Part shown: piece by piece, positions 1 to 64,000 of the stretch
Numbering within the stretch: position 1 is the first letter of the stretch
How the letters are laid out: every line of letters starts with the position of its first letter
Origin: Dehalococcoidia bacterium
GTDB lineage: Bacteria; Chloroflexota; Dehalococcoidia; Lucifugimonadales; UBA2962
Reading direction: 5' to 3'
NCBI GenBank assembly: GCA_965207145.1
Contig: OZ242262.1
Span: 2,411,947 to 2,475,946, forward strand
DNA: 64,000 bases
Notes under the pieces: model-generated
The model's input: only the letters and a program-made list of their open reading frames with translations
Databases searched by the model: none
Told to the model about the DNA's origin: nothing
Made by a program: the position numbers and the translations under genes

Positions 1-1126
1 AGAACAGGGACGTTATCGCGGTGACGGCCGCAAGCACCTGGTACATGAAGGCGCCGATCGTCTGACTCTCGACGCCGACCTTGACCATGGCGAGCGAGAA
101 CTCACCGACCTGGGGGGTCCGCATTCCAAACTGGATCGGCACCCTGTCGGGCTGGCCCGCAATGAACGCTCCGAAGGTGTTGACGACGACCTTGCCGGCG
201 ATGAACACGCCTGCAATCACGACCGCGGGCACAATGTGATCGCCGATCACGTGAACGTTGATCAGCATGCCTATCGACACGAAGAAAAGCGCCCCGAACA
301 TGTCCCTTATGGGCGAGATCGTCCGGGTCATCTGCTCCGATTGGGCTGTGTCCCCTATCACCGCGCCGATCAGGAACGCGCCAGCGGCGGCCGACAGGCC
401 GAGCTCTTCCCCGATCAGCGCCAGTGCAAAGCACAGGGCTAGGGCGGCCAGGACCAGGGTCTCGGGGGACTCGAACTTCTGGATGTACGAGAGCAGGCGA
501 GGCACGAAGACCGCCCCAAGAGCCACCGAGGCCACGGTGAAAAGGACCAGTTTTAGCACCAGCGGACCGACGTCGCCGAAGCTCGTGGCACCTGAGGTCG
601 CAAGGCCCGAGAGCAGGGTCAGAAGGATGACGGCGACGAAGTCTTCGACGACCAGCAGGCCCACGATCAGTTTGCCGGCCCGGGTCGTCAGCTTGCCGGA
701 GTCGCGGAGCACCTTGATCAGTATCGCCGAGCTGGAGATCGCCATCGCCGAGCCCAGGTAGATCGCCTCGACCGGCGTCCAGCCCAGCAGCCGGCCGAGC
801 TGATATCCGATCGAGACCATCACCAGCATCTCGATGCTGCCGATCAGTAGAACCCCAAGGCCGACCTGGCGGATCCGCCGCCACCCGAACTCCATTCCGA
901 CCGCAAAAAGCAGCAGCACCAGGCCGAGATCGGCAAGGAGCCTGACGATCTCTATGTTGGTAACGGGAGGATTGGGGAAGGTGAAGGGACCGACGAGGAT
1001 GCCGGCCAGAAGATAGCCGAGGATAGAGGGCTGGCGAAGACGCTTGAAGACGACAACGGCACCCCCGGCGACGGCCATTATGATCGCGAAGTCGCGGATG
1101 AGGGTGAGTTGCTCAGAGGCGCCTAT
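1..1126 (-). CDS. cation:proton antiporter, CPA2/Kef-NapA type (3' end lies outside the window)
   Basis: Not in the ORF track because there is no stop inside the window. My minus-strand translation is one open frame from ~1171 down to position 1: IGASEQLTLIRDFAIIMAVAGGAVVVFKRLRQPSILGYLLAGILVGPF...LLLFAVGMEF...LLVVEDF... It is multi-TM and has the RLxQPxxxGYLLAGxxxGP opening typical of the Na+/H+-exchanger family. The start is uncertain: the first canonical ATG is at 1078, and an in-frame ATA at 1126 follows GAAAGGA. Confidence 0.75.
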   Translation of the reverse strand, partial: MGASEQLTLIRDFAIIMAVAGGAVVVFKRLRQPSILGYLLAGILVGPFTFPNPPVTNIEIVRLLADLGLVLLLFAVGMEFGWRRIRQVGLGVLLIGSIEMLVMVSIGYQLGRLLGWTPVEAIYLGSAMAISSSAILIKVLRDSGKLTTRAGKLIVGLLVVEDFVAVILLTLLSGLATSGATSFGDVGPLVLKLVLFTVASVALGAVFVPRLLSYIQKFESPETLVLAALALCFALALIGEELGLSAAAGAFLIGAVIGDTAQSEQMTRTISPIRDMFGALFFVSIGMLINVHVIGDHIVPAVVIAGVFIAGKVVVNTFGAFIAGQPDRVPIQFGMRTPQVGEFSLAMVKVGVESQTIGAFMYQVLAAVTAITSLF

Positions 1127-1320
1127 GGCTTGGATCCTTTCTACCCGGCGATCTGACCATCCAAAAATTTTCTAACTTGTCTAAGAAAGAGTTCAATGAA
1201 TTTTGAGATATCATTAGCCCGTTTACCGGGCCGCGGCCGCGTGGACAGCCCGCCGAGGACGGGCTGCAGGCGATCCGCAGATAGGCGCCCGTGGTGCCCG
1301 CCCGACGGGAGTTCAGACCG

Positions 1321-2097
1321 ATGGAAAACAGGCTCAGCGGCAAGACTGCGATCATCACCGGAGGAGCCTCCGGCATCGGTCGCGCTACCGGCCTATTGTT
1401 CGGCCGCCATGGGGCCAGTGTTCTGGTAACCGACCTCAGCCAGGACGAGGCGGCCCGGACGGCGGGCGAAGTAAGAGCCCAGGGAGGAAGGGCCGAGGGG
1501 CTGTCCGTGGACGTCACTTCCTCCGGCGCCGTTGCCGCGTCAGTTCAGTTCGCCGAAGAGCGCTTCGGCGGTCTCGATATCCTGGTAAACAGCGCGGGGC
1601 TGAACCCGCGGATAGGCTCCCTTGCCGGAAAGTCGGAAGAGGAGGTCTGGGACGCGGTCATAGAGGTGAACCTTAAGGGCACTTACCTCGCGTGCCGCCA
1701 CGCGATACCCGCCATGGAGCGCCGAGGCGGCGGATCGATAGTCAACCTGTCGTCGGTCATGGGCCTGGTGGGATACGCGCGAGGGGTCGGCGCCGGACTG
1801 TCACCCTACAACCCCTCAAAGGGCGGCGTCCTTCAGCTGACCAGGAACCTGGCGGTGGAGCTTGCGCCCAGGGGCATCCGGGTGAACTGCATAAACCCGG
1901 GCTTTGTCGACACCCCGTTCACAGAGAAGCTCACCTCCGACCCGAAGGTCCTTTCGGCGCTGATCGATCTTCATCCCATCGGCCGGCTCGCAAGGCCCGA
2001 GGAGATAGCGGCCTGCGCACTGTTCCTGGCAAGCGACGAGTCATCGTTCGTCACCGGCGCGCCTCTCATAGTCGACGGAGGATACACCGCCCAGTAG
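1321..2097 (+). CDS. SDR family oxidoreductase
   Basis: ORF 1291..2097. It has the TGGASGIGRA Rossmann motif, NSAG, the catalytic S...YNPSK (YxxxK) and INPGFV. The ATG at 1321, preceded by GGGAG, is favoured over the GTG at 1291. Confidence 0.9.
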   Translation: MENRLSGKTAIITGGASGIGRATGLLFGRHGASVLVTDLSQDEAARTAGEVRAQGGRAEGLSVDVTSSGAVAASVQFAEERFGGLDILVNSAGLNPRIGSLAGKSEEEVWDAVIEVNLKGTYLACRHAIPAMERRGGGSIVNLSSVMGLVGYARGVGAGLSPYNPSKGGVLQLTRNLAVELAPRGIRVNCINPGFVDTPFTEKLTSDPKVLSALIDLHPIGRLARPEEIAACALFLASDESSFVTGAPLIVDGGYTAQ

Positions 2098-2125
2098 CGG
2101 CCACGGGGCCGGGCGGAGCGAAGAC

Positions 2126-2926
2126 CTATCCGGAGGCACTTTCCAGGAACAGCAGGGTGCTGGAGTAGACCTGCCTGCCTATCAACTGCATGGCGGCATG
2201 GCCCGGCCGGTGTACGTCTAGCAGCCTGGATAGCGACCGTAGCCTTACGAGGCGGGGAAGGTCGCACCTGTCCCTAAACCCCCGAACGGTCCCGCCCTCT
2301 CCTCCGTACATGACGAACTCTACGTCCCCTGCCGAACCGGTCTTGTCGAGCAGATCGTCCGTGGTCCTGCACACGCGATCGTAGAACTCCCGCACGAGTC
2401 TCTCCCTGCTTCGCTCAAAGCGGCGCTGTGAAGATCCACCGGCCCGGTGTCGACTCTTTACGTACCGGGTCCCGGACTTTGAGGCGAGTACGCGTTCGCC
2501 CTCAAGCACGCCGATCGAGTAGTGGCCGAGTCGTATGAGAATGACGAGCACGGTGCGGTCGCGGACCAGCAGGTCCATCAGCGGCCCCGGCGCAAACCCG
2601 TCATGCTCCTCGTCTCGTTCCACCGGGAAGGGCGGGAGAACCGAAAGCGTGGACTCCGCCCCGGAGAAGATGCACAGTCCTGTCTCGCCGGGCCGCGATG
2701 CGCGGAGGGTCTCGACCAGGCTATGCCTGATCTTCGGCAGAGAGGCGGGCCGGTCGTCGGCCAAGGCCTGCCTGCAAGTGTCGGACGTCAGGTAGAGCGA
2801 GGCCGCGTACCGTTCTCCGCCGCCCTGCTCGTCGATGAGACGACCAATCCGGTGCCGGTCCCTCTGAAGACGGCCAACAACCTCTAGCATGGAAACATCA
2901 TAGTGGCCGGGCGGACTCGGGCTCAC
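2126..2926 (-). CDS. acVLRF1-like (Vms1/ANKZF1-type) peptidyl-tRNA hydrolase homologue
   Basis: 266-aa ORF. The loop KSRHRAGGSSQRRFERSRE (Gly-Gly-x-x-Gln followed by RF) and the surrounding RLGHYSIGVLEG core match my recollection of the actinobacterial/chloroflexal VLRF1 family, which has an eRF1-like fold with a catalytic Gln. An alternative start is the ATG at 2890. Confidence 0.65.
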   Translation of the reverse strand: MSPSPPGHYDVSMLEVVGRLQRDRHRIGRLIDEQGGGERYAASLYLTSDTCRQALADDRPASLPKIRHSLVETLRASRPGETGLCIFSGAESTLSVLPPFPVERDEEHDGFAPGPLMDLLVRDRTVLVILIRLGHYSIGVLEGERVLASKSGTRYVKSRHRAGGSSQRRFERSRERLVREFYDRVCRTTDDLLDKTGSAGDVEFVMYGGEGGTVRGFRDRCDLPRLVRLRSLSRLLDVHRPGHAAMQLIGRQVYSSTLLFLESASG

Positions 2927-2976
2927 GGCCGGGCGCGGGGTTTGCCCCGATAGGAGGGCGCCGCTACACTCGAACG

Positions 2977-3423
2977 ATGCGAGTGACGATCGGCGCCGAC
3001 CACGGGGGCTTTCCCCTCAAAGCAGAGCTAGCGGCCCACATACAGGAGCTTGGCTACGAACTCGTCGACGTGGGAGCCCACCACTTTGACCCCCTGGACG
3101 ACTACCCGGACTTCGCCGAGGCCGTCGCCCTCAACGTCGCCGAGGGTAGATCGGAGCGGGGCGTGATGATCTGCGGCAGCGGCGTGGGCGCCTCGATAAC
3201 CGCCAACAAGATCAGGGGCGTGCGCGCCTCCGTGTGCCACGATACCTACTCGGCCCACCAGGGGGTGGAGCACGACGAGATGAACGTGCTTTGCCTGGGC
3301 GCTCGGATCGTCGGCGGCGAGATAGCGCGCGAGATCGTCGCTGCGTTCCTTGCCGCACGGTTCATACCCGAGGAAAAGTACGTGCGCCGGCTCAACAAGA
3401 TAAAGACCCTCGACGCCCGCTAG
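2977..3423 (+). CDS. rpiB: ribose-5-phosphate isomerase B (RpiB/LacAB family)
   Basis: MRVTIGADHGGFPLK..., ICGSGVGASITANK and CHDTYSAHQGVEHDEMNVLCLGARIVG are classic RpiB motifs. Length is 148 aa. Confidence 0.93.
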   Translation: MRVTIGADHGGFPLKAELAAHIQELGYELVDVGAHHFDPLDDYPDFAEAVALNVAEGRSERGVMICGSGVGASITANKIRGVRASVCHDTYSAHQGVEHDEMNVLCLGARIVGGEIAREIVAAFLAARFIPEEKYVRRLNKIKTLDAR

Positions 3424-3439
3424 GACGGACCCAAGCGCC

Positions 3440-4207
3440 TTAGCTAAAGTCGGCCCTGTAACGCTCGGCGTCCTCTGTGGGACGGTAGCCGATCTCCTTC
3501 TCCGCGCCGTCAAGGTCCCAGAAGCGCCAGGTGTTGTTCGACACACCGTAGTAGATGCCGAAGGCCACCTCGCGCGGGGCCTCTATGCAGCGCTCCACCA
3601 ACTGGACGAGGTCCTTGTGGAACAGGAATGTGGCGAGGTTCCTCACCGTAAGTGGGCGGTCCTGGCGATTTACCGTGCCGATCCGAAGGCAGTGCACGGA
3701 CAGGCCGTGAACGTCCGAATAGTAGCGCCCGACCGCTTCACCAAGCGCCTTGCCGATGCCGTAGGGGCCGTCCGGACGGATCGGGACGTCAATTCCCACC
3801 AGGGGAAACCTGCCGGGTGAGAGACCCTCGTACCGCCCGGCAACGATCTGGCGGTAGGGCGAATCGAGCTCAAAGTTTCCGACGGCATGATTGGAGCTGG
3901 CGAAGAGGAGCCGCCTTGCGCCGACCCTGTGGGCCGCCTCGATCGCATTTCTGGTAGCGGCAAAATTGTTGCGGTAAACGTCCTCCCAGTTGGCGAACTG
4001 ATCGGCGTTGGCCGCAAGATCGATCACCACGTCCGCTCCCGCAAACGCCTCGGTCACCGCCTCTAGGTCGACCATGTTCACGAGCGTGGTCTCCACCGTT
4101 TCCGAGGGGAGGGTGTCCACTCCCAGCACGCGATAGCGGCCTGCCAGAGCCGGCGCGAGCACACCCCCGATGGTGCCTGAGCTCCCCGTGATCACAACGG
4201 TTTCCAT
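3440..4207 (-). CDS. NAD-dependent epimerase/dehydratase family oxidoreductase (uronate-dehydrogenase-like)
   Basis: VVITGSSGTIGG glycine-rich loop, FASSNHAVG and PDGPYGIGKALGE (YxxxK). The length of ~255 aa and the motifs resemble Udh-type enzymes. Confidence 0.8.
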   Translation of the reverse strand: METVVITGSSGTIGGVLAPALAGRYRVLGVDTLPSETVETTLVNMVDLEAVTEAFAGADVVIDLAANADQFANWEDVYRNNFAATRNAIEAAHRVGARRLLFASSNHAVGNFELDSPYRQIVAGRYEGLSPGRFPLVGIDVPIRPDGPYGIGKALGEAVGRYYSDVHGLSVHCLRIGTVNRQDRPLTVRNLATFLFHKDLVQLVERCIEAPREVAFGIYYGVSNNTWRFWDLDGAEKEIGYRPTEDAERYRADFS

Positions 4208-4390
4208 GACTTACTCTGCCTCCGCCCACTGAGTTTTGATCAGGTCGTCGTTAACCTACAGCTTACGCCTCCTATTCTGCCCGCAGGTGTGCGCGAGAGC
4301 GCATAGTCGGCAAGACTAAGATGTGGTCACGCCGATCAGCATGATTCGTTCCATACATCCTGTGAGCAAGGACATTCCAAGGTTCAAGCT

Positions 4391-5803
4391 ATGAAGACTG
4401 GATTCACCCCCTCCGACCACCCGCGGACCCCCGAAGCCGGCATTCAACAGCCGAAGGCCATCTCCCTTGACCAGGCCGCCGAACTGGCCGGGGCGGTGCA
4501 GGAGCTGATCAGGGCGGGCGATCATCACATTGCCTGGAACCGAATCCGACAGCTTCACCCTGCCGACATAGCTAGCATCGTCGCCGGCCTTCCTCCGGCC
4601 AGCAGGGATGCGATGATCCGCCTGATGGCCCCCGAGACCGTCGCCTGGATGCTCAGACAGATGAACCCGATCCAGGCCAGCCGGTTCGGCGCGCGGCTCG
4701 GCTCCCGGACCCTTTCGTTGGTACTCAGGCAGGTTCATCCCCAGCAGGCCCTTCAGGCGCTGCAGCGGCTTCCCATCCCCAGGGCTAGAGAGGTAGCCGA
4801 AACCCTCGAACAACCGCTGCAGGACACAGATCTCCTCGCCCAAACCCCGGACACCGCAGGATCGCTCATGGTCGTGCAGTTTCCAACAGTCCGAATCGAC
4901 GGCCAAGCCGGTGGAGCCCGCAAGAGCCTCGGGGACCTGGGGGAGGGCAGGCACAGGTTCTCTCACGTCTATGCAATTGACGAATCAGGGCAGCTTGCTG
5001 GCCAGGTCGCGATGGTCGACCTAGCGCTGGCGGACGACCAGACTCCAGTGCGGGACATGGCAGTCTCGCTCGTGGCGACGGTTACCGCGGACGTTGCCGC
5101 CGACGAGTGCGCCCGACTTCGGCTCCACTACAACCTCTCGGAACTCCCGGTCGTCGAGGGCGGCAGCCTCATCGGTGTCATCCTGGCCGAGGCCCTGCTC
5201 AGCGCGGCGGTGGAGCAGGACACGCGACAGATGCTGCAGGTGGCGAGCGTCGCGGGCGAGACCCTGGACGGGCCACTATCGGACTCGGTGCGAACTAGGC
5301 TTCCCTGGCTGACCGTCAACCTGGCAACGACATTTCTGGCTGCGGCCACGGTCTCCCTCTTCGAGTCTACCCTCGCCCAGGTTGTCGTGCTCGCGGCATT
5401 CCTCCCGGTGGTCGCCGGGCAGGGAGGGATCGGTGGCACGCAGACCCTGACGCTGATAGTTCGGTCGATCGCACTCGGTGAACTTGTCGGAGTCGCCGCG
5501 CAGCGCCTACTGGCAAGGGAGGCCATGCTGGGCCTCCTTCACGGGGTGTGGCTTGGCGTTCTGGTAGCGGCGGTGGCGATACTCTGGAAGCAGAACCTGG
5601 GGCTGGCGCTCGTTCTGGGCGTTGCGATGCTGGGCAACATGATAATCGCGGGCTCCGTCGGTGCCGCCGTCCCCTTGATGCTCAGGCGGGCCGGAGTGGA
5701 TCCCGCCGTAGCCTCAGCGGTTGTTGTGACGACCGTTACCGACGTGTTCGGCTTCCTGCTTTTCCTGGGCATCGCAACCGCCTCGCTCAGCCTGATTCTT
5801 TAG
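4391..5803 (+). CDS. mgtE: magnesium transporter MgtE
   Basis: N-terminal MgtE_N-like region, then a CBS pair (VYAIDESGQLAGQVAMVDL..., LPVVEGGSLIGVI), then a C-terminal 5-TM domain with GQGGIGGTQTLTLIVRSIALGE and TDVFGFLLFLG. Confidence 0.92.
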   Translation: MKTGFTPSDHPRTPEAGIQQPKAISLDQAAELAGAVQELIRAGDHHIAWNRIRQLHPADIASIVAGLPPASRDAMIRLMAPETVAWMLRQMNPIQASRFGARLGSRTLSLVLRQVHPQQALQALQRLPIPRAREVAETLEQPLQDTDLLAQTPDTAGSLMVVQFPTVRIDGQAGGARKSLGDLGEGRHRFSHVYAIDESGQLAGQVAMVDLALADDQTPVRDMAVSLVATVTADVAADECARLRLHYNLSELPVVEGGSLIGVILAEALLSAAVEQDTRQMLQVASVAGETLDGPLSDSVRTRLPWLTVNLATTFLAAATVSLFESTLAQVVVLAAFLPVVAGQGGIGGTQTLTLIVRSIALGELVGVAAQRLLAREAMLGLLHGVWLGVLVAAVAILWKQNLGLALVLGVAMLGNMIIAGSVGAAVPLMLRRAGVDPAVASAVVVTTVTDVFGFLLFLGIATASLSLIL

Positions 5804-5909
5804 TCCCTGGCCTTTCTCGATGGGATGCCGGGGGCTATCACTCTCTGATGTGGGTTTTGTGGGGTCAGAGATCGCCCGCCGCTTTGCTCAGTGCCGCACC
5901 GATCCTGCG

Positions 5910-7400
5910 TCACTCGGTGCCATCGCGCTCCAAGGACCAATCGGCAAGCTCGCCTCCAAGCCTGCCGGCCATGGCGGACCGGACTGCCTCACCGGCGGTC
6001 TCGCCCGCTTCGACCGCCGCATCAACAGAACCCCTGGCAACAGCGTTCTGCAGCCTCACCGGATCTATGGATGACTCCACGCGCGCCTCCACTGCCGCCT
6101 CGGCCAGCGCCGTGGCCAGGGCGCCCAGATCCCTCAACCCAATCCTGGCGGCGTTGGAGACCAACGCATAGGCAGTGTGTCGGGCTGCAGCGAGCACGTT
6201 CTCCCTCGCAGTTCCAGCACCTGCGATGACCCCCTTCATCGTGGCCTTACCGCCCTTGATGAGGTCCTCATCACTGTCCCCGAGGGCATCCATAGTCGCC
6301 CTGGAGATCTCGGTTACGGCCTGATCAGTTGGGATGCCCACGGAGGAAGCAGCCTCCACGGTGCCCGCCGCAGCGCCCTGCAATGTCGCGCCCTGTGTGT
6401 CTCGTCCTCTTGCGGCCTGTATCGCCCCGGAAACCGCGTCGCGAAGAACACGCGTGGTCATCCCGGTAGCTTCCCCTACACCAAGTACCACCCCCTTCGT
6501 CGCATCCCTTACACGGTCTATCGAGTGCGGGCCAGCTTCGCTTACAGCCTCGACGGCCCCTATCATGGCATCGCGGGCCACGGCCCCGGAGCTGTGTTCC
6601 GCATCACGCACGGCTCGGGCCGACGTTCGCCTTAGCTTCCCCACCGAGAGCCTGGTAGCGCCGGACGCGGCGGCAGACACGCTCTTACCCACTGCTTTCG
6701 TTATCGCCTTCGCAGGAAGTTCCGTCTGACTTATTTGCCTTTCGACCTCAGCCACGTCTATCTCTCTGGTCCTGATCGTCCTGGGCGACACGATCCCACC
6801 TGAGAATATGAGCTGCATCGCTTCGGGGACCGTAAGGTCTGTGTCCAGCACGTCCTTCGGAGGCATGAGCACCACGAACCCTGAGTTCGGCAGCGGAGCT
6901 GTGGGAACGTAGGTCATGATCAGCCTTTCCACACCATCGGCGTCCGTGATCCCCGTCAGAAAGCCCAGGCTCCACGAGTCGGCCCTCGGGAACTGGACCA
7001 GCACCACCCTCTTAAAGCCGGTCACGCTGGTGCCGGAAAACGACTCGACCAACTGGCGGTTCGCCGAATAGATCGTTCCGACAAACGGTATCCGCAGCAG
7101 CGACGCGCGGGCCCAGTCCACCACTGACCTGCCTAGCCTGAACGAAACCAGAGCTCCTATCAGGTAGATCACGATCACCGCCGCTACGATTCCCGGGCCC
7201 GGTAGCGTCAGATCGAAGCCAAACTGCCGTACGATCCACTCGATCCAGGGGCGGAGGACGCCGTCCGCCAAGTCGAACACGAAGCGGATGATCAGGTAGG
7301 TCAAGGCGATCGGCAGAAGCAACAGCAGCCCGCTGATGAGAGACCCGCGGATATGGCTTCCCAGGGAGCGACGAATGCTATTCAGAGTCATGTCCAGCAC
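5910..7400 (-). CDS. DUF502-family membrane protein with a long Ala/Gly-rich repetitive C-terminal extension
   Basis: The first ~210 aa (GLLLLLPIALTYLIIRFVFDLADGVL..., PNSGFVVLMP) match DUF502. The remaining ~280 aa are low-complexity helical repeats of the form (V/L)RDAxxGAxxAxxEAxG. Confidence 0.75.
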   Translation of the reverse strand: MLDMTLNSIRRSLGSHIRGSLISGLLLLLPIALTYLIIRFVFDLADGVLRPWIEWIVRQFGFDLTLPGPGIVAAVIVIYLIGALVSFRLGRSVVDWARASLLRIPFVGTIYSANRQLVESFSGTSVTGFKRVVLVQFPRADSWSLGFLTGITDADGVERLIMTYVPTAPLPNSGFVVLMPPKDVLDTDLTVPEAMQLIFSGGIVSPRTIRTREIDVAEVERQISQTELPAKAITKAVGKSVSAAASGATRLSVGKLRRTSARAVRDAEHSSGAVARDAMIGAVEAVSEAGPHSIDRVRDATKGVVLGVGEATGMTTRVLRDAVSGAIQAARGRDTQGATLQGAAAGTVEAASSVGIPTDQAVTEISRATMDALGDSDEDLIKGGKATMKGVIAGAGTARENVLAAARHTAYALVSNAARIGLRDLGALATALAEAAVEARVESSIDPVRLQNAVARGSVDAAVEAGETAGEAVRSAMAGRLGGELADWSLERDGTE

Positions 7401-7696
7401 CTCGTGGCGGATTCAGAGATTGGGTGGGATCCGGACCGCAGGGCGCTCCTCTATTCCCAAGATCTCCCCACCTCTACACGCGTATCCGTTGACCGACAGT
7501 ATGGCCCTCATCCGTCCTCATCTAGCAATTGCTTTGATGCTCCCGTATTCGCCGATCTGCGCGGCGAACCGTCGAGGCGGAGTTCTGGAGAGCAGGGAAC
7601 ATCTCACGGGCAACGCAGCGTTTCAGGCAGCGAGTGGTCTCGCTGCTGCTCGTTCTCCCAGCGGCGGCGGTTTCGGGACCGTGTGGTTGGACTCGG

Positions 7697-8080
7697 CTAC
7701 GTCTCTACTATCTGGATCAGGTTGCCGCAGGTGTCTTCGAAGCGGGCGATCGTGACGCCGGCCACCTCTGTGGGCTCCATCGCAAATGCCACGCCCAGCG
7801 ATTTCAGCCTCTCATGTTCGGCACGGATGTCCGAGACTCCGAAGGATGCCGCAGGGATGCTCTGCTCGAAGATCCCCTTCTGATATGCCTGCGATACCGG
7901 GTTGTCGTTTGGTTCAAGCAAAAGCTCGGTCCCATCCGGGTCATCGGGAGAAACAACGGTAAGCCACCGGTATTCTCCGACGGGGACATCCTGCTTCTTC
8001 ACGAAGCCGAGCGACTCCGTGTAGAACTCCTCCGCCCGGGCCTGGTCGCTAACGAAAACGCTGGTGTGTGTGATGCGCAT
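7697..8080 (-). CDS. VOC (glyoxalase/bleomycin-resistance/dioxygenase) family protein
   Basis: 127 aa. MRITHTSVFVSDQARAEEFYTESLGF... has the typical VOC beta-alpha-beta-beta-beta module. Confidence 0.85.
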   Translation of the reverse strand: MRITHTSVFVSDQARAEEFYTESLGFVKKQDVPVGEYRWLTVVSPDDPDGTELLLEPNDNPVSQAYQKGIFEQSIPAASFGVSDIRAEHERLKSLGVAFAMEPTEVAGVTIARFEDTCGNLIQIVET

Positions 8081-8393
8081 CTACGGCCTTCCGATCTTTC
8101 GTGCTGTCAAGTGAGCCATCTGTCCATAACAGTCCCGACGGGTTCATCGCCAAAGAAAATCACCGGTTACCCGCCAGCGCCGACCGCCGAATCTTAGCCA
8201 GCAGACAATCCACGCCGCTCTGTCCCCCGACTCTTGAGCCCAGAGGCCGACACAGCACATGTTACGGCACAACCGGACCGGGTCACTGTAAACTCTCCTC
8301 CAATGATCTCCATAAGCCCGGCCTGTGACTCGACGGAACCCTCGGCCCCTACGAGTCGCCCGACAGGATACTGCCGGATAGGACTCAGTATGG

Positions 8394-9266
8394 GTGACTC
8401 GGGCCCTTAGCCGCGGTTCACCCGCTCACGCCCCGGAGAAGATGTTTCCCGAATTCAGTTTGGCAGGAAGGACGGCCCTGGTCACCGGAGGTGGAAGGGG
8501 ACTCGGCCGCGCCATAGCACTCGTTTTCGCCGAAGCCGGCGCCGAGGTCGTGGTCACCGCCCGGTCCGCACACCAGGTCGAGGCCGTTGCAGCCGAGATT
8601 GAGGCCGGAGGCGGCACCGCGCTAGCCCTGGTCTGCGACGTCGCCGACTCCGCCCAGGTCGACAGCACTGTCTTGGAGGCTACCGAACGGCTCGGCAAGA
8701 TCGACGTACTCGTAAACAACGCCGGAGAGGTCACCGTGGGACCGACCGTACCCGTCCCCGATCCCCCGGAGAACGTCGACTGGCGCTGGCCCTCGGACCA
8801 GCGAATGAGCGACGCAGACTTTCGCCGCATCATCGGCACGAACCTTGAGGGCGCGTTCTACATGGCCCGGGCGGTGGCCCCGCAGATGATTGAGCGCAGA
8901 TCTGGCAAGGTGATTAATGTTGCCAGTACCAGCGCCAATCTGGCCTTTCCATACGAGGCCGCCTACGGACCCAGCAAGGCGGCTGTGCAGATGCTGACCA
9001 AGGTGCTGGCCCTGGAATGGGGCGCATATAACGTGAACGTCAACGCCATCAGCCCGGGCTGGTTCAGGACCGAGATGACCGAACCGGGATTCAAAGACCC
9101 GGCGATCGCCGAGCTACGGATTGCATCGCTTCCGCTGGGACGCCTTACCGACGCGCGCGATCTGGGCCTGCTGGCCGTCTACCTGGCAAGCCCCGCCTCC
9201 GATTGGATGACCGGCCAGGTCATCGTGCTAGACGGAGGGGAGTCCGCTATTGCCTACGCCAACTAG
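8394..9266 (+). CDS. SDR family oxidoreductase
   Basis: TGGGRGLGRA, NNAG, S...YGPSKAA (YxxxK) and ISPGWF. The ATG at 8442 (MFPEFSLAGRTALVTGG) is a likelier start than the GTG at 8394. Confidence 0.9.
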   Translation: MTRALSRGSPAHAPEKMFPEFSLAGRTALVTGGGRGLGRAIALVFAEAGAEVVVTARSAHQVEAVAAEIEAGGGTALALVCDVADSAQVDSTVLEATERLGKIDVLVNNAGEVTVGPTVPVPDPPENVDWRWPSDQRMSDADFRRIIGTNLEGAFYMARAVAPQMIERRSGKVINVASTSANLAFPYEAAYGPSKAAVQMLTKVLALEWGAYNVNVNAISPGWFRTEMTEPGFKDPAIAELRIASLPLGRLTDARDLGLLAVYLASPASDWMTGQVIVLDGGESAIAYAN

Positions 9267-9304
9267 TCTCAACCTGGTGGCCTGGCCGCGGCTCCGGCCC
9301 GGGG

Positions 9305-10330
9305 TCAACCCTGTTCACCACACCAGGCTAGAGCCCGGCTCTCCAGACTGTTCACCCAGGGGCCCTTTGCATTCATGTACGCAATCCGGTCTCCCGGGTA
9401 TGACGCCGCAGCTTCTGCCTTGATCGATCCGTACTGGCGAGCCTCCTCAGGATGGGCCATCAGATAGTCCCGCATGGCCAGGTGGCGCCCCTCGTGAACG
9501 CTGCCTGCCTCGCACACATGTACGTGGTAGCGACGGGGCCTCTGGCGTGGCCTGCCAAAAAAATGAAAGTCGGGAATCTCAGCGTAATAGTTAAAGGCGT
9601 ACCCGATCCGCTGAAGAGGGTCCCGGTATGACGGTAAGTCAGCTATGTCTGCGACGGTGACGAGAATGTCCACGATGGGCTTTGACCGAAGTCCCCGAAC
9701 CGCTGTCGATCCTACATGGTGAATGTCGATCGCCGTGTCACCTAGTACACCGCGGATCTTCGCCGCCTCCGCCGAAAAGAGCTGGGGCCATGTCGGATCG
9801 TACGGGACGATGCGGATCGCAGGGTCCACCTCCGGGTCCCGGGGAAAATCAGCTTCAGCGTAGGCGACGTACTCTGGAACCTGGGGAATTGCCCTCACGC
9901 GTTCTCGCAGGAAGACCGGAAAGAGGCCGGCCTGCTCTAAGTCATCCAGTCGCACCCACTGGAACGTTGTGCCCAACTCTCTCCCTTCAAATGGACCTTG
10001 CCGGTGCAGAACTTCAGCCCCATGGGCGAACTCGATCATGAAGTACAGAACGATCTCCTGATATCTGACGCCATCCAACTCGAATAGGTTGTCCGCGACG
10101 ACGACGAGTCGCCCTACCGTCACCTCTTCGCCCAGTTCCTCCTTGACTTCCCTTGTCAGCGCATCGACGGCGTTCTCACCGAACTCCACACGACCGCCGG
10201 GGGCAAAACAGAATCCGTGCTCGAGATTCTTCTCGACAAGCAGGCGCTCCTCGTGCACTGCGATGCCGCCGGCGCGGTACATGAACGTGATGCCCTTGCC
10301 AGACGACATGACCATATCGACAGATGTCAT
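9305..10330 (-). CDS. NUDIX hydrolase fused to a GrpB (UPF0157) domain
   Basis: The N-terminal half carries a Nudix box, GGRVEFGENAVDALTREVKEELGEEV. The C-terminal ~180 aa (IVPYDPTWPQLF..., IHHVGSTAV, KPIVDILV, HVHV) match GrpB-family proteins. Confidence 0.8.
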   Translation of the reverse strand: MTSVDMVMSSGKGITFMYRAGGIAVHEERLLVEKNLEHGFCFAPGGRVEFGENAVDALTREVKEELGEEVTVGRLVVVADNLFELDGVRYQEIVLYFMIEFAHGAEVLHRQGPFEGRELGTTFQWVRLDDLEQAGLFPVFLRERVRAIPQVPEYVAYAEADFPRDPEVDPAIRIVPYDPTWPQLFSAEAAKIRGVLGDTAIDIHHVGSTAVRGLRSKPIVDILVTVADIADLPSYRDPLQRIGYAFNYYAEIPDFHFFGRPRQRPRRYHVHVCEAGSVHEGRHLAMRDYLMAHPEEARQYGSIKAEAAASYPGDRIAYMNAKGPWVNSLESRALAWCGEQG

Positions 10331-10461
10331 TGCGCTTGCCGTCGGCCCCCCGGCGAAAGATCTCTACCCATAGCTATGCAACGGCTTCCAGCGGGTCGCC
10401 GACGAGTAGCGGCACTTTCCTGATGTCACCGAGCTTCTCATATGCCTTATCTGGCGCCTTC

Positions 10462-10920
10462 TCAATCTTGCTCCAGGCGCTTGCCCATACTCACGACATC
10501 ATCCACCGAATATCCAATGCCCCTGTAGAACTCAACCACATCAACGTTCGAACTTCTGACCTGCAGATTGATCTTGGGACAGCCCATGTCCCTCAGAAGT
10601 TCCTCCGCTTCGCCCAACAGACAGCGAGCGAAGCCTCGCTTTCGGTACTCAGTAGCGACCGCCAGGTAGTTGACCCAACCACGATGGCCCTCGTAACCGG
10701 CCATCACGGTCGCAACCAGCTCCGAATGCAGCGTCCCAACGAGAAACAACTGACGCTGGATGCCCAGCTTTCTGCAGATGTCCTTGACTGGATCGTTCCA
10801 GGGAACCACCAGTCCACACTCGCGCCATAAGGCTACGACGTCATCCTGGTCGGATTCGCGGTAGGCCCGAATCTTTAGTTCCGTCCCGCCCTCTCTGGCC
10901 ATGTAATCGTGTTCCCCCAA
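10462..10920 (-). CDS. GNAT family N-acetyltransferase
   Basis: 152 aa. It has an acetyl-CoA loop, YLAVATEYRKRGFARCLL, and resembles small YpeA-like acetyltransferases. Confidence 0.85.
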   Translation of the reverse strand: MGEHDYMAREGGTELKIRAYRESDQDDVVALWRECGLVVPWNDPVKDICRKLGIQRQLFLVGTLHSELVATVMAGYEGHRGWVNYLAVATEYRKRGFARCLLGEAEELLRDMGCPKINLQVRSSNVDVVEFYRGIGYSVDDVVSMGKRLEQD

Positions 10921-10955
10921 CGCCGCGCTGGCTACACCTCCGTAAACGGTTCGCC

Positions 10956-12197
10956 TCAGAGAGCCGTCTTGGGGCGCTCCTTGGACGGATCCACAAATGG
11001 GACCTGGACCACCTCGGCGTCAACGATTCCATCCGGTGGCAGTTGCACCTTGACCCTTGTGCCCCGATTCCAGTGGGAGCGGGGCATGACCGCTAGGGCG
11101 ATATTCGAATCCAGGTTTGGCGACCAGAATGCACTGGTGACGTAGCCGACGTCTTCGTCGGTCTGGGCGTCCTTGACCGGGTAAAAGGCCTCGTTGTACC
11201 AGGTTATCGGGTCTCCTCCCATCTTCAGGCCAACCAGGCGCTGCGTGACGCCCTCAGCCTTGATCCTGGCCAATGCGTCTTTTCCTATGAAGCTTCGCTT
11301 GCCAAGGTCGACCTGCCAGCCGAGCCGGACCTCATAGGGGTTGTTCTCTATGTCCATGTCCTGGCCGTAGGAGAGGATCCCGGCTTCCAGGCGGCGGATG
11401 TGGCTGGGGGCGATCACCCGCAGGCCGAACTCGCCACCCTGCTCGAGGATGTAAGGCCAGATGTCGTCGGCGTATAGCGTGGCATCGTGCAGGTAGATCT
11501 CGAAGCCCACCTCGGCCGAGAAACCCGTGCGGGAGATCGTCACGGCGCGGTCGTTCAGGGTCTCATGGATCAGGCCGTAGTAAGGGATCTTCCTGAGATG
11601 GGAGCCGAACATCTTCTCCATCAGCGATGCTGACTTGGGCCCCTGTATCTGCAGTGGTGAGACGTCGATCTCGTTGATCTCGACGTTGTGCCGGGCGAAG
11701 GCGTTGACCCCCTGCGCCCAGAGAAGGACATCGGAATCGGAGATGCTCAGCCAGAACTCGTCATCGGCCACGCGCAAGAGTACCGGATCGTTGATGATGC
11801 CTCCGTGCTGGTTGCAAAGGATCACGTAGCGCGCCTGCATCGTCGGCAACAGGGTATGGACGTCACGAGTAATGAGAAGGTCCACAAAATCGGCGGCGTC
11901 CGGACCCTTGATCTGTATCTGGCGCTCGACCGCGACGTCCCACATGCTGACGTGCTGGGTGAGGTACCTGTACTCGCCCAACAGTCCTCCATCCTCGGGA
12001 CTAAAGTACGCGCGAGGGTGGTACATGTGGTTATAGGTCGTATATGCCCAGCATCCCGCCTCCTTGGACAGGTGCCACCAGGGGGACTTCCTGATGCGGG
12101 TGGATATAAGCATCCGGGCATCGCTGTTCCCGCTCTGCCGGAGATTGATCGGCACCCTGCGTCGCTTCAGACCGTCGATTGTCAGGCTGGCAGCCAT
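10956..12197 (-). CDS. aminomethyltransferase-family protein (GcvT fold; DmdA/aryl-O-demethylase-like THF-dependent demethylase)
   Basis: RIRKSPWW near the N-terminus, MWDVAVERQIQIKGPDAADFV, and NDPVLLRVADDEFWLSISDSDVLLWAQG. The C-terminal barrel resembles DmdA-type demethylases more than housekeeping GcvT. The alternative ATG at 12113 (MLISTRIRKSPWW) is plausible. Confidence 0.8.
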   Translation of the reverse strand: MAASLTIDGLKRRRVPINLRQSGNSDARMLISTRIRKSPWWHLSKEAGCWAYTTYNHMYHPRAYFSPEDGGLLGEYRYLTQHVSMWDVAVERQIQIKGPDAADFVDLLITRDVHTLLPTMQARYVILCNQHGGIINDPVLLRVADDEFWLSISDSDVLLWAQGVNAFARHNVEINEIDVSPLQIQGPKSASLMEKMFGSHLRKIPYYGLIHETLNDRAVTISRTGFSAEVGFEIYLHDATLYADDIWPYILEQGGEFGLRVIAPSHIRRLEAGILSYGQDMDIENNPYEVRLGWQVDLGKRSFIGKDALARIKAEGVTQRLVGLKMGGDPITWYNEAFYPVKDAQTDEDVGYVTSAFWSPNLDSNIALAVMPRSHWNRGTRVKVQLPPDGIVDAEVVQVPFVDPSKERPKTAL

Positions 12198-12271
12198 CTG
12201 GACACCTCCATTCGAATGGGACTCTATTACCGATTCCGCTTCGTTCCTAGGGGGCGAAAGGTCAGGGCTGG

Positions 12272-14740
12272 CTAGGCTTTCATCCGCCTGCCCTCCGGGT
12301 CGAAGAGTGGCTCACTCGCCACAGTAGCCCGGTGGCGATCGCCAAAGTAGAGGATCTCGACCTTCGTTCCGGGCTCCGCGTAGGCAAGCGGCAGATAGCC
12401 GTAGGCGATGCCGCGGTCTATGGAGTGTCCGTAGTTGGCACTGGTCACGTAGCCGAGCACCCGATCACCGTCCAGGATCGGCTCGCTGCCGACGACCACC
12501 ATGTTCCGATCGTCGAAGGTCATGCACCGCAACCTGCGCGTAAGGCCCTGCTCCCGCGATTCGCCGAGGGCCTCCCTGCCGATGAAGTCTCCCTTGCCCA
12601 TCTTCACCGCAAACCCTATGCCCGCCTCGAAGGGGTTGAACTCGGTGTGGATGTCGCTTCCCCACAGGCGGTACCCCTTCTCCAAGCGCAGCGAGTCGAA
12701 GGCGCCACCGCCGGCGGCGATGAGGCCAAGCGGCCTGCCCGCCTGCCAGAGCGTGTCCCAGAGTCGCAGCCCCTGCTCTGTGGGGGCGTAGATCTCCCAG
12801 CCCAGCTCGCCGACGTAGGAGATCCGCAGCGCCAGCGCCGGAACCTCTCCCACGCTTACGTCCTTTGCGGTCAGATATGGAAACGCACCGTTGCTCAGGT
12901 CATCCTCGCAGACGGCGCTGAGCAGGTCGCGGGCCCTGGGCCCCCAAAGGCCTATGCAGCAGAGATCGGTCGAGATGTCGGCCACGCTGACCGAGCGGTC
13001 GTTCGGTAGGTGCGACCGGATCCACTCAAGGTCGTGCAGCCCCATCGCTCCGCCGGTGACCACAAGGAATCGCTCCACGGCAAGCCGCGTGACCGTCAGG
13101 TCGCACTTTATTCCGCCGCTGGGAGTGAGCATCGACGTATACGTGATCGACCCGACTGGCCTGTCCATCTGGTTTGACGCCAGTCGCTGCAGGGCCGCGA
13201 GCGCGCCGGGGCCGGTCAACTCGAACTTGGCGAACGGGGTGAGGTCGAACAGGGCCACGCGCTCCCGGGTGGCCACGTGCTCTGCTGCGACCGTCGGCGA
13301 CCATTCCCGCGCGGCCCATCCCGTGCGAGGCCGTCCGGCGGCGGTGACGGAATCGAGTAGATCCCGGTTTGCTTCGTACCAGCGGGGACGCTCCCATCCC
13401 GCATCCTCAAAGAAAACGGCGCCGAGCTCTTTCTGCCTGCCGAAAAATGGCGTGAGCCTTATGTTTCGCGGCTCATCCGCCTGCTGGAGGGGGTGGATGA
13501 TGTCGTACACCTCGCGATATTGCCGGGAGGCGCGGGCCCGGACATACGGTCGGCCAAGGGCGTGGGGGTGGAAGCGTCGGATATCGCACTCGCGGAGATC
13601 GACGGCCGGCTCGCCGCCCACGATCCACTCGGCGACGGCCCTGCCGACGCCCCCGGCGTGCGTTATCCACACCGCCTGCGCCGACCAGAATCCCCGCACC
13701 AGGGGCGATTCGCCGAGCACGGGAAAGCCGTCGACGGTGAAAGAGAACAGGCCGTTGAACCTACGCGTCAACCCGGCACCCGAAACGCCCGGGATCACCT
13801 CCCGTGCCGCCGTCATCGCGGCCTTGAAATGACCCGGCGTAAAGGGCATCTCGGCCGGAGCGGTGCAGTCCTGTCCGTAGCGAGGGATCTCCTCGGACTC
13901 AACGAGCAGGGGTTCGTGGCGGTATGAGCCTATGCCGATCGCCTCGTTCTCCTGCCTAAAGTACATGGACCTGTCCTGGTGCCGAAGGAACGGCATGGAT
14001 ATCTCATCGGCCGCACCCGACAGCCCGGGCAAGGGCGTGGTAACAGCGTAGATGTGCTGCATCGGCGAAAGCGGAATCGGGACGCCGGCAAGAGCGCACA
14101 GCCTGGGCGCCCAGATGCCGACGGCGGATACCATCAGGTCCGTTTCAATATTTCCGCCCGTGGTGTGAACAGCGGTGACGCGCCCATTTGCGATTCCGAA
14201 GCCCGTAACCTCCACGTTGCCGTAGAATCTGGCGCCTTTGCGCTGGGCGCTGCGCGCCATCGCCTCGGCCGGCCTTATCGCCCTCGTGTGGACATCCGAG
14301 GGGACGTAGAGCGAACCCAGTATGCGCTCCGAAACCATGGGGAACAGGTCCCTCGTCTCGGCAGCGCCAAGGACATGGGCCTCGACACCCCAGCTCAGGC
14401 CGAGCCCGACCTTCCTCCTTAGGTCTGCCAGCCGCTCGGGCGTCCAGGCCACCTCCAGGCTGCCGACCGCCTTGGCACATGGAACACCGTCGAGCTCCAT
14501 TTGCGACCACAGGTCGACCGTGTAGCTCGCGAACCTCGTCATGGTCCTTGAGGGATTGATCTGGAATACGAGGCCCGGAGCGTGCGACGTGGAGCCGCCC
14601 GTCTCAAACAGCGCACCCTGGTCGACTACGACGATGTCCCGCCAGCCGAGCTCGGCCAGATGATACGCCACGCTGCACCCGGCGATCCCCGCGCCAATGA
14701 CGACAGCTTGGGCATGTCTCGGAAGCGTATCGACAGGCAT
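12272..14740 (-). CDS. FAD-dependent oxidoreductase with C-terminal GcvT domains (dimethylglycine/sarcosine dehydrogenase family)
   Basis: 822 aa. It has the N-terminal VVIGAGIAGCSVAYHLA FAD fold and a DAO domain, followed by folate-binding GcvT modules (ALFDLTPFAKFELTGPGA, SYVGELGWEIY, FDSLRLEKGY). Confidence 0.9.
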   Translation of the reverse strand: MPVDTLPRHAQAVVIGAGIAGCSVAYHLAELGWRDIVVVDQGALFETGGSTSHAPGLVFQINPSRTMTRFASYTVDLWSQMELDGVPCAKAVGSLEVAWTPERLADLRRKVGLGLSWGVEAHVLGAAETRDLFPMVSERILGSLYVPSDVHTRAIRPAEAMARSAQRKGARFYGNVEVTGFGIANGRVTAVHTTGGNIETDLMVSAVGIWAPRLCALAGVPIPLSPMQHIYAVTTPLPGLSGAADEISMPFLRHQDRSMYFRQENEAIGIGSYRHEPLLVESEEIPRYGQDCTAPAEMPFTPGHFKAAMTAAREVIPGVSGAGLTRRFNGLFSFTVDGFPVLGESPLVRGFWSAQAVWITHAGGVGRAVAEWIVGGEPAVDLRECDIRRFHPHALGRPYVRARASRQYREVYDIIHPLQQADEPRNIRLTPFFGRQKELGAVFFEDAGWERPRWYEANRDLLDSVTAAGRPRTGWAAREWSPTVAAEHVATRERVALFDLTPFAKFELTGPGALAALQRLASNQMDRPVGSITYTSMLTPSGGIKCDLTVTRLAVERFLVVTGGAMGLHDLEWIRSHLPNDRSVSVADISTDLCCIGLWGPRARDLLSAVCEDDLSNGAFPYLTAKDVSVGEVPALALRISYVGELGWEIYAPTEQGLRLWDTLWQAGRPLGLIAAGGGAFDSLRLEKGYRLWGSDIHTEFNPFEAGIGFAVKMGKGDFIGREALGESREQGLTRRLRCMTFDDRNMVVVGSEPILDGDRVLGYVTSANYGHSIDRGIAYGYLPLAYAEPGTKVEILYFGDRHRATVASEPLFDPEGRRMKA

Positions 14741-15126
14741 CTCGTATGCCCCCGCAGGCTCAGACCACGAAGTGCTACTGCATGATACGGGTTGTAGCGG
14801 ACTGTGCTCTAGGGGCCCTCCTGGTACTCAATGCCAGGATTCTCATCACTAGTTTGGTAGGCCGCTGGACTGGGAGATTTTCAGCCTGATTGTTTCAATG
14901 AGATTGGCAGGGCGAGTAGAGCGAGGCCCAGCCTGGAGACCCTCTAACCGGATCGCGGTATTCGGCTGCTCGGCGGCGGGTTCTGCCCGTAGCGCCTACG
15001 TACTTGATGTCACCTTGTCAGCGATGGGTTGCATCACCTCCCGGCTTGCGGCGTGGGATACACTGCGGCAGGCTGGGAAGGCAGGCCTCACGACCTTCAA
15101 AACGTCCAAATCCAGGAGGAAACTGA

Positions 15127-16290
15127 ATGGCGGACGTCCCCTTGTTCCCCGTAACGGTCGTTGGAAGCTGGCCCCGCTCCACCGATCTGGTTCGGGCCCT
15201 GCGTCGCAAAGAAACGGGCGAGATCTCCCTGGATGATTTCAACTCCGTGGCCGACGGCGAAGTCCTGGCCTGCATCCGGGCACAGGAAGCGGCAGGGGTG
15301 GACATCGTAAGCGACGGGGAGCAGCGCCGGGACAACTTCTACTCCTTTGCCGTGGACAAGCTGACGGGCATGCGGCTGATGAAGGTTTCGGAGCTACTGG
15401 ACTATTCCCGGGATCGGGCCCGGATGGAAGAGATGCTGCGGGCCTTGGACGTTCCGTCTTTTGCAATCAAGAGCCCCATCGTGGTTGACCGCATTGGGAA
15501 GCGTCAGGGACTGGCTCTCGATGAACTGGCCTTCATGCGGGAGCACACTGATCGGCAAATCAAGATTCCCCTACCCGGTCCCTATATGCTGACCCGCTCC
15601 AGCTGGTTCGAAGGTCTCTCCGACCGGGTTTATCCCGATCCCGAAGACTTGGCCGCCGACGTGGTGGCCATCCTCCGAGAAGAGATAATCTCTTTGCGCG
15701 ACGGGGGCTGCGACTTCGTTCAGTTGGATGAGCCCATCCTCAGCCAGGTGGTGTTCGGCGAGGAGAGCAGCGAGACCTTCATGTGCGCTGCCCTGCCCAA
15801 CCGCCGGGATCCGACTGACGAACTGGAATTCGCGGTTCGCCTGATGAACCACACCACGGAAGGAATCAGCGGAATCAGGACCGGGGTCCACGTCTGCCGC
15901 GGCAACTGGAGCCGGCGGGAAGACGTGCTGCTTACCGGCAACTACGGGCCTATGCTGCCCTACCTTACACAGATGAACATCGATCAGCTGGTGCTGGAGT
16001 GCGCCACGCCCCGGGCGGGCGAGATGGACGTTTTCAAGGAATACGATAACAAGCAGGAAATCGGCTTCGGAGTGGTGAATCCTCGGACCGACGACATCGA
16101 ACCTCAGGAGCAGATCGTCGCCCGGGTCAAGGAGCTCCTTCAGTACTTCGACCGGGACAAAATCTACCTCAACCCGGACTGCGGCTTCGGTACCTTCGCC
16201 GAAAGAAACGTCAACACCCACGAGATCGCCTCCAGGAAAATGCAGGTGATCGCCCGGGCCGCAGAACAGCTCAGGGCGGAGTATCGGTAA
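15127..16290 (+). CDS. MetE C-terminal-domain-like methyltransferase (cobalamin-independent methionine synthase family, COG0620)
   Basis: VVGSWPRS, DIVSDGEQRRDNFYSF, the Zn/thiol-binding signatures VHVCRGN and NPDCGF. A strong AGGAGG lies 7 nt upstream of the ATG. Confidence 0.85.
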   Translation: MADVPLFPVTVVGSWPRSTDLVRALRRKETGEISLDDFNSVADGEVLACIRAQEAAGVDIVSDGEQRRDNFYSFAVDKLTGMRLMKVSELLDYSRDRARMEEMLRALDVPSFAIKSPIVVDRIGKRQGLALDELAFMREHTDRQIKIPLPGPYMLTRSSWFEGLSDRVYPDPEDLAADVVAILREEIISLRDGGCDFVQLDEPILSQVVFGEESSETFMCAALPNRRDPTDELEFAVRLMNHTTEGISGIRTGVHVCRGNWSRREDVLLTGNYGPMLPYLTQMNIDQLVLECATPRAGEMDVFKEYDNKQEIGFGVVNPRTDDIEPQEQIVARVKELLQYFDRDKIYLNPDCGFGTFAERNVNTHEIASRKMQVIARAAEQLRAEYR

Positions 16291-16329
16291 CGGCAGAATT
16301 CGGGATTTCACCGGATAAGACCAAAGGAG

Positions 16330-16869
16330 TTGGAATTGGCAGAAGAAAGAGACCTTAACGGACTGCCTCGGGAGAAACTGGTCGAAGTCCTGGATTCCTT
16401 TAGGGACCCGGACGTCTTTGATGCGGTAACCGGACCCTGGAAGTCGCGAGTGGTCTGGCAGGACGGGATGCGGGCGCGCGCCTACATGCGTAACCATCAG
16501 GTTGACATGGACGAGCCAGGCGACCTGACCGCCACCGACGTCGCCGCCAGCGCCCACGAGCAGTTGCTGTCGGCCATCGGCAGCTGTATGACCGTGGGCT
16601 TCGTGGTCAACGCCACTAGGCAGGGAGTTCGCGTCCTTGACCTGGAGGTGGCCGTCGAAGGGTATTTCGACAACATCCGCAAGTGGGCCGGGGTCGCGGA
16701 CGAGGGAAACCCGGGTTACGGGAGGATTTCGGCCAAGTGCTTCGTGCGCGCCGACGCAGACGAGGAGACCCTGCGAGGAATCTGGCGTCTGGCGGTGGAG
16801 GGCTCCCCGGTCACGCAGTCGGTAGCCAACCCGACCTCGGTCGAGACCGACTTTGAAATGGTCGGTTAG
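16330..16869 (+). CDS. OsmC/Ohr family protein
   Basis: LLSAIGSCMTVGF and a second Cys (AKCFVRA) in an OsmC-like arrangement. The AAGGAG directly abuts the TTG at 16330, so the TTG at 16336 may be the real start. Confidence 0.8.
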   Translation: MELAEERDLNGLPREKLVEVLDSFRDPDVFDAVTGPWKSRVVWQDGMRARAYMRNHQVDMDEPGDLTATDVAASAHEQLLSAIGSCMTVGFVVNATRQGVRVLDLEVAVEGYFDNIRKWAGVADEGNPGYGRISAKCFVRADADEETLRGIWRLAVEGSPVTQSVANPTSVETDFEMVG

Positions 16870-17642
16870 TGGCCACATTCGTTTCGGCGGATTGGGTCTC
16901 TGATCACATCGGCCGGCCGGGATACCTGATAGTTGACCCCCGCTCGGCCATGCAATACCTAATGGGCCACCTGAGAGGGGCGGTCAGCGTTCCCTTAAGG
17001 GAGCTGCAGTGCCCGGACGGGCGTCTCGGCCAGCCGGAGCAGCTTGCCGCCGTCTTTGGCAAGGCAGGGCTGGGCGACGGCGTGTCCCCGGTGCTCTACG
17101 ACCATCGGGATGGCCGCAATGCAGCCATGGCAGCGTGGGTCCTGGAATACCTAGGCCGCGGCGACGTTCACGTCATGGACTTGCTCTACGACGCCTGGAA
17201 GGACCAGGGCCGGGAGGTTCTGTACAAGCCCGTCCCAACCGAGCCGAAACTCTTCTCGGTGTGCCTCAACCCGTCCGTGCGAGCCACCATGAACGAGGTG
17301 GCCGATTCCGGCGCTACGAGACTGTTGGATATCCGCTCCCCGGAGGAGTTTCTCGGACAAGCAGAAATGGACCATCGCCCAGGGCACATTCCCGGCGCCG
17401 TAAATCTTCCCCACTCGGAACTGGCCGGCGCCGATGGGAGGCTTCTCATTGAGCCAGGTCTGCTTCGCCAGCGGCTGGCAGCCGCGAGTATCACTCCTTG
17501 CGACCCTGTGGTGGCCTACTGCAGGAGCGGAGTCCGAGCCTCGCTGGCCTACCTCTCTATGCAGCAGGCCGGATACGACGTCCGCCTCTACGACGGCTCT
17601 TACGCGGAATGGATGGACAGCGGGAATAGCGTGGAAATCTAG
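16869..17642 (+). CDS. rhodanese-domain sulfurtransferase (tandem rhodanese, thiosulfate/3-mercaptopyruvate type)
   Basis: Two rhodanese domains, with the active-site loop CRSGVRAS in the C-terminal one. The GTG start overlaps the osmC-like stop (TAGTG). Confidence 0.88.
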   Translation: MATFVSADWVSDHIGRPGYLIVDPRSAMQYLMGHLRGAVSVPLRELQCPDGRLGQPEQLAAVFGKAGLGDGVSPVLYDHRDGRNAAMAAWVLEYLGRGDVHVMDLLYDAWKDQGREVLYKPVPTEPKLFSVCLNPSVRATMNEVADSGATRLLDIRSPEEFLGQAEMDHRPGHIPGAVNLPHSELAGADGRLLIEPGLLRQRLAAASITPCDPVVAYCRSGVRASLAYLSMQQAGYDVRLYDGSYAEWMDSGNSVEI

Positions 17643-18154
17643 CCCGTCTCAGCCAAACCCCTTCCTCCTCAGGAAGGCGGAGATCCTCCCGGGCCCGGTG
17701 CGGGGGCTGTCAGAGTTCACAGGTGAGACCTTCGGTCCAGGAGTCAAGAGGCCATTCAGCCGAACGGCACTTCGCCAAGTCCCTTCCATGTAGTCGAGTG
17801 CGTAGGACAGGACCCACATCTGGCGCCGTATCCCGGAGGCTTAGTCGGCCCAAGGGCTACGAATCGACTTGCCAAAGAGGGTTAGAGTTCGTCAGGCAAG
17901 AGTGCGTCGACCCGTGACCGGCGCGCCGCGAGAGCGACCCGCTCCCCCCAATTCTTATGCCACCTGCAGGCTGGATAGTCCGAGTCGTGCGGCCTAACGC
18001 CGAATGTGGCGCAGGATGATATCGGCCGACGCGTCAGCCTTCCCGTTCACATGGTCCGGAAATGGCGCTTGGCGCGAGTGTCCAGCGAACCCTATCTCCG
18101 GGGCGATGAGACGCCGCCCTTCCCCTACGCACTGACGGGGAGCCGTTCGTTCCC

Positions 18155-18811
18155 CTAGTTGCTCAACCGGAAGGGAGGATACCGGTCTGTCGTCATCAGG
18201 AAGGCGTAAGCGCCCACACGATAGCCCCACCGCATCACGCCCACGACGAAATCGAACAACCCCCGCGGGTATCGGCCCGTTACCAGGATCAACACCCAGG
18301 CCAGTATGGTGACCAGGATTGCCACGACCACAAGAACGGCGAGAGCAATGTAGTGAGGAATAGCCAGTAGCCATTTTACGATCGGCAGGAACCGGTTCAG
18401 ATCACTCTCGGCGTTTGGATATTCAATGTGCAGGTGCACGGACTGCTCTTCGTCCGTGGACGGATACTCGTCACGTAGCAGCAACACGTATGCCTCTATC
18501 CTCGCGGCAAACCGGCTGAGCTCCAGATTCCAGTTGAACCACCACTTCGGATACTTTTTGCGGAACAGGATCATCAGCAGGGGTCCGAAGACCAAGAACC
18601 CGCCAGCATAGATGGGCATGAGCGCCTCGTTAAGTTCCGGGTCTCCCATGTCGAAAAAGCCGCCTATGAACGCGGACAACACGAGGATTGGTATGGCCAG
18701 AATTATTCGCGGCAAGACCGACAGCCGGTTGCTCGATTCCTGGTAGTCGACAGAAAACTGCACCGGATAGTCGGATCTACCCGCTTCATTCTGGGAGTCG
18801 CTGTTCACCAT
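18155..18811 (-). CDS. DUF4389 domain-containing membrane protein
   Basis: YPVQFSVDY...RLSVLPRIILAIPILV and a second hydrophobic module LLAIPHYIALAVL...LVTGRYPRGLFDF...RYPPF. GGAGGG lies 4 nt upstream of the ATG. Confidence 0.75.
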   Translation of the reverse strand: MVNSDSQNEAGRSDYPVQFSVDYQESSNRLSVLPRIILAIPILVLSAFIGGFFDMGDPELNEALMPIYAGGFLVFGPLLMILFRKKYPKWWFNWNLELSRFAARIEAYVLLLRDEYPSTDEEQSVHLHIEYPNAESDLNRFLPIVKWLLAIPHYIALAVLVVVAILVTILAWVLILVTGRYPRGLFDFVVGVMRWGYRVGAYAFLMTTDRYPPFRLSN

Positions 18812-19056
18812 AAAGCCCTCCGTGTAAACCTGCTACGCGGCCCCTAGGCCAGCGGCGCGCAGCATAGCAGAATGAGGCAGTACCTTCCTCCAATTCCACT
18901 CCTGCGAATGCGGCCATACGGCTCTCTATCGGAAGATAGGGCGGCCACTAGCCGGAAACCTAGTTGAAAGTGAAATAGGTGACGATGTCTGGGGGCGGCG
19001 CAAGGCCGTGGGGAGGAGGAAGGTGTCTGAGCCGGAGGTCTAGCGGCACGTCAAGT

Positions 19057-19455
19057 CTACATTGGCTTCTTGGGTCGCCTGTGGAACCTGCCATCGCTTG
19101 TGGTGTTGTGTCTGGGGTTAAGTCCGTGCCTCTTGCGGAACGAGGCAAGCTTGCCCCGCTCGACGCTTTCGGCGGACTTTCGGGATATGGGCTTGGTCTC
19201 CACGACCAGCCTGTCCCCGTGACCGAGTTTGCCGCTCTTGCGGTGTTCGGCCGAGCGGCGCCTGGGATTGTTAGTTGTGCCCACGTACTTGGTGTTGCCC
19301 CGGCGGTCCTTGATCGAATACTGGACCGCCTTCCCCGACCTGATGCGCCCCTTGCTTGGACCAGCGCCTCCACCCCCGGAATTCCGGCGAGCGCTCCCCC
19401 TTCCACCGGAATTGCGCCGGACACCACCACCCCTGTAGCCATAACCTCTAGCCAT
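19057..19455 (-). CDS. small GIY-YIG-domain protein with Arg/Gly-rich N-terminal tail and basic C-terminal tail
   Basis: AAGGAG lies 7 nt upstream of the ATG. The core AVQYSIKDRRGNTKYVGTTNNPRRRSAEH...ESVERGKL fits the GIY-x(9-11)-Y(I/V)G, Arg, Glu pattern. The N-terminus is MARGYGYRGGGVRRNSGGRGSARRNSGGGG. Confidence 0.6.
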   Translation of the reverse strand: MARGYGYRGGGVRRNSGGRGSARRNSGGGGAGPSKGRIRSGKAVQYSIKDRRGNTKYVGTTNNPRRRSAEHRKSGKLGHGDRLVVETKPISRKSAESVERGKLASFRKRHGLNPRHNTTSDGRFHRRPKKPM

Positions 19456-19637
19456 ATCCAGACTCCTTCCACCATTAAGAAAGGATTGCCGCGGCGGTGT
19501 AGCCCTAAGCAGACTCTAGGGGGCCGATACCGCAGCCTCCCGGGATTGCTGGCTAGGCCAGCTTTCCGATCAATGGCTTCGATCTCAATTACACCCTCGG
19601 CAGTCGAGTGGAGGCTAAAGCTGGAGTTACCGACCCT

Positions 19638-19965
19638 TCATCTGCGAATCAAGCGGGCCCAGACTCGCGCCTGCGAATCGCTTCCTTCTACGATCAGAAT
19701 GTTGGCCTTCGTCGCCCGACGGCGAACGTCGTCCAGGGCTGCGTACTCGGCTGAGCCGATGTACCCCCTTTGCCGCATTGAGGCTGTCGAACTCCAGGGT
19801 AACGAAGCGCTTCGGCATTCAGTCGCTCTGAATTGCCTCAGTGCTGCTGGTCCGAACGAGGATTCGTCCACCATGCGCAGCGACGGCCGCAGGGACCTTC
19901 CCGGCGAGCTCGGAGTACGCCTCGGTGTCGATGATTTCAGCGTCCATGACGAAGCAGCTCCTCAT
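19638..19965 (-). pseudogene. DUF1330 family pseudogene (in-frame TGA plus a +1 frameshift)
   Basis: Three ORF fragments align end to end with the intact DUF1330 protein at 55220..55507: MRSCFVMDAEIIDTEAYSELAGKVPAAVAAHGGRILVR...IQSD*MPKRFVTLEFDSLNAAKG(fs)YIGSAEYAALDDVRRRATKANILIVEG. The TGA at 19821..19819 sits where the paralogue has Trp (GDW). The frame shifts at a G5 run (19764-19768). Confidence 0.75.
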
Positions 19966-20085
19966 CCCCTCATTCCTTTTGATGTACGCCTGCACACTCC
20001 TAGCGCATGTAGTCTCGGCTGAGGGCAAAGAAGCTGAACTTGTGGCCCGACACTAGGGCAGGGCCCCGCATCAGCCAATCCCTCT

Positions 20086-20865
20086 TCACTCCTCCTTAAT
20101 CGGCCCGTCGTGGCGGATCGTCATTGAACAGACGCGCGGGATGAAAGGCTGATCGCCGACCCACCATCGGCGGTCCCAGACCGCCGCGGGAAACAGTTTC
20201 TTGCTGCGGTACTTAACGAGGTCTTTCCAGTCGGCATGGCATGCGAAGGGCACCTGATCCCTGCCCTCGCGCATCTCATCTGCCCCAAGGAATCCCAGGT
20301 AGACGAGCACCACGGGATAGCCGAGCTGCGTCAGCTTCCATGACCAGGCAAAGCGGTTGGCCATCTGATAGTAATGCTCATGTGACAGGGCCCAAGTGTG
20401 GCCTGTCCAGACGGACAGCGAGGAGTTCGCTTCCTTTATACACCGGGCGATTCGCTCAAGGTTGGCGGGCCCCGCCTTGACTCTGTCCTCCGTCTTGAGT
20501 TCTCCGGTGTGCGCCTTTGCCTCCACCAGGAGAAACCCCTTGCGCCCGTCGATAGTCAGGGTGCTGGCGATGTCCCACGTCGGCGTTCGAACGTTTCCCC
20601 CCGGGACCGCCAGCCACCATTTACGCAGAGCTTCACGTTCCTGAACAGGCGGGAGCAATCTCCAAGCCTTGTCCATCTGCGCTTCTTCCGCCTGGCAGAA
20701 TCCCTCCGGCATCCAAGAATCTTCTGCCGACACGAATCCCCACGGCTCGGCAAGCGCGCTGAGCCGACCGGCTACTTCTTCGGGTGCACCATGCGTCAAC
20801 CAGTGGCAGCGGGGCTTGCTGCCCTTTTGCTCATCCGGCCCCAGTTCTTTCAATAGCCTGTCCAT
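20086..20865 (-). CDS. hypothetical protein with a PD-(D/E)xK nuclease-like motif
   Basis: GGAGG lies 9 nt upstream of the ATG at 20865. The motif TWDIASTLTIDGRKGFLLVEAKAH fits D...(D/E)xK of the restriction-endonuclease-like fold. I do not recognise a specific family. Confidence 0.6.
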   Translation of the reverse strand: MDRLLKELGPDEQKGSKPRCHWLTHGAPEEVAGRLSALAEPWGFVSAEDSWMPEGFCQAEEAQMDKAWRLLPPVQEREALRKWWLAVPGGNVRTPTWDIASTLTIDGRKGFLLVEAKAHTGELKTEDRVKAGPANLERIARCIKEANSSLSVWTGHTWALSHEHYYQMANRFAWSWKLTQLGYPVVLVYLGFLGADEMREGRDQVPFACHADWKDLVKYRSKKLFPAAVWDRRWWVGDQPFIPRVCSMTIRHDGPIKEE

Positions 20866-20880
20866 TCAAAGTGACCTCCG

Positions 20881-21120
20881 TTACTGTGCGCTCTCGCGAA
20901 CCCCGCCACCTAGGCACGGCTCTCCTAGCAGCATTTGGGCGGGATGGGAATCTTGGCTAAGCAGCCCGATGTCCTCATCGTCCATCCGATCCACATCGCC
21001 ATTCGGCGGAGGTCCGCGCATAGGCAACGATCGAGCGCAAGTCGACGCAATGCAATCGGGTATCTGCGGGAGCCTCGAGAAATCTGCAGGCATGTTTCGA
21101 GAGGCGGCGTTGACAACCAC
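20881..21120 (-). CDS. possible small hypothetical protein
   Basis: 79-aa ORF ending 13 nt before the SD of the downstream gene. There is no recognisable domain and the start is unclear. Confidence 0.25.
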   Translation of the reverse strand: MVVNAASRNMPADFSRLPQIPDCIASTCARSLPMRGPPPNGDVDRMDDEDIGLLSQDSHPAQMLLGEPCLGGGVRESAQ

Positions 21121-21144
21121 CTCCGCCCTTGACTTCTCGCAACC

Positions 21145-21300
21145 CTAACCTCCCCTTATCCAGACACGGATGGCCGATGCCATCAAGGCTACCGACAGTC
21201 CCCACATGACGATGCCCAGCAAGACGTCCTCGCTCAGGTTCAGCAGGCCTATGTAGAAACACGTGCCGGCGAGCACGGCCAGAACGACCACCAGCCCCAC
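21145..21300 (-). CDS. small 2-TM membrane protein (51 aa), paralogue of 21386..21571
   Basis: The GTG at 21300 overlaps the preceding TAG (TAGTG). The translation is VGLVVVLAVLAGTCFYIGLLNLSEDVLLGIVMWGLSVALMASAIRVWIRGG. It shares FY.GL...VWG...R..I with the upstream small ORF. Confidence 0.5.
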   Translation of the reverse strand: MGLVVVLAVLAGTCFYIGLLNLSEDVLLGIVMWGLSVALMASAIRVWIRGG

Positions 21301-21389
21301 TAGGCGACTTCCAAGAGGACGACGCCCAGGAGTCCCAGCATGCAGAGTACGAGAAGGGCCGCGATGACAGAGTCGGTGAATCGACTCAC
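21300..21389 (-). CDS. possible 29-aa single-TM micro-ORF
   Basis: The GTG at 21389 overlaps the upstream TGA (GTGA). The translation is VSRFTDSVIAALLVLCMLGLLGVVLLEVA. It is too short to validate by sequence alone. Confidence 0.3.
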   Translation of the reverse strand: MSRFTDSVIAALLVLCMLGLLGVVLLEVA

Positions 21390-21571
21390 GGTCTGAGACC
21401 GATGCGCAGTAACCTGGCAACGACGATCAGCAAGACGCACACGGCTACCCCCCAGACGACATAGGCCAACGTCGCGCTCTTCTGAAGGCCAATGCCAAGG
21501 CCGAGGTAGAAGAGCACGGCCGCGACCAAGAGCAGGGTGACGGGGTGCAGCAATAGTCTCAGGAGGCGCAT
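21386..21571 (-). CDS. small 2-TM membrane protein (61 aa)
   Basis: The internal ATG of ORF 21386..21799 gives MRLLRLLLHPVTLLLVAAVLFYLGLGIGLQKSATLAYVVWGVAVCVLLIVVARLLRIGLRP. The ATG lies 10 nt before the stop of the acidic ORF, which suggests translational coupling. Confidence 0.5.
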   Translation of the reverse strand: MRLLRLLLHPVTLLLVAAVLFYLGLGIGLQKSATLAYVVWGVAVCVLLIVVARLLRIGLRP

Positions 21572-21888
21572 TGCAGGCGATCCGAGTTGGCCAGTAGCTT
21601 GCGGTTGCTGCCACTTAGGGCATCTTCGGCATGTTGCAATTCCTCGTCTAATTCCTGCTCGTCCTTCTTGCTTCCTTCCCCTAACAACCCCAGTTCCAAT
21701 CGACTCTTCTCCTCGTCTAGCTCGCTCACCCGCTCGTGATTGCGTTCTTCGTAGGACGCGCCCCGTCCCTGCATTGGCTTCGCCATGTCCAAGACGCATA
21801 GCGATCCGACAACGACCTTAAGGACATTTATCCGGGCCTCGGGAAAGCCATGCAGCTCTTTCGCATAGTTCCCTTGGTCGAAACGCAC
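21559..21888 (-). CDS. small acidic, probably coiled-coil protein
   Basis: ORF 109 aa, or 75 aa from the ATG at 21786. The sequence ...YEERNHERVSELDEEKSRLELGLLGEGSKKDEQELDEELQHAEDAL... uses A/T-rich codons (TTA, TTG, GAA) that are atypical for this genome. Confidence 0.45.
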   Translation of the reverse strand: MRFDQGNYAKELHGFPEARINVLKVVVGSLCVLDMAKPMQGRGASYEERNHERVSELDEEKSRLELGLLGEGSKKDEQELDEELQHAEDALSGSNRKLLANSDRLQCAS

Positions 21889-22050
21889 GAGACTGGCGTG
21901 TGTCTTGTTGAGGAAAAGCGAACTGCCCTGGCCGTAGTCCTCGAGATCGGCTTGCTCGCACGTTCCTCGCGTGCCCCTGAGCGGTCGTTCGGGGCTCGGA
22001 GTCTCCGCAGCCGATGAACGCGGCGCTTACCTGAGAGCAGGGCCGCTGGC

Positions 22051-23253
22051 CTAAATGCACTCTTGCGCTTCGTCATTTGCCCCTTCCTCTCTGTTCCATT
22101 CGTTTGACAGCCACACGGCCATGTCCCTGATGATGGCGACTATTGGGGGGCCAATGATGATTCCCCATATTCCGAAGTACTTGCCGGCGACCACGATGAT
22201 CACTGTCAGCCAAACGGGATGAATGCGAAGGGCGTTGCTCTGCACCCGCCCCTCGATGAACATGTTTGAAAACAGTTGTACGCCCACGTAGAACAAGGCC
22301 ACCCACAAAAGCTTCTCAGGGGCGACGGCAAGGGTGACAAGCAGGCCGAACAGAGCGCCTATCCATGGTCCTACGATGGGCACTAGCTGGGTGAGGCCCG
22401 CCGCAAGGCCAAGTACGAAGGCATAGGGCACTCCCATCAGCTTCAGGGACACGCCGATTATGAGACCGAGCGTAAGCTGGCCCCGAATGTAGCTGCCCAG
22501 CGTTCCGCCGGCGATGCCGAACAATTCCCTGACATAAGGCTTCAGGTCGGTTGGGAACGGAGCGAAGAGACCGTCTCTGATGCGCTCAGAGTCCTTCAGA
22601 AGTCCGTAAACCATCACGGGCGTAGCGGCCAGACCAAGGATGATGGAGAACGAACTGGCCAGAGTGCTAAACGTGCCCTTTACAAAATCCACAGCGACGT
22701 TGCCGATGAGGCCGCCGGCGCTGTCCAGAAACTCCTGTATCCGGTCCTTGACGTTCTCCGGAATCTGCTCCGTGTATCTGCCTATGAGGTCTTCCAGGCT
22801 TGCGCGGACCCTTGCAAAAAGATCGGGCAATTCCTGGGCGAACCGCTGGCTGTCTTCGACAATCGCCGGAATGAGCAGGGCCAGCGTTCCGGCTATGGCC
22901 GCTATGGCAATGGCGTAGATGATGCCGATGGCCAGCTTTCGGCTCAAAGCCGGGCGTCGCTCTCTCCAGGGCATAGCACGCTCGATGAGGCGAACGGGGC
23001 CGAGCAAGATGAAGGCGAGTACGACGCTCAGGCCAAGGGTGAGCAGGATCGTGCCCAGGAGATAGAGGATCAGCAGCGAGATTACGGCCGCCGCAACGGC
23101 GGCTACCAGCAAGCTTCGCCTGCGGTCTAGTGGCCAGCGCATTAGGCGAACCAAATCCCGCTTAGGTGATCCACTATCGTTAAGTTCAGAATCCGCCTGC
23201 CTTGTTTCCCCCCGACCTGAAGAGCAAACGACCTTGAGCGTGATCAAGCCCAA
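22051..23253 (-). CDS. AI-2E family transporter (PerM/UPF0118)
   Basis: About 8 TM segments. The characteristic C-terminal GLAAGLTQLVPIVGPWIGALFGLLVTLA is present. The start may be the ATG at 23142 (MRWPLDRRRSLLV). Confidence 0.85.
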   Translation of the reverse strand: MGLITLKVVCSSGRGETRQADSELNDSGSPKRDLVRLMRWPLDRRRSLLVAAVAAAVISLLILYLLGTILLTLGLSVVLAFILLGPVRLIERAMPWRERRPALSRKLAIGIIYAIAIAAIAGTLALLIPAIVEDSQRFAQELPDLFARVRASLEDLIGRYTEQIPENVKDRIQEFLDSAGGLIGNVAVDFVKGTFSTLASSFSIILGLAATPVMVYGLLKDSERIRDGLFAPFPTDLKPYVRELFGIAGGTLGSYIRGQLTLGLIIGVSLKLMGVPYAFVLGLAAGLTQLVPIVGPWIGALFGLLVTLAVAPEKLLWVALFYVGVQLFSNMFIEGRVQSNALRIHPVWLTVIIVVAGKYFGIWGIIIGPPIVAIIRDMAVWLSNEWNREEGANDEAQECI

Positions 23254-23267
23254 AGCCCTGAGGTGAA

Positions 23268-23339
23268 GGGGTCTCTGTCCCTGAGAGGTGAGTATTTACG
23301 ACATACGGGATTCTGATAACGAGTCGGGACAGAGACCCC
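23268..23339. repeat. perfect 14-bp inverted repeat (GGGGTCTCTGTCCC / GGGACAGAGACCCC) separated by 44 nt
   Basis: Read directly. 23268-23281 is the exact reverse complement of 23326-23339. It lies 15 nt upstream of the AI-2E transporter ORF start. Confidence 0.85.
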
Positions 23340-23969
23340 GGGGGAAATCAGACCTGATCGTTGATGTCACGCGCGATGTCTTCGCGGCACCTCGGCGTAG
23401 TCAACAATTCCAGCGCGTTGGCTACTGTCTCGTTGAACTGAATGTGCGTATCGAGCAAGTCGAGCATGATCCACCCTGGCGCTGAGTCCGGCGACCGGCA
23501 AGTTGACAGCATCGACCTTCGTCAAGAGGACCACAACATTCGTCTCAAGGCTGACGACCCTTGTCGCGAACTGTTAGGCATCCCCCTCGAGGTGGACCTC
23601 AACATCCGCTCAGATCCCCGAATCTCCTGCGGAAAAAGGCGGGTCGGACGGATGTCTTCAGATGGGACGTCACAATCACAAAGCTGATTACTCTCATAAC
23701 TGAGGATGGCGATTCTTCAATTGCCGGTGCCTGTCGCGCCCTGCAAACCAAGCCACGCGCGTCCGCTAACAGTCATGTCTCCTAGGTACTATCACACGGC
23801 AACATTTAACTACCGTGTAATTTAGGGCGAATCATTGTGTCAGTTTTGTTTCAATAGTCGTCTCCAGTTAGAATCGAGTCCTGCTGGCACCCCCAGGTAC
23901 TGAGAAGGAGGTGGGGAGATCGAGGTAACCGGCGGACCAGACTCGGAAGCCCTAGCGCAAGGGGACCGA

Positions 23970-26315
23970 TTGTCACGGCTATGCGAGGCCAGCCTGCGCA
24001 TCAACGAGAGTCTGGACGTGGACACAGTGCTGCAGGGGGTGCTGGACAGCGCCCGGTCACTGACTGGGGCCAGCTACGGGGCCTTCGTCCTGCTGGACGA
24101 CTCTGGGCGGATAGAGGACTTCCTTTCGTCAGGGCTTACCGCCGAGGAGGCCCAGGGGATGTGGGACCTGGCGGACGGGATGCGGTTCTTCGAGCTGCTC
24201 ACCATGACCGAGGGACCCCTCCGGCTGGCCGACATGCTGGGCCACATCAGGTGCCAGGGCCTTCCCGAGCTGCAGCCTCCCGTGGAGGTCGGCCCCTCGC
24301 TACCCCTCCTAGCAGCGCCGGTCCTTCATATGGGAAGGCGCGTCGGCCACATCTTCGTGGCAGAGAGAGATACGGGCGGGGAGTTTAGCCGGGAGGACGA
24401 GGAAACGCTGGTGATGTTCGCCTCCCAGGCAGCGCTGGTCATAGCCAACGCCCGGCGGCACCGGGACGAGCGGCGGGCCAGGGCCGACCTGGAGACGCTG
24501 ATGGACACCGCTCCGGTGGGCGTGGTGGTCTTCGACGTCGCCAGCGGGACGGTGAAATCGTTGAATAGGGAGGCGAGACGCATAGTTGGGGACCTGCTCA
24601 CTCCCGATGGGTCTGTGGAGCGTATGCTGAGCGTCCTCACCTTCAGGCGGGCCGACGGGCGGACGGTGTCATTGGAGGAACTCCCCTTGACCGAGGCGCT
24701 GAGCTCCGGAGAGACGGTGCGGGCTGAGGAGATCTCCGTCGAGCTGCCCGACGGGAGGTCGGTGACCACCCTGATCAACGCCACGGCCATCCGGTCGGAG
24801 GAGGGCGAAGTGGAGTCGGTCGTCGTCACCATGCAAGACCTGACACGCGTGGCGCAACTGGCGCGGCTGAGATCCGAGTTCCTAGGCATGGTCAGCCACG
24901 AGCTCCGCCTGCCGCTGACCTCCATCCGGGGCTCGGCCACAACCCTGCTGGACGAAGGCCCGGCCCTGGGTGCGGCCGAGATGCGCCAGTTCTTCCGGAT
25001 CATCGTCGACCAAGCCGACCAGATGCGGGGCATGATCAGCGACCTGCTGGACGTGGCGCGCATCGAGACTGGCACGTTGTCGATATCCCCGGAACCGTTG
25101 GATGTGGCCGTCCTGGTGGACGACGCCCGGAATAGCTTCGAGCGCGGCGGCGGCCGACACAGGTTAGACGTCACCTTCGAGCCCCAGCTGCCCCAGGCGA
25201 TGGCGGACCGGCAGCGCATAGTACAGGCATTGGGCAACCTACTGTCCAACGCGGCCAGGCATTCGGCTGAAGAATCGCCCATCGGGGTGAGTGCCCGGAG
25301 GCAGGGCGCGCACGTGGCGATCTCCGTGTCCGATAGAGGACAGGGAATCCCCGCCGAGGCGTTGCCCAACCTCTTTCGCAAGTTCACCCTCATCGACGGC
25401 TCCGAGAGAAGGCGCGACCCTGCGAGGTCGGGGCTTGGCCTGTCCATCTGCAAGGGGATCGTGGAGGCTCACGGCGGCCGCATCCGGGCCGAAAGCGAGG
25501 GGCCAGGCCAGGGCGCCTGCTTCACCTTCACCATTCCGGCAACGGAGCCAGCGTCGACCGAAGTCGCCGCATCCATCTCCCGCCGCGCGGCGCGACAACT
25601 GACGCGAGTCCTTGCAGTGGACGACGACCCCGAGGCTCTGCGGCAAATCCGCGAGGCTCTGGCGCGGACGGGCTACCACCCGGTGGTCACGGGCGACCCG
25701 GCGGAGGTACCCCGCCTGATGCAGGAGGAGCGTCCCCACCTGGTGCTGATGGACCTGATGCTGCCCGGTTGCGACGGCATCGGCCTGATGCGGGAAGTCC
25801 TGGCATCAACCGACGTGCCAGTGATCTTCGTCTCCGCCTACGGGCAGGAAGAGCTGGTGATCAAGGCGTTGGACATGGGGGCCGTCGACTATGTGGTCAA
25901 GCCCTTCTCCCCCTCTGAGCTGTCGGCGAGGATAAGGGCGGCGATGCGCCAACGGGCCGGGTTGGGACGGGCGGCTCAGCCGAGGCCCTATCTGCTGGGA
26001 GATCTGAGCATTGACTACGCCGAACGCCGGGTTGCTCTCGCTGGACGTAAGGTAGACGTCACCGCAACCGAGTACGCAGTGCTCTACGAACTCTCGGCCC
26101 ATGCGGGAATGGTGCTGACACACGACCAGCTGCTGCTGCGGGTCTGGGGCATGAGCCACTCCGGAGATACGGGGCTGGTCCGCACCATAGTGACCCGGTT
26201 GCGAGGCAAACTGGGCGACAAAGCGGGCCATCCCCGCTACATCTTCACCGAGCCCCGCGTCGGCTATCGCATGCCTCGGGGGGAAGTGGTGGCGAATGAG
26301 GGCGCATCTCTCTGA
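23970..26315 (+). CDS. single-polypeptide two-component system: GAF-PAS-HisKA-HATPase sensor kinase fused to a complete OmpR-type response regulator (REC + winged helix)
   Basis: 781 aa with no TM segments. It contains a GAF-like N-terminus, PAS (APVGVVVFDVASGTVKSLN), the H-box MVSHELRLPLTSI, the N-box NLLSNAARH, G-boxes DRGQGIP and GLGLSICKGIVEAHGG, REC (VLAVDDD, LVLMDLMLPGCDG, VKPF), and wHTH (TATEYAVLYELS...RVGYRM). The start is either the TTG at 23970 or an upstream in-frame ATC at 23919 behind AAGGAGGTG. Confidence 0.88.
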   Translation: MSRLCEASLRINESLDVDTVLQGVLDSARSLTGASYGAFVLLDDSGRIEDFLSSGLTAEEAQGMWDLADGMRFFELLTMTEGPLRLADMLGHIRCQGLPELQPPVEVGPSLPLLAAPVLHMGRRVGHIFVAERDTGGEFSREDEETLVMFASQAALVIANARRHRDERRARADLETLMDTAPVGVVVFDVASGTVKSLNREARRIVGDLLTPDGSVERMLSVLTFRRADGRTVSLEELPLTEALSSGETVRAEEISVELPDGRSVTTLINATAIRSEEGEVESVVVTMQDLTRVAQLARLRSEFLGMVSHELRLPLTSIRGSATTLLDEGPALGAAEMRQFFRIIVDQADQMRGMISDLLDVARIETGTLSISPEPLDVAVLVDDARNSFERGGGRHRLDVTFEPQLPQAMADRQRIVQALGNLLSNAARHSAEESPIGVSARRQGAHVAISVSDRGQGIPAEALPNLFRKFTLIDGSERRRDPARSGLGLSICKGIVEAHGGRIRAESEGPGQGACFTFTIPATEPASTEVAASISRRAARQLTRVLAVDDDPEALRQIREALARTGYHPVVTGDPAEVPRLMQEERPHLVLMDLMLPGCDGIGLMREVLASTDVPVIFVSAYGQEELVIKALDMGAVDYVVKPFSPSELSARIRAAMRQRAGLGRAAQPRPYLLGDLSIDYAERRVALAGRKVDVTATEYAVLYELSAHAGMVLTHDQLLLRVWGMSHSGDTGLVRTIVTRLRGKLGDKAGHPRYIFTEPRVGYRMPRGEVVANEGASL

Positions 26316-26329
26316 CCCGCATGAGTTCC

Positions 26330-26560
26330 TGATACCAGTAGCTGCTTTAGGGCCACCAGCTCTTGAATCGATCCTGCAGTCAGGTTGATGGTGACAGGGA
26401 CCGGCCCTCTCTAGTAACGGTGGCTGAAGACCTCGACCAGGAACTCCGCACCGGTCTTGGGCAGCAGGAGGGGACGGCCTAGATGTGGAAGGTGTCCAAG
26501 CTCTTTGTGGAAGGCAAGCGAACCGCCCCTGTCCTCCGTTCCACTATGCGATGATGGCCA
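26330..26560 (-). mobile_element. degraded fragment of an IS21-family IstB-like ATPase gene
   Basis: The minus-strand translation reads ...SLAFHKELGHLPHLGRPLLLPKTGAEFLVEVFSHRY*RGPVPVTINL... Compare the IstB Walker-B/C-terminal consensus LLILDELGYLP...LF.vis.RYErgS.i.TSN. There is an in-frame stop and no intact transposase nearby. Confidence 0.4.
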
Positions 26561-26590
26561 TCGACCATCTCGAACTCTGAGAGCCTGAGC

Positions 26591-27463
26591 ATGAGATTCA
26601 GCATGCTGTCATGGCTTCGTACGCTGGCGTCGCGCTGGGTGTTCCCAACGAAAGGCGCCGGGCCGTCCAAGATGGTTATGTACACCCCGGGAGGGCCCAT
26701 CCCCATCCGGCAGACGAAGCTTGCCCCCGATGGTGTGGACTTCTCCGAGGACCTATCGGAGGCCGGGTGGGTGGAGGAGAGTCTGTCGAACTTCGGCACG
26801 CTGAGGTCCTTGCTTCCAGATGGGTTCGCTGCGTATGCCCGGTTACTTCATCCAGCCTATCTGGACGGTGACGAGGCGCAACCGGTCCGATGGTCTACGG
26901 TGGCTTCTTGGACGGGAAGAACCGTCCATCCCCTGATGCAGTTCGAGCGCATCGCGGGGCTGAGTGAAGACTCCGGCGTCATGTACGAGGACCCGCCATG
27001 GGGTTCCCATCCGCGGGTCGGATCAATCCCTGAAGCGGAATGCCGTGCCCTTGTTCAGACGCTCAGGAGCTTCACCGCAACTCCTGACAGTTGCTATTTC
27101 TGCCTCTGGGAGGGCTACGGGAACATCGACACCCGCCTTTACAAGGCCAATGCCAGGGTAAGAGCGCCGGGACGAGACTACCTGCTGTTCCGCGGTCCCG
27201 TCGACTCCATCATGGCATTTCTTGCCGGAGATCGGCCTTTCCGGCGGCACTCCCCAAACATATGGTGGCCGGAGGATCGGGCCTGGTGCGTTGCGACCGA
27301 CATTGACCTGTACGACACCTACGTTGGCGGGAGCCAGGAGTGCATCGGAGCGGTTATGAGTAACCCGAGCCTGGAGGCGCTCCCTACAGCACTTGACGCC
27401 AGTGTGAGCCAGGGCAGAGACATCATCAATTCTGCTGAAAGATCCGGGGGCGGCTGCAAGTGA
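26591..27463 (+). CDS. conserved hypothetical protein
   Basis: 290-aa ORF; the real start is probably the ATG at 26672 or 26678. Its C-terminal SPNIWWPEDRAWCVATDIDLYDTYVGGS resembles motifs I recall from actinobacterial hypothetical proteins. No function can be assigned. Confidence 0.6.
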   Translation: MRFSMLSWLRTLASRWVFPTKGAGPSKMVMYTPGGPIPIRQTKLAPDGVDFSEDLSEAGWVEESLSNFGTLRSLLPDGFAAYARLLHPAYLDGDEAQPVRWSTVASWTGRTVHPLMQFERIAGLSEDSGVMYEDPPWGSHPRVGSIPEAECRALVQTLRSFTATPDSCYFCLWEGYGNIDTRLYKANARVRAPGRDYLLFRGPVDSIMAFLAGDRPFRRHSPNIWWPEDRAWCVATDIDLYDTYVGGSQECIGAVMSNPSLEALPTALDASVSQGRDIINSAERSGGGCK

Positions 27464-27881
27464 GAGATAGCGTCTCTCTCCCGTAACTATTGCTCCTGTC
27501 CACCAACGGGCCCTTAGCACCGTGAGCTAAAGCGATGCGACGTATTGAAGAGTTCCTATGTCGTGATTTTGGTGCGTAAGCATCACTTAACGCTTGGTCG
27601 ACTGGGGTTCGGCAGGCCGACAGGTTCTCGGTATGTTAAGTCCGTTAGATAGCGAAAGTCACCGCAGGTACGGTCGAGCCCGAGGCAAGCGGCCTCCGGT
27701 TACCCCGCACTTCAGTTCCGTTGACGACCTGTATTCACCGGACTTAGCTTTGTCTGGTAACTGGTCCATAACGCTGCAGCCGAGGTCGATTGGCCCCCCT
27801 CGTAACCGGCTTTGCCGCCGCGGAACGAAGAATCGAAACGGGTTGCGGTTGCCCAAATCGATGGACTGGCAGTCGCCTTAG

Positions 27882-27904
27882 CCCAAGGACCTATCGTCCT
27901 TGGG
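27882..27904 (+). promoter_or_regulatory. 9-bp stem / 5-nt loop hairpin in the alaS upstream region
   Basis: CCCAAGGAC-CTATC-GTCCTTGGG, read directly, about 50-70 nt upstream of the candidate alaS starts. It has no U-tract, so it is not a classical terminator. Confidence 0.25.
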
Positions 27905-27956
27905 AGTTGGAATTCCGTGCCCTCCCTCCGTATCCGACTGGCGTCGAGACCGTAGA

Positions 27957-30665
27957 ATGGTGACATTCGAGTCCATGGAATCCACAGTGAGCAGACCCAC
28001 AAGCGAACAGATACGGGAGTCGTTTCTCTCCTACTTCGAGGACAAAGGTCACCTGCGCGTGGCCAGTTCGTCCCTGATACCGGTCGGCGACCCGACGCTG
28101 CTGTTGACCACCGCCGGCATGGTGCAGTTCAAGCCCTACTTTGCGGGTGAGACGGAGCCTCCGAACAGGCGGCTGGCATCGTCTCAAAAGTCTTTCCGGG
28201 CCGTCGATGTTGACGAGGTGGGCGACTCCACCCACCTGACATTGTTCGAGATGCTGGGAAACTTCAGCATCGGCGACTACTTCAAGGAGGGCGCAATCGA
28301 GTTCGGGCTGGAGTGCCTGGATACGAAGATGGACCTGCCCAAAGAAAAGTTCGCCATCACCATCCACACCACCGATGACGAGGCGGAGGAACTGTGGGTT
28401 GCCGCGGGCATACCACGCGAGAAGATCTACCGCTTCGGCGACGAGGACAACTGGTGGGGACCCGCAGGCGACGAGGGACCTTGCGGTCCGTGCAGCGAAC
28501 TTCACTACGACTCCGGGCCGCAGGCCGGCTGCCGTCAGCCGGATTGCGGGCCCAATTGTACCAATCCGGTCTCCGGTACGGGTGAGTCATGCACCCGGTA
28601 CGTTGAACTGTGGAACCTGGTGTTCATGCAGTTCTACCACCACCTCGACGGCAACCGCACTCCCCTGCCCGCCCCCAGTGTAGACACCGGCATGGGCCTT
28701 GAGCGTCTGACGGTCGTCCTGCAGGGGGCTAGGGACATCTACGACACCGATCTGTTCCGGCCGCTGATCGAGAAGGTGGAGGAACTGTCAGGACATCGTT
28801 ACGGAAGAGAAGGAGGGGGCGACGCCCAGTCCAGGACCGATGTGGCGATGCGGATCGTCGCTGAGCACGCCCGCAGCGCGACGTTCCTGATAGCGGACGG
28901 CGTCGTACCCGGCAACGAAGGGCGCGGCTACGTGCTTCGCAGGATCGTTCGAAGGGCGATCAGATTCGGTCGCCGGCTCGGACTAGACCAGAGCTTCCTG
29001 GGCGAGATCGCCGACGTCGTAGTAGGAAAGATGGGACCGGCCTACCCTGAGCTCAGGCTGCACGAGAACTTCGTAAAGACCGTGCTCGGTCTGGAAGAGG
29101 AACGTTTCCAGCAGGTCTTCCAGCAGGGCTATGCGATCCTGCATGACGGCCTTGAGGAAAACGGCTCTCTCCTTCCCGGAGAGCTCGCATTCAAGCTTTG
29201 GGACACCTATGGCTTTCCCCTTGAGATAACGTCTGAGATAGCGCGCGAGAGGGGGGCAACGGTGGATCTTGCCGGGTTCGAGGCGGAGATGGAGGCGCAG
29301 CGCGAGCGGGGCCGGGCCGCGGGCAAGTTCGGAGGAGACAGGTCCAGGATCAGGCTCTATGAGAGCCTTGCCGTCGGCTCGACCGATTTCCTGGGATACA
29401 GGCAGCTGGCCGCAGAGACCGTGGTGGTCGGGCTGATCGCAGAGGACGACGTCGCCGCCACCGTCTGCAAGGGCCAGGAGATCGAGATTGTCCTGCGGGA
29501 AACCCCGTTCTACCCGGAGGGAGGAGGGCAGATAGGCGACGCCGGCGAGGTATCGGGACCGGACGGGGAGCTTCGGATACGCGACACCCAGACGGTGATG
29601 CCCGGGCTTGTCGTCCATTTCGGAGAGGTCACCGAGGGCACAGTCTCGCTCGGGCAGACGGTCAGTGCCTACGTGCACCCGGTTCGCCGGGAGGACACCG
29701 CCCGCAATCACACCGCTACGCATCTGGTCCACGCCGCGCTCAGGCAGGTCCTGGGCACGCACGTGCGCCAGGCGGGCTCCCTGGTCGCCCCGGACCGGCT
29801 GCGCTTTGACTTTACCCACCCCAAGGCGGTCGAGCGCGACGAGATGGAGCTGGTCCAGCGGCTGGTCAACGAGAAGGTCCGGTCAAACGCCCGCGTCCAG
29901 TCCAGCGAGGACGACTACACCCATGCCATCGAACGGGGGGCCCTCGCCTTCTTCGGAGACAAGTACGAGCAGAAGGTGCGCCTTGTCGAGATCGCGAACG
30001 GGGCGACCTTCAGCTTCGAGGTTTGCGGCGGCACCCATGTGAAGGCGACCGGCGAGATTGGGACCGTCTACGTCCTGTCCGAGCAGAGCATCGGCTCCGG
30101 GATCCGCAGGCTCGAGGCCGTGAGCGGCAGGGCCGCAGAGCGCACCGTCTGGGACCGCTTCGGTCGCGAGGACAGGCTCGCCCACGCCCTGCAGGTAGGT
30201 GCCGGCGATATCGAGGAGCGAGTGCGCCGGCTGATGGAGGAAAACGAGCGGCTGCGCCGCCAGGCCGAGGTGGCCGAGCGCCGCAGCGCCCTGCAGGCGG
30301 CCGAGGGCCTGCTCGACGCCCGTGTGGACGTGGACGGAGTGCCGGTCATATCAGTGCGGGCAAGCGCCGCGGACATGGACGGGCTTCGAGAGGTCGGCGA
30401 CTGGCTGCGGAGCAAGCTGGGCAGCGGCATCGTCGTCCTCGGCGCGGTGGTCAAGGACCGGCCCCAACTGGTAGCAATGGTCACCTCGGACCTCGTGGAA
30501 AGGGGCGTCGACGCCTCGGCTATCGCAAAGGGGGCGGCCAGAGTCATGCAGGGTGGCGGAGGAGGCAGGCCTGATGTGGCCCAAGCCGGCGGCAAGCTGG
30601 CGGGCAAGCTGGACGACTCCCTTGCGGAGGTCGAGGGCCTGGTCCGCAAGGCGCTTTCGGGCTAG
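27957..30665 (+). CDS. alaS: alanine--tRNA ligase
   Basis: TSEQIRESFLSYFEDKGH, LLTTAGMVQFKPYF, FEMLGNFSIGDYFK, the editing-domain HTATHLVHAAL and CGGTHV, and a C-terminal DHHA1-like GGGGGRPDVAQAGG. The ORF opens at 27900. The ATG at 27957 or 27975 fits the usual N-terminus. Confidence 0.95.
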   Translation: MVTFESMESTVSRPTSEQIRESFLSYFEDKGHLRVASSSLIPVGDPTLLLTTAGMVQFKPYFAGETEPPNRRLASSQKSFRAVDVDEVGDSTHLTLFEMLGNFSIGDYFKEGAIEFGLECLDTKMDLPKEKFAITIHTTDDEAEELWVAAGIPREKIYRFGDEDNWWGPAGDEGPCGPCSELHYDSGPQAGCRQPDCGPNCTNPVSGTGESCTRYVELWNLVFMQFYHHLDGNRTPLPAPSVDTGMGLERLTVVLQGARDIYDTDLFRPLIEKVEELSGHRYGREGGGDAQSRTDVAMRIVAEHARSATFLIADGVVPGNEGRGYVLRRIVRRAIRFGRRLGLDQSFLGEIADVVVGKMGPAYPELRLHENFVKTVLGLEEERFQQVFQQGYAILHDGLEENGSLLPGELAFKLWDTYGFPLEITSEIARERGATVDLAGFEAEMEAQRERGRAAGKFGGDRSRIRLYESLAVGSTDFLGYRQLAAETVVVGLIAEDDVAATVCKGQEIEIVLRETPFYPEGGGQIGDAGEVSGPDGELRIRDTQTVMPGLVVHFGEVTEGTVSLGQTVSAYVHPVRREDTARNHTATHLVHAALRQVLGTHVRQAGSLVAPDRLRFDFTHPKAVERDEMELVQRLVNEKVRSNARVQSSEDDYTHAIERGALAFFGDKYEQKVRLVEIANGATFSFEVCGGTHVKATGEIGTVYVLSEQSIGSGIRRLEAVSGRAAERTVWDRFGREDRLAHALQVGAGDIEERVRRLMEENERLRRQAEVAERRSALQAAEGLLDARVDVDGVPVISVRASAADMDGLREVGDWLRSKLGSGIVVLGAVVKDRPQLVAMVTSDLVERGVDASAIAKGAARVMQGGGGGRPDVAQAGGKLAGKLDDSLAEVEGLVRKALSG

Positions 30666-30683
30666 GTCCGGCACCGCCCTCAC

Positions 30684-31154
30684 ATGGCCACGGTCAGCCG
30701 CGTCTACGTCGGCGTCGATCTAGGGGACAAGAGGATCGGGCTGGCAAAGAGCGACCCGCTCGGTCTGCTGGCCTCGCCCGTAGCGACGCTGAGGCGAAGG
30801 AGCCATTCTGCGGACGTCGATGCCATCGTCAGGTTCGCCTCGGAGTCCGGGGCGCTTGAAATAGTGGTCGGCATGCCCACATCCATGTCCGGCGAGACCG
30901 GTCCGCAGGCTCAGCGCACCGCCGACTTTGTAAGGTCGCTCTCGGGCCAGTCGCATGTGCCGGTGCGCACGCAGGACGAGCGCATGTCCTCCGTAGAGGC
31001 CGAGGCGATGCTCCGCGCGGCTGGCAAGAGGCCCTCAAGGGACAAGGCTTCCGTCGATGCGGCCGCCGCGGCGATCATCCTCCAGCGCTTTCTGGACAGG
31101 CTAAACTCCACCCCGCGCCGTCGCCGGCAGCCGACACGCTCCCCGAACCTGTAG
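30684..31154 (+). CDS. ruvX: Holliday junction resolvase-like protein RuvX (YqgF)
   Basis: VGVDLGDKRIGLAKSD...VVGMP. Both the size and the position after alaS are typical. Confidence 0.88.
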   Translation: MATVSRVYVGVDLGDKRIGLAKSDPLGLLASPVATLRRRSHSADVDAIVRFASESGALEIVVGMPTSMSGETGPQAQRTADFVRSLSGQSHVPVRTQDERMSSVEAEAMLRAAGKRPSRDKASVDAAAAAIILQRFLDRLNSTPRRRRQPTRSPNL

Positions 31155-31163
31155 ACTCGGAGC

Positions 31164-32005
31164 GTGACCCACAGGCTCGGGGTGATCGGATACCCCCTCT
31201 CCCACTCGATATCGCCGCCGGTTCACCAGGCAGCGCTCGACCACCTGGGAATCGACGCTCGGTTCGAGGTCTGGGAGACCCTCCCGTCGGATCTGCCCGC
31301 GCTTGTCGACCGCATGCGTACCCCCGAGTTCATGGGCGCATCGGTGACTATCCCCCACAAGGAGACCGTCGCCGCCCTCATGGACGAGCTTAGCCCGGGG
31401 GCCGCGGCGATCGGGGCGGTTAACTGCATCGTAAACGTCAGCGGGCGGATGGTCGGTCACAACACCGACTGCGATGGCTTCATCACCGCCCTTGGAAGGT
31501 GCTCGGGCTTTAGCGCGAAAGGACGCAGCATCCTGCTCATCGGGGCGGGCGGGGCGGCCAAGGCGATAGGCCACGCGCTGCTGGGCGAGGGCGCCGCTTC
31601 GCTGACCATCGCCAACCGCACCCGCGCGAGGGCGGAGACTCTCGCCGCCGACCTTAACGGCGGCGCGGTTGCAGTCTCGCTGGACCCTTCGGACCTTGCG
31701 GGCCCGGCCGCAGGAGCCGACCTGATTGTTAACTCAACGTCGGTCGGGATGAGCAGCGGCGAGCGGGCGGGCGACTGTCCGATCGAGCCAGACCTCATCC
31801 CCGCCGGGTCACTGGTAAACGACATCGTCTACAGCCCGCCTGAAACTCCGCTCATGCGTGTCGCGCTCGCGCGCGGCGCACGCGTCCTCGGGGGGCTGCC
31901 GATGCTCATCTTCCAGGGGGCAGCGGCCTTTGAACTCTGGACGGGCCGGGATGCACCGGTCGAGGTGATGCTCGCGGCAGGCGAGCGCGCGCTGACGGTG
32001 CACGG

Positions 32006-32009
<4 letters not shown>
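31164..32009 (+). CDS. aroE: shikimate dehydrogenase
   Basis: GVIGYPLSHSISPPVHQAAL, SVTIPHKE, NTDCDGF, LLIGAGGAAKA. Confidence 0.9.
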
Positions 32010-34869
<2,860 letters not shown>

Positions 34870-34895
34870 ATCTTGGAAGAGGGGAAGACCCGGGG

Positions 34896-35174
34896 TCAAC
34901 TCCCCCCGGCCACCGCGGGGACTATGGATACCTCGTCGCCAGGCTTGGTCGCGGTGTTAAGGCCATCCTCAAAGCGCACGTCCTCGCCGTTTACGTAGAC
35001 GTTAACGAAGTTTCGCAGCTGCCCGGACTCGTCACAGAGACGACCCTTTATCCCCGGAAACTCGGCATCGAGCGCATCGATGACCGAGGCCACGCTGCTT
35101 CCCTCCACCGAGACCTTGTCGACACCGTTGGTGACCCGCCTAAGCGGTGCGGGTATCCGTACGTCCACGCTCAT
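34896..35174 (-). CDS. MoaD/ThiS-family sulfur-carrier protein, CysO-like, C-terminus ...AVAGGS
   Basis: 92 aa. FVNVYVNGEDVRFEDGLNTATKPGDEVSIVPAVAGGS closely parallels my recollection of M. tuberculosis CysO (FVNIYVNDEDVRF...ILPAVAGG). One extra residue follows the Gly-Gly. Confidence 0.8.
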   Translation of the reverse strand: MSVDVRIPAPLRRVTNGVDKVSVEGSSVASVIDALDAEFPGIKGRLCDESGQLRNFVNVYVNGEDVRFEDGLNTATKPGDEVSIVPAVAGGS

Positions 35175-35192
35175 CTTCTAGCTACCTCTCCC

Positions 35193-35435
35193 TCAGCCCT
35201 CGACCACGTCGCCTGAGATCGGGTCCACCCGGACCCCGCTCTCAACGACCCACTCAAGGCCCTTCCTTATCTCCTCTTCGTCGCCCTCCAGCTCAAGCAC
35301 CACCCATCCCATGTCCTCGCGCACGTCGGCGCGGCGGATGTTGGTGACGATCTCGAACCTTCGGCCCAGATCATAGATGATCGGCTGCTTGATCATCTCC
35401 TGCTCGTAGGTGAATTTGACCCGTGACATAGCCAT
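35193..35435 (-). CDS. NIL domain-containing protein
   Basis: 80 aa. IIYDLGRRFEIVTNIRRADVREDMGWVVLELEGDEEEI is the NIL (MetN C-terminal-like) pattern. Confidence 0.7.
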   Translation of the reverse strand: MAMSRVKFTYEQEMIKQPIIYDLGRRFEIVTNIRRADVREDMGWVVLELEGDEEEIRKGLEWVVESGVRVDPISGDVVEG

Positions 35436-35436
35436 A

Positions 35437-36672
35437 TCAGGACCTCGACTCCCTGGCGGCCAGCGCAGTCTGGAACGCCTCGTAGTCCGGCTCGGTGCAG
35501 ACTGGGTCCACGACCCGCTCCACCGCCTCCTGGGTCTTGAGGCCGTTCCCTGTGATGAACGCGACCACCACCTCGTCGGGATCGATTATACCCGCGCGGG
35601 CGATATTCCTTAGCCCGGAGATGACGACGCCTCCCGCGGTCTCCGTGAAGATGCCCTCGGTCTCTGCAAGGAGCTGTATCGCCTCTACGATCTCCTCCTC
35701 GGGAGCCATCACAGCAGAGCCCTCAGAGTCCGCGACGGTCCTGAGCGAGTAGTAGCCGTCGGCCGGGTTGCCTATGGCCAGGGATTTGGCGACGGTATCG
35801 GGCCGGACCGGCTTTACGTGAAAGCTGTCCTGCTCATACGCATCGACGATCGGCGCGCACCCCTCAGCCTGGGCCAGATGCATCCTGGTGCGCACCTGTC
35901 CTATCAGGCCGAGGTCGGACAACTCCTTAAGGCCCTTCCAGATCTTGGTGAACAGGGAGCCGGAGGCTGCAGGCACTATGCACCGATCGGGCGGGCGCCA
36001 GCCTAGCTGCTCCGCCACCTCGTAGCCCAGGGTCTTGCTGCCCTCTGCGTAGAAGGGGCGCATGTTGACATTAACGAACGCCCACCTGTGGTTGTCGGCA
36101 AGCTCGCTGCACAGCCGGTTTACCTGGTCGTACGTCCCGTCGACCGCGACCAGGGTCGCACCATATATGGCGGCCCCGAGGATCTTGCCCTTCTCAAGGT
36201 CGGAGGGGAAGAACACCATGGTGTCCATGCCAGATTTTGCGCCGTGGGCCGAGACGGCTCCTGCGAGGTTTCCGGTAGACGCGCAGGCGAGAGTCTCGAA
36301 CTCGAACTCCAGGGCCTTGTTGGTCGCCACCGAGACCACACGGTCCTTAAAGGAGAAGGTGGGGTTGGTGCTGTCGTTCTTTATGTAAAGGTTGTTAAGG
36401 CCGAGCGCGCGGCCCAGGTTGTCAGCCCGGGTGAGCGGGGTGAAGCCCGTGCCCATGTCTATGCCGGATTCGCGCGAGGTCGGAAGCAGGTCCTGGTAGC
36501 GCCAGATCGACAGGGGTCCGGCCTCGATGCTCTGCCTTGAGACGGCCCCGGCGATCGCCTCGTAGTCGTAGCCGACCTCGAGCGGTCCGAAGCAGAACTC
36601 GCACACGTGCTCGGGCTCGACCGGGTAGTGGCGGCCGCACTCTCTACAGAACAGGGACTCTACGAATGGCAA
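35437..36672 (-). CDS. threonine synthase-family PLP enzyme with N-terminal zinc ribbon
   Basis: CRECGRHYPVEPEHVCEFC zinc ribbon, the PLP lysine motif NPTFSFKDR and ASTGN. TTG start at 36672. The ORF ends 1 nt before the NIL gene. Confidence 0.85.
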   Translation of the reverse strand: MPFVESLFCRECGRHYPVEPEHVCEFCFGPLEVGYDYEAIAGAVSRQSIEAGPLSIWRYQDLLPTSRESGIDMGTGFTPLTRADNLGRALGLNNLYIKNDSTNPTFSFKDRVVSVATNKALEFEFETLACASTGNLAGAVSAHGAKSGMDTMVFFPSDLEKGKILGAAIYGATLVAVDGTYDQVNRLCSELADNHRWAFVNVNMRPFYAEGSKTLGYEVAEQLGWRPPDRCIVPAASGSLFTKIWKGLKELSDLGLIGQVRTRMHLAQAEGCAPIVDAYEQDSFHVKPVRPDTVAKSLAIGNPADGYYSLRTVADSEGSAVMAPEEEIVEAIQLLAETEGIFTETAGGVVISGLRNIARAGIIDPDEVVVAFITGNGLKTQEAVERVVDPVCTEPDYEAFQTALAARESRS

Positions 36673-36838
36673 CGAACGCGTCTCTCAGGGGCCGCCAACA
36701 TGATAAATCGCGGGCGTAGACTGGCCCGCGACCCACACGATCCTAGCAACGGCCGATCCGGAGTGTCAATCGACCCACGGGCTTCAGATCGGGCCGCTGT
36801 AAACTTGTAGGGTAACCCGGCTCCCAGTCTCTCACGCC

Positions 36839-37486
36839 ATGGCCACTCACAGACAGCTCCCGCTCTTCCCCCTGAACACCGTTCTGTTCCCGGGAAACGC
36901 CATGCCCCTTCAGATCTTCGAGCCGCGCTACCAGCGCATGCTGAAGGACTGCATGGACGGCGACCGGCGCTTCGGGGTGGTGCTGATCAAGACCGGCGCC
37001 GAGGTGGGGGGCAGGGCCGTCACCCACGCGGTTGGGACGATCGCAAAGATCATCCAGGTCAACGAGATCGGCGAGGGCCGCTTCTTCGTCTCGGCCCAGG
37101 GAGAGCAGCGCTTTCGGCTCATCGAGCGGCACGACGACGACCCCTACCCGAGCGGGGAGATAGAGGCGATCGTCGACGTGCCGGGGGACGGCGACCTGGC
37201 AATACTCGCCGCGAAGGTACGCGAGAGGGCCGGAGAGTTTCTCAACCTGGTAATGGGCCTGGGGGGCGGATGGGCCGGACGCAGAACGCTGCCGGACGGG
37301 CCCGAGCGCCTCTCCTACTACGTTCCCAAGCTGCTTCGGGTAGACCTTGCGGGCAAGCAGCGCCTGCTGGAGGCTGTGACCACCGGCGAACGCCTCAGCG
37401 CGGAGGCCGAGCTCCTGGACACACAGATCGGCGAGCTAAAGTCCCGGGTCTCAAGCGAGCTCAGGGGCCGCTTCAGCGCCAACTAG
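36839..37486 (+). CDS. LON N-terminal (substrate-binding) domain protein
   Basis: LPLFPLNTVLFPGNAMPLQIFEPRYQRML...RFGVVLIK is the classic LON_substr_bdg start. At 215 aa there is no ATPase or protease domain. Confidence 0.85.
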   Translation: MATHRQLPLFPLNTVLFPGNAMPLQIFEPRYQRMLKDCMDGDRRFGVVLIKTGAEVGGRAVTHAVGTIAKIIQVNEIGEGRFFVSAQGEQRFRLIERHDDDPYPSGEIEAIVDVPGDGDLAILAAKVRERAGEFLNLVMGLGGGWAGRRTLPDGPERLSYYVPKLLRVDLAGKQRLLEAVTTGERLSAEAELLDTQIGELKSRVSSELRGRFSAN

Positions 37487-37499
37487 ACACGGAGGGCCG

Positions 37500-38702
37500 C
37501 TAGTCGGGAAGGCACCCGCCCTCGGCGAAGACCCTGGCCATGCGGGCTATGCCCTCGTGGATCTCCTCGGGCGTGTTGTAGCCGAAGCAGAGCCTCGCGC
37601 AGTTCCTCCCGGAGACCCCGTCGGGGGCGAACATCGGGCCGGCCTGGTAGCCGACACCTGCCGCGAGGGCCTGCCCGCTGAGCGATGCGATGTCCGATCC
37701 CTCCGGCATCCTCAGCCAAAGGTAGAGGCCCCCGTCGGGACTGCTCCATTCGGCGCGGTCCCCGAAGTTCTCGCCCAGCGCTGCGGTCATCGCGTCGCGC
37801 CTCTGTCTCTGGATGGAGTTGATCTCCTCGATATGCCCGTCCAGGCCTTTGCGGGCGTAGCGCTCGATCGCCAGGGCGGCGAGCTGGTTGACACCACTCC
37901 CGCCCGTCTTTCGAATCATCCTCATGCGACCGACGATCTCCTCGGGACCGACGAAGTAGCCCATGCGCACACCGGGCGCGATCGTCTTTGAGAACGAGGC
38001 GACATACATGACCTGCCCCATAGGATCGAGTGAGTGGATCGCCGGCACGTTCTCCCCGCCATAGCGAAGGTCGACGTAGCAGTCATCCTCGAATATCGGG
38101 ACCCCGTGCGACCGCGAGACCTCCAGCATCGCCCTTCGCCGCTCGAGCGGCATCGTCCATCCCTGGGGGTTCTGGAACGTGGGGATTGTGTATATCAGCT
38201 TGGCGCCTCGGCCCTCGTCGCTGGCCTGGGTCAGCACCTCATCCAGCGCTTCGGGAATCATCCCGCCGCCGTCGCAGGCAACGCCGCGAACGTCCGCACC
38301 GTTCATCCTCATCGTCGTAAGCGTCCCGGTGTAGAAAAAATCCTCCGCCACGACCACGTCGCCGGGCTCGACCAGCATGCCGATCACCTGGCTGATGTGC
38401 TGGCTGGAGCCGTCCCCAAGGACCACGGCCTCGGGATCGACCGTCATGCCCCGATCGCGGTGCAGCTTTTCCGCGACATACCGGCGAAGCGGCTCATAAC
38501 CCTGTACGTCCGGGTACAGTGCCAGTCCCGCACCCTCTTCCTCAAGCGCCCCGCGCAGGGAGTCGAGCAGGCCGGATAGCGGGAGCGAGCCGGGGTCCGG
38601 GTACGCGATGGCGAAGTCGTACTTGCCCCTGGGCAGTTCGTCCCGGGGCCGGGCCGGGGGCGCGTCGCTCGCCAGCAGCTTTTCAAAGTCCAGATCGCTC
38701 AA
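37500..38702 (-). CDS. PLP-dependent aminotransferase (class I/II, AspC/LysN-like)
   Basis: 400 aa. SFSKTIAPGVRMGY (PLP-Lys motif) and PTFQNPQG. Confidence 0.85.
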   Translation of the reverse strand: MSDLDFEKLLASDAPPARPRDELPRGKYDFAIAYPDPGSLPLSGLLDSLRGALEEEGAGLALYPDVQGYEPLRRYVAEKLHRDRGMTVDPEAVVLGDGSSQHISQVIGMLVEPGDVVVAEDFFYTGTLTTMRMNGADVRGVACDGGGMIPEALDEVLTQASDEGRGAKLIYTIPTFQNPQGWTMPLERRRAMLEVSRSHGVPIFEDDCYVDLRYGGENVPAIHSLDPMGQVMYVASFSKTIAPGVRMGYFVGPEEIVGRMRMIRKTGGSGVNQLAALAIERYARKGLDGHIEEINSIQRQRRDAMTAALGENFGDRAEWSSPDGGLYLWLRMPEGSDIASLSGQALAAGVGYQAGPMFAPDGVSGRNCARLCFGYNTPEEIHEGIARMARVFAEGGCLPD

Positions 38703-38726
38703 GGTCCGCTCTCCTGTGAGGTTCGG

Positions 38727-39437
38727 CTAGGGGTCAAGGGCGATCCTCAGCCGCTTGTTTCCCCTGCCCTTGCTCTCGTGCCCGACGACTCTTATGCGGC
38801 CCACCTCGCGGGTGTTGGCCACGTGGGTGCCGCCGTCGGCCTGGAGGTCGAGGCCGACGATCTCCACTGTCCGCACCACCTTTATCTGGGGCGGCAGGAG
38901 GTTGATCTTGGTCCTGATCAGGTCCGGAACCTGCATCGCCTCCTCGCGGGCAAGCTCCCCGATCGCGATGTCGCGCTCTGCGGCTACCTCCTCGTTGATG
39001 GACTGTTCGACCCGGTCCGCAAAGTCCGATGACATATGCGGCAGTTCAAAGTCCATGCGCGCCTTGAGCGGCTGCATGTTCCCGCCGGTTACCAGGACAC
39101 CGAAGTCCCGCCAGATCACGCCGCACAGGATGTGAAGGGCCGTGTGCGTGCGCATCAGTTGGTAGCGCCGCTCCCAATCGACGGCGCCGCGCACGGTCTG
39201 GCCCTCGGCCGGGGCCTGCCCGTCGATCAGGTGGACCAGCGCGCCATCGATGCGCCGCAGGCCATCCACCCGATACTCCGCGTCGCCCGAGGCCAGGACG
39301 CCAGTATCCGGCGGCTGGCCACCGCCGCCTGGGTAAAAGACCGTCCGATCAAGGACCACCCCCTCTGCCCGCACGGCCTGGACGACGGATTCAAGTTCCC
39401 GCAGGTACGCGTCGTCGTGCGCAACGATCTCGGTCAA
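38727..39437 (-). CDS. alaX: alanyl-tRNA editing protein (AlaX-M type)
   Basis: HTALHIL (HxxxH), GGTHV and the SAD-domain layout. 236 aa. Confidence 0.85.
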   Translation of the reverse strand: MTEIVAHDDAYLRELESVVQAVRAEGVVLDRTVFYPGGGGQPPDTGVLASGDAEYRVDGLRRIDGALVHLIDGQAPAEGQTVRGAVDWERRYQLMRTHTALHILCGVIWRDFGVLVTGGNMQPLKARMDFELPHMSSDFADRVEQSINEEVAAERDIAIGELAREEAMQVPDLIRTKINLLPPQIKVVRTVEIVGLDLQADGGTHVANTREVGRIRVVGHESKGRGNKRLRIALDP

Positions 39438-39685
39438 GGGTCCGGTCCGGCTGTCATCGATTCAGAGTCTCCCACCACGGGGCCATCTTTCCTTAAGGCT
39501 GAACTGGCGCGAGCGCATTGTAACCGCCGTATCCCAGGACTCACCATTACGAATGCGCCCCGGGACCGGTCACTCCCGCACGGAAGATCGCCCCAAATCG
39601 ACCGGGCTCAGAGTTAATTTTGCCGGGGGGTTTTTCGTAACATAGACTGATACGGATGCACGTACCGAACAGGAGAATCTCTTAG

Positions 39686-40408
39686 ATGGCGACCCAGCAG
39701 TACACCATCTCCTACGGCAGAGACCGAGCAAACGCGATCTACACGGACGCGATAACCCGCATGTTCGGGCTGGTCGCGCTCGGGGTCGTCACCACCGCCG
39801 CCGCCATATGGATTGGCGACCTTGTCGGCATAGGCGAGGTCATCTTTGGGTTCGGCTGGATCGGGATGCTCGCCTCCATCGCCGTCATATTCGGAACGCT
39901 CATAGGTGCGAGCAGGGCCGTGCAGAGCGGTAACCTGGCCCTTGGGACCGGGCTGTACCTGGCCTTCACCGCTTTCGAGGGCCTGTTCCTGTCGCCGATC
40001 CTGATCGCGTTCACGGCAAAGTCGATCGGGGTAGCGTTCCTGCTGACCGGCGGTTTGTTCGTTGCCATGAGCCTCATTGGCCTCACCACCAAGAGAGACC
40101 TATCGCGCCTGGGGCCGATGCTGATGTTCGGCCTAATCGGCATGATCGTGATAAGCCTGATAAACGTCCTGCTCATCCAATCGAGCGGGCTGTTCCTCCT
40201 GATCAACCTGCTGCTCTTGCCGCTGTTCCTCGCGCTCACGGTCTGGGAGACCAGACAGATGAAGCAGTTAGCCCAGCAGGCAGCAATGCGCGGAGACGAC
40301 AGGGCCGCATCACAAGTGGCCGTGATGGGCAGCATCGGCCTCTACCTGAACGTGCTGAATACGTTCCTGATCATCCTCAACCTGCTCGGTTTCGCCTCGG
40401 GCGACTAG
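39686..40408 (+). CDS. Bax inhibitor-1/YccA family membrane protein
   Basis: 7-TM, 240 aa. The N-terminus ...YTDAITRMFGLVALGV and the overall hydrophobic pattern fit the BI-1 family. Confidence 0.85.
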   Translation: MATQQYTISYGRDRANAIYTDAITRMFGLVALGVVTTAAAIWIGDLVGIGEVIFGFGWIGMLASIAVIFGTLIGASRAVQSGNLALGTGLYLAFTAFEGLFLSPILIAFTAKSIGVAFLLTGGLFVAMSLIGLTTKRDLSRLGPMLMFGLIGMIVISLINVLLIQSSGLFLLINLLLLPLFLALTVWETRQMKQLAQQAAMRGDDRAASQVAVMGSIGLYLNVLNTFLIILNLLGFASGD

Positions 40409-40432
40409 CCCGAATCCGGCCGGGCGGACCGC

Positions 40433-41980
40433 TCAGGCCGCGCCCGTCACCTCAAGGGCACGAAGCACCGTCATGGCCGCATTGTGGCCGGGTGCGCCGG
40501 TCACCTCGCCGCCCGGGTGCGTGCCGGCGCCGCACAGATACAGATCCTCGATCGGGGTCTCGTAACCGAGCCTGTCGGAGAACATCTGGCCCGCGACCAT
40601 ATCAAGGTGCCGAATGTTGCCGTCCGTAAGGTACATTCGCTCCTCGAGGTCGGCGGGCGTGAACAAGCTCCAGTCGATCACAAGGTCCCTGAAGCCGGGG
40701 GCATAGTTACCGATGGTGTCGATCAGGCGCTCGCCCACCGGCTCGCGCAGCTCGTCCCAGGTGCCCCTGCTGGGCCTGACGGGAGCGTACAGGGCCCAGA
40801 CCGACATCACGTGCCGCCCCTGCTCTTCGACGAGCGAGCCGTCGTACACCGAGGGTATCTGAATGTGCATCACCGGCTCGTCCGCGGGCACACCCGAGCG
40901 GGCCTGCCTCCAGGACAGCTCAAAGCTCTCAATCGACGGACTGAGCCTGACCTGCGCGAGCGTCGTTTCGTCAAGATCCGGCCTGTCACCGATGTAGCGG
41001 GAAAAGTCCGGAAGAGCGGACAGCGCGCAGTGAAACTTGAGATACCCGGCATTGGTCGACATCGCGCTCAGCGAACGCTGGTATTCATCGATATTCCCGT
41101 GCGGATCAACAAGAGATCCGAAGGTGCGCTTGGGATCGGCGTTTGAGATGATCACCCCGCCCTCGATCACCGTCCCGTCCGAAAGGGCCACTCCGGCGGC
41201 ACGGCCGTCCCTTACGACGATCCTATCCACCTCGATGCAGGTCCGGATCTCAGCCCCGCGGGCCTCGGCGGACGCTGCCATGGCCTGCGTTATGCCGCCC
41301 ATGCCCCCGTGCGGTATTCCCAGGAGGTCCGGCGCTGTGTGGAGATCTACCATGTTGTAGGCAAGTGCGAGAATGCTCCCGGGCGCCCTCGGGTTGCCGG
41401 CGTCCTCGGCATCCAGGAAGGTCGCCCTCACAAGGTCCGACCTGAAATGCTCTGTGACAAGGTCCACCAGGTTGCCGGTGAGCATGCGGTTTAGAACAGC
41501 CTCGTCCTGAGTCCCCTCGCACTCTGCGACGAGCTCGTCCAGGCTCGGAGGAGGCGATAGGAAGTGGCGGTGGATTATGCCCGCGGCCCGGCGCAAGAAC
41601 TCGTAGAAGGCCGGGTAGGCCCTCGCGTCCGCACGGTCAATGCGCGCCACCTCCTGTCTGGTCCGCCCCGGATCCTGCCAGGTGAGCATGTACCGGCCAT
41701 CGGGGAACGGCTGAAAGCGGTATGGGTCGACTGTGTGAATGCGAAGGCCGTGGCCTGGAAGGTCCAGCTCGTCGACCACCTTCCTCTGGAGCAGGTGGCA
41801 GATGTACGAGCAAGACGAGACCCGGAATCCCGGGAAGAGCTCCTCTGTGACGCATGCCCCGCCGACCAGGTCCCTTCGCTCCAGCACGAGCACGGAAAGC
41901 CCGGCGCCGGCGAGGTACCCGGCCGTCACAAGGCCGTTATGGCCCGCGCCCACTATGACCGCATCGTACCTGTCAGCCAT
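40433..41980 (-). CDS. NAD(P)/FAD-dependent oxidoreductase (phytoene-desaturase-related, COG1233)
   Basis: YDAVIVGAGHNGLVTAGYLAGAGLSVLVLERRDLVGGAC and C-terminal GAGTHPGGEVTGAPG. Confidence 0.85.
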   Translation of the reverse strand: MADRYDAVIVGAGHNGLVTAGYLAGAGLSVLVLERRDLVGGACVTEELFPGFRVSSCSYICHLLQRKVVDELDLPGHGLRIHTVDPYRFQPFPDGRYMLTWQDPGRTRQEVARIDRADARAYPAFYEFLRRAAGIIHRHFLSPPPSLDELVAECEGTQDEAVLNRMLTGNLVDLVTEHFRSDLVRATFLDAEDAGNPRAPGSILALAYNMVDLHTAPDLLGIPHGGMGGITQAMAASAEARGAEIRTCIEVDRIVVRDGRAAGVALSDGTVIEGGVIISNADPKRTFGSLVDPHGNIDEYQRSLSAMSTNAGYLKFHCALSALPDFSRYIGDRPDLDETTLAQVRLSPSIESFELSWRQARSGVPADEPVMHIQIPSVYDGSLVEEQGRHVMSVWALYAPVRPSRGTWDELREPVGERLIDTIGNYAPGFRDLVIDWSLFTPADLEERMYLTDGNIRHLDMVAGQMFSDRLGYETPIEDLYLCGAGTHPGGEVTGAPGHNAAMTVLRALEVTGAA

Positions 41981-42029
41981 GACTGACGGAGGTTAGCATA
42001 ACGACATATCACACGGAGAAAGAGGGCAG

Positions 42030-43241
42030 ATGGAGAGGGACAGCTACGACGTTGCGGTGATCGGGGCCGGGATAATCGGCCTCGCAACGGCGATGCGGCT
42101 GGCAAACGAGATGCCGGAGCTCAGAACGGTCGTGCTCGAAAAGGAGCCGACCATAGCGCTTCACCAGACCGGCCACAACAGCGGGGTGATCCACGCGGGC
42201 ATCTACTATGCGCCGGGCTCACAGAAGGCGAACTTCTGCGCTTCGGGCGGGCGCGAGCTGAGGCGCTACTGTGATGAGCGCGGCATCCCATACCGCATGT
42301 GCGGAAAGCTGGTCGTAGCTGTAGACGAGACCGAGGTGCCGCGCCTTGCAGAGCTACACCGCCGCGGGACCGCGAACGGTGCCGAGGGCCTCGAACTGGT
42401 CGGGGCTGAGCGGCTAAGGGAGATCGAGCCGCACGCAGCGGGGGTGAGTGCGATCTTCTCTCCTAACACAGGCATAATCGACTTTTCGCAGGTGTCGGCG
42501 TCCTACTCCCGGGACTACACCTCGGCGGGGGGAGAGCTTTCGCTCGGAACGGCCCTTACCGGGGCGACACCCGACAATGGAGCGATAAGGCTGCTGACGA
42601 ACAAAGGCGACATCGGCGCAAGGCACGTGATCAACTGCGCGGGCCTTTACGCGGACAGGGTGGCGAATCTGATGTCGACGGACGCCGGGGTGCGCATAGT
42701 GCCCTTTAGGGGGGAGTACTTCTCGCTGCGGGAGGACCGGCAGGACCTCGTAAGGGGGCTCATTTACCCGGTCCCCGACCCGTCGATGCCTTTCCTCGGG
42801 GTCCACTTCACCCGCCGCATCGGGGGCGGCGTCGAGGCAGGCCCGAACGCCGTGCTCGCCCTGTCGCGGGAGGGCTACTCCAAGCTCTCCTTCAGCCTCA
42901 GGGATGCGCTGGGAACGCTTGGCTTTGCGGGCTTTTGGCGCATGTCGGCGACCCATTGGAAGACCGGCGTCTCAGAGCAGTACCGCTCTCTCCTAAAGTC
43001 GGTGTTCCTCAGGTCGCTTCAGCGCCTCGTCCCGGACATAGAGAAGGGCGACCTTACCGAGCCGGGATCGGGCGTCAGGGCCCAGGCGGTCGACCGCTCG
43101 GGTCGGCTGCTCCAGGACTTTTCCATAGTCCAAGGACCGCGCGCCATACACGTGCTGAGCGCGCCCTCACCCGGAGCCACCTCTTCGCTCACGATCAGCC
43201 GATACATCGTCGATCAGGCCCGCGAAAGCTTCGGGCTCTAG
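42030..43241 (+). CDS. lhgO: L-2-hydroxyglutarate oxidase
   Basis: It is collinear with my recollection of E. coli LhgO: VIGAGIIGLATAM..., HQTGHNSGVIHAGIYYAPGS.KA.FC, PFRGEYF, IYPVPDP.MPFLGVHFTR, GVRAQAV, SPGATSS. Confidence 0.9.
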   Translation: MERDSYDVAVIGAGIIGLATAMRLANEMPELRTVVLEKEPTIALHQTGHNSGVIHAGIYYAPGSQKANFCASGGRELRRYCDERGIPYRMCGKLVVAVDETEVPRLAELHRRGTANGAEGLELVGAERLREIEPHAAGVSAIFSPNTGIIDFSQVSASYSRDYTSAGGELSLGTALTGATPDNGAIRLLTNKGDIGARHVINCAGLYADRVANLMSTDAGVRIVPFRGEYFSLREDRQDLVRGLIYPVPDPSMPFLGVHFTRRIGGGVEAGPNAVLALSREGYSKLSFSLRDALGTLGFAGFWRMSATHWKTGVSEQYRSLLKSVFLRSLQRLVPDIEKGDLTEPGSGVRAQAVDRSGRLLQDFSIVQGPRAIHVLSAPSPGATSSLTISRYIVDQARESFGL

Positions 43242-43262
43242 CGGTCTGCGGCCGGCCGCAGG

Positions 43263-44366
43263 CTACATGATAAGGACGCCGCGCAGGTTCTTCCCGGCCC
43301 GAAGGTCGCTGAAAGCATCATTCACGCCCTCAAGGCTGTAGGTGGTCGTAACCATGTCGTCAAGGTTTAGCCGGCCCGCCATGTACAGGTCCAGGAGCCT
43401 GGGAATGTCCACACTCATGCGCGCCCCGCCGTACCCGGTGCCCCTGATCACCTTCTCGGTGAACGGAAAGTCCAGCGCCGGTAGCGAGACCTCGTCACCC
43501 ATGCCCGCTCCGCCGATAACGACCTCGGTGCCCCCCTTGGCCGTCGCGTCCCAGGCCTGTCGCATCACGTCTACGTTCCCGATCGCCTCGAAGGTGTAGT
43601 CGGCTCCAATGTATGTGATGTCCTGGATCGCCTCGATGGGATCGACTTCGGAGGCGTCCACCGTGTGGGTGGCACCGAACTTCAGTGCTCCCTCTAGCTT
43701 TTCTTTGCGGTTGTCGACCGCGATGATCGGGTTGGCACCCGAGAGCACAGCGCCCTGGATGACACTTATGCCGACGCCCCCGGCGCCGAATACCGCGACG
43801 CTTTCCCCCGGGCATGGCTTGGCCGTGTTGATGACCGCGCCCACGCCGGTCATCACCGCACAGCCGACCAGCGCGGCCTTATCGAGCGGCACTTCGCTTT
43901 GCACCTTAACGACGCTCTTTTCGTCGCACACCGTGTACTGTGCCATGGTGGAGATGCCCAGGAAGTGATGGTAAGTCGTATCGCCCTTCCGCATGCGGGT
44001 GGTCCCGTCTGAGAGGTACCCCTGGCCGATTACGGGACCGCGGCCGAAGTCGCAGATGTTCGGCCTTCCGACGACACAGTAGCGGCAAACGCCGCACGCG
44101 TATATCCACGACAGCACAACGTGGTCCCCGGGCTCTACTATGGTGACCTTATCGCCCACCTTCTCCACGACCCCGGCGCCCTCGTGGCCCAGTACGATGG
44201 GCCTTGGCGACTCGAAGAAAGGCTTACCGGCAACGAAGACGTAGTCGGAGTGGCAGACGCCGGAGGCGGCAACCCTCACCATCACCTCGGAGTCCTGCGG
44301 GTCGTCCAGGTCGATCTCCTCGACCGTCATAGGCTGTCCGTACTCGTGCAGTGCTGCTGCCTTCAT
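43263..44366 (-). CDS. zinc-dependent alcohol dehydrogenase family protein
   Basis: GVCHSD, GHEGAGVVEKVG, the structural-zinc Cys cluster CGVCRYC, and VFGAGGVG. Confidence 0.9.
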   Translation of the reverse strand: MKAAALHEYGQPMTVEEIDLDDPQDSEVMVRVAASGVCHSDYVFVAGKPFFESPRPIVLGHEGAGVVEKVGDKVTIVEPGDHVVLSWIYACGVCRYCVVGRPNICDFGRGPVIGQGYLSDGTTRMRKGDTTYHHFLGISTMAQYTVCDEKSVVKVQSEVPLDKAALVGCAVMTGVGAVINTAKPCPGESVAVFGAGGVGISVIQGAVLSGANPIIAVDNRKEKLEGALKFGATHTVDASEVDPIEAIQDITYIGADYTFEAIGNVDVMRQAWDATAKGGTEVVIGGAGMGDEVSLPALDFPFTEKVIRGTGYGGARMSVDIPRLLDLYMAGRLNLDDMVTTTYSLEGVNDAFSDLRAGKNLRGVLIM

Positions 44367-44555
44367 CTGTTACCTCCGCTGGAGTTTGATTGCCGATTAC
44401 TTAGCTTCCGCTTCCCCGCCACCTGGCCGCTGCATGCCTTTAAACTCTCGGGGTGCCCGGCCAGATGACCGCACACCAGCCAGAATGCTCCTTTTGACGA
44501 TGCCACATGGTACCAACGTTTCACCCGGACGCATCATGAGTTCGCAGGGGGGACT

Positions 44556-45794
44556 GTGATTGACCCTAGGGCCCTGCCCGCCCCTGCCGCGTCGCTCCTC
44601 ATCTGCCTCTTCACACTGCTTACCGCGGCGGCCTGCGCGGGCGAGGCTCTCGAAGCCCCCGCCACCTCCTCGCCCTCCCCTGTGGCGCCGATCGGGCCAC
44701 CGGGAGTACAACCCCTGGAGATGATCGAGGTGGAGCGCGTCTTCCCCTCCCTGTCCTTTGCCCGGATGACCTACCTGACGCACGCAGGGGATGGCAGCGG
44801 CACGCTCTTTGTGACGCTGCAGCCTGGGGTCGTGATGTTCTTTCAGAACGATCCGGACGCGGCCTCAGCCGACACATTCCTGGACATCCGGCACCGGGTA
44901 AGCGACAAGGGGAACGAGGAGGGACTGCTCGGGCTTGCCTTCGATCCGAAATACGCCGAAAACGGGCATTTTTATGTTTACTACTCGGCTGCAGACCCCC
45001 GAAGATCGGTGCTCTCGCGCTTTTCCGTGCCGCCAGGTTCCACCACAGCGGACCCGGCAAGCGAGCTGGTACTGCTCGAGATACCCCAGCCCTTCAGCAA
45101 CCACAACGGCGGCCAGGTCGCCTTTGGCCCCGACGGTTACCTTTACGTCGGTCTCGGCGACGGCGGAAGAGCCGGCGACCCTTTCGGTAACGGACAGGAC
45201 AGGTCGACTCTTCTAGGTTCTATCCTCCGCATAGATGTTGGGACCGTCGGCGAGCGCGGGGGATACGGGATCCCCTTGGACAACCCGTTCCTCGCGGCCG
45301 GGGACGGGTCGCGGCCGGAGATATGGGCGTACGGGTTGCGCAATCCGTGGCGATTCTCGTTCGACCTTGAGACAGGTGACCTGTGGGTCGCCGACGTGGG
45401 CCAGAACCAATACGAGGAGGTAGACCTGATCGAGCCGGGGGGCAACTACGGCTGGAACGTTATGGAGGGAAACTCCTGCTTTTCGCCTTCCACAGGATGC
45501 AGTATCGAGGGACTGGTGCGGCCGGTTGTCCAGTACGGGCGCGAGGACGGCTGCTCTATCACGGGCGGATACGTCTACAGGGGCTCTCGCCTGCCCTCTC
45601 TCAGAGGAGCCTACGTATACGGGGACTTTTGCAGCGGGCGGATCTGGGCGCTGCGATATGATGGGACCGTCGTCTCAGAGCACCTTGAGCTCATCGACTC
45701 CGAGCTCAGGATATCCTCCTTCGGGCTCGACGAGTCGGGCGAACTTTACATCCTGTCCTTCGACGAAAAGATATACCGGCTTGCAGGCAAGTAG
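44556..45794 (+). CDS. PQQ-dependent sugar dehydrogenase (soluble aldose/sorbosone dehydrogenase family), lipoprotein
   Basis: Lipobox LLTAAAC. GLLGLAFDP, NHNGGQVAFGPDGYLYVGLGDGG, GSILRIDV, YGLRNPWRFSFD, VGQNQYEEV. Confidence 0.88.
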   Translation: MIDPRALPAPAASLLICLFTLLTAAACAGEALEAPATSSPSPVAPIGPPGVQPLEMIEVERVFPSLSFARMTYLTHAGDGSGTLFVTLQPGVVMFFQNDPDAASADTFLDIRHRVSDKGNEEGLLGLAFDPKYAENGHFYVYYSAADPRRSVLSRFSVPPGSTTADPASELVLLEIPQPFSNHNGGQVAFGPDGYLYVGLGDGGRAGDPFGNGQDRSTLLGSILRIDVGTVGERGGYGIPLDNPFLAAGDGSRPEIWAYGLRNPWRFSFDLETGDLWVADVGQNQYEEVDLIEPGGNYGWNVMEGNSCFSPSTGCSIEGLVRPVVQYGREDGCSITGGYVYRGSRLPSLRGAYVYGDFCSGRIWALRYDGTVVSEHLELIDSELRISSFGLDESGELYILSFDEKIYRLAGK

Positions 45795-45850
45795 ATGACC
45801 ACCCCGACCATGCATTCCCGGGACCTGGGACCTTCGGAACGTGGCGCACC

Positions 45851-46966
45851 ATGGGTCGACGGGCCATCATAGAGGGAACAGAGGCTACGGAGGTCGCACA
45901 GTTGGAAACGCACAGGATAGCCGTCATCCCCGGAGACGGCATCGGGGTCGACGTGGTGGAACAGGGAATCAGGGTTCTGGATGCCGCGTGCAAAATCCAC
46001 GGGGCTAGCCTCTCATACACTGAGCTTCCCTGGGGGAGCGATTGGTACTTTCGAAACGGCGCCATGATGCCGGACGACGGCATTTCCACGCTGGCCGAGT
46101 TCGATGCGATCTACCTAGGAGCCGTCGGCCATCCCGACCTGCAGGATCACATCACCCTCAACGGCCTGCTGCTTCCCATTCGCAGGGCCTTCGACCAATA
46201 CGTCTGCCTGCGCCCGGCGGTCCTTCATCCCGGCGCCAGCTCGCCCCTCTCCGGATACGCCCCTGGAGACATCGACATGATCGTCATACGCGAGAACACC
46301 GAGGGCGAGTATGCGAACGTCGGGGGCTTTCAGTACCGGGGCTTTCCCGAGGAGGTCGGCATCCAGACCGCGGTATTCACGAGGCAGGGCTGTGAGCGGG
46401 TCATCCGCTTCGCCTTCGAACTGGCCGAACGCAGGAAGGGCAAAGGGCGTGTCACCTCGATCACCAAGTCTAACGCGCAGGGCTATGGCATGGTCGTATG
46501 GGACGACGCGTTCGAGGCAGTCGCCGCCGGATACCCCGGCATCGAAACAGAGTCGTTGCTCGTAGACGCTGCGTGCATGGAGTTCATACGTCGGCCGGAG
46601 AGCTTCGACGTGGTCGTCGGGTCCAACCTGTTCGGGGACATCCTTACGGACATAGGGGGTGCCATCACTGGCAGCATCGGCCTCTCAGCCAGCGGCAACA
46701 TCGACCCTGAGCGCCGTTTCCCTTCGATGTTCGAGCCTGTGCACGGCAGCGCGCCAGACATCGCCGGAAAGGGCATTGCAAACCCGATCGCGGCTATCCT
46801 GTCCGGGGCGATGATGCTTAGTCACCTGGGCGAAGACGCAGCCTCGGGCGCGGTCGAGGCGGCCGCGCTGAGCGTCCTTGCAGGCGGCGCAACGCTCACG
46901 CCGGATCTCGGCGGGAGTGCGACCACAGCACAGGTGGGAGATGCTGTCAGGGCAGCCGTTACGTGA
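45851..46966 (+). CDS. tartrate dehydrogenase/decarboxylase (isocitrate/isopropylmalate dehydrogenase family)
   Basis: IAVIPGDGIG, MMPDDG, FDAIYLGAVGHPD, RRAFDQYVCLRP, VIRENTEGEY, SNLFGDILTD. Confidence 0.85.
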   Translation: MGRRAIIEGTEATEVAQLETHRIAVIPGDGIGVDVVEQGIRVLDAACKIHGASLSYTELPWGSDWYFRNGAMMPDDGISTLAEFDAIYLGAVGHPDLQDHITLNGLLLPIRRAFDQYVCLRPAVLHPGASSPLSGYAPGDIDMIVIRENTEGEYANVGGFQYRGFPEEVGIQTAVFTRQGCERVIRFAFELAERRKGKGRVTSITKSNAQGYGMVVWDDAFEAVAAGYPGIETESLLVDAACMEFIRRPESFDVVVGSNLFGDILTDIGGAITGSIGLSASGNIDPERRFPSMFEPVHGSAPDIAGKGIANPIAAILSGAMMLSHLGEDAASGAVEAAALSVLAGGATLTPDLGGSATTAQVGDAVRAAVT

Positions 46967-47060
46967 CCGGCCGCGGTTGAGAGAGTGGTCGCTGGGACGG
47001 ACAAGTGCGGAACTACCTGAGTTCTTCGACCATGTGGCGGTGGGATAAGATAGGTTCCAA

Positions 47061-47132
47061 GCGGGAGTAGCTCAGTGGTAGAGTCCCTGCCTTCCAAGCA
47101 GGCTGTCGCCGGTTCGATCCCGGTCTCCCGCT
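47061..47132 (+). tRNA. tRNA-Gly (anticodon UCC)
   Basis: A hand-folded cloverleaf works: acceptor GCGGGAG/CTCCCGC, D arm GCTC-AGTGGTA-GAGT, anticodon arm CCTGC-CTTCCAA-GCAGG, T arm GCCGG-TTCGATC-CCGGT, discriminator T. CCA is not encoded. Confidence 0.93.
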
Positions 47133-47392
47133 CCGCCTATCGACGATAGCGAGAACCTTATCCCGGAGATCGCCACGTCCCGACCAGGCTTACACCACGG
47201 GAGATCACTCGCCCCGTCTTCTAGCCGGGGCATGGATGGACAACCCTGCGGGCCGCTCCGGCATTGCCTAACGTAGGGCGGCCGACGCCTAAATACCTTG
47301 ACCCCGTCGATACGGGACGCGAAGGACCGGGCACCGAGGTCGTCATCTTCGGCAGTACGATCGCACGTGGGCAAGATCGTCGGTTAAGGCCC

Positions 47393-48505
47393 CTATGTCG
47401 TGAACCCGGCTATGGCCCAGTTTACCTCCGATGGAGCTTCCATCATGGCCATGTGGCCGGCACCGTCGATCCTATGCACCGCCACATGCTCAGGCAGGCC
47501 ATCGGCATGGGATGCCGGGATAATGCGGTCTTCGGTGCCCCAAATCACCTGGATAGGGGCGTCCAAACTGTCGAGGGCGTCCCTGTATGTGAGCTTCTGC
47601 TCACCGTTGGAGGTAAAGCCGGCCGCGATCGCACGGAGCGCCCCGTCGACCCCGTCCAACCTCTTGAACTTCAGGACGTCGTCAACGAGCTGACGGGTGA
47701 CCAGCGAGGGGTCGCCGAACAGCTCCTCCAGGTATGGCTTTAGCTGCCGTCTCCGCGCCGACTCGATGAAGCCGTTGACATAATTGAAATTGATCTCGCT
47801 TCCCAGACCGGCGCTTGCGACCAGGGTAATCGAGCCCACCAGACCGGGATGGGAAAGCGCCGCCTCCAGCGCTACCGCACCGCCCAGCGAGTGACCGACC
47901 AGATGGACCCGGGACATACCAAGCGCCGAGGCGAGCCCGGTCACGCTATCCGCCAGGACGCCTGCGCCCCCACCGGAGACGTCCTTTGAAGAGCCTCCGT
48001 GCCCGGGCAGGTCGATGGCGTAGACGGCCCGTTCAGCGGCCAGTGCCTCGTGATTAAACAGCCAGTTGTTCAGGTCACCTCCGAACCCGTGCAAGAGCAC
48101 GATCGGCTCGCCGCCATCGCCATGCCGAAGGTACCGCAACGCGCGACCGGCCAGGTCCACGGTCTGCGGCACCGGGCCTTCTTCAGTGGCCTGGTCCGGC
48201 ACGAATGAGCCGAGAAAGGACTCGACGAATTCGTCTATCTCCTCGTCCGGGACCTCCCGGCCGGCGATCACCCCGAGCAGCCCCGCCACGGGAACCTGGT
48301 CACCCTCCCGGGCCACCCTGCGGCGCATGACGCCTGCCGCCGGTGCCTCGGCGGCGCTGGCGATCTTCTCGGTCTCGATCTCAACGATCTCGTCGCCCGC
48401 GGCCACCTCATCGCCCTCGTCAACCAGCCAGCGGGTGACCAGGCCCTGAGTCATGGTCAGGCCCCACTTGGGCATCGTCAGCCTTGAGAGTCTGTCCCGG
48501 GTCAT
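47393..48505 (-). CDS. acoC: acetoin dehydrogenase E2-like subunit (lipoyl domain + alpha/beta-hydrolase fold)
   Basis: N-terminal lipoyl domain (EIETEKIASAAEAPAAG), then an alpha/beta hydrolase (LLHGFGGD, GHSLGG). The ATG overlaps the acoB stop (ATGA). Confidence 0.85.
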   Translation of the reverse strand: MTRDRLSRLTMPKWGLTMTQGLVTRWLVDEGDEVAAGDEIVEIETEKIASAAEAPAAGVMRRRVAREGDQVPVAGLLGVIAGREVPDEEIDEFVESFLGSFVPDQATEEGPVPQTVDLAGRALRYLRHGDGGEPIVLLHGFGGDLNNWLFNHEALAAERAVYAIDLPGHGGSSKDVSGGGAGVLADSVTGLASALGMSRVHLVGHSLGGAVALEAALSHPGLVGSITLVASAGLGSEINFNYVNGFIESARRRQLKPYLEELFGDPSLVTRQLVDDVLKFKRLDGVDGALRAIAAGFTSNGEQKLTYRDALDSLDAPIQVIWGTEDRIIPASHADGLPEHVAVHRIDGAGHMAMMEAPSEVNWAIAGFTT

Positions 48506-49515
48506 GCGTCGTAGCCGGCAACCTCTCGTACGGCCGACTCAATCTTGGCCGCGTCCGGCTTGTACAGGTCCTCCAGAGAATCGCTGAAGGGAACCGGGGT
48601 GTGCGGTGCGGTCACCAGTTTGATCGGGGCCTCGAGGTCACCGAATGCCTCCTGAGCGATCAGGGCGGAGATGTCGGTGGCCACGCTGCATCTCGGAGAG
48701 GCCTCGTCCACCACCACGACCCGGCCGGTCTTCTCCACGCTCTCAAGGATGGTCTCGTCGTCCAGCGGTGAGGTGGTGCGGGGATCGACCACCTCGCACT
48801 GTATGCCGTCTACTGCCAGCTGGCCCGCGGCCTCCACGGCCGTGTGCACCATCTGTCCGATCGCGATTATGGAGACATCTCCGCCGTCACGGACGACGTT
48901 TGCTTCACCCAGGGGAATGGCGTACGACTCAGCAGGCACCTCTCCCTTCATCTGGTAGAGGGCCTTGTGCTCGAAGAACATGATCGGGTCGTCGTCCCTG
49001 ATGGAGGCTATGAGCAGGCCCTTGGCGTCGTACGGAGACGCCGGGACGACGCACTTCAGGCCCGGAATGTGGGTAAAGATGCTGTACAGGGTCTGGGAGT
49101 GCTGGGCGGCGGCACGGATGCCGGCACCATACATGGTGCGTATCACCACCGGGGTCTCGGCCTTGCCGCCGAACATGTACCTGAACTTGGCGGCCTGGTT
49201 AAAGATCTGGTCGAAGCACACTCCCATGAAGTCGTTGAACATGAGCTCGGCCACCGGGCGAAGACCGGAGGCGGCCGCCCCCACAGCGGCGCCGATGAAC
49301 GCGGACTCGGTGATAGGGGTGTCCATGACCCGCTCGCCGTGCTTTGAGTACAGGCCCTTGGTGACCCCGAGCGGCCCTCCCCAGGCGTCCATCTCGCCTT
49401 CGGCCCCGGAGCCGCCGGCGACATCCTCGCCCATCACGATGACGGAGGGATCACGGGCCATCTCCTGGTCTAGGGCCTCGTTGATGGCCTCCTGGTAGGT
49501 GATCGTCCTGGCCAT
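48502..49515 (-). CDS. acoB: acetoin/2-oxoacid dehydrogenase E1 beta subunit
   Basis: The internal ATG at 49515 gives MARTITYQEAINEALDQEMARDPSVIVMGEDV..., a typical E1-beta N-terminus. The 99-codon upstream extension in the ORF track is Arg-rich junk that overlaps acoA. Confidence 0.9.
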   Translation of the reverse strand: MARTITYQEAINEALDQEMARDPSVIVMGEDVAGGSGAEGEMDAWGGPLGVTKGLYSKHGERVMDTPITESAFIGAAVGAAASGLRPVAELMFNDFMGVCFDQIFNQAAKFRYMFGGKAETPVVIRTMYGAGIRAAAQHSQTLYSIFTHIPGLKCVVPASPYDAKGLLIASIRDDDPIMFFEHKALYQMKGEVPAESYAIPLGEANVVRDGGDVSIIAIGQMVHTAVEAAGQLAVDGIQCEVVDPRTTSPLDDETILESVEKTGRVVVVDEASPRCSVATDISALIAQEAFGDLEAPIKLVTAPHTPVPFSDSLEDLYKPDAAKIESAVREVAGYDA

Positions 49516-49544
49516 TCGCTTCCTCCTGTCTGGGTCCGGCTGGC

Positions 49545-50513
49545 CTAGTAGCTGACGTAGACGTCGGTCAGCAGGTCCTCGGCCGCAGGCTTTGGGTCGG
49601 ACTTGGCCGCCTCGACCGCGGACTCTATGAGATCTGCGACCTCCCCATCGATCGCGGCGAGCTCGTCCTGATCGACCTGTCGGGCGCCGACGACGGCGGC
49701 GACAAAGCCGGCGATGCAGTCCCTGCTCTCGCGTATCTTCTGTGCCTCGTCGGGCCTGCGGTAGGTCTGGGCATCGCCCTCGAAGTGGCCGAAGTAGCGG
49801 TTGACTTCGCACTCTATGAAGGCGGGCCCCTCGCCTCGACGGGCCCTGGCCACCGCCTCGCCGACCGCCTCGTACACGGCGAAAAAGTCGTGTCCGTCCA
49901 CCGTGAGGGCGGGCATGCCGAATGCTGCGGCCCTGCCCGCGATGCTGTCGGCGCCGACGGCGTAGTCCCGGGACGTGGCCTCGGCGTACCCGTTGTTCTC
50001 GGCGACGAATATGGCCGGCAGCTTCCAGACCTGGGCCAGGTTCAGGCTCTCGAGCGTGGTGCCCTGGTTCGACCCACCGTCTCCGACGAAGGCCACCGCG
50101 ACGTTGTCGGTGCCCTGCACCTTGGCCGCAAGGGCCGCACCGCAGATCAGGGGAGGTCCGCCTCCGACGATGCCGTTGGCACCCATCATGCCCTTGTCCA
50201 GGTCGGCGATGTGCATGGAGCCGCCCTTGCCGTGGCAGACCCCGGTCCTCTTGCCGTAGATCTCGGCCATCATGGCGCGCACGTCAACGCCCTTGGCGAT
50301 GCAGTGACCGTGGCCGCGGTGCGTGGACGCGATCTTGTCGCCTTCCTTAAGGTTTATGCAGACGCCGGTGGCGCAGGCCTCCTCGCCGGCATAGAGATGC
50401 ACGAAGCCCGGGATCTCGCCGGTGGCGAACTCCTCGTGCAGCCTCTCTTCAAAGACCCGGATGGTCTTCATCGTCCGGTAGACGGACAGCAGGTCGTCTC
50501 TGGTGAGCGGCAT
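49545..50513 (-). CDS. acoA: thiamine-diphosphate-dependent acetoin/2-oxoacid dehydrogenase E1 alpha subunit
   Basis: FVHLYAGEEA, the TPP motif GDGGSNQG...NN, YRGHFEGD-like YFGHFEGD. Confidence 0.9.
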   Translation of the reverse strand: MPLTRDDLLSVYRTMKTIRVFEERLHEEFATGEIPGFVHLYAGEEACATGVCINLKEGDKIASTHRGHGHCIAKGVDVRAMMAEIYGKRTGVCHGKGGSMHIADLDKGMMGANGIVGGGPPLICGAALAAKVQGTDNVAVAFVGDGGSNQGTTLESLNLAQVWKLPAIFVAENNGYAEATSRDYAVGADSIAGRAAAFGMPALTVDGHDFFAVYEAVGEAVARARRGEGPAFIECEVNRYFGHFEGDAQTYRRPDEAQKIRESRDCIAGFVAAVVGARQVDQDELAAIDGEVADLIESAVEAAKSDPKPAAEDLLTDVYVSY

Positions 50514-50730
50514 CGCGGCCCCTCCTCCATAGGCATAAAGCCGGGATCGGGCGGTAGCGTAGCACGGGGCACCTCGGACCCGCCACGATGCGTGTCTGTG
50601 CCGACGCTGACCGATCCGGTGGTGTGGCCATGTTGAAGGCCCCCTATGGCATGGACCGTTCCGTCACCCTTGTTGAGGGCGGTGAATCCCATAGCTTAAG
50701 AGGGACCGTGGAGGAGAACCCCGGGGCCAC

Positions 50731-50744
50731 GGCTAGATCTAGCC
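50731..50744. promoter_or_regulatory. perfect 14-bp palindrome GGCTAGATCTAGCC upstream of acoA
   Basis: Read directly. A related GATCTAGA core recurs at ~50819-50826. AT-rich palindromes stand out in this GC-rich intergenic region. Confidence 0.2.
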
Positions 50745-51013
50745 GCCTTGTCGCTGGCCCAGCACCATGTCTGGCCGTCCGCCAGAAGGCCGCGGGCATG
50801 ATCCGCTCACGCGCTAATGATCTAGAATCTCCAATGCACCGGCATGCCATCCTCGCGGCGGTCGCAGGTTAGGTGCGCGCCTGCGCCTCAGTCGGGTGGA
50901 CGCTGACCCACTCGATCTACTGAGAGGCAAGGGACGGGGCACCCATGTCGCGCTGAAGGAACCTGTGCCTGAAGAACTGCGGGCAGAGGTCTCGGACCGT
51001 CCCGGACGGAGGA

Positions 51014-51283
51014 TCAGTCGGAGGAGCCCTGTTCCCGTTCGGTTTGGGCGAAGCGCAAGGCTAGGGCATCGTCTAGGAGCGGAGAGTTCATGCTCGCCAG
51101 CACCCTGATGTCCTCTTCGGAGATGCGTCCGGATCCCATGACCTTGGTCTCGGCCCAGCGCCTAGCCACCATCCGGGGCACCGTCACCTTGTCTCTGTAG
51201 AGCCAAGACAACGCGGCGATGGCCAACCCGAAAATTACCCAGGCGAAGGACGTAAGGACGGATGCAGCCTGTTCCATTCCCAC
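51014..51283 (-). CDS. small membrane-anchored hypothetical protein
   Basis: 89 aa with one N-terminal TM segment (VLTSFAWVIFGLAIAALSWLY). No recognisable domain. Confidence 0.4.
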   Translation of the reverse strand: MGMEQAASVLTSFAWVIFGLAIAALSWLYRDKVTVPRMVARRWAETKVMGSGRISEEDIRVLASMNSPLLDDALALRFAQTEREQGSSD

Positions 51284-51532
51284 GCTCCTTTCAGAGGGTA
51301 TGAGCAGAACTTAGCCGAACCGGGCCCCGGCGTCAACGAAATTGCAGGCTGCTCCTACCTGCTGGGAGACCGTGACGGCGCCGACTTCTGCGATGCCCCA
51401 TTAACCTCCGTCGCGCATCCATGCCGATGGCCCTGGCCAGTCGGTGTCGGGTGACTTGCATAGGTAAGAGAAACTCCTATCCCAGGATCTTTCCCAGGTG
51501 TATCGGAGGCAGCCTTTCGGCACTGAGGGAGA

Positions 51533-52960
51533 TCAGCGCCGCTCCAGCGTCATGCGAAGACCGTGACGCGGGCGTAGGGTTACCCTGCCGCGCGCTTCGA
51601 CCTTGTGTCCCGACGCCATGCGCAGACGGTAGGCCCGTGCGACGGTGGCGAGCACCAGGCACGCCTCCGCCATGGCAAAGCCCCTGCCGATGCAGATGCG
51701 GGGGCCACCGCCGAAAGGCAGGTACGCGAATCGATGGCGCGCCTTGATCCGATCGGATGTGAATCGCTGGGGATCAAAGCGAAGCGGATCCTTCCAGAGT
51801 CGCGGATTGCGGTGGGTGAGGTATGGGCTGATCGTGACCACGCTGCCTCTGCGAATCGCGTGCTCACCGAACTGATCGTCCGAGAGTGCCACGCGACTGA
51901 GAGAGAACACCGGCGGAAATAGACGCATCGCCTCCTCGATGACCATACGCGTGTAGGGCAGCGCCTCCAGGTCGTCGAACGTCGCCTCCCGCTCCCCCAG
52001 CACACGGTCCACCTCTCCATGCAGCGTGCGTTCGATCCCGGGATGTCGCGACAGCAGGTACAGGGTCCACGTAAGCGCCTGCGCCGTCGTCTCGTGCCCG
52101 GCGGCAAAGAACGTGATCACCTCGTCACGGAGCTGCGTATCGGTCATCCCATCGCCAGTCTCCTCGTCACGGGCTGAAAGCAGCAGATCCAGCAGGTCAC
52201 CCGGCACTTGCCGGGCAGCGCGCCGCATGGCAATGATGTCGTATATAGTCCTGTCGAGTCGGGCGAGCGCCTCCCGGGCCCGATGCGGGCGCCACCTCGG
52301 AAACCATTCGGGAAAGCCCAGAATGTCGAGCGGACTCGGTGTGCCCAAGGACGCGATCAGTGTCTTCACCGCCCGGTCCAGTTCGTCGATAGAGTCGGCG
52401 ATGTCGCTGGAGAACAGCGCCTCGGCGACGATCTCCATCGTGAGGGACATCATCTCGTGGCTGATGTCGAAGCTCTGTCCAGACTCATGCGCCGCCCTCC
52501 ACCGCTTGACGCGCTGCCGTGCTCGACGTATGACCACGTCGGCCGCCTGCGCTACCCGCTGGCGATGGAAGGCGGGGGCCATGATCCGGCGCTGGCGGCG
52601 CCAGGACTCACCTTCGCTGATCAGCAGGCCGTTGCCCAGAACCGGTCTCAGGATCTGGCGAGTGAGCCGACTCTTGACATAGTTGTTGTGGTTGGTCAGC
52701 AGGATGTGCTCGATGAAAGCGGGTTCATTGACGAGGACAAAGTTCTGGAAAAGAATCCGCGCCTGAAGGAATTCGGCGACGAACGATTCACGGCTGAACA
52801 CGGACAGCTGGTTGTCGCGCAGCAGAAGGAGAAACCGGATCGGGTTGGCCGGCCCGTCCAGCGGTTCGGGTACGACGCCGGGTTCGTAGGCGATTGCGGG
52901 GTGAATGTCCGTCATCTTCGCGCCAACTGAGCTGCCCCCATCACTTGCACCAGTAACCAT
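51533..52960 (-). CDS. cytochrome P450
   Basis: Heme loop FGGGPRICIGRGFA, ExxR (EEAMR), I-helix AGHETT. The start is probably the ATG at 52915. Confidence 0.92.
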   Translation of the reverse strand: MVTGASDGGSSVGAKMTDIHPAIAYEPGVVPEPLDGPANPIRFLLLLRDNQLSVFSRESFVAEFLQARILFQNFVLVNEPAFIEHILLTNHNNYVKSRLTRQILRPVLGNGLLISEGESWRRQRRIMAPAFHRQRVAQAADVVIRRARQRVKRWRAAHESGQSFDISHEMMSLTMEIVAEALFSSDIADSIDELDRAVKTLIASLGTPSPLDILGFPEWFPRWRPHRAREALARLDRTIYDIIAMRRAARQVPGDLLDLLLSARDEETGDGMTDTQLRDEVITFFAAGHETTAQALTWTLYLLSRHPGIERTLHGEVDRVLGEREATFDDLEALPYTRMVIEEAMRLFPPVFSLSRVALSDDQFGEHAIRRGSVVTISPYLTHRNPRLWKDPLRFDPQRFTSDRIKARHRFAYLPFGGGPRICIGRGFAMAEACLVLATVARAYRLRMASGHKVEARGRVTLRPRHGLRMTLERR

Positions 52961-53134
52961 GTTAGAGCCCCGAGCTCCCTTATGGATTCTGCTGGCAGGA
53001 TGGTTTCAGGCGCCGGTGACCGAAAGCCGACCGAACTCCTGTAGTGGGAGGGAGAGCGAGAGGTGTATCGTCGTAAAGGATTCTCAGATAGGCGGGCCGG
53101 CAGGCTGCAGGCAAATCGTGGACCGGGAGATCGG

Positions 53135-53989
53135 ATGACTATTTCAGACGTAACGATAAGGCCGGGAAGACCGGATGATGCGGCAGCCTGCGGCGAGCTT
53201 CTCCACGAGACGTTCGGCCATCTGGCCGACAGCCATGGCTTTCAGCGCGAATTCGGATCGCCGCAGGTGGCCGCCTCGTGGGTCGCCGGAATCCTCTGTC
53301 ACCCTTCCTTCCGCTCCTGGATGGCCGATAGTGGAGGGAGGCTGGTCGGATGCAATTTCCTGGACGAGCGAACAGAGTTCTCCGGCCTGGGTCCGGTGGC
53401 GGTCAGTCCGGCGAGCCAGAATCATGGACTGGGCGCAAGGCTCATGCGGGAGGCGCACAGGCGGGCGGAGGAGCGAGGAGCCTCTGGCATCCGACTGGTC
53501 CAGGACGGATACAACGTCGTCTCGCTGGCCCTCTACGCGAAGATGGGCTATGTCGTAAGGGAGCCCCTGATCGTGATGAGCGGATCGCCGCTCGGAGGGG
53601 AGACGGGGAGAGCGGCCACCGATGTCGATATCGAGGCATGCGCCGCCCTGTGCACAGACGTGCTCCATTTTGACCGGAGCGTCGAGATCCGCGAGGCCGT
53701 CTCAAAGGGCATAGCCAGGGTGGTTGAGCGAGATGGTCAGCTCACCGGATACACCACGGGCTTTGGATATGAGGGCCACGCGGTGGCAAGGAGCTGGACC
53801 GATGTCAAGGACCTGATAGCCGGCTCCGATACCATCGGCTCGCCTGGCTTTGTCGTTCCCACAAGGAACTCCGATCTGCTGGCCTGGTGCCTGTCCCGGG
53901 GCTTTCGAATCAGGCACCCGGTAAACCTGATGACTTTCGGCGCATATGCCGAACCCTGCGGAGCGTTCCTCCCGACGGTGCTCGGCTAG
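53135..53989 (+). CDS. GNAT family N-acetyltransferase (two-domain)
   Basis: IRPGRPDDAAACGEL..., acetyl-CoA loop VSPASQNHGLGARLM. The ATG at 53135 is favoured over the ORF-track start at 53063. Confidence 0.8.
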   Translation: MTISDVTIRPGRPDDAAACGELLHETFGHLADSHGFQREFGSPQVAASWVAGILCHPSFRSWMADSGGRLVGCNFLDERTEFSGLGPVAVSPASQNHGLGARLMREAHRRAEERGASGIRLVQDGYNVVSLALYAKMGYVVREPLIVMSGSPLGGETGRAATDVDIEACAALCTDVLHFDRSVEIREAVSKGIARVVERDGQLTGYTTGFGYEGHAVARSWTDVKDLIAGSDTIGSPGFVVPTRNSDLLAWCLSRGFRIRHPVNLMTFGAYAEPCGAFLPTVLG

Positions 53990-54083
53990 GCGTCAGCATC
54001 CTGGCCGAGAGGAAGATCCACCTCTGGTCCCTTCGGGATGGGAGATCCCCTTAGCCGGGAATAGTGTCCGGGCCGCAAGAGAG

Positions 54084-54914
54084 ATGCGAGAGATCGAACC
54101 ACTTGAGGTTACAGGCCTGTTCCCGGGTCTCCTTGGGGAACTGCTAAAGGTCCTGGAATCACTCTCCGTCGAGGAGTGGGATCTTCCGACACCCTGCCCC
54201 GGCTGGAGCGTCCATGACCTGGCCAGCCACGTTCTCGGGGTCGAGGTCGGCCAGCTTTCGATGGGACGTGACGGCCACGGGTTGGCTCTCATAGATGCGG
54301 GCGACTGGGACGACCTGGTGGCCGCGCTCAACGACCACAACGAGCGCTGGGTCAGATCGATGAGGGGCGTGAGTCCCCGCCTGCTCGTGGATCTCATCAG
54401 ATCCACCGGCGGGCAGGTCAACCGGTACCTGGCCTCCCTCGATCCGCTTCTCGCCGGGCCCACGGTCAGCTGGGCAGGTGCAACGCCGGCGCCCATGTGG
54501 CTTCACATCGCCCGTGAATACACCGAGAGATGGCACCACCAGCAGCAGATCCGCATGGCCGCAGGCAGGCCTCTCCTCACCGACCGCCGCTGGTTCGCCC
54601 CTGCCATCGCGACGTTCGTGCACGGCCTACCGAGGGCATATTCGGATGTCGACGCTCGCGTCGGCTCCGTCGTCCGGATCACCGTCTCCGGCCCCTCCGG
54701 CGGAACCTGGCTGATCGTCCGCACCCAATGTGCGTGGGTTCTAGGCAGGGACGACTCCTCGGCGTCCGATGCCCACGTAACGATCAGCGAGATCGACGCA
54801 TGGAAGCTGTTTACCAAGAGCCTGACCAGGGGCGATATCGAATCAGGGGCCCGGCTCGAAGGTGATCGTGCGCTGGGCCTCAGGGCCCTTTCAACGGTCT
54901 CGATCATCGCCTGA
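54084..54914 (+). CDS. DinB-fold / maleylpyruvate isomerase N-terminal-domain family protein (mycothiol-dependent-enzyme-like)
   Basis: W..PTPCPGWSVHDLASHV is the signature of the TIGR03083-type DinB/MDMPI_N family. The ATG at 54084 is favoured. Confidence 0.75.
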   Translation: MREIEPLEVTGLFPGLLGELLKVLESLSVEEWDLPTPCPGWSVHDLASHVLGVEVGQLSMGRDGHGLALIDAGDWDDLVAALNDHNERWVRSMRGVSPRLLVDLIRSTGGQVNRYLASLDPLLAGPTVSWAGATPAPMWLHIAREYTERWHHQQQIRMAAGRPLLTDRRWFAPAIATFVHGLPRAYSDVDARVGSVVRITVSGPSGGTWLIVRTQCAWVLGRDDSSASDAHVTISEIDAWKLFTKSLTRGDIESGARLEGDRALGLRALSTVSIIA

Positions 54915-55219
54915 GGCAAACATTCGACCTGTCCCCCGGTCCGGCATCAGACCAGACTCAGCTCGACCCCTCGGCGTGCGTTCGGTCAGTCGAACTTCCG
55001 AAGGCCGAGCGTGACAATCCCCTGCACCAGTGGTGGAGGAAAACGGCCCTGGCGGTTCTGGGCCGATGCCGCGCTCACACGACGAGAGGCCAGGGGCCGA
55101 AGACCAGCGATTAGGACGAGCAGTGCGGCATCAACCTGCGACCTCGCTTCTCATCCAGTCCATGGAGGGAACAGGAGGTTGAGTCGGCCCGCCTTATGCG
55201 CCAGCCCGGGCGGGACCGG

Positions 55220-55507
55220 CTAGACGCCCTCGACGATGATCACGCTGGCATTGGCGGCCCTCATGCGAATTTCCCTGATCTCCGCGTATTCGGGAGAGGT
55301 CAGCCAGGCCCTCGCCTGCTCGACGCTGTCAAACTCCACCACGACGATGCGGTCAGGCACCCAGTCGCCATCCACGACCTCAATCGCTCCGCCGCGAATC
55401 AGGTATCTCCCCCCGTAAGCCTCTATGGTCGCGGCAACACGTTGGCGGAACTCGGAAAAGAGGGTCTGATCCTGAATCTCATCATGTACTAACACGTATC
55501 CTGCCAT
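55220..55507 (-). CDS. DUF1330 domain-containing protein
   Basis: 95 aa. MAGYVLVHDEIQD...YGGRYLIRGG...GDW.P.RIVVVEF.S.E.A..W..SPEY. Confidence 0.85.
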   Translation of the reverse strand: MAGYVLVHDEIQDQTLFSEFRQRVAATIEAYGGRYLIRGGAIEVVDGDWVPDRIVVVEFDSVEQARAWLTSPEYAEIREIRMRAANASVIIVEGV

Positions 55508-55571
55508 GCAAGCTCTCCTCTCTTACGTCTCATAGGTGTGGCTTCTTCCTAAAGTGTGACAGTTTAGCGGG

Positions 55572-57305
55572 CTATCTTGAGCCTTCCACCTGCACAGTAA
55601 CGACATCGATGCCATGATACTTACGGTGGCGCACGGAAGACGCATAGTGCCTTAGCAGCCAGAAGGATATCTCGTGTTCCTCCGGAACCTCGGCCTGTTC
55701 GCTCAGATGCGCCAGGCGGTCTTCGAGGTTCTCATCGTCGAAGACGGCCAGAAACTCCAGTTCCACGGCCTCGCCAGGGCGCGCGACGACTATCAGGCGC
55801 GGTACAACTTCGGTCCCACCGTCGTCGCCGGTTCGCAGAAGACTCGACAGCGTCTCCTCGCCTGCGGCGCGCAACCGTTGAGTCGAGGCGTCGTTCCACC
55901 CGATCCTGGACGCGAGCCCGAGGAGGAACGCGTCGATCTTCGGTAGAGCGGATATGTCCAGCCTGGTCTCAAGACGCGTGTGCCGCGGGCTGGTCAGCTC
56001 GATGAACAGGGTCATCAGAATCGCCGCCAGTATCCCGACGGTCAGACCGTTTCCGAGCGATGCACCCCAGGTCCTACCCAGCAGGTCTGCGAGGATGTTC
56101 TGGCTCTCCAGTCCCACTCCGATCGAGAGGGCCACTCCCACGACCAGAGCCTTTCGATGATCTATACCGTCCTGGAGGACCATCCTCATGCCTTCCACGA
56201 ACAGGAGGCCCATTATCATCAGCAGGAACGCCCCCATCACGGGACTGGGGATAGTCAGGAGAACGGACGCCACCTTGGGCAGGAACGCCAGCACGAGCAA
56301 GATGACACCGATTGCATATCCAACGCTACGAGCTGCAACGCCGGTGAGAGTGGTGAGCGTCACGACCGACGGCGTATAGACGATCGTGGGCAGCGTCCCT
56401 GCAATGCCGGCCAGCAGCGTGCCCAGCCCGTTGGTATTAACGGCGGCCTGGACGAGCCGAAAGTCCGTCGCCTGCGGTCTGACTCTTGAGACCCGTTGAA
56501 TGACGACGCCATCGCTGCTCATCTTGATGGCGACTACAAGGCTCACGATCAGAAAGGCCGGAAGGAGGGTCCAGAACTCCGCGCCCGCCCCCAGGTCGAA
56601 TCCCGGCCAAGCCGCGACAGCCGGCTTATAGAGCCACTGCGCATCGACTACCCGTCCGGGGTCGTACAGCCCTAACAATGCGGCGGCCACGCATCCCGTG
56701 ACTATACCGATGAGCGGAGCCCACAGCCGCCATATCCCGGAGCCACGCATGGCCAGCATCACGGCGACTGCCAGCGTCACCACGGCGACAACCGGACCCG
56801 CGGCTGGCGGCGCTCCCTCGGGCACCTCTCTCAGCCTGTCGATCGCGATTGACATAACAGTGACCGCTATCAGCATGAGTGCCGTGCCGGAGACGACCGG
56901 CGTGATGACACGCCTCAGCATCGGGAGCCACTGGGCCAGTGCGAACTGAATCAGCGACGACAACACGATGAGGCTGGCGAGCATGGGTAGGCCACCCAAC
57001 GCCATTGCGAGGACGCAGACCCCTATGAAATGGGGGCCGGCGCCAGTCATCAGCACGTGCCCCGCTCCAAGCCGTCCGACACGACCCGCCTGCAGGGCGG
57101 TGACGATCCCGCCGATTGCCAGCGCTGAGAATATCGCCCATGACAGGTAATCCTCACCCTGGTCGCCCGCCCGGGCCATTACGGTCACAAACAACACTGT
57201 GTTCGCCAGGGCTAACATGACGCCCTGGAGGGCGACACCAACCGACAGCAGAGGTGGGCACCTCTGGTCCGGCTCGTAGCGGATGTGATCGTTCAGGCGC
57301 GCTAT
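55572..57305 (-). CDS. NCS2/SLC23-like (xanthine/uracil permease superfamily) transporter with a ~139-aa cytoplasmic C-terminal domain
   Basis: About 12 TM segments. The ORF track starts at the ATG at 57218, but the frame is open upstream and encodes IARLNDHIRYEPDQRCPPLLSVGVALQGV, an N-terminus typical of these permeases. An in-frame ATA at 57305 follows GGGAGG by 6 nt. The C-terminal 139 aa (55575-55991) are soluble and of unknown family. Confidence 0.75.
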   Translation of the reverse strand: MARLNDHIRYEPDQRCPPLLSVGVALQGVMLALANTVLFVTVMARAGDQGEDYLSWAIFSALAIGGIVTALQAGRVGRLGAGHVLMTGAGPHFIGVCVLAMALGGLPMLASLIVLSSLIQFALAQWLPMLRRVITPVVSGTALMLIAVTVMSIAIDRLREVPEGAPPAAGPVVAVVTLAVAVMLAMRGSGIWRLWAPLIGIVTGCVAAALLGLYDPGRVVDAQWLYKPAVAAWPGFDLGAGAEFWTLLPAFLIVSLVVAIKMSSDGVVIQRVSRVRPQATDFRLVQAAVNTNGLGTLLAGIAGTLPTIVYTPSVVTLTTLTGVAARSVGYAIGVILLVLAFLPKVASVLLTIPSPVMGAFLLMIMGLLFVEGMRMVLQDGIDHRKALVVGVALSIGVGLESQNILADLLGRTWGASLGNGLTVGILAAILMTLFIELTSPRHTRLETRLDISALPKIDAFLLGLASRIGWNDASTQRLRAAGEETLSSLLRTGDDGGTEVVPRLIVVARPGEAVELEFLAVFDDENLEDRLAHLSEQAEVPEEHEISFWLLRHYASSVRHRKYHGIDVVTVQVEGSR

Positions 57306-57759
57306 ATTCGGCCTCCCTGTCCGGCGTTGCTCGACCGCACGGCGAAATCATAGGCGGAGCGTCAGCTTGTTGCGAGTACTAGGAGGCTGGCATAGACCGA
57401 TCGGTCAGCGTCGAAGCGTGTCGACCTCGCGGGCCCGCCGGTCCGACCGGACCAAACGCTCCCTACAGGATTAGGCTTGGTCCTATTGCCACGAACCAGA
57501 CAGCTTTATACATCAAATCATTTGAGAAAGGCACCGATTGATACGCTACTCATAGAGACGGTCTGGTATCGTTTTCGCCCGCCTCGTGCGCTTCTCCGAC
57601 GCGAGGCCCAGTTTCCGGCCGTTGCCGAATCCGAACGGACCTATGGGCGTTACGGCTTCACCGGCGGGAGCAACAATACTAACCCGGCGGCGATAAGGAT
57701 TCTGAACCGGTGAGACCAGCCCCGGTTCCTGGGATCGATGTGCCGGCAGGAAAGCGAAA

Positions 57760-58524
57760 ATGGACCAGGCCCCGCCGTCGACCCGCGCCCGCCCTAGCGT
57801 CCTCGGAGACGAAGACACACGGCCATCCATCCTGGCAATCGACGACGACCCGGAGGCGGCTGAGCGCCTCCGCAGCGCGCTCACCCAGGCCGGCTACCGC
57901 CCGCTGGTAACCGGGGACCCGGGTGATGTCTTTCGGCTTCTCAAGGAGCACAGGCCGCGACTGGTCTTCCTGGAGCTGGTTCTTCCCGGCGGCGACGGTA
58001 TCGAGATGATGCAGGACATCATGGCCAACGCCGCCGTTCCGGTGATCATCCTTTCGGCCCATGGACACGATGAGGTCATCGCAAGGGCGCTTGACATGGG
58101 GGCGGCGGACTACGTGGCAAAGCCCTTTTCTCCCGCCGAGCTCTCGGCAAGAATCAGGGCGGCCCTCAGGCGCGGGTCCGCCGGCAGCCTGGGGGACACC
58201 TCAGGAACCTACGTTTTCGGCGATTTGGCCATCGACTACGGCAGGCGGACGGTGACCGTCGCAGGAGGCTCCGTTAGGCTCACCTCAACCGAGTACCGGA
58301 TGCTCACCGAGCTATCTCTGAGCGCCGGCCGGGTGATGACCCACGGTCAGCTGCTGCGACGAGTCTGGAGCCTGAGCAAGCCCGCCGGCTCGGGGCCGGT
58401 GCGCACAATCGTAAAGAGGCTGCGCCGCAAGCTCGGCGACGATGCGTCGGATCCCAAGCTCCTGTTCACCGTGCCCGGGGTAGGCTACCGGATGGCCCCC
58501 CCAGACGCCGGAGCGGGCATCTAG
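57760..58524 (+). CDS. OmpR-family response regulator, orphan, with Glu in place of the phospho-acceptor Asp
   Basis: REC (ILAIDDDPE, VIILSAHG, YVAKPF) + wHTH (TSTEYRMLTELS...VPGVGYRM). The acceptor position reads LVFLELVLPGGDG (GAG at 57973-57975), where the hybrid paralogues have LMDLML and LLDLML. Confidence 0.88.
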   Translation: MDQAPPSTRARPSVLGDEDTRPSILAIDDDPEAAERLRSALTQAGYRPLVTGDPGDVFRLLKEHRPRLVFLELVLPGGDGIEMMQDIMANAAVPVIILSAHGHDEVIARALDMGAADYVAKPFSPAELSARIRAALRRGSAGSLGDTSGTYVFGDLAIDYGRRTVTVAGGSVRLTSTEYRMLTELSLSAGRVMTHGQLLRRVWSLSKPAGSGPVRTIVKRLRRKLGDDASDPKLLFTVPGVGYRMAPPDAGAGI

Positions 58525-58754
58525 CGGACGGCTCTGTCCGGGGTGCCCATCAGCCCAGCCGCACACCCTCTACCTCAGCCTCGAGCTTAGTGGCGGCATC
58601 CACCTCGTGCCTGAGATTCCTGGTGTCGTAGCGGACCGTTTGCCTGCTGATTGCCAGGTAGTCGGTCGGCGGGCCCTCCATGTCCGGGTATGACCTGAGG
58701 CACCTGTCCGCCCGTCGGGCGCGGCTGCGGCCACTATATTGGGCCGAGGCCCCT

Positions 58755-60011
58755 TCATGGCGCGTCGGGAGCCGACGCGCTGAACTCCTCTCCCACGGCC
58801 CAAAGGGCACCCGAACAAGCCGGCGATATCTCCGCCAGCCCCCCATGCTCCATGGCCCGCTGATAGGAGAGACTAAAGGCGCTGAAGATGACCTCGTCTC
58901 CGATGCGTGCGACGACGCGCCCTGTTGCGTCGAGTATGTCAATCTCCCCGTCCTCCACGCTCAGAGAAAAAGTACTCGGCCAGATGAGGAGAGGAGAAAC
59001 CGGCCCATAGGTGCGGTCCCTGAGGCGAAGGGGAGAATCGACGATCAGACATTTCCCGTCCAGTACCAACTCTCCTGCATAGCGCTCTGTCTCCCGGTCC
59101 GCCGTCAGGGTCCCATCCTGCCTGGGGAAGTAGACCTCGACATCCGGCAAGACCTTGATTTGGTTGGCAATAAACACTTCTCCTGAACAGGCGCCGTCAT
59201 CAAGGGTGCGGTATCCTCCGCCCGCGGCTATTTCATCCCCAACCGTAGCTATGACTCGACCAGCCCCGTTGCGGACCTGGACCACCCCGCGGTCGACATC
59301 AGGTGTGAACCCGGCGGGCCAGATTATCGTGGTGGAACTGTCTCCCAGGCGAAGGCACGGCCCGTCAAGGACCAGCTCTCCTAGGCCCAACGCTTGCATG
59401 AGGGCCGGGAACCCCATTACGGTCCTCTCCCTTAGGAGCAGGACATCCGGGTCTGACAACCGAAGCTCGGTCGCTTCGCTATTTGGATCGAAGGCGGTAA
59501 CCTCGTCACCCACTAGGAGATAGGGCCCCGCGCAGTCATCGGACAACCCCTCTACCAACCCCTGATCCATGGCCTGCTGATAGGTCACGGCAGACCGGCT
59601 GAGCCGGACATGGTCTCCGACCTGCGCGGCTACCCGGCCAAGCCCGTCGACTATCCGAACCGTCCCGGAGTCCGCTTCGATGGTGAACGCCCCGGGCCAG
59701 ATGAGCAAGAAGGATGACCGGGGGTTGGCAGCGTCGTAAGAGGGCGCTTCAGCGCGCAGGCAGCCTTCACTGAGGACAAGCTGCCCCGCGAAGTATTCTC
59801 CTCCCCTGTCGGTTCCCAGCGGTGCGTCATGGCGCGGGAAATCCACAGGAGCGGCCTGGTCGTCCGTCGCCTGGGGCGTGGACATTTCTAGACCTGTCGC
59901 CGGAACCCTATGGTCTTCAAGGTCATCGTCGCCGTCGTTGCCGCAGGCCGCACAGGAAGCAAGCAACAGCAGGGCGACCAGAGCGGCAGCGGACGCTGGC
60001 TTAGGCTTCAC
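58755..60011 (-). CDS. lipoprotein built from three tandem ~80-100-aa repeats, unknown function
   Basis: Signal plus lipobox LLLASCAAC. The repeats start at aa 75, 209 and 312 and share G(E/Q)LVL..xCL...(L/I)IWP..F......G.(V/I).(V/I)......GRV.A.(V/I)GD.(V/I)...C.G. Confidence 0.7.
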   Translation of the reverse strand: MKPKPASAAALVALLLLASCAACGNDGDDDLEDHRVPATGLEMSTPQATDDQAAPVDFPRHDAPLGTDRGGEYFAGQLVLSEGCLRAEAPSYDAANPRSSFLLIWPGAFTIEADSGTVRIVDGLGRVAAQVGDHVRLSRSAVTYQQAMDQGLVEGLSDDCAGPYLLVGDEVTAFDPNSEATELRLSDPDVLLLRERTVMGFPALMQALGLGELVLDGPCLRLGDSSTTIIWPAGFTPDVDRGVVQVRNGAGRVIATVGDEIAAGGGYRTLDDGACSGEVFIANQIKVLPDVEVYFPRQDGTLTADRETERYAGELVLDGKCLIVDSPLRLRDRTYGPVSPLLIWPSTFSLSVEDGEIDILDATGRVVARIGDEVIFSAFSLSYQRAMEHGGLAEISPACSGALWAVGEEFSASAPDAP

Positions 60012-60194
60012 CTCCGTTTTCCTCGCTGCATCCGGCGGAACCAGGTGTCATCCCTCCATATCGAAAAGACGCCAGACTGCGCCGCAAAGTTCCCTGTCGG
60101 AGCCCGTAACGGAGAACAGCCGCGAGGCGCGTCGGTGTCAGATGTCGGACAGCGAGCTATGGACCACCGCCGGGTCTTCCCAGCCCTGTTCGCA

Positions 60195-60953
60195 TCACTC
60201 GAAAGTAGACGCGTCCTGCCCCACCCACCTGACGATAATGGCATTCAGGGTGCCATCATCCTTCATCGACGCCAGGGCCTCATCGAGCCTTCCCTTCAGT
60301 TCACTGCCCATGCGGACGCCAATGCCGAGGCCGCGGTCCAGCAGCACGGACGGCCCCACGATCTCCAGCTCACCCTCGTGTTCGGCGAGCTTCTTTACGC
60401 CATACCCGTGGTCCACCAGGATGACATCCACCTTGCCGCTGAGCACCGCTTCGACCGGATCCGTCGAGTCGTCAAAGGCCACATACGCCCGGCCCTGTTC
60501 CGTCAGGTAGTCCGAATATATGTTGTTCGCCCCCGATCCGATCGTGCCCTGGACGGCCCCGTCGCCCGCTCCAGCTCTTGCCACGTACACCGAGGGGGTT
60601 GGCGGGTAGTACGCTTCTGTGAAGTCGATCATGTCCTCCCGCTTGGCGGTGATGCTCATGCCGGCGAGAATCGCGTCGAATTTTTCCGCCACCAGGTCGG
60701 GAATCATGGCCTCCCAATCGTTCAGTACCCACTCACACTCAAGATCGGCGCGCCGGCACAGCTCGTCTCCCAGTTCGCGCTCCAGGCCATCAATCTCGCC
60801 TTCATCGTTGACAAAGACGAATGGATGGTAATTGTCCACGGTGGCTATCACCACCGTGTCTGATCCTCGACATGCGGCCAGTAACGGCAGGAGTGCCGCC
60901 GCCAGGGTTACCGCAACAATCGCCCAAAAGAACCTGCATTTAGAAGTCATCAA
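60195..60953 (-). CDS. amino-acid ABC transporter substrate-binding lipoprotein (SBP family 3)
   Basis: Lipobox LLAAC. YHPFVFVNDEGEIDGLERELGDELC..., WEAMIPDLVAEKFDAILAGMSIT.KR...DFT..YY. Confidence 0.85.
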   Translation of the reverse strand: MMTSKCRFFWAIVAVTLAAALLPLLAACRGSDTVVIATVDNYHPFVFVNDEGEIDGLERELGDELCRRADLECEWVLNDWEAMIPDLVAEKFDAILAGMSITAKREDMIDFTEAYYPPTPSVYVARAGAGDGAVQGTIGSGANNIYSDYLTEQGRAYVAFDDSTDPVEAVLSGKVDVILVDHGYGVKKLAEHEGELEIVGPSVLLDRGLGIGVRMGSELKGRLDEALASMKDDGTLNAIIVRWVGQDASTFE

Positions 60954-61238
60954 TGTCGTTACCTCTAGTATTCCACTGGAGTCTCAGCCTGGCCGACCGG
61001 CAGGAGAATGTGGCGGAACTCAGATGGACGTTACGCCTGCCAACGTTGCGCAGCTCCAGGGATGCCACTGAGGGACCGAGGCTCGGCCCCTAACGGGTAA
61101 AACGCCCATTTGACTGGCGACGCCGGTTCGACCCGTTCGTACGTATGGCAAGGCCAGTGCGTGCACTTGATCCTCGGGACAGGCAGCGAATCTGCCTCGG
61201 GCCGGTTGCCGGTCGCCATTGGAATCGGCAGGCCACGT

Positions 61239-62324
61239 TCAGCGCATTGGAGGAGCGTAGATCAACCCACCGTCCAGGTAAGATGCGTTGAGGGAGCCTG
61301 CTCGCGCAAGGCCCACTCGCTCAAGCGTCCGTTCGTAGACTTCTCCGTAGTTGCCCACCTGCCGGATCACGTCCTGCATAAACGTACCCGGTATCTTGCC
61401 GTGGCCTATCCCGAGGTTGCTCGGGGCGCCGCCATCGAAACCGACTCCCAGCAGCCGCGCAACCGTGTTGTTCGGCGGATCCGCCGCCATCAGCCTGACG
61501 TTCTCACGCGTAACGCCCTGCTCTTCGGCGATGATCATGCCGTTTACGACCCAGCGGACCAAGTCCTCCCACACCGAGTCGTTGTCCCTCACGCTGGGTC
61601 CGATCGGCTCCTTGGACAGAGTTTCCGGCAAAACGACGGCGTCGATGGCATCGTCCGTCTTCAAAGCGAACTGGTGGCTGCCCAGCTGGGACTTGTCCGA
61701 GGACCAAGCGTCGCACTGATCGCTTATGAAGGCCGCGCGAAGCTCGGGATTGGCCTGGAAGGTCAACTCCTCGTACGTAATCCCCTTCTCGGAGAAGTAA
61801 TCGGAGACGGCTCCCTGGGTGCTGGTGCCGTCAACGATGCAGATGGTGGCACCACCGAGCTGGCTGGCGCTGGTTATGCCAGAGTCCGCCCTTACCATGA
61901 TGGCGGCACCGTCATAGAAGGTCGTGGTGACGAAGGCCATATTCAGGTCGGCGTCGCGACTGGCCGTCCAGCTGGTCGTGCGTATGAGCGCGTCGATCTC
62001 GCTTGCGGCGAGCAGTTCGAAGCGGTTGGCCGCCGTTGCGGCCTTGAACTCGACCTTGGTCGAATCCCCAAAGACGGCCGCAGCGAGGGCATAACAGTAC
62101 TCCACGTCGTTGCCCTCCGCGGTTCCGTCCGGCTTCAGCACCCCGAACCCGGGCGTGTCGGCCTTGATGCCGCATACCAGGTAACCTCGATCGAGAACCT
62201 GGTCCAGCGTGCTCGCTCCGCGAGCGTCCGCATCATCTCCGCAGGCAACCATCGTCAGAAGCGCGGCGCAAAGCAACGCTGCGGCAACCAGAATCTCAAT
62301 CCGCCAGCCGCTGAGCAGATTCAT
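61239..62324 (-). CDS. amino-acid ABC transporter substrate-binding lipoprotein (AapJ/general L-amino-acid type)
   Basis: Lipobox TMVAC. RGYLVCGIKADTPGFG..., FELLAASEIDALIRTTSWTASRD, GATICIVDGTS. Confidence 0.85.
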   Translation of the reverse strand: MNLLSGWRIEILVAAALLCAALLTMVACGDDADARGASTLDQVLDRGYLVCGIKADTPGFGVLKPDGTAEGNDVEYCYALAAAVFGDSTKVEFKAATAANRFELLAASEIDALIRTTSWTASRDADLNMAFVTTTFYDGAAIMVRADSGITSASQLGGATICIVDGTSTQGAVSDYFSEKGITYEELTFQANPELRAAFISDQCDAWSSDKSQLGSHQFALKTDDAIDAVVLPETLSKEPIGPSVRDNDSVWEDLVRWVVNGMIIAEEQGVTRENVRLMAADPPNNTVARLLGVGFDGGAPSNLGIGHGKIPGTFMQDVIRQVGNYGEVYERTLERVGLARAGSLNASYLDGGLIYAPPMR

Positions 62325-62376
62325 GCCGATCTGATCCGCATCCCGGCGCTCATTGCGTCTCGATGCCGGTGCTTCA

Positions 62377-64000
62377 CTAAGCTCCCGGCCGGACTCGGGT
62401 TGCCCCGGATTGCTGCAGATGTCCTTCGATCTTCGCCATGCGGTACCCCACGCGCGGTTCGGTCAAGATGTAGGAAGGGTCGTTCGCATCGTCGCCAAGC
62501 TTACGGCGAAGCCTCTTGACCACGTCCCGAAGCAGCCACGGTTCTCCAGTTCTGTGTGGTCCCCAGACCAGCTGCAGCAGGTGGTCATGGGTCATGACGC
62601 GGCCGAGGTTCACCGAGAGCTCGTACAGCACGGCGTACTCGGTCGCAGTCAACTGCACGGGATGTCCGGAGACGGTCACACTCCGCTCCGCGTAGTCAAT
62701 ATGCAGGTCTCCCGCCGAAAGGGGGTGTGAAGGTTCGACCATATGAGGCGCTGCACGCCTGCGGAGAGCCGCCCTGATCCTGGCAGCCAGCTCAGTCGGT
62801 GAGAAGGGCTTTACGACGTAGTCGGCAGCGCCCATGTCGAAGGCCCTGGCAACGACCTCCTCCTGGCCGTACACGGATACGAAGATGACCGGCACATCGG
62901 CCGACCTCAGGATGTCCTTCATGAGCTCGATGCCGTCGGTACCCGGGAGCATCAAGTCAAGTAGTACAAGGTGCGGCCTTTCCTCGTCCATGAGCCGGGG
63001 CACCTCCTCAGGATCCCCGGTCACGATCGGCGCGTAGCCTTCCTTCGACAGGGCGCTGCGGACGTACCTGAGCGCCTGCGGATCGTCATCCACAGCGAGC
63101 ACGCGCACCCGGTCCCTCACCGAGCTTCGCTGCCGTGCGGCAGCTGCGGGGGACTTCGCCATTTCGACGACGCCTTCCCCTTCGACCACCGGGATCGTGA
63201 AGGTGAATCGGGCCCCCAGTCCGGGTCCTTCGCTCTGCGCCCAGATTCGGCCTCCGTGCGCCTCCACTATCCCCTTGCAGATCGCAAGTCCGAGGCCCGA
63301 TCCGGCAGTGCCGCTTCTGCGTTCCACCTCATCTAGCCTCGAGAACTTTCTGAACAGGTGGGGCAGATGATCGGACGAAAGGCCTCTTCCCTCGTCGGTC
63401 ACCTAGACGGAAACATGGACGTCGCCGCGCTCTGCGGCGATCCGGATGGGTGATCCTTCAGGCGAGTACCTCGCAGCATTGGAAAGAAGGTTGGTCAGCA
63501 CCTGGACGACGCGCCGCCGGTCGGCCATAACCGGGGGAAGCTCGGGAGGAAGGTTTACCTGCAGGTTCTCACGGCCCCCCGCGCCAAGGAAACGGCGCCT
63601 GGCCTCGTCCACCATGTCGGCAAGACCGGCGGGGCCTGGATTGACCGATAACGCGCCGGTCTCTATCCGCGCCACGTCCAGGAGATCTCCGATCAGGTGC
63701 CTCATCTGGTCTGACTGGTCGCGGATTATCCGGAAGAACTGGGTCATCTCCGCGGGGTCCAGCTCGGGTGCGGCCTCAAGGAGGGTGTCGGCCGAACCCT
63801 TAATGGACGATAGCGGAGTCCTCAGTTCGTGGCTGACCATGCCCAGGAACTCGGCACGCATACGCTCAAGCTCCTCCATCGGCGTCATGTCCTGCATGGT
63901 CATGACGAACGACTCGAGCTCGCCTTCCTCGGAGTGGATTGGCGTGGCGTTGATGAGCGCGCTGACGCTCCGGCCGTCGGGCACGCGCATGACGATCTCC
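62377..64000 (-). pseudogene. second GAF?-PAS-HisKA-HATPase-REC-wHTH fusion gene, interrupted by an in-frame TAG (5' end outside the window)
   Basis: ORFs 63403..63990 and 62377..63402 are contiguous in one frame and separated only by the TAG at 63405..63403: ...ERGDVHVSV*VTDEGRGLSSDHLPHLFRKF... This aligns with ...GAHVAISVSDRGQGIPAEALPNLFRKF... of the 23970 paralogue, where the stop falls on a Ser. The frame continues open past 64000. Confidence 0.6.

Follow-up and report, generated by a model that had tools for sequence, protein, structure and literature searches.

The HTCS proteins of Bacteroides have a periplasmic sensor and an AraC output, and their insulation from one another has been attributed to tethering (PMC11253607). 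Members such as BT1754 and BT4663 hold sensor, HisKA kinase, receiver and DNA-binding output in a single polypeptide; they sit in the membrane, sense glycans through periplasmic Y_Y_Y/beta-propeller or PBP-like domains, and regulate polysaccharide utilisation loci. A survey of transmembrane DNA-binding proteins that carry a response regulator, HisKA and/or HATPase_c found a high fraction of them in Chloroflexota (PMC10269533).

Here we describe a family of fused proteins from Chloroflexota, two genes of which (copy 1 and copy 2) lie in the window, the whole 64-kb stretch of DNA that was analysed. The family resembles HTCS in the union of the four functions in one chain, in the many paralogues per genome, in a kinase-receiver specificity that is seemingly relaxed, with the tether credited with insulation, and in genes that often adjoin loci thought to be their targets. 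Unlike HTCS, its members are soluble, with a GAF-PAS sensor and an OmpR/PhoB winged helix, and about half of them are paired with genes for giant secreted repeat proteins. We consider it probable that copy 1 is a soluble, self-contained, tether-insulated kinase-regulator of HTCS-like design with an OmpR-type output, and one of a large paralogous family.

A sensor kinase and an OmpR-type regulator in one polypeptide

The product of copy 1 exactly matches P0001, a database protein encoded on an ENA contig of 961 kb. Pfam placed GAF, PAS, HisKA, HATPase_c, receiver and Trans_reg_C domains in this order in the one chain, every domain exceeding its gathering cut-off (HisKA, PF00512, 64 bits against 26.9; HATPase_c, PF02518, 96 bits; receiver, PF00072, 91 bits; Trans_reg_C, PF00486, 64.8 bits against 26.2). 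The order that the initial annotation had read from the letters was thus confirmed, including the HisKA and Trans_reg_C domains on which that reading hinged. We detected no transmembrane segment in copy 1, the highest 19-residue Kyte-Doolittle mean being 1.35, so that, as had been claimed, one soluble polypeptide unites sensor, kinase, receiver and DNA-binding output. An AraC (HTH_18) output domain gave no Pfam match in copy 1, and the contrast that had been drawn with the Bacteroides HTCS, periplasmic in their sensor and AraC-like in their output (PMC11253607), is a valid one.

The kinase core of copy 1 (DHp and CA, aa 286-524) matches structures of the class I HisKA kinase HK853 of Thermotoga, the closest solved (2c2a/3dge; E = 3e-40), and has all the boxes of that class. 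The motif SHELR with His310 is present in 208 of 208 homologues, the HATPase_c boxes (N427, D455/G457/G459, F469 and G488-L491) are invariant or almost so, and the kinase boxes together with the catalytic residues of the receiver are all intact in copy 1, at a conservation of at least 98% in about 208 homologues. Copy 1 differs from HK853-type kinases in being soluble, in carrying its own substrate in cis and in lacking T/N at position His+4, where it has Leu314. Across the family this residue is T in 127 members, A in 31, L in 18 and M in 18. The T/N of the H-E/D-x-x-T/N motif is required for phosphatase activity (PMC3510030); because it is missing, we predict for copy 1 a bias towards kinase activity and little activity as a phosphatase. 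The missing residue bears on this prediction and not on membership of the kinase class.

The C-terminal third of copy 1 is a regulator of a kind that elsewhere is a free protein. Residues 545-768 align full-length with OmpR/PhoB regulators at E = 1e-29 to 4e-36, the closest solved being MtrA (2gwr), PrrA (1ys6), KdpE (4kny) and M. tuberculosis PhoP (3r0j/5ed4), and share with them the active-site residues of the receiver as well as the winged helix, whose recognition helix lies at about aa 734-748 (VRTIVTRLRGKL). No NCBIfam equivalog reached its cut-off for copy 1, the top model being MtrA with 167 bits against 300. HK-REC fusions are usually phosphorelay hybrid kinases, in which the receiver would be an intermediate on the way to an HPt protein and a terminal regulator, the winged helix here being secondary, and NCBIfam does report partial similarity to the hybrid kinases TorS, BarA and LvrA. 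However, the receiver of copy 1 is followed by a complete winged helix, aa 547-768 aligning end to end with the models of the complete regulators MtrA, PhoB and KdpE; Pfam detected no HPt domain in the copy 1 protein, and the winged helix is kept throughout the family, with upstream repeats specific to helix type. These observations make a phosphorelay role extremely improbable.

Coordinates of features in the window
Feature	Position	Strand	Details
AI-2E family transporter gene, divergent upstream neighbour of copy 1	22051..23253	-	
Candidate promoter and operator of copy 1	23835..23874	+	tandem repeat TTGTGTC (23835-41)-AGTT-TTGTTTC (23846-52), then TAGAAT (23869-74)
SD-like sequence and possible non-canonical start	23904..23921	+	GAAGGAGGTG (23904-13), then ATC (23919-21)
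Copy 1, fused sensor kinase and OmpR-type regulator	23970..26315	+	781-aa ORF from annotated TTG
GAF domain	24012..24443	+	aa 15-158, Pfam
PAS domain	24486..24839	+	aa 173-290, Pfam
HisKA/DHp domain	24870..25073	+	aa 301-368, Pfam
Phospho-acceptor His310	24897-24899	+	HisKA H-box
HATPase_c catalytic domain	25206..25544	+	aa 413-525; N, G1, F, G2 boxes
CA-REC tether	25545..25607	+	aa 526-546
Receiver (Response_reg)	25608..25937	+	aa 547-656; D551, D552, D595 (acceptor), S622, K644
OmpR/PhoB-type winged helix (Trans_reg_C)	26043..26273	+	aa 692-768
Orphan OmpR-type response regulator	57760..58524	+	55% identical to copy 1 aa 547-768
Two SBP_bac_3 solute-binding protein genes	60195..62324	-	directly downstream of copy 2, same strand
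Copy 2, paralogue running off window end	62377..64000	-	HisKA, HATPase, REC and winged helix in one frame; TAG-interrupted
In-frame TAG of copy 2	63403..63405	-	inside HATPase_c, just ahead of G1 box

The family and its interrupted member in the window

The architecture had been called uncommon, and this description did not hold. Species-representative genomes contain at least 565 confirmed copies, several per chromosome and nearly all labelled Chloroflexota. The same uninterrupted architecture is found in all 120 full-length homologues among the matches listed, and the complete fused core in 117 of the 150 best-matching representatives of 50%-identity clusters, a list of the best 150 of more in which the last match still has E = 1e-91. 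The sensors of these 117 are varied and mostly cytoplasmic, with a TM-like sensor segment in only four; the fused family and the other 113 representatives, having no transmembrane segment, are distinct from the 'hybrid transmembrane transcription regulators' (PMC10269533), which are transmembrane proteins only. All nine distant relatives sampled keep the core, behind PAS, GAF, MEDS or HAMP sensors. The family is current in databases as 'ATP-binding protein' only (P0218), with no NCBIfam model at cut-off, and the literature searched yielded no earlier description of a cytoplasmic GAF-PAS-HK-REC-OmpR family.

Family members belong mainly to Dehalococcoidia and Caldilineaceae genomes. Transfer across phyla was considered and set aside, the copies from Latescibacterota and Caldilineaceae forming clades of their own. 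The sole copy that lies close to Dehalococcoidia copies under another label, that of an 'Acidimicrobiia' genome (L024), is 95% identical to them and could be a recent transfer or a mislabelled MAG.

Copy 2 is 62% identical to copy 1 over residues 254-772. The initial annotation had argued from this second paralogue that the fusion is kept and is not an assembly artefact. The claim stood as far as the single frame from HisKA to the winged helix is concerned, and failed at the in-frame TAG: TAG is an ordinary stop here, and copy 2 is therefore not intact as assembled. The TAG weakens the argument from the second paralogue, and the conclusion that the fusion is no artefact is carried far more strongly by the uninterrupted homologues and by the orthologue of copy 2 in the sister genome (P0132/L082), which is intact, 810 aa long and 95% identical.

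The TAG stands where the orthologue has the Ser codon TCG, and 197 of 209 family members conserve this Ser. TAG is the commonest stop in the window (26 of 44 genes) and no suppressor tRNA was found within the 64 kb; recoding or read-through was therefore rejected. The same observations favour copy 2 being a recent pseudogene or a fission in progress, which would leave a kinase fragment and possibly a free regulator, since a GTG immediately after the TAG opens a 341-aa ORF (62377-63402). Other members also seem interrupted (L052 with three in-frame stops, L040 and L069 as over-long matches), and the orphan regulator, of the same lineage, is close by. An exact-product look-up for this downstream ORF returned no match. 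Against decay, the lesion is a single substitution: over 1,624 aligned nucleotides the differences from the intact orthologue number 88 synonymous and 33 non-synonymous, a purifying pattern, with no further disabling change and no indel. We judge the evidence for a pseudogene or fission to be evenly balanced; the alternative is an intact gene carrying a consensus base error. The best explanation at present is an orthologously conserved paralogue whose TAG is due either to nonsense mutation in the very recent past or to a wrong base call. The SBP_bac_3 genes begin 53 bp beyond copy 2; it is possible that the pair is co-transcribed with copy 2 or belongs to its targets.

Signal input, tether and proposed phosphotransfer

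The GAF domain of copy 1 (residues 16-165) matches, over its whole length, the GAF-A haem domains of DevS (DosS) and DosT, with E = 2e-14. DevS itself is a HisKA_3 kinase that works with a separate NarL-type regulator, DosR. The homology would fit a haem-based gas or redox sensor, making copy 1 a regulator responsive to O2, NO or CO, and 125 of 208 family members do have a Tyr that corresponds to Tyr171. However, the haem-ligating His149 of DevS is replaced by Gln102 in copy 1; this column holds R in 70 of the 208 members, Q in 59, G in 21 and H in only 11. The equivalents of Glu87 and His89 are missing as well, copy 1 has Phe129 at the Tyr171 position, and His149 ligates the haem in DosS, where an H149A mutation leads to loss of haem binding (PMC4082495). 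A haem sensor is thus very unlikely in copy 1, and the lack of the proximal His led us to reject haem sensing by a DevS-like GAF both for copy 1 and for the greater part of the family.

In the AF2 model of copy 1, a monomer, the domains are confident, and long, continuous helices join GAF to PAS (141-180) and PAS to DHp (292-328), whereas the tethers at 527-543 and 664-670 are disordered, with a pLDDT of about 24 between CA and REC. A cytoplasmic signal may be read by PAS and by the homologous, in most members non-haem, GAF, and would run through the predicted helices into a dimeric HisKA kinase. This kinase would autophosphorylate at His310 and pass the phosphate to Asp595 of the tethered receiver.

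The surface over which such a transfer would take place is near-fixed in the family. On the DHp side, H+11 is G in 100%, H+12 is S in 98% and H+15 is T in 96% of members, and alpha-1 of the receiver has the near-invariant form PxALRxxRDAL; the residues of both helices are almost identical between paralogues of one genome. What varies among paralogues is the core of the GAF sensor, the recognition helix and the CA-REC linker. The linker is the most variable internal segment (entropy 2.37), is 20-35 residues long in the family and differs in length between paralogues. The fixed interface and this flexible, hypervariable linker bear indirectly on two questions that the initial annotation raised, phosphotransfer in cis or in trans and the placing of two winged helices by a dimeric kinase. 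Because the DHp alpha-1 and REC alpha-1 residues are near-invariant, we infer that insulation is provided by the tether, through high local concentration, and not by diverged interfaces; in parallel to the Bacteroides HTCS, tethering would keep the pathways of the paralogues apart.

Free cross-talk, either among paralogues or with the orphan regulator, is equally compatible with the invariant interface residues. The kinase might then act mainly in trans, paralogues phosphorylating each other's receivers, the orphan regulator, or both, with the fusion insulating no private pathway; heterodimers of kinases are also conceivable in principle. The near-identity of the two helices within a genome is consistent with such a network, as is the presence, 4 kb from copy 2, of an orphan regulator that resembles the fused REC-winged helix part, lies beside no kinase gene and is retained by the sister genome. 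Yet the orphan departs from the fused receivers at precisely those alpha-1 positions that classically govern specificity (DDDPEAAERLRSAL; PEAAERLRSAL compared with PQALRYVRDAL in copy 1), and because of this different alpha-1 it is disfavoured as cognate partner of the kinases. Moreover, tethered HTCS combine relaxed specificity with insulation through local concentration (PMC11253607), and paralogue-specific candidate operators and helices point to separate outputs. We therefore regard a network in trans as unlikely, and favour transfer to the tethered receiver.

Candidate operators and targets

Exact 7-mer tandems with a period of 11 are present in 28 of 78 upstream regions of family genes, a figure which, like the neighbour counts below, overstates independence since the family loci are phylogenetically related. 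With one locus per helix type, tandems remain in 10 of 45, compared with 0-4 of 45 for other periods and 3 of 45 for downstream regions, and a tandem is seen in 2.6% of shuffles; the signal after de-replication is moderate. The majority of family loci have no exact tandem upstream. The repeats are paralogue-specific, their sequence varying with the type of recognition helix, and as 7-bp direct repeats with a 4-bp spacer they are candidate operators; regulators of the OmpR/PhoB family bind tandem direct repeats that lie roughly one helical turn apart. In one sub-family the sequence TCACAGC-TACC-TCACAGG agrees in 13 of 14 positions with the box bound by PhoP of M. tuberculosis (PMC4832192), while the residues of the PhoP recognition helix are unlike those of the fused family. 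Because the repeats vary with the helix, the winged helix, released or dimerised once the receiver is phosphorylated, would be expected to bind them upstream of its own gene.

Upstream of copy 1 the two repeats, with an 11-bp period, are identical at 6 of 7 positions, and the second occupies the -35 position, 17 nt ahead of TAGAAT. The tandem is conserved in an alignment with L002, L001 and L004 and is a putative operator; with only 6 of 7 identity and an overlap with the -35 element, it might be no more than plain promoter sequence. Around copy 1, neither a generic sigma-70 promoter scan nor a repeat finder nor Rfam gave a useful match. Nowhere in the window does the box CTGTGAG-N4-CTGTGAG of the L013 sub-family occur, and it was thereby ruled out as the operator of copy 1.

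Downstream of the tandem, the annotated TTG start of copy 1 is doubtful and its true N-terminus uncertain. An ATC behind the SD-like sequence, a strong one, occupies the canonical start-codon position of the family, 17 codons upstream of the TTG; the relatives P0004 and P0007 start with Met at the equivalent position, and GGAGGTG..ATCGA is unchanged in an alignment of four orthologues. It is possible that this ATC is the true start, giving a protein of 798 aa.

Clustering of crude ORFs from 80 loci revealed no fixed partner gene, no neighbour cluster occurring in more than 10 loci. The noise in these crude ORFs precluded Pfam enrichment, and pre-computed gene calls and a criterion of size plus signal peptide were used instead. 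By this measure the divergent neighbour is a giant secreted protein in 36 of 72 loci, as against 4 of 72 on the downstream side. These adhesin-like neighbours carry fn3, cadherin, LRR, Calx-beta and GLUG domains. The output of the family may comprise autoregulation together with control of the gene on the divergent side, which typically encodes a giant secreted protein of the fn3/cadherin/LRR kind. A giant secreted neighbour is found at neither copy 1 nor copy 2, and so the family-level view of targets may fail for both; copy 1 has its own promoter as a candidate target and, possibly, the gene of the AI-2E transporter.

Tentatively, and with more doubt than confidence, we suggest that the fused proteins are dedicated regulators of giant secreted 'eukaryote-like' adhesin genes (fn3, cadherin, LRR) in Chloroflexota that are probably sponge-associated. 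Every paralogue would sense a cue in the cytoplasm and recognise a 7-4-7 direct-repeat operator of its own within the promoter region shared with the divergent gene. For one sub-family at least, regulator, operator and the signal-peptide-encoding 5' end would form a discrete cassette of about 3.1 kb, its DNA 86-96% identical across species, that may have recombined onto different giant genes and moved between genomes, and a variable poly-G tract may add phase variation. If true, the eukaryote-like proteins of symbionts would have their first proposed regulatory system, and tether-insulated kinases would furnish a natural case of operator/helix co-diversification.

Work on one-polypeptide two-component systems has so far dealt almost exclusively with the membrane-bound proteins of Bacteroides, which have AraC outputs. 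A large soluble family with OmpR-type outputs would offer a second, independent natural experiment on the tether as a replacement for interface specificity, and bears also on how a dimeric kinase steers two winged helices onto head-to-tail repeats. Because the family is soluble, biochemistry and structure determination should be much easier than with HTCS. The link to giant proteins and the paralogue-specific candidate operators would provide concrete targets in uncultured symbionts, in which regulation is scarcely known.

A soluble kinase-regulator fusion and its family

The copy 1 frame was exactly as initially annotated, 781 amino acids from a TTG start, and a Pfam scan detected six domains, HisKA and Trans_reg_C among them, all above gathering cut-offs. 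Residues 547-768 cover whole OmpR-family regulators of NCBIfam, MtrA (1-218 of 219), PhoB and KdpE, from one end to the other, and residues ~290-525 match PhoR, WalK and EnvZ-type kinases; no NCBIfam equivalog cut-off was reached by copy 1. The nearest solved structure to the kinase core is HK853 (E = 3e-40), and those nearest to the regulator part are MtrA, PrrA, KdpE and PhoP. Since the hydropathy mean over 19 residues peaks at 1.35, the protein has no transmembrane segment, as first noted. In an AF2 model built from 80 homologues all six domains fold confidently, with long continuous helices predicted from GAF to PAS and from PAS to DHp, and disordered tethers predicted on both sides of REC. 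Copy 1 is very probably a self-contained soluble kinase-regulator. It is a functional analogue of the Bacteroides hybrid two-component systems (HTCS), described as membrane-bound AraC-output proteins (PMC11253607), but lacks two of their defining features, the membrane sensor and the AraC output. One survey has noted transmembrane 'hybrid' regulators in Chloroflexota (PMC10269533).

Coordinates of features in the window, the copy 1 protein and other family loci
Feature	Where	Position	Strand	Basis
Copy 1 gene	window	23970-26315	+	
GAF	copy 1 protein	15-158		Pfam
PAS	copy 1 protein	173-290		Pfam
HisKA	copy 1 protein	301-368		Pfam
HATPase_c	copy 1 protein	413-525		Pfam
Response_reg	copy 1 protein	547-656		Pfam
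Trans_reg_C	copy 1 protein	692-768		Pfam
GAF-PAS helix	copy 1 protein	141-180		AF2 model
PAS-DHp helix	copy 1 protein	292-328		AF2 model
CA-REC tether	copy 1 protein	527-543		AF2 model
REC-wHTH tether	copy 1 protein	664-670		AF2 model
TTGTGTC-AGTT-TTGTTTC	window	23835-23852		
TAGAAT	window	23869-23874		
SD to ATC at family start	window	23904-23921		
Copy 2	window	62377-64000	-	
Copy 2 in-frame TAG	window	63403-63405		
Orphan regulator	window	57760-58524	+	
Orphan regulator, sister genome	L082	16736-17524		
DAO-FAO_M-GCV_T fusion and associated genes	window	12272-14740 (-), 15000-19000		
L013-group unit	locus coordinates	~5260-8340		
Homopolymer	L013	~5540-5560		
SIR2_2 to HsdM region	L083	8603-14391		
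Long family match	L052	6001-8976		tblastn
Long family match	L040	6001-8697		tblastn
Long family match	L069	6001-9405		tblastn

The domain observation of the initial annotation is correct; its claim that the fusion is uncommon is wrong. In a scan with a single genome for each GTDB species, at least 565 family stretches were confirmed, up to four or five per chromosome, nearly all labelled as MAGs of Dehalococcoidia, Caldilineaceae or Chloroflexota, with a few Latescibacterota and Actinomycetota. The 120 matches listed, the best among at least 8,000 candidates, are 628-850 aa long (119 reach 781 aa or more) and 61-100% identical to copy 1; all have the common Pfam set including Trans_reg_C, GAF not being recorded for the 628-aa P0028. 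We also ran the fused core by itself (residues 290-781) in an exhaustive phmmer search of 1.84 billion 50%-identity cluster representatives. Among the best 150 matches, E still being 1e-91 at the end of the list, 117 align in one piece over the whole HisKA-to-wHTH core, only 4 of them with a TM-like sensor segment. Nine of nine sampled distant members keep the core, with differing sensors (multi-PAS, GAF, MEDS, HAMP + PAS). Our literature searches found no description of this soluble OmpR-output fusion family, and one member is labelled only 'ATP-binding protein'. Two family genes, L022 and L023, are 100% identical and lie one at each end of the 'complete' chromosome record OZ240213.1; they are probably an end overlap remaining in a circular assembly, not two real copies.

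Of 208 homologues, 157 begin at the canonical family start, an ATG that precedes the LRINE motif by 25 codons. In copy 1 and three orthologues, L002, L001 and L004 (77-97% identical), this codon is ATC, with a strong SD sequence retained 5-6 nt upstream; the peptide 5' of the annotated TTG is conserved among them, and alternative downstream starts are not. The ATC may be a conserved, non-canonical AUC initiation codon, giving a protein of 798 aa. The G+C content of family genes is 5-10 percentage points above that of their flanks: 0.67 vs 0.57-0.60 at window positions 24001-26000, 0.66 vs 0.56 in L019 and 0.685 vs 0.59 in L013, and L002 is a further case.

Predicted phosphotransfer, possible insulation and the sensor

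Across ~208 full-length homologues H310, the N, G1, F and G2 boxes, D551/D552, D595, S622 and K644 are essentially invariant, which argues for a working His-to-Asp pathway. His+4 is Leu in copy 1 (family-wide T 127, A 31, L 18, M 18). Because T or N at this position of the H-E/D-x-x-T/N motif is required for phosphatase activity (PMC3510030), copy 1 is predicted to be kinase-biased.

Kinase-regulator specificity positions are nearly fixed, even between paralogues of one genome: in DHp alpha-1, H+11 is G in 100%, H+12 S in 98% and H+15 T in 96% of the ~208 homologues, and the REC alpha-1 region reads PxALRxxRDAL. No internal segment varies more in sequence and length than the CA-REC tether; the GAF core is variable, and recognition helices differ among paralogues (TIVTR, DVVKR, TAAKQ, NIVRR, TIVSK). 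This is the pattern expected if paralogues were insulated by tethering and not by interface divergence, as has been argued for HTCS (PMC11253607); the near-fixed specificity residues within one genome would equally permit cross-talk among paralogues.

Along its whole length the copy 1 GAF shows homology to GAF-A, the haem-binding domain of DevS/DosS and DosT (E = 2e-14). In DosS, His149 is the proximal ligand, essential to haem binding (PMC4082495). Despite the DevS-like fold, haem ligation is unlikely, because His149 aligns to Gln102 (the family column holds R, Q or G, and just 11 of 208 members have His) and Tyr171 to Phe129.

The second copy and the orphan regulator

Copy 2 extends past the window end and has 62% identity to residues 254-772 of copy 1. 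The fusion had been said to be kept in this paralogue: HisKA, HATPase, REC and wHTH do lie in one frame, but an in-frame TAG immediately precedes the G1 box. Its nearest relative, P0132, is intact, 810 aa long and 95% identical, and lies in a syntenic region of the sister genome (two SBP_bac_3 genes, a hypothetical gene, the orphan regulator and a permease). Over 1,624 aligned nt the orthologues differ by 88 synonymous and 33 non-synonymous changes and zero indels, the sole disabling change being TCG to TAG, at a Ser conserved in 197 of 209 family members. TAG is the commonest ordinary stop in the window (26 of 44 genes), where the only tRNA is tRNA-Gly. With a single disabling change, an intact syntenic orthologue and TAG as an ordinary stop, the codon would be a nonsense allele of very recent origin or else a base error. 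Elsewhere, tblastn matches at L052, L040 and L069 far exceed the 2.3-kb gene, and the L052 gene has three in-frame stops; some members appear interrupted or decaying, which fits family turnover and the copy 2 TAG.

The orphan OmpR-type regulator stands alone with no adjoining kinase, is 55% identical to the fused REC-wHTH and is kept in the sister genome; its REC alpha-1 is unlike the family at the classical specificity positions. It may descend from a family member that underwent fission long ago.

Upstream repeats, a shared unit and giant neighbours

About 20 loci (L013, L048, L024, L021, L015, L022, L025, L027, L026, L032, L037, L056, L028, L069, L039, L033, L040, L052, L038, L079) form the L013 group. 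They share a discrete ~3.1 kb unit, 86-96% identical in nucleotides, of the gene and 300-740 bp upstream; homology stops sharply at the gene 3' end, and the flanks, from genomes of different species, are otherwise unrelated. The aligned upstream parts contain the beginning of a divergent, signal-peptide-encoding gene, a near-consensus promoter TTGTGA-17-TATAAT, a poly-G tract of 8-26 G and a tandem repeat CTGTGAG-N4-CTGTGAG, which lies ~190-230 bp upstream of the start in 20 of 20 loci matching the looser TGTGA-N5/6-TGTGA. Its other strand, TCACAGC-TACC-TCACAGG, agrees at 13 of 14 positions with the M. tuberculosis PhoP box, TCACAGC-N4-TCACAGC, whose spacer is strictly 4 bp (PMC4832192).

Of 78 loci, 28 have exact 7-mer tandems of 11-bp period in the upstream region, as do 10 of 45 with one locus per recognition-helix type, against 0-4 of 45 for other periods (8-10, 12-15), 3 of 45 in downstream regions and 2.6% in shuffled sequence. 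All lie 168-229 bp upstream, and their sequence varies with helix type: CTGTGAG with RTAAKQ; CCAATTC, CAATTTC and CCCCAAT with RNIV; ATGTCAT and TGTGGCA with RT(I/V)VK; ATGACAT with RSAIN; and AGTAACT in a Latescibacterota copy. By this correlation the direct repeats are candidate regulator targets. Upstream of copy 1, L002, L001 and L004 a conserved block holds TTGTGTC-AGTT-TTGTTTC, 17 nt and TAGAAT, so the second repeat occupies the -35 position, a Pho-box-like layout.

The L013-group unit runs from the regulator gene through the intergenic region into the divergent giant gene, of which it takes in the 5' end that encodes the signal peptide. Identity of 86-96% is also seen between copies within genomes, and one copy of the unit belongs to a MAG with the label Acidimicrobiia. 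The pattern suggests that the unit was recently transferred, underwent gene conversion, or recombined as a cassette onto different giant genes. Of 77 family loci, 29 (L013, L026, L035, L001 and L004, for example) carry G or C homopolymers of 8-33 nt in the divergent intergenic region, their lengths varying between otherwise near-identical loci; no such tract lies upstream of copy 1 or of the copy 2 orthologue. Slipped-strand phase variation could account for these tracts, or they could be homopolymer noise of the assemblies.

No single neighbour family is conserved among the family loci. The divergent upstream gene encodes a large protein (at least 500 aa with a signal-peptide-like N-terminus; most exceed 1,700 aa, ending at the fetched flank) in 36 of 72 loci, and a comparable gene lies downstream in only 4 of 72 (Fisher p = 1.5e-9, the loci not being independent). 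These giants are 'eukaryote-like' repeat proteins, with fn3, cadherin or cadherin-like, LRR, Calx-beta, GLUG, SWM and Ig-like repeats, and one with a subtilase; such proteins are regarded as a sponge-symbiont hallmark (PMC6306507). From bin names such as SB0661, COS1 and RHO3 we infer that the family-bearing MAGs are sponge-derived. The copy 1 orthologues L001 and L004 have a giant neighbour. An AI-2E transporter takes its position at copy 1 and L002, and solute-binding-protein genes (two) lie downstream of copy 2; the adhesin link therefore characterises the family rather than the window.

Other settings were also seen. L084 and L085 (paralogue P0081) lie in a mobile-element setting, among genes for a serine recombinase, DDE transposase, AlpA and tyrosine integrase; the region recurs on a separate low-coverage contig (named 7x vs 45x), there with the transposase gene broken into two parts. 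Downstream of the L013 copy, L083 holds SIR2_2, a 923-aa protein without Pfam hit and an HsdM methylase, and looks like a defence-island neighbourhood. In the window, upstream of copy 1, genes for a dimethylglycine/sarcosine-oxidase-like fusion, Meth_synt_2, OsmC and rhodanese point to a metabolism of methylated amines and sulfur, as is typical of marine Dehalococcoidia (SAR202-like).

The value of these data lies at the level of the family: many paralogues that combine a fixed interface with divergent sensors and recognition helices, candidate paralogue-specific direct-repeat operators, and frequent pairing with giant secreted proteins.
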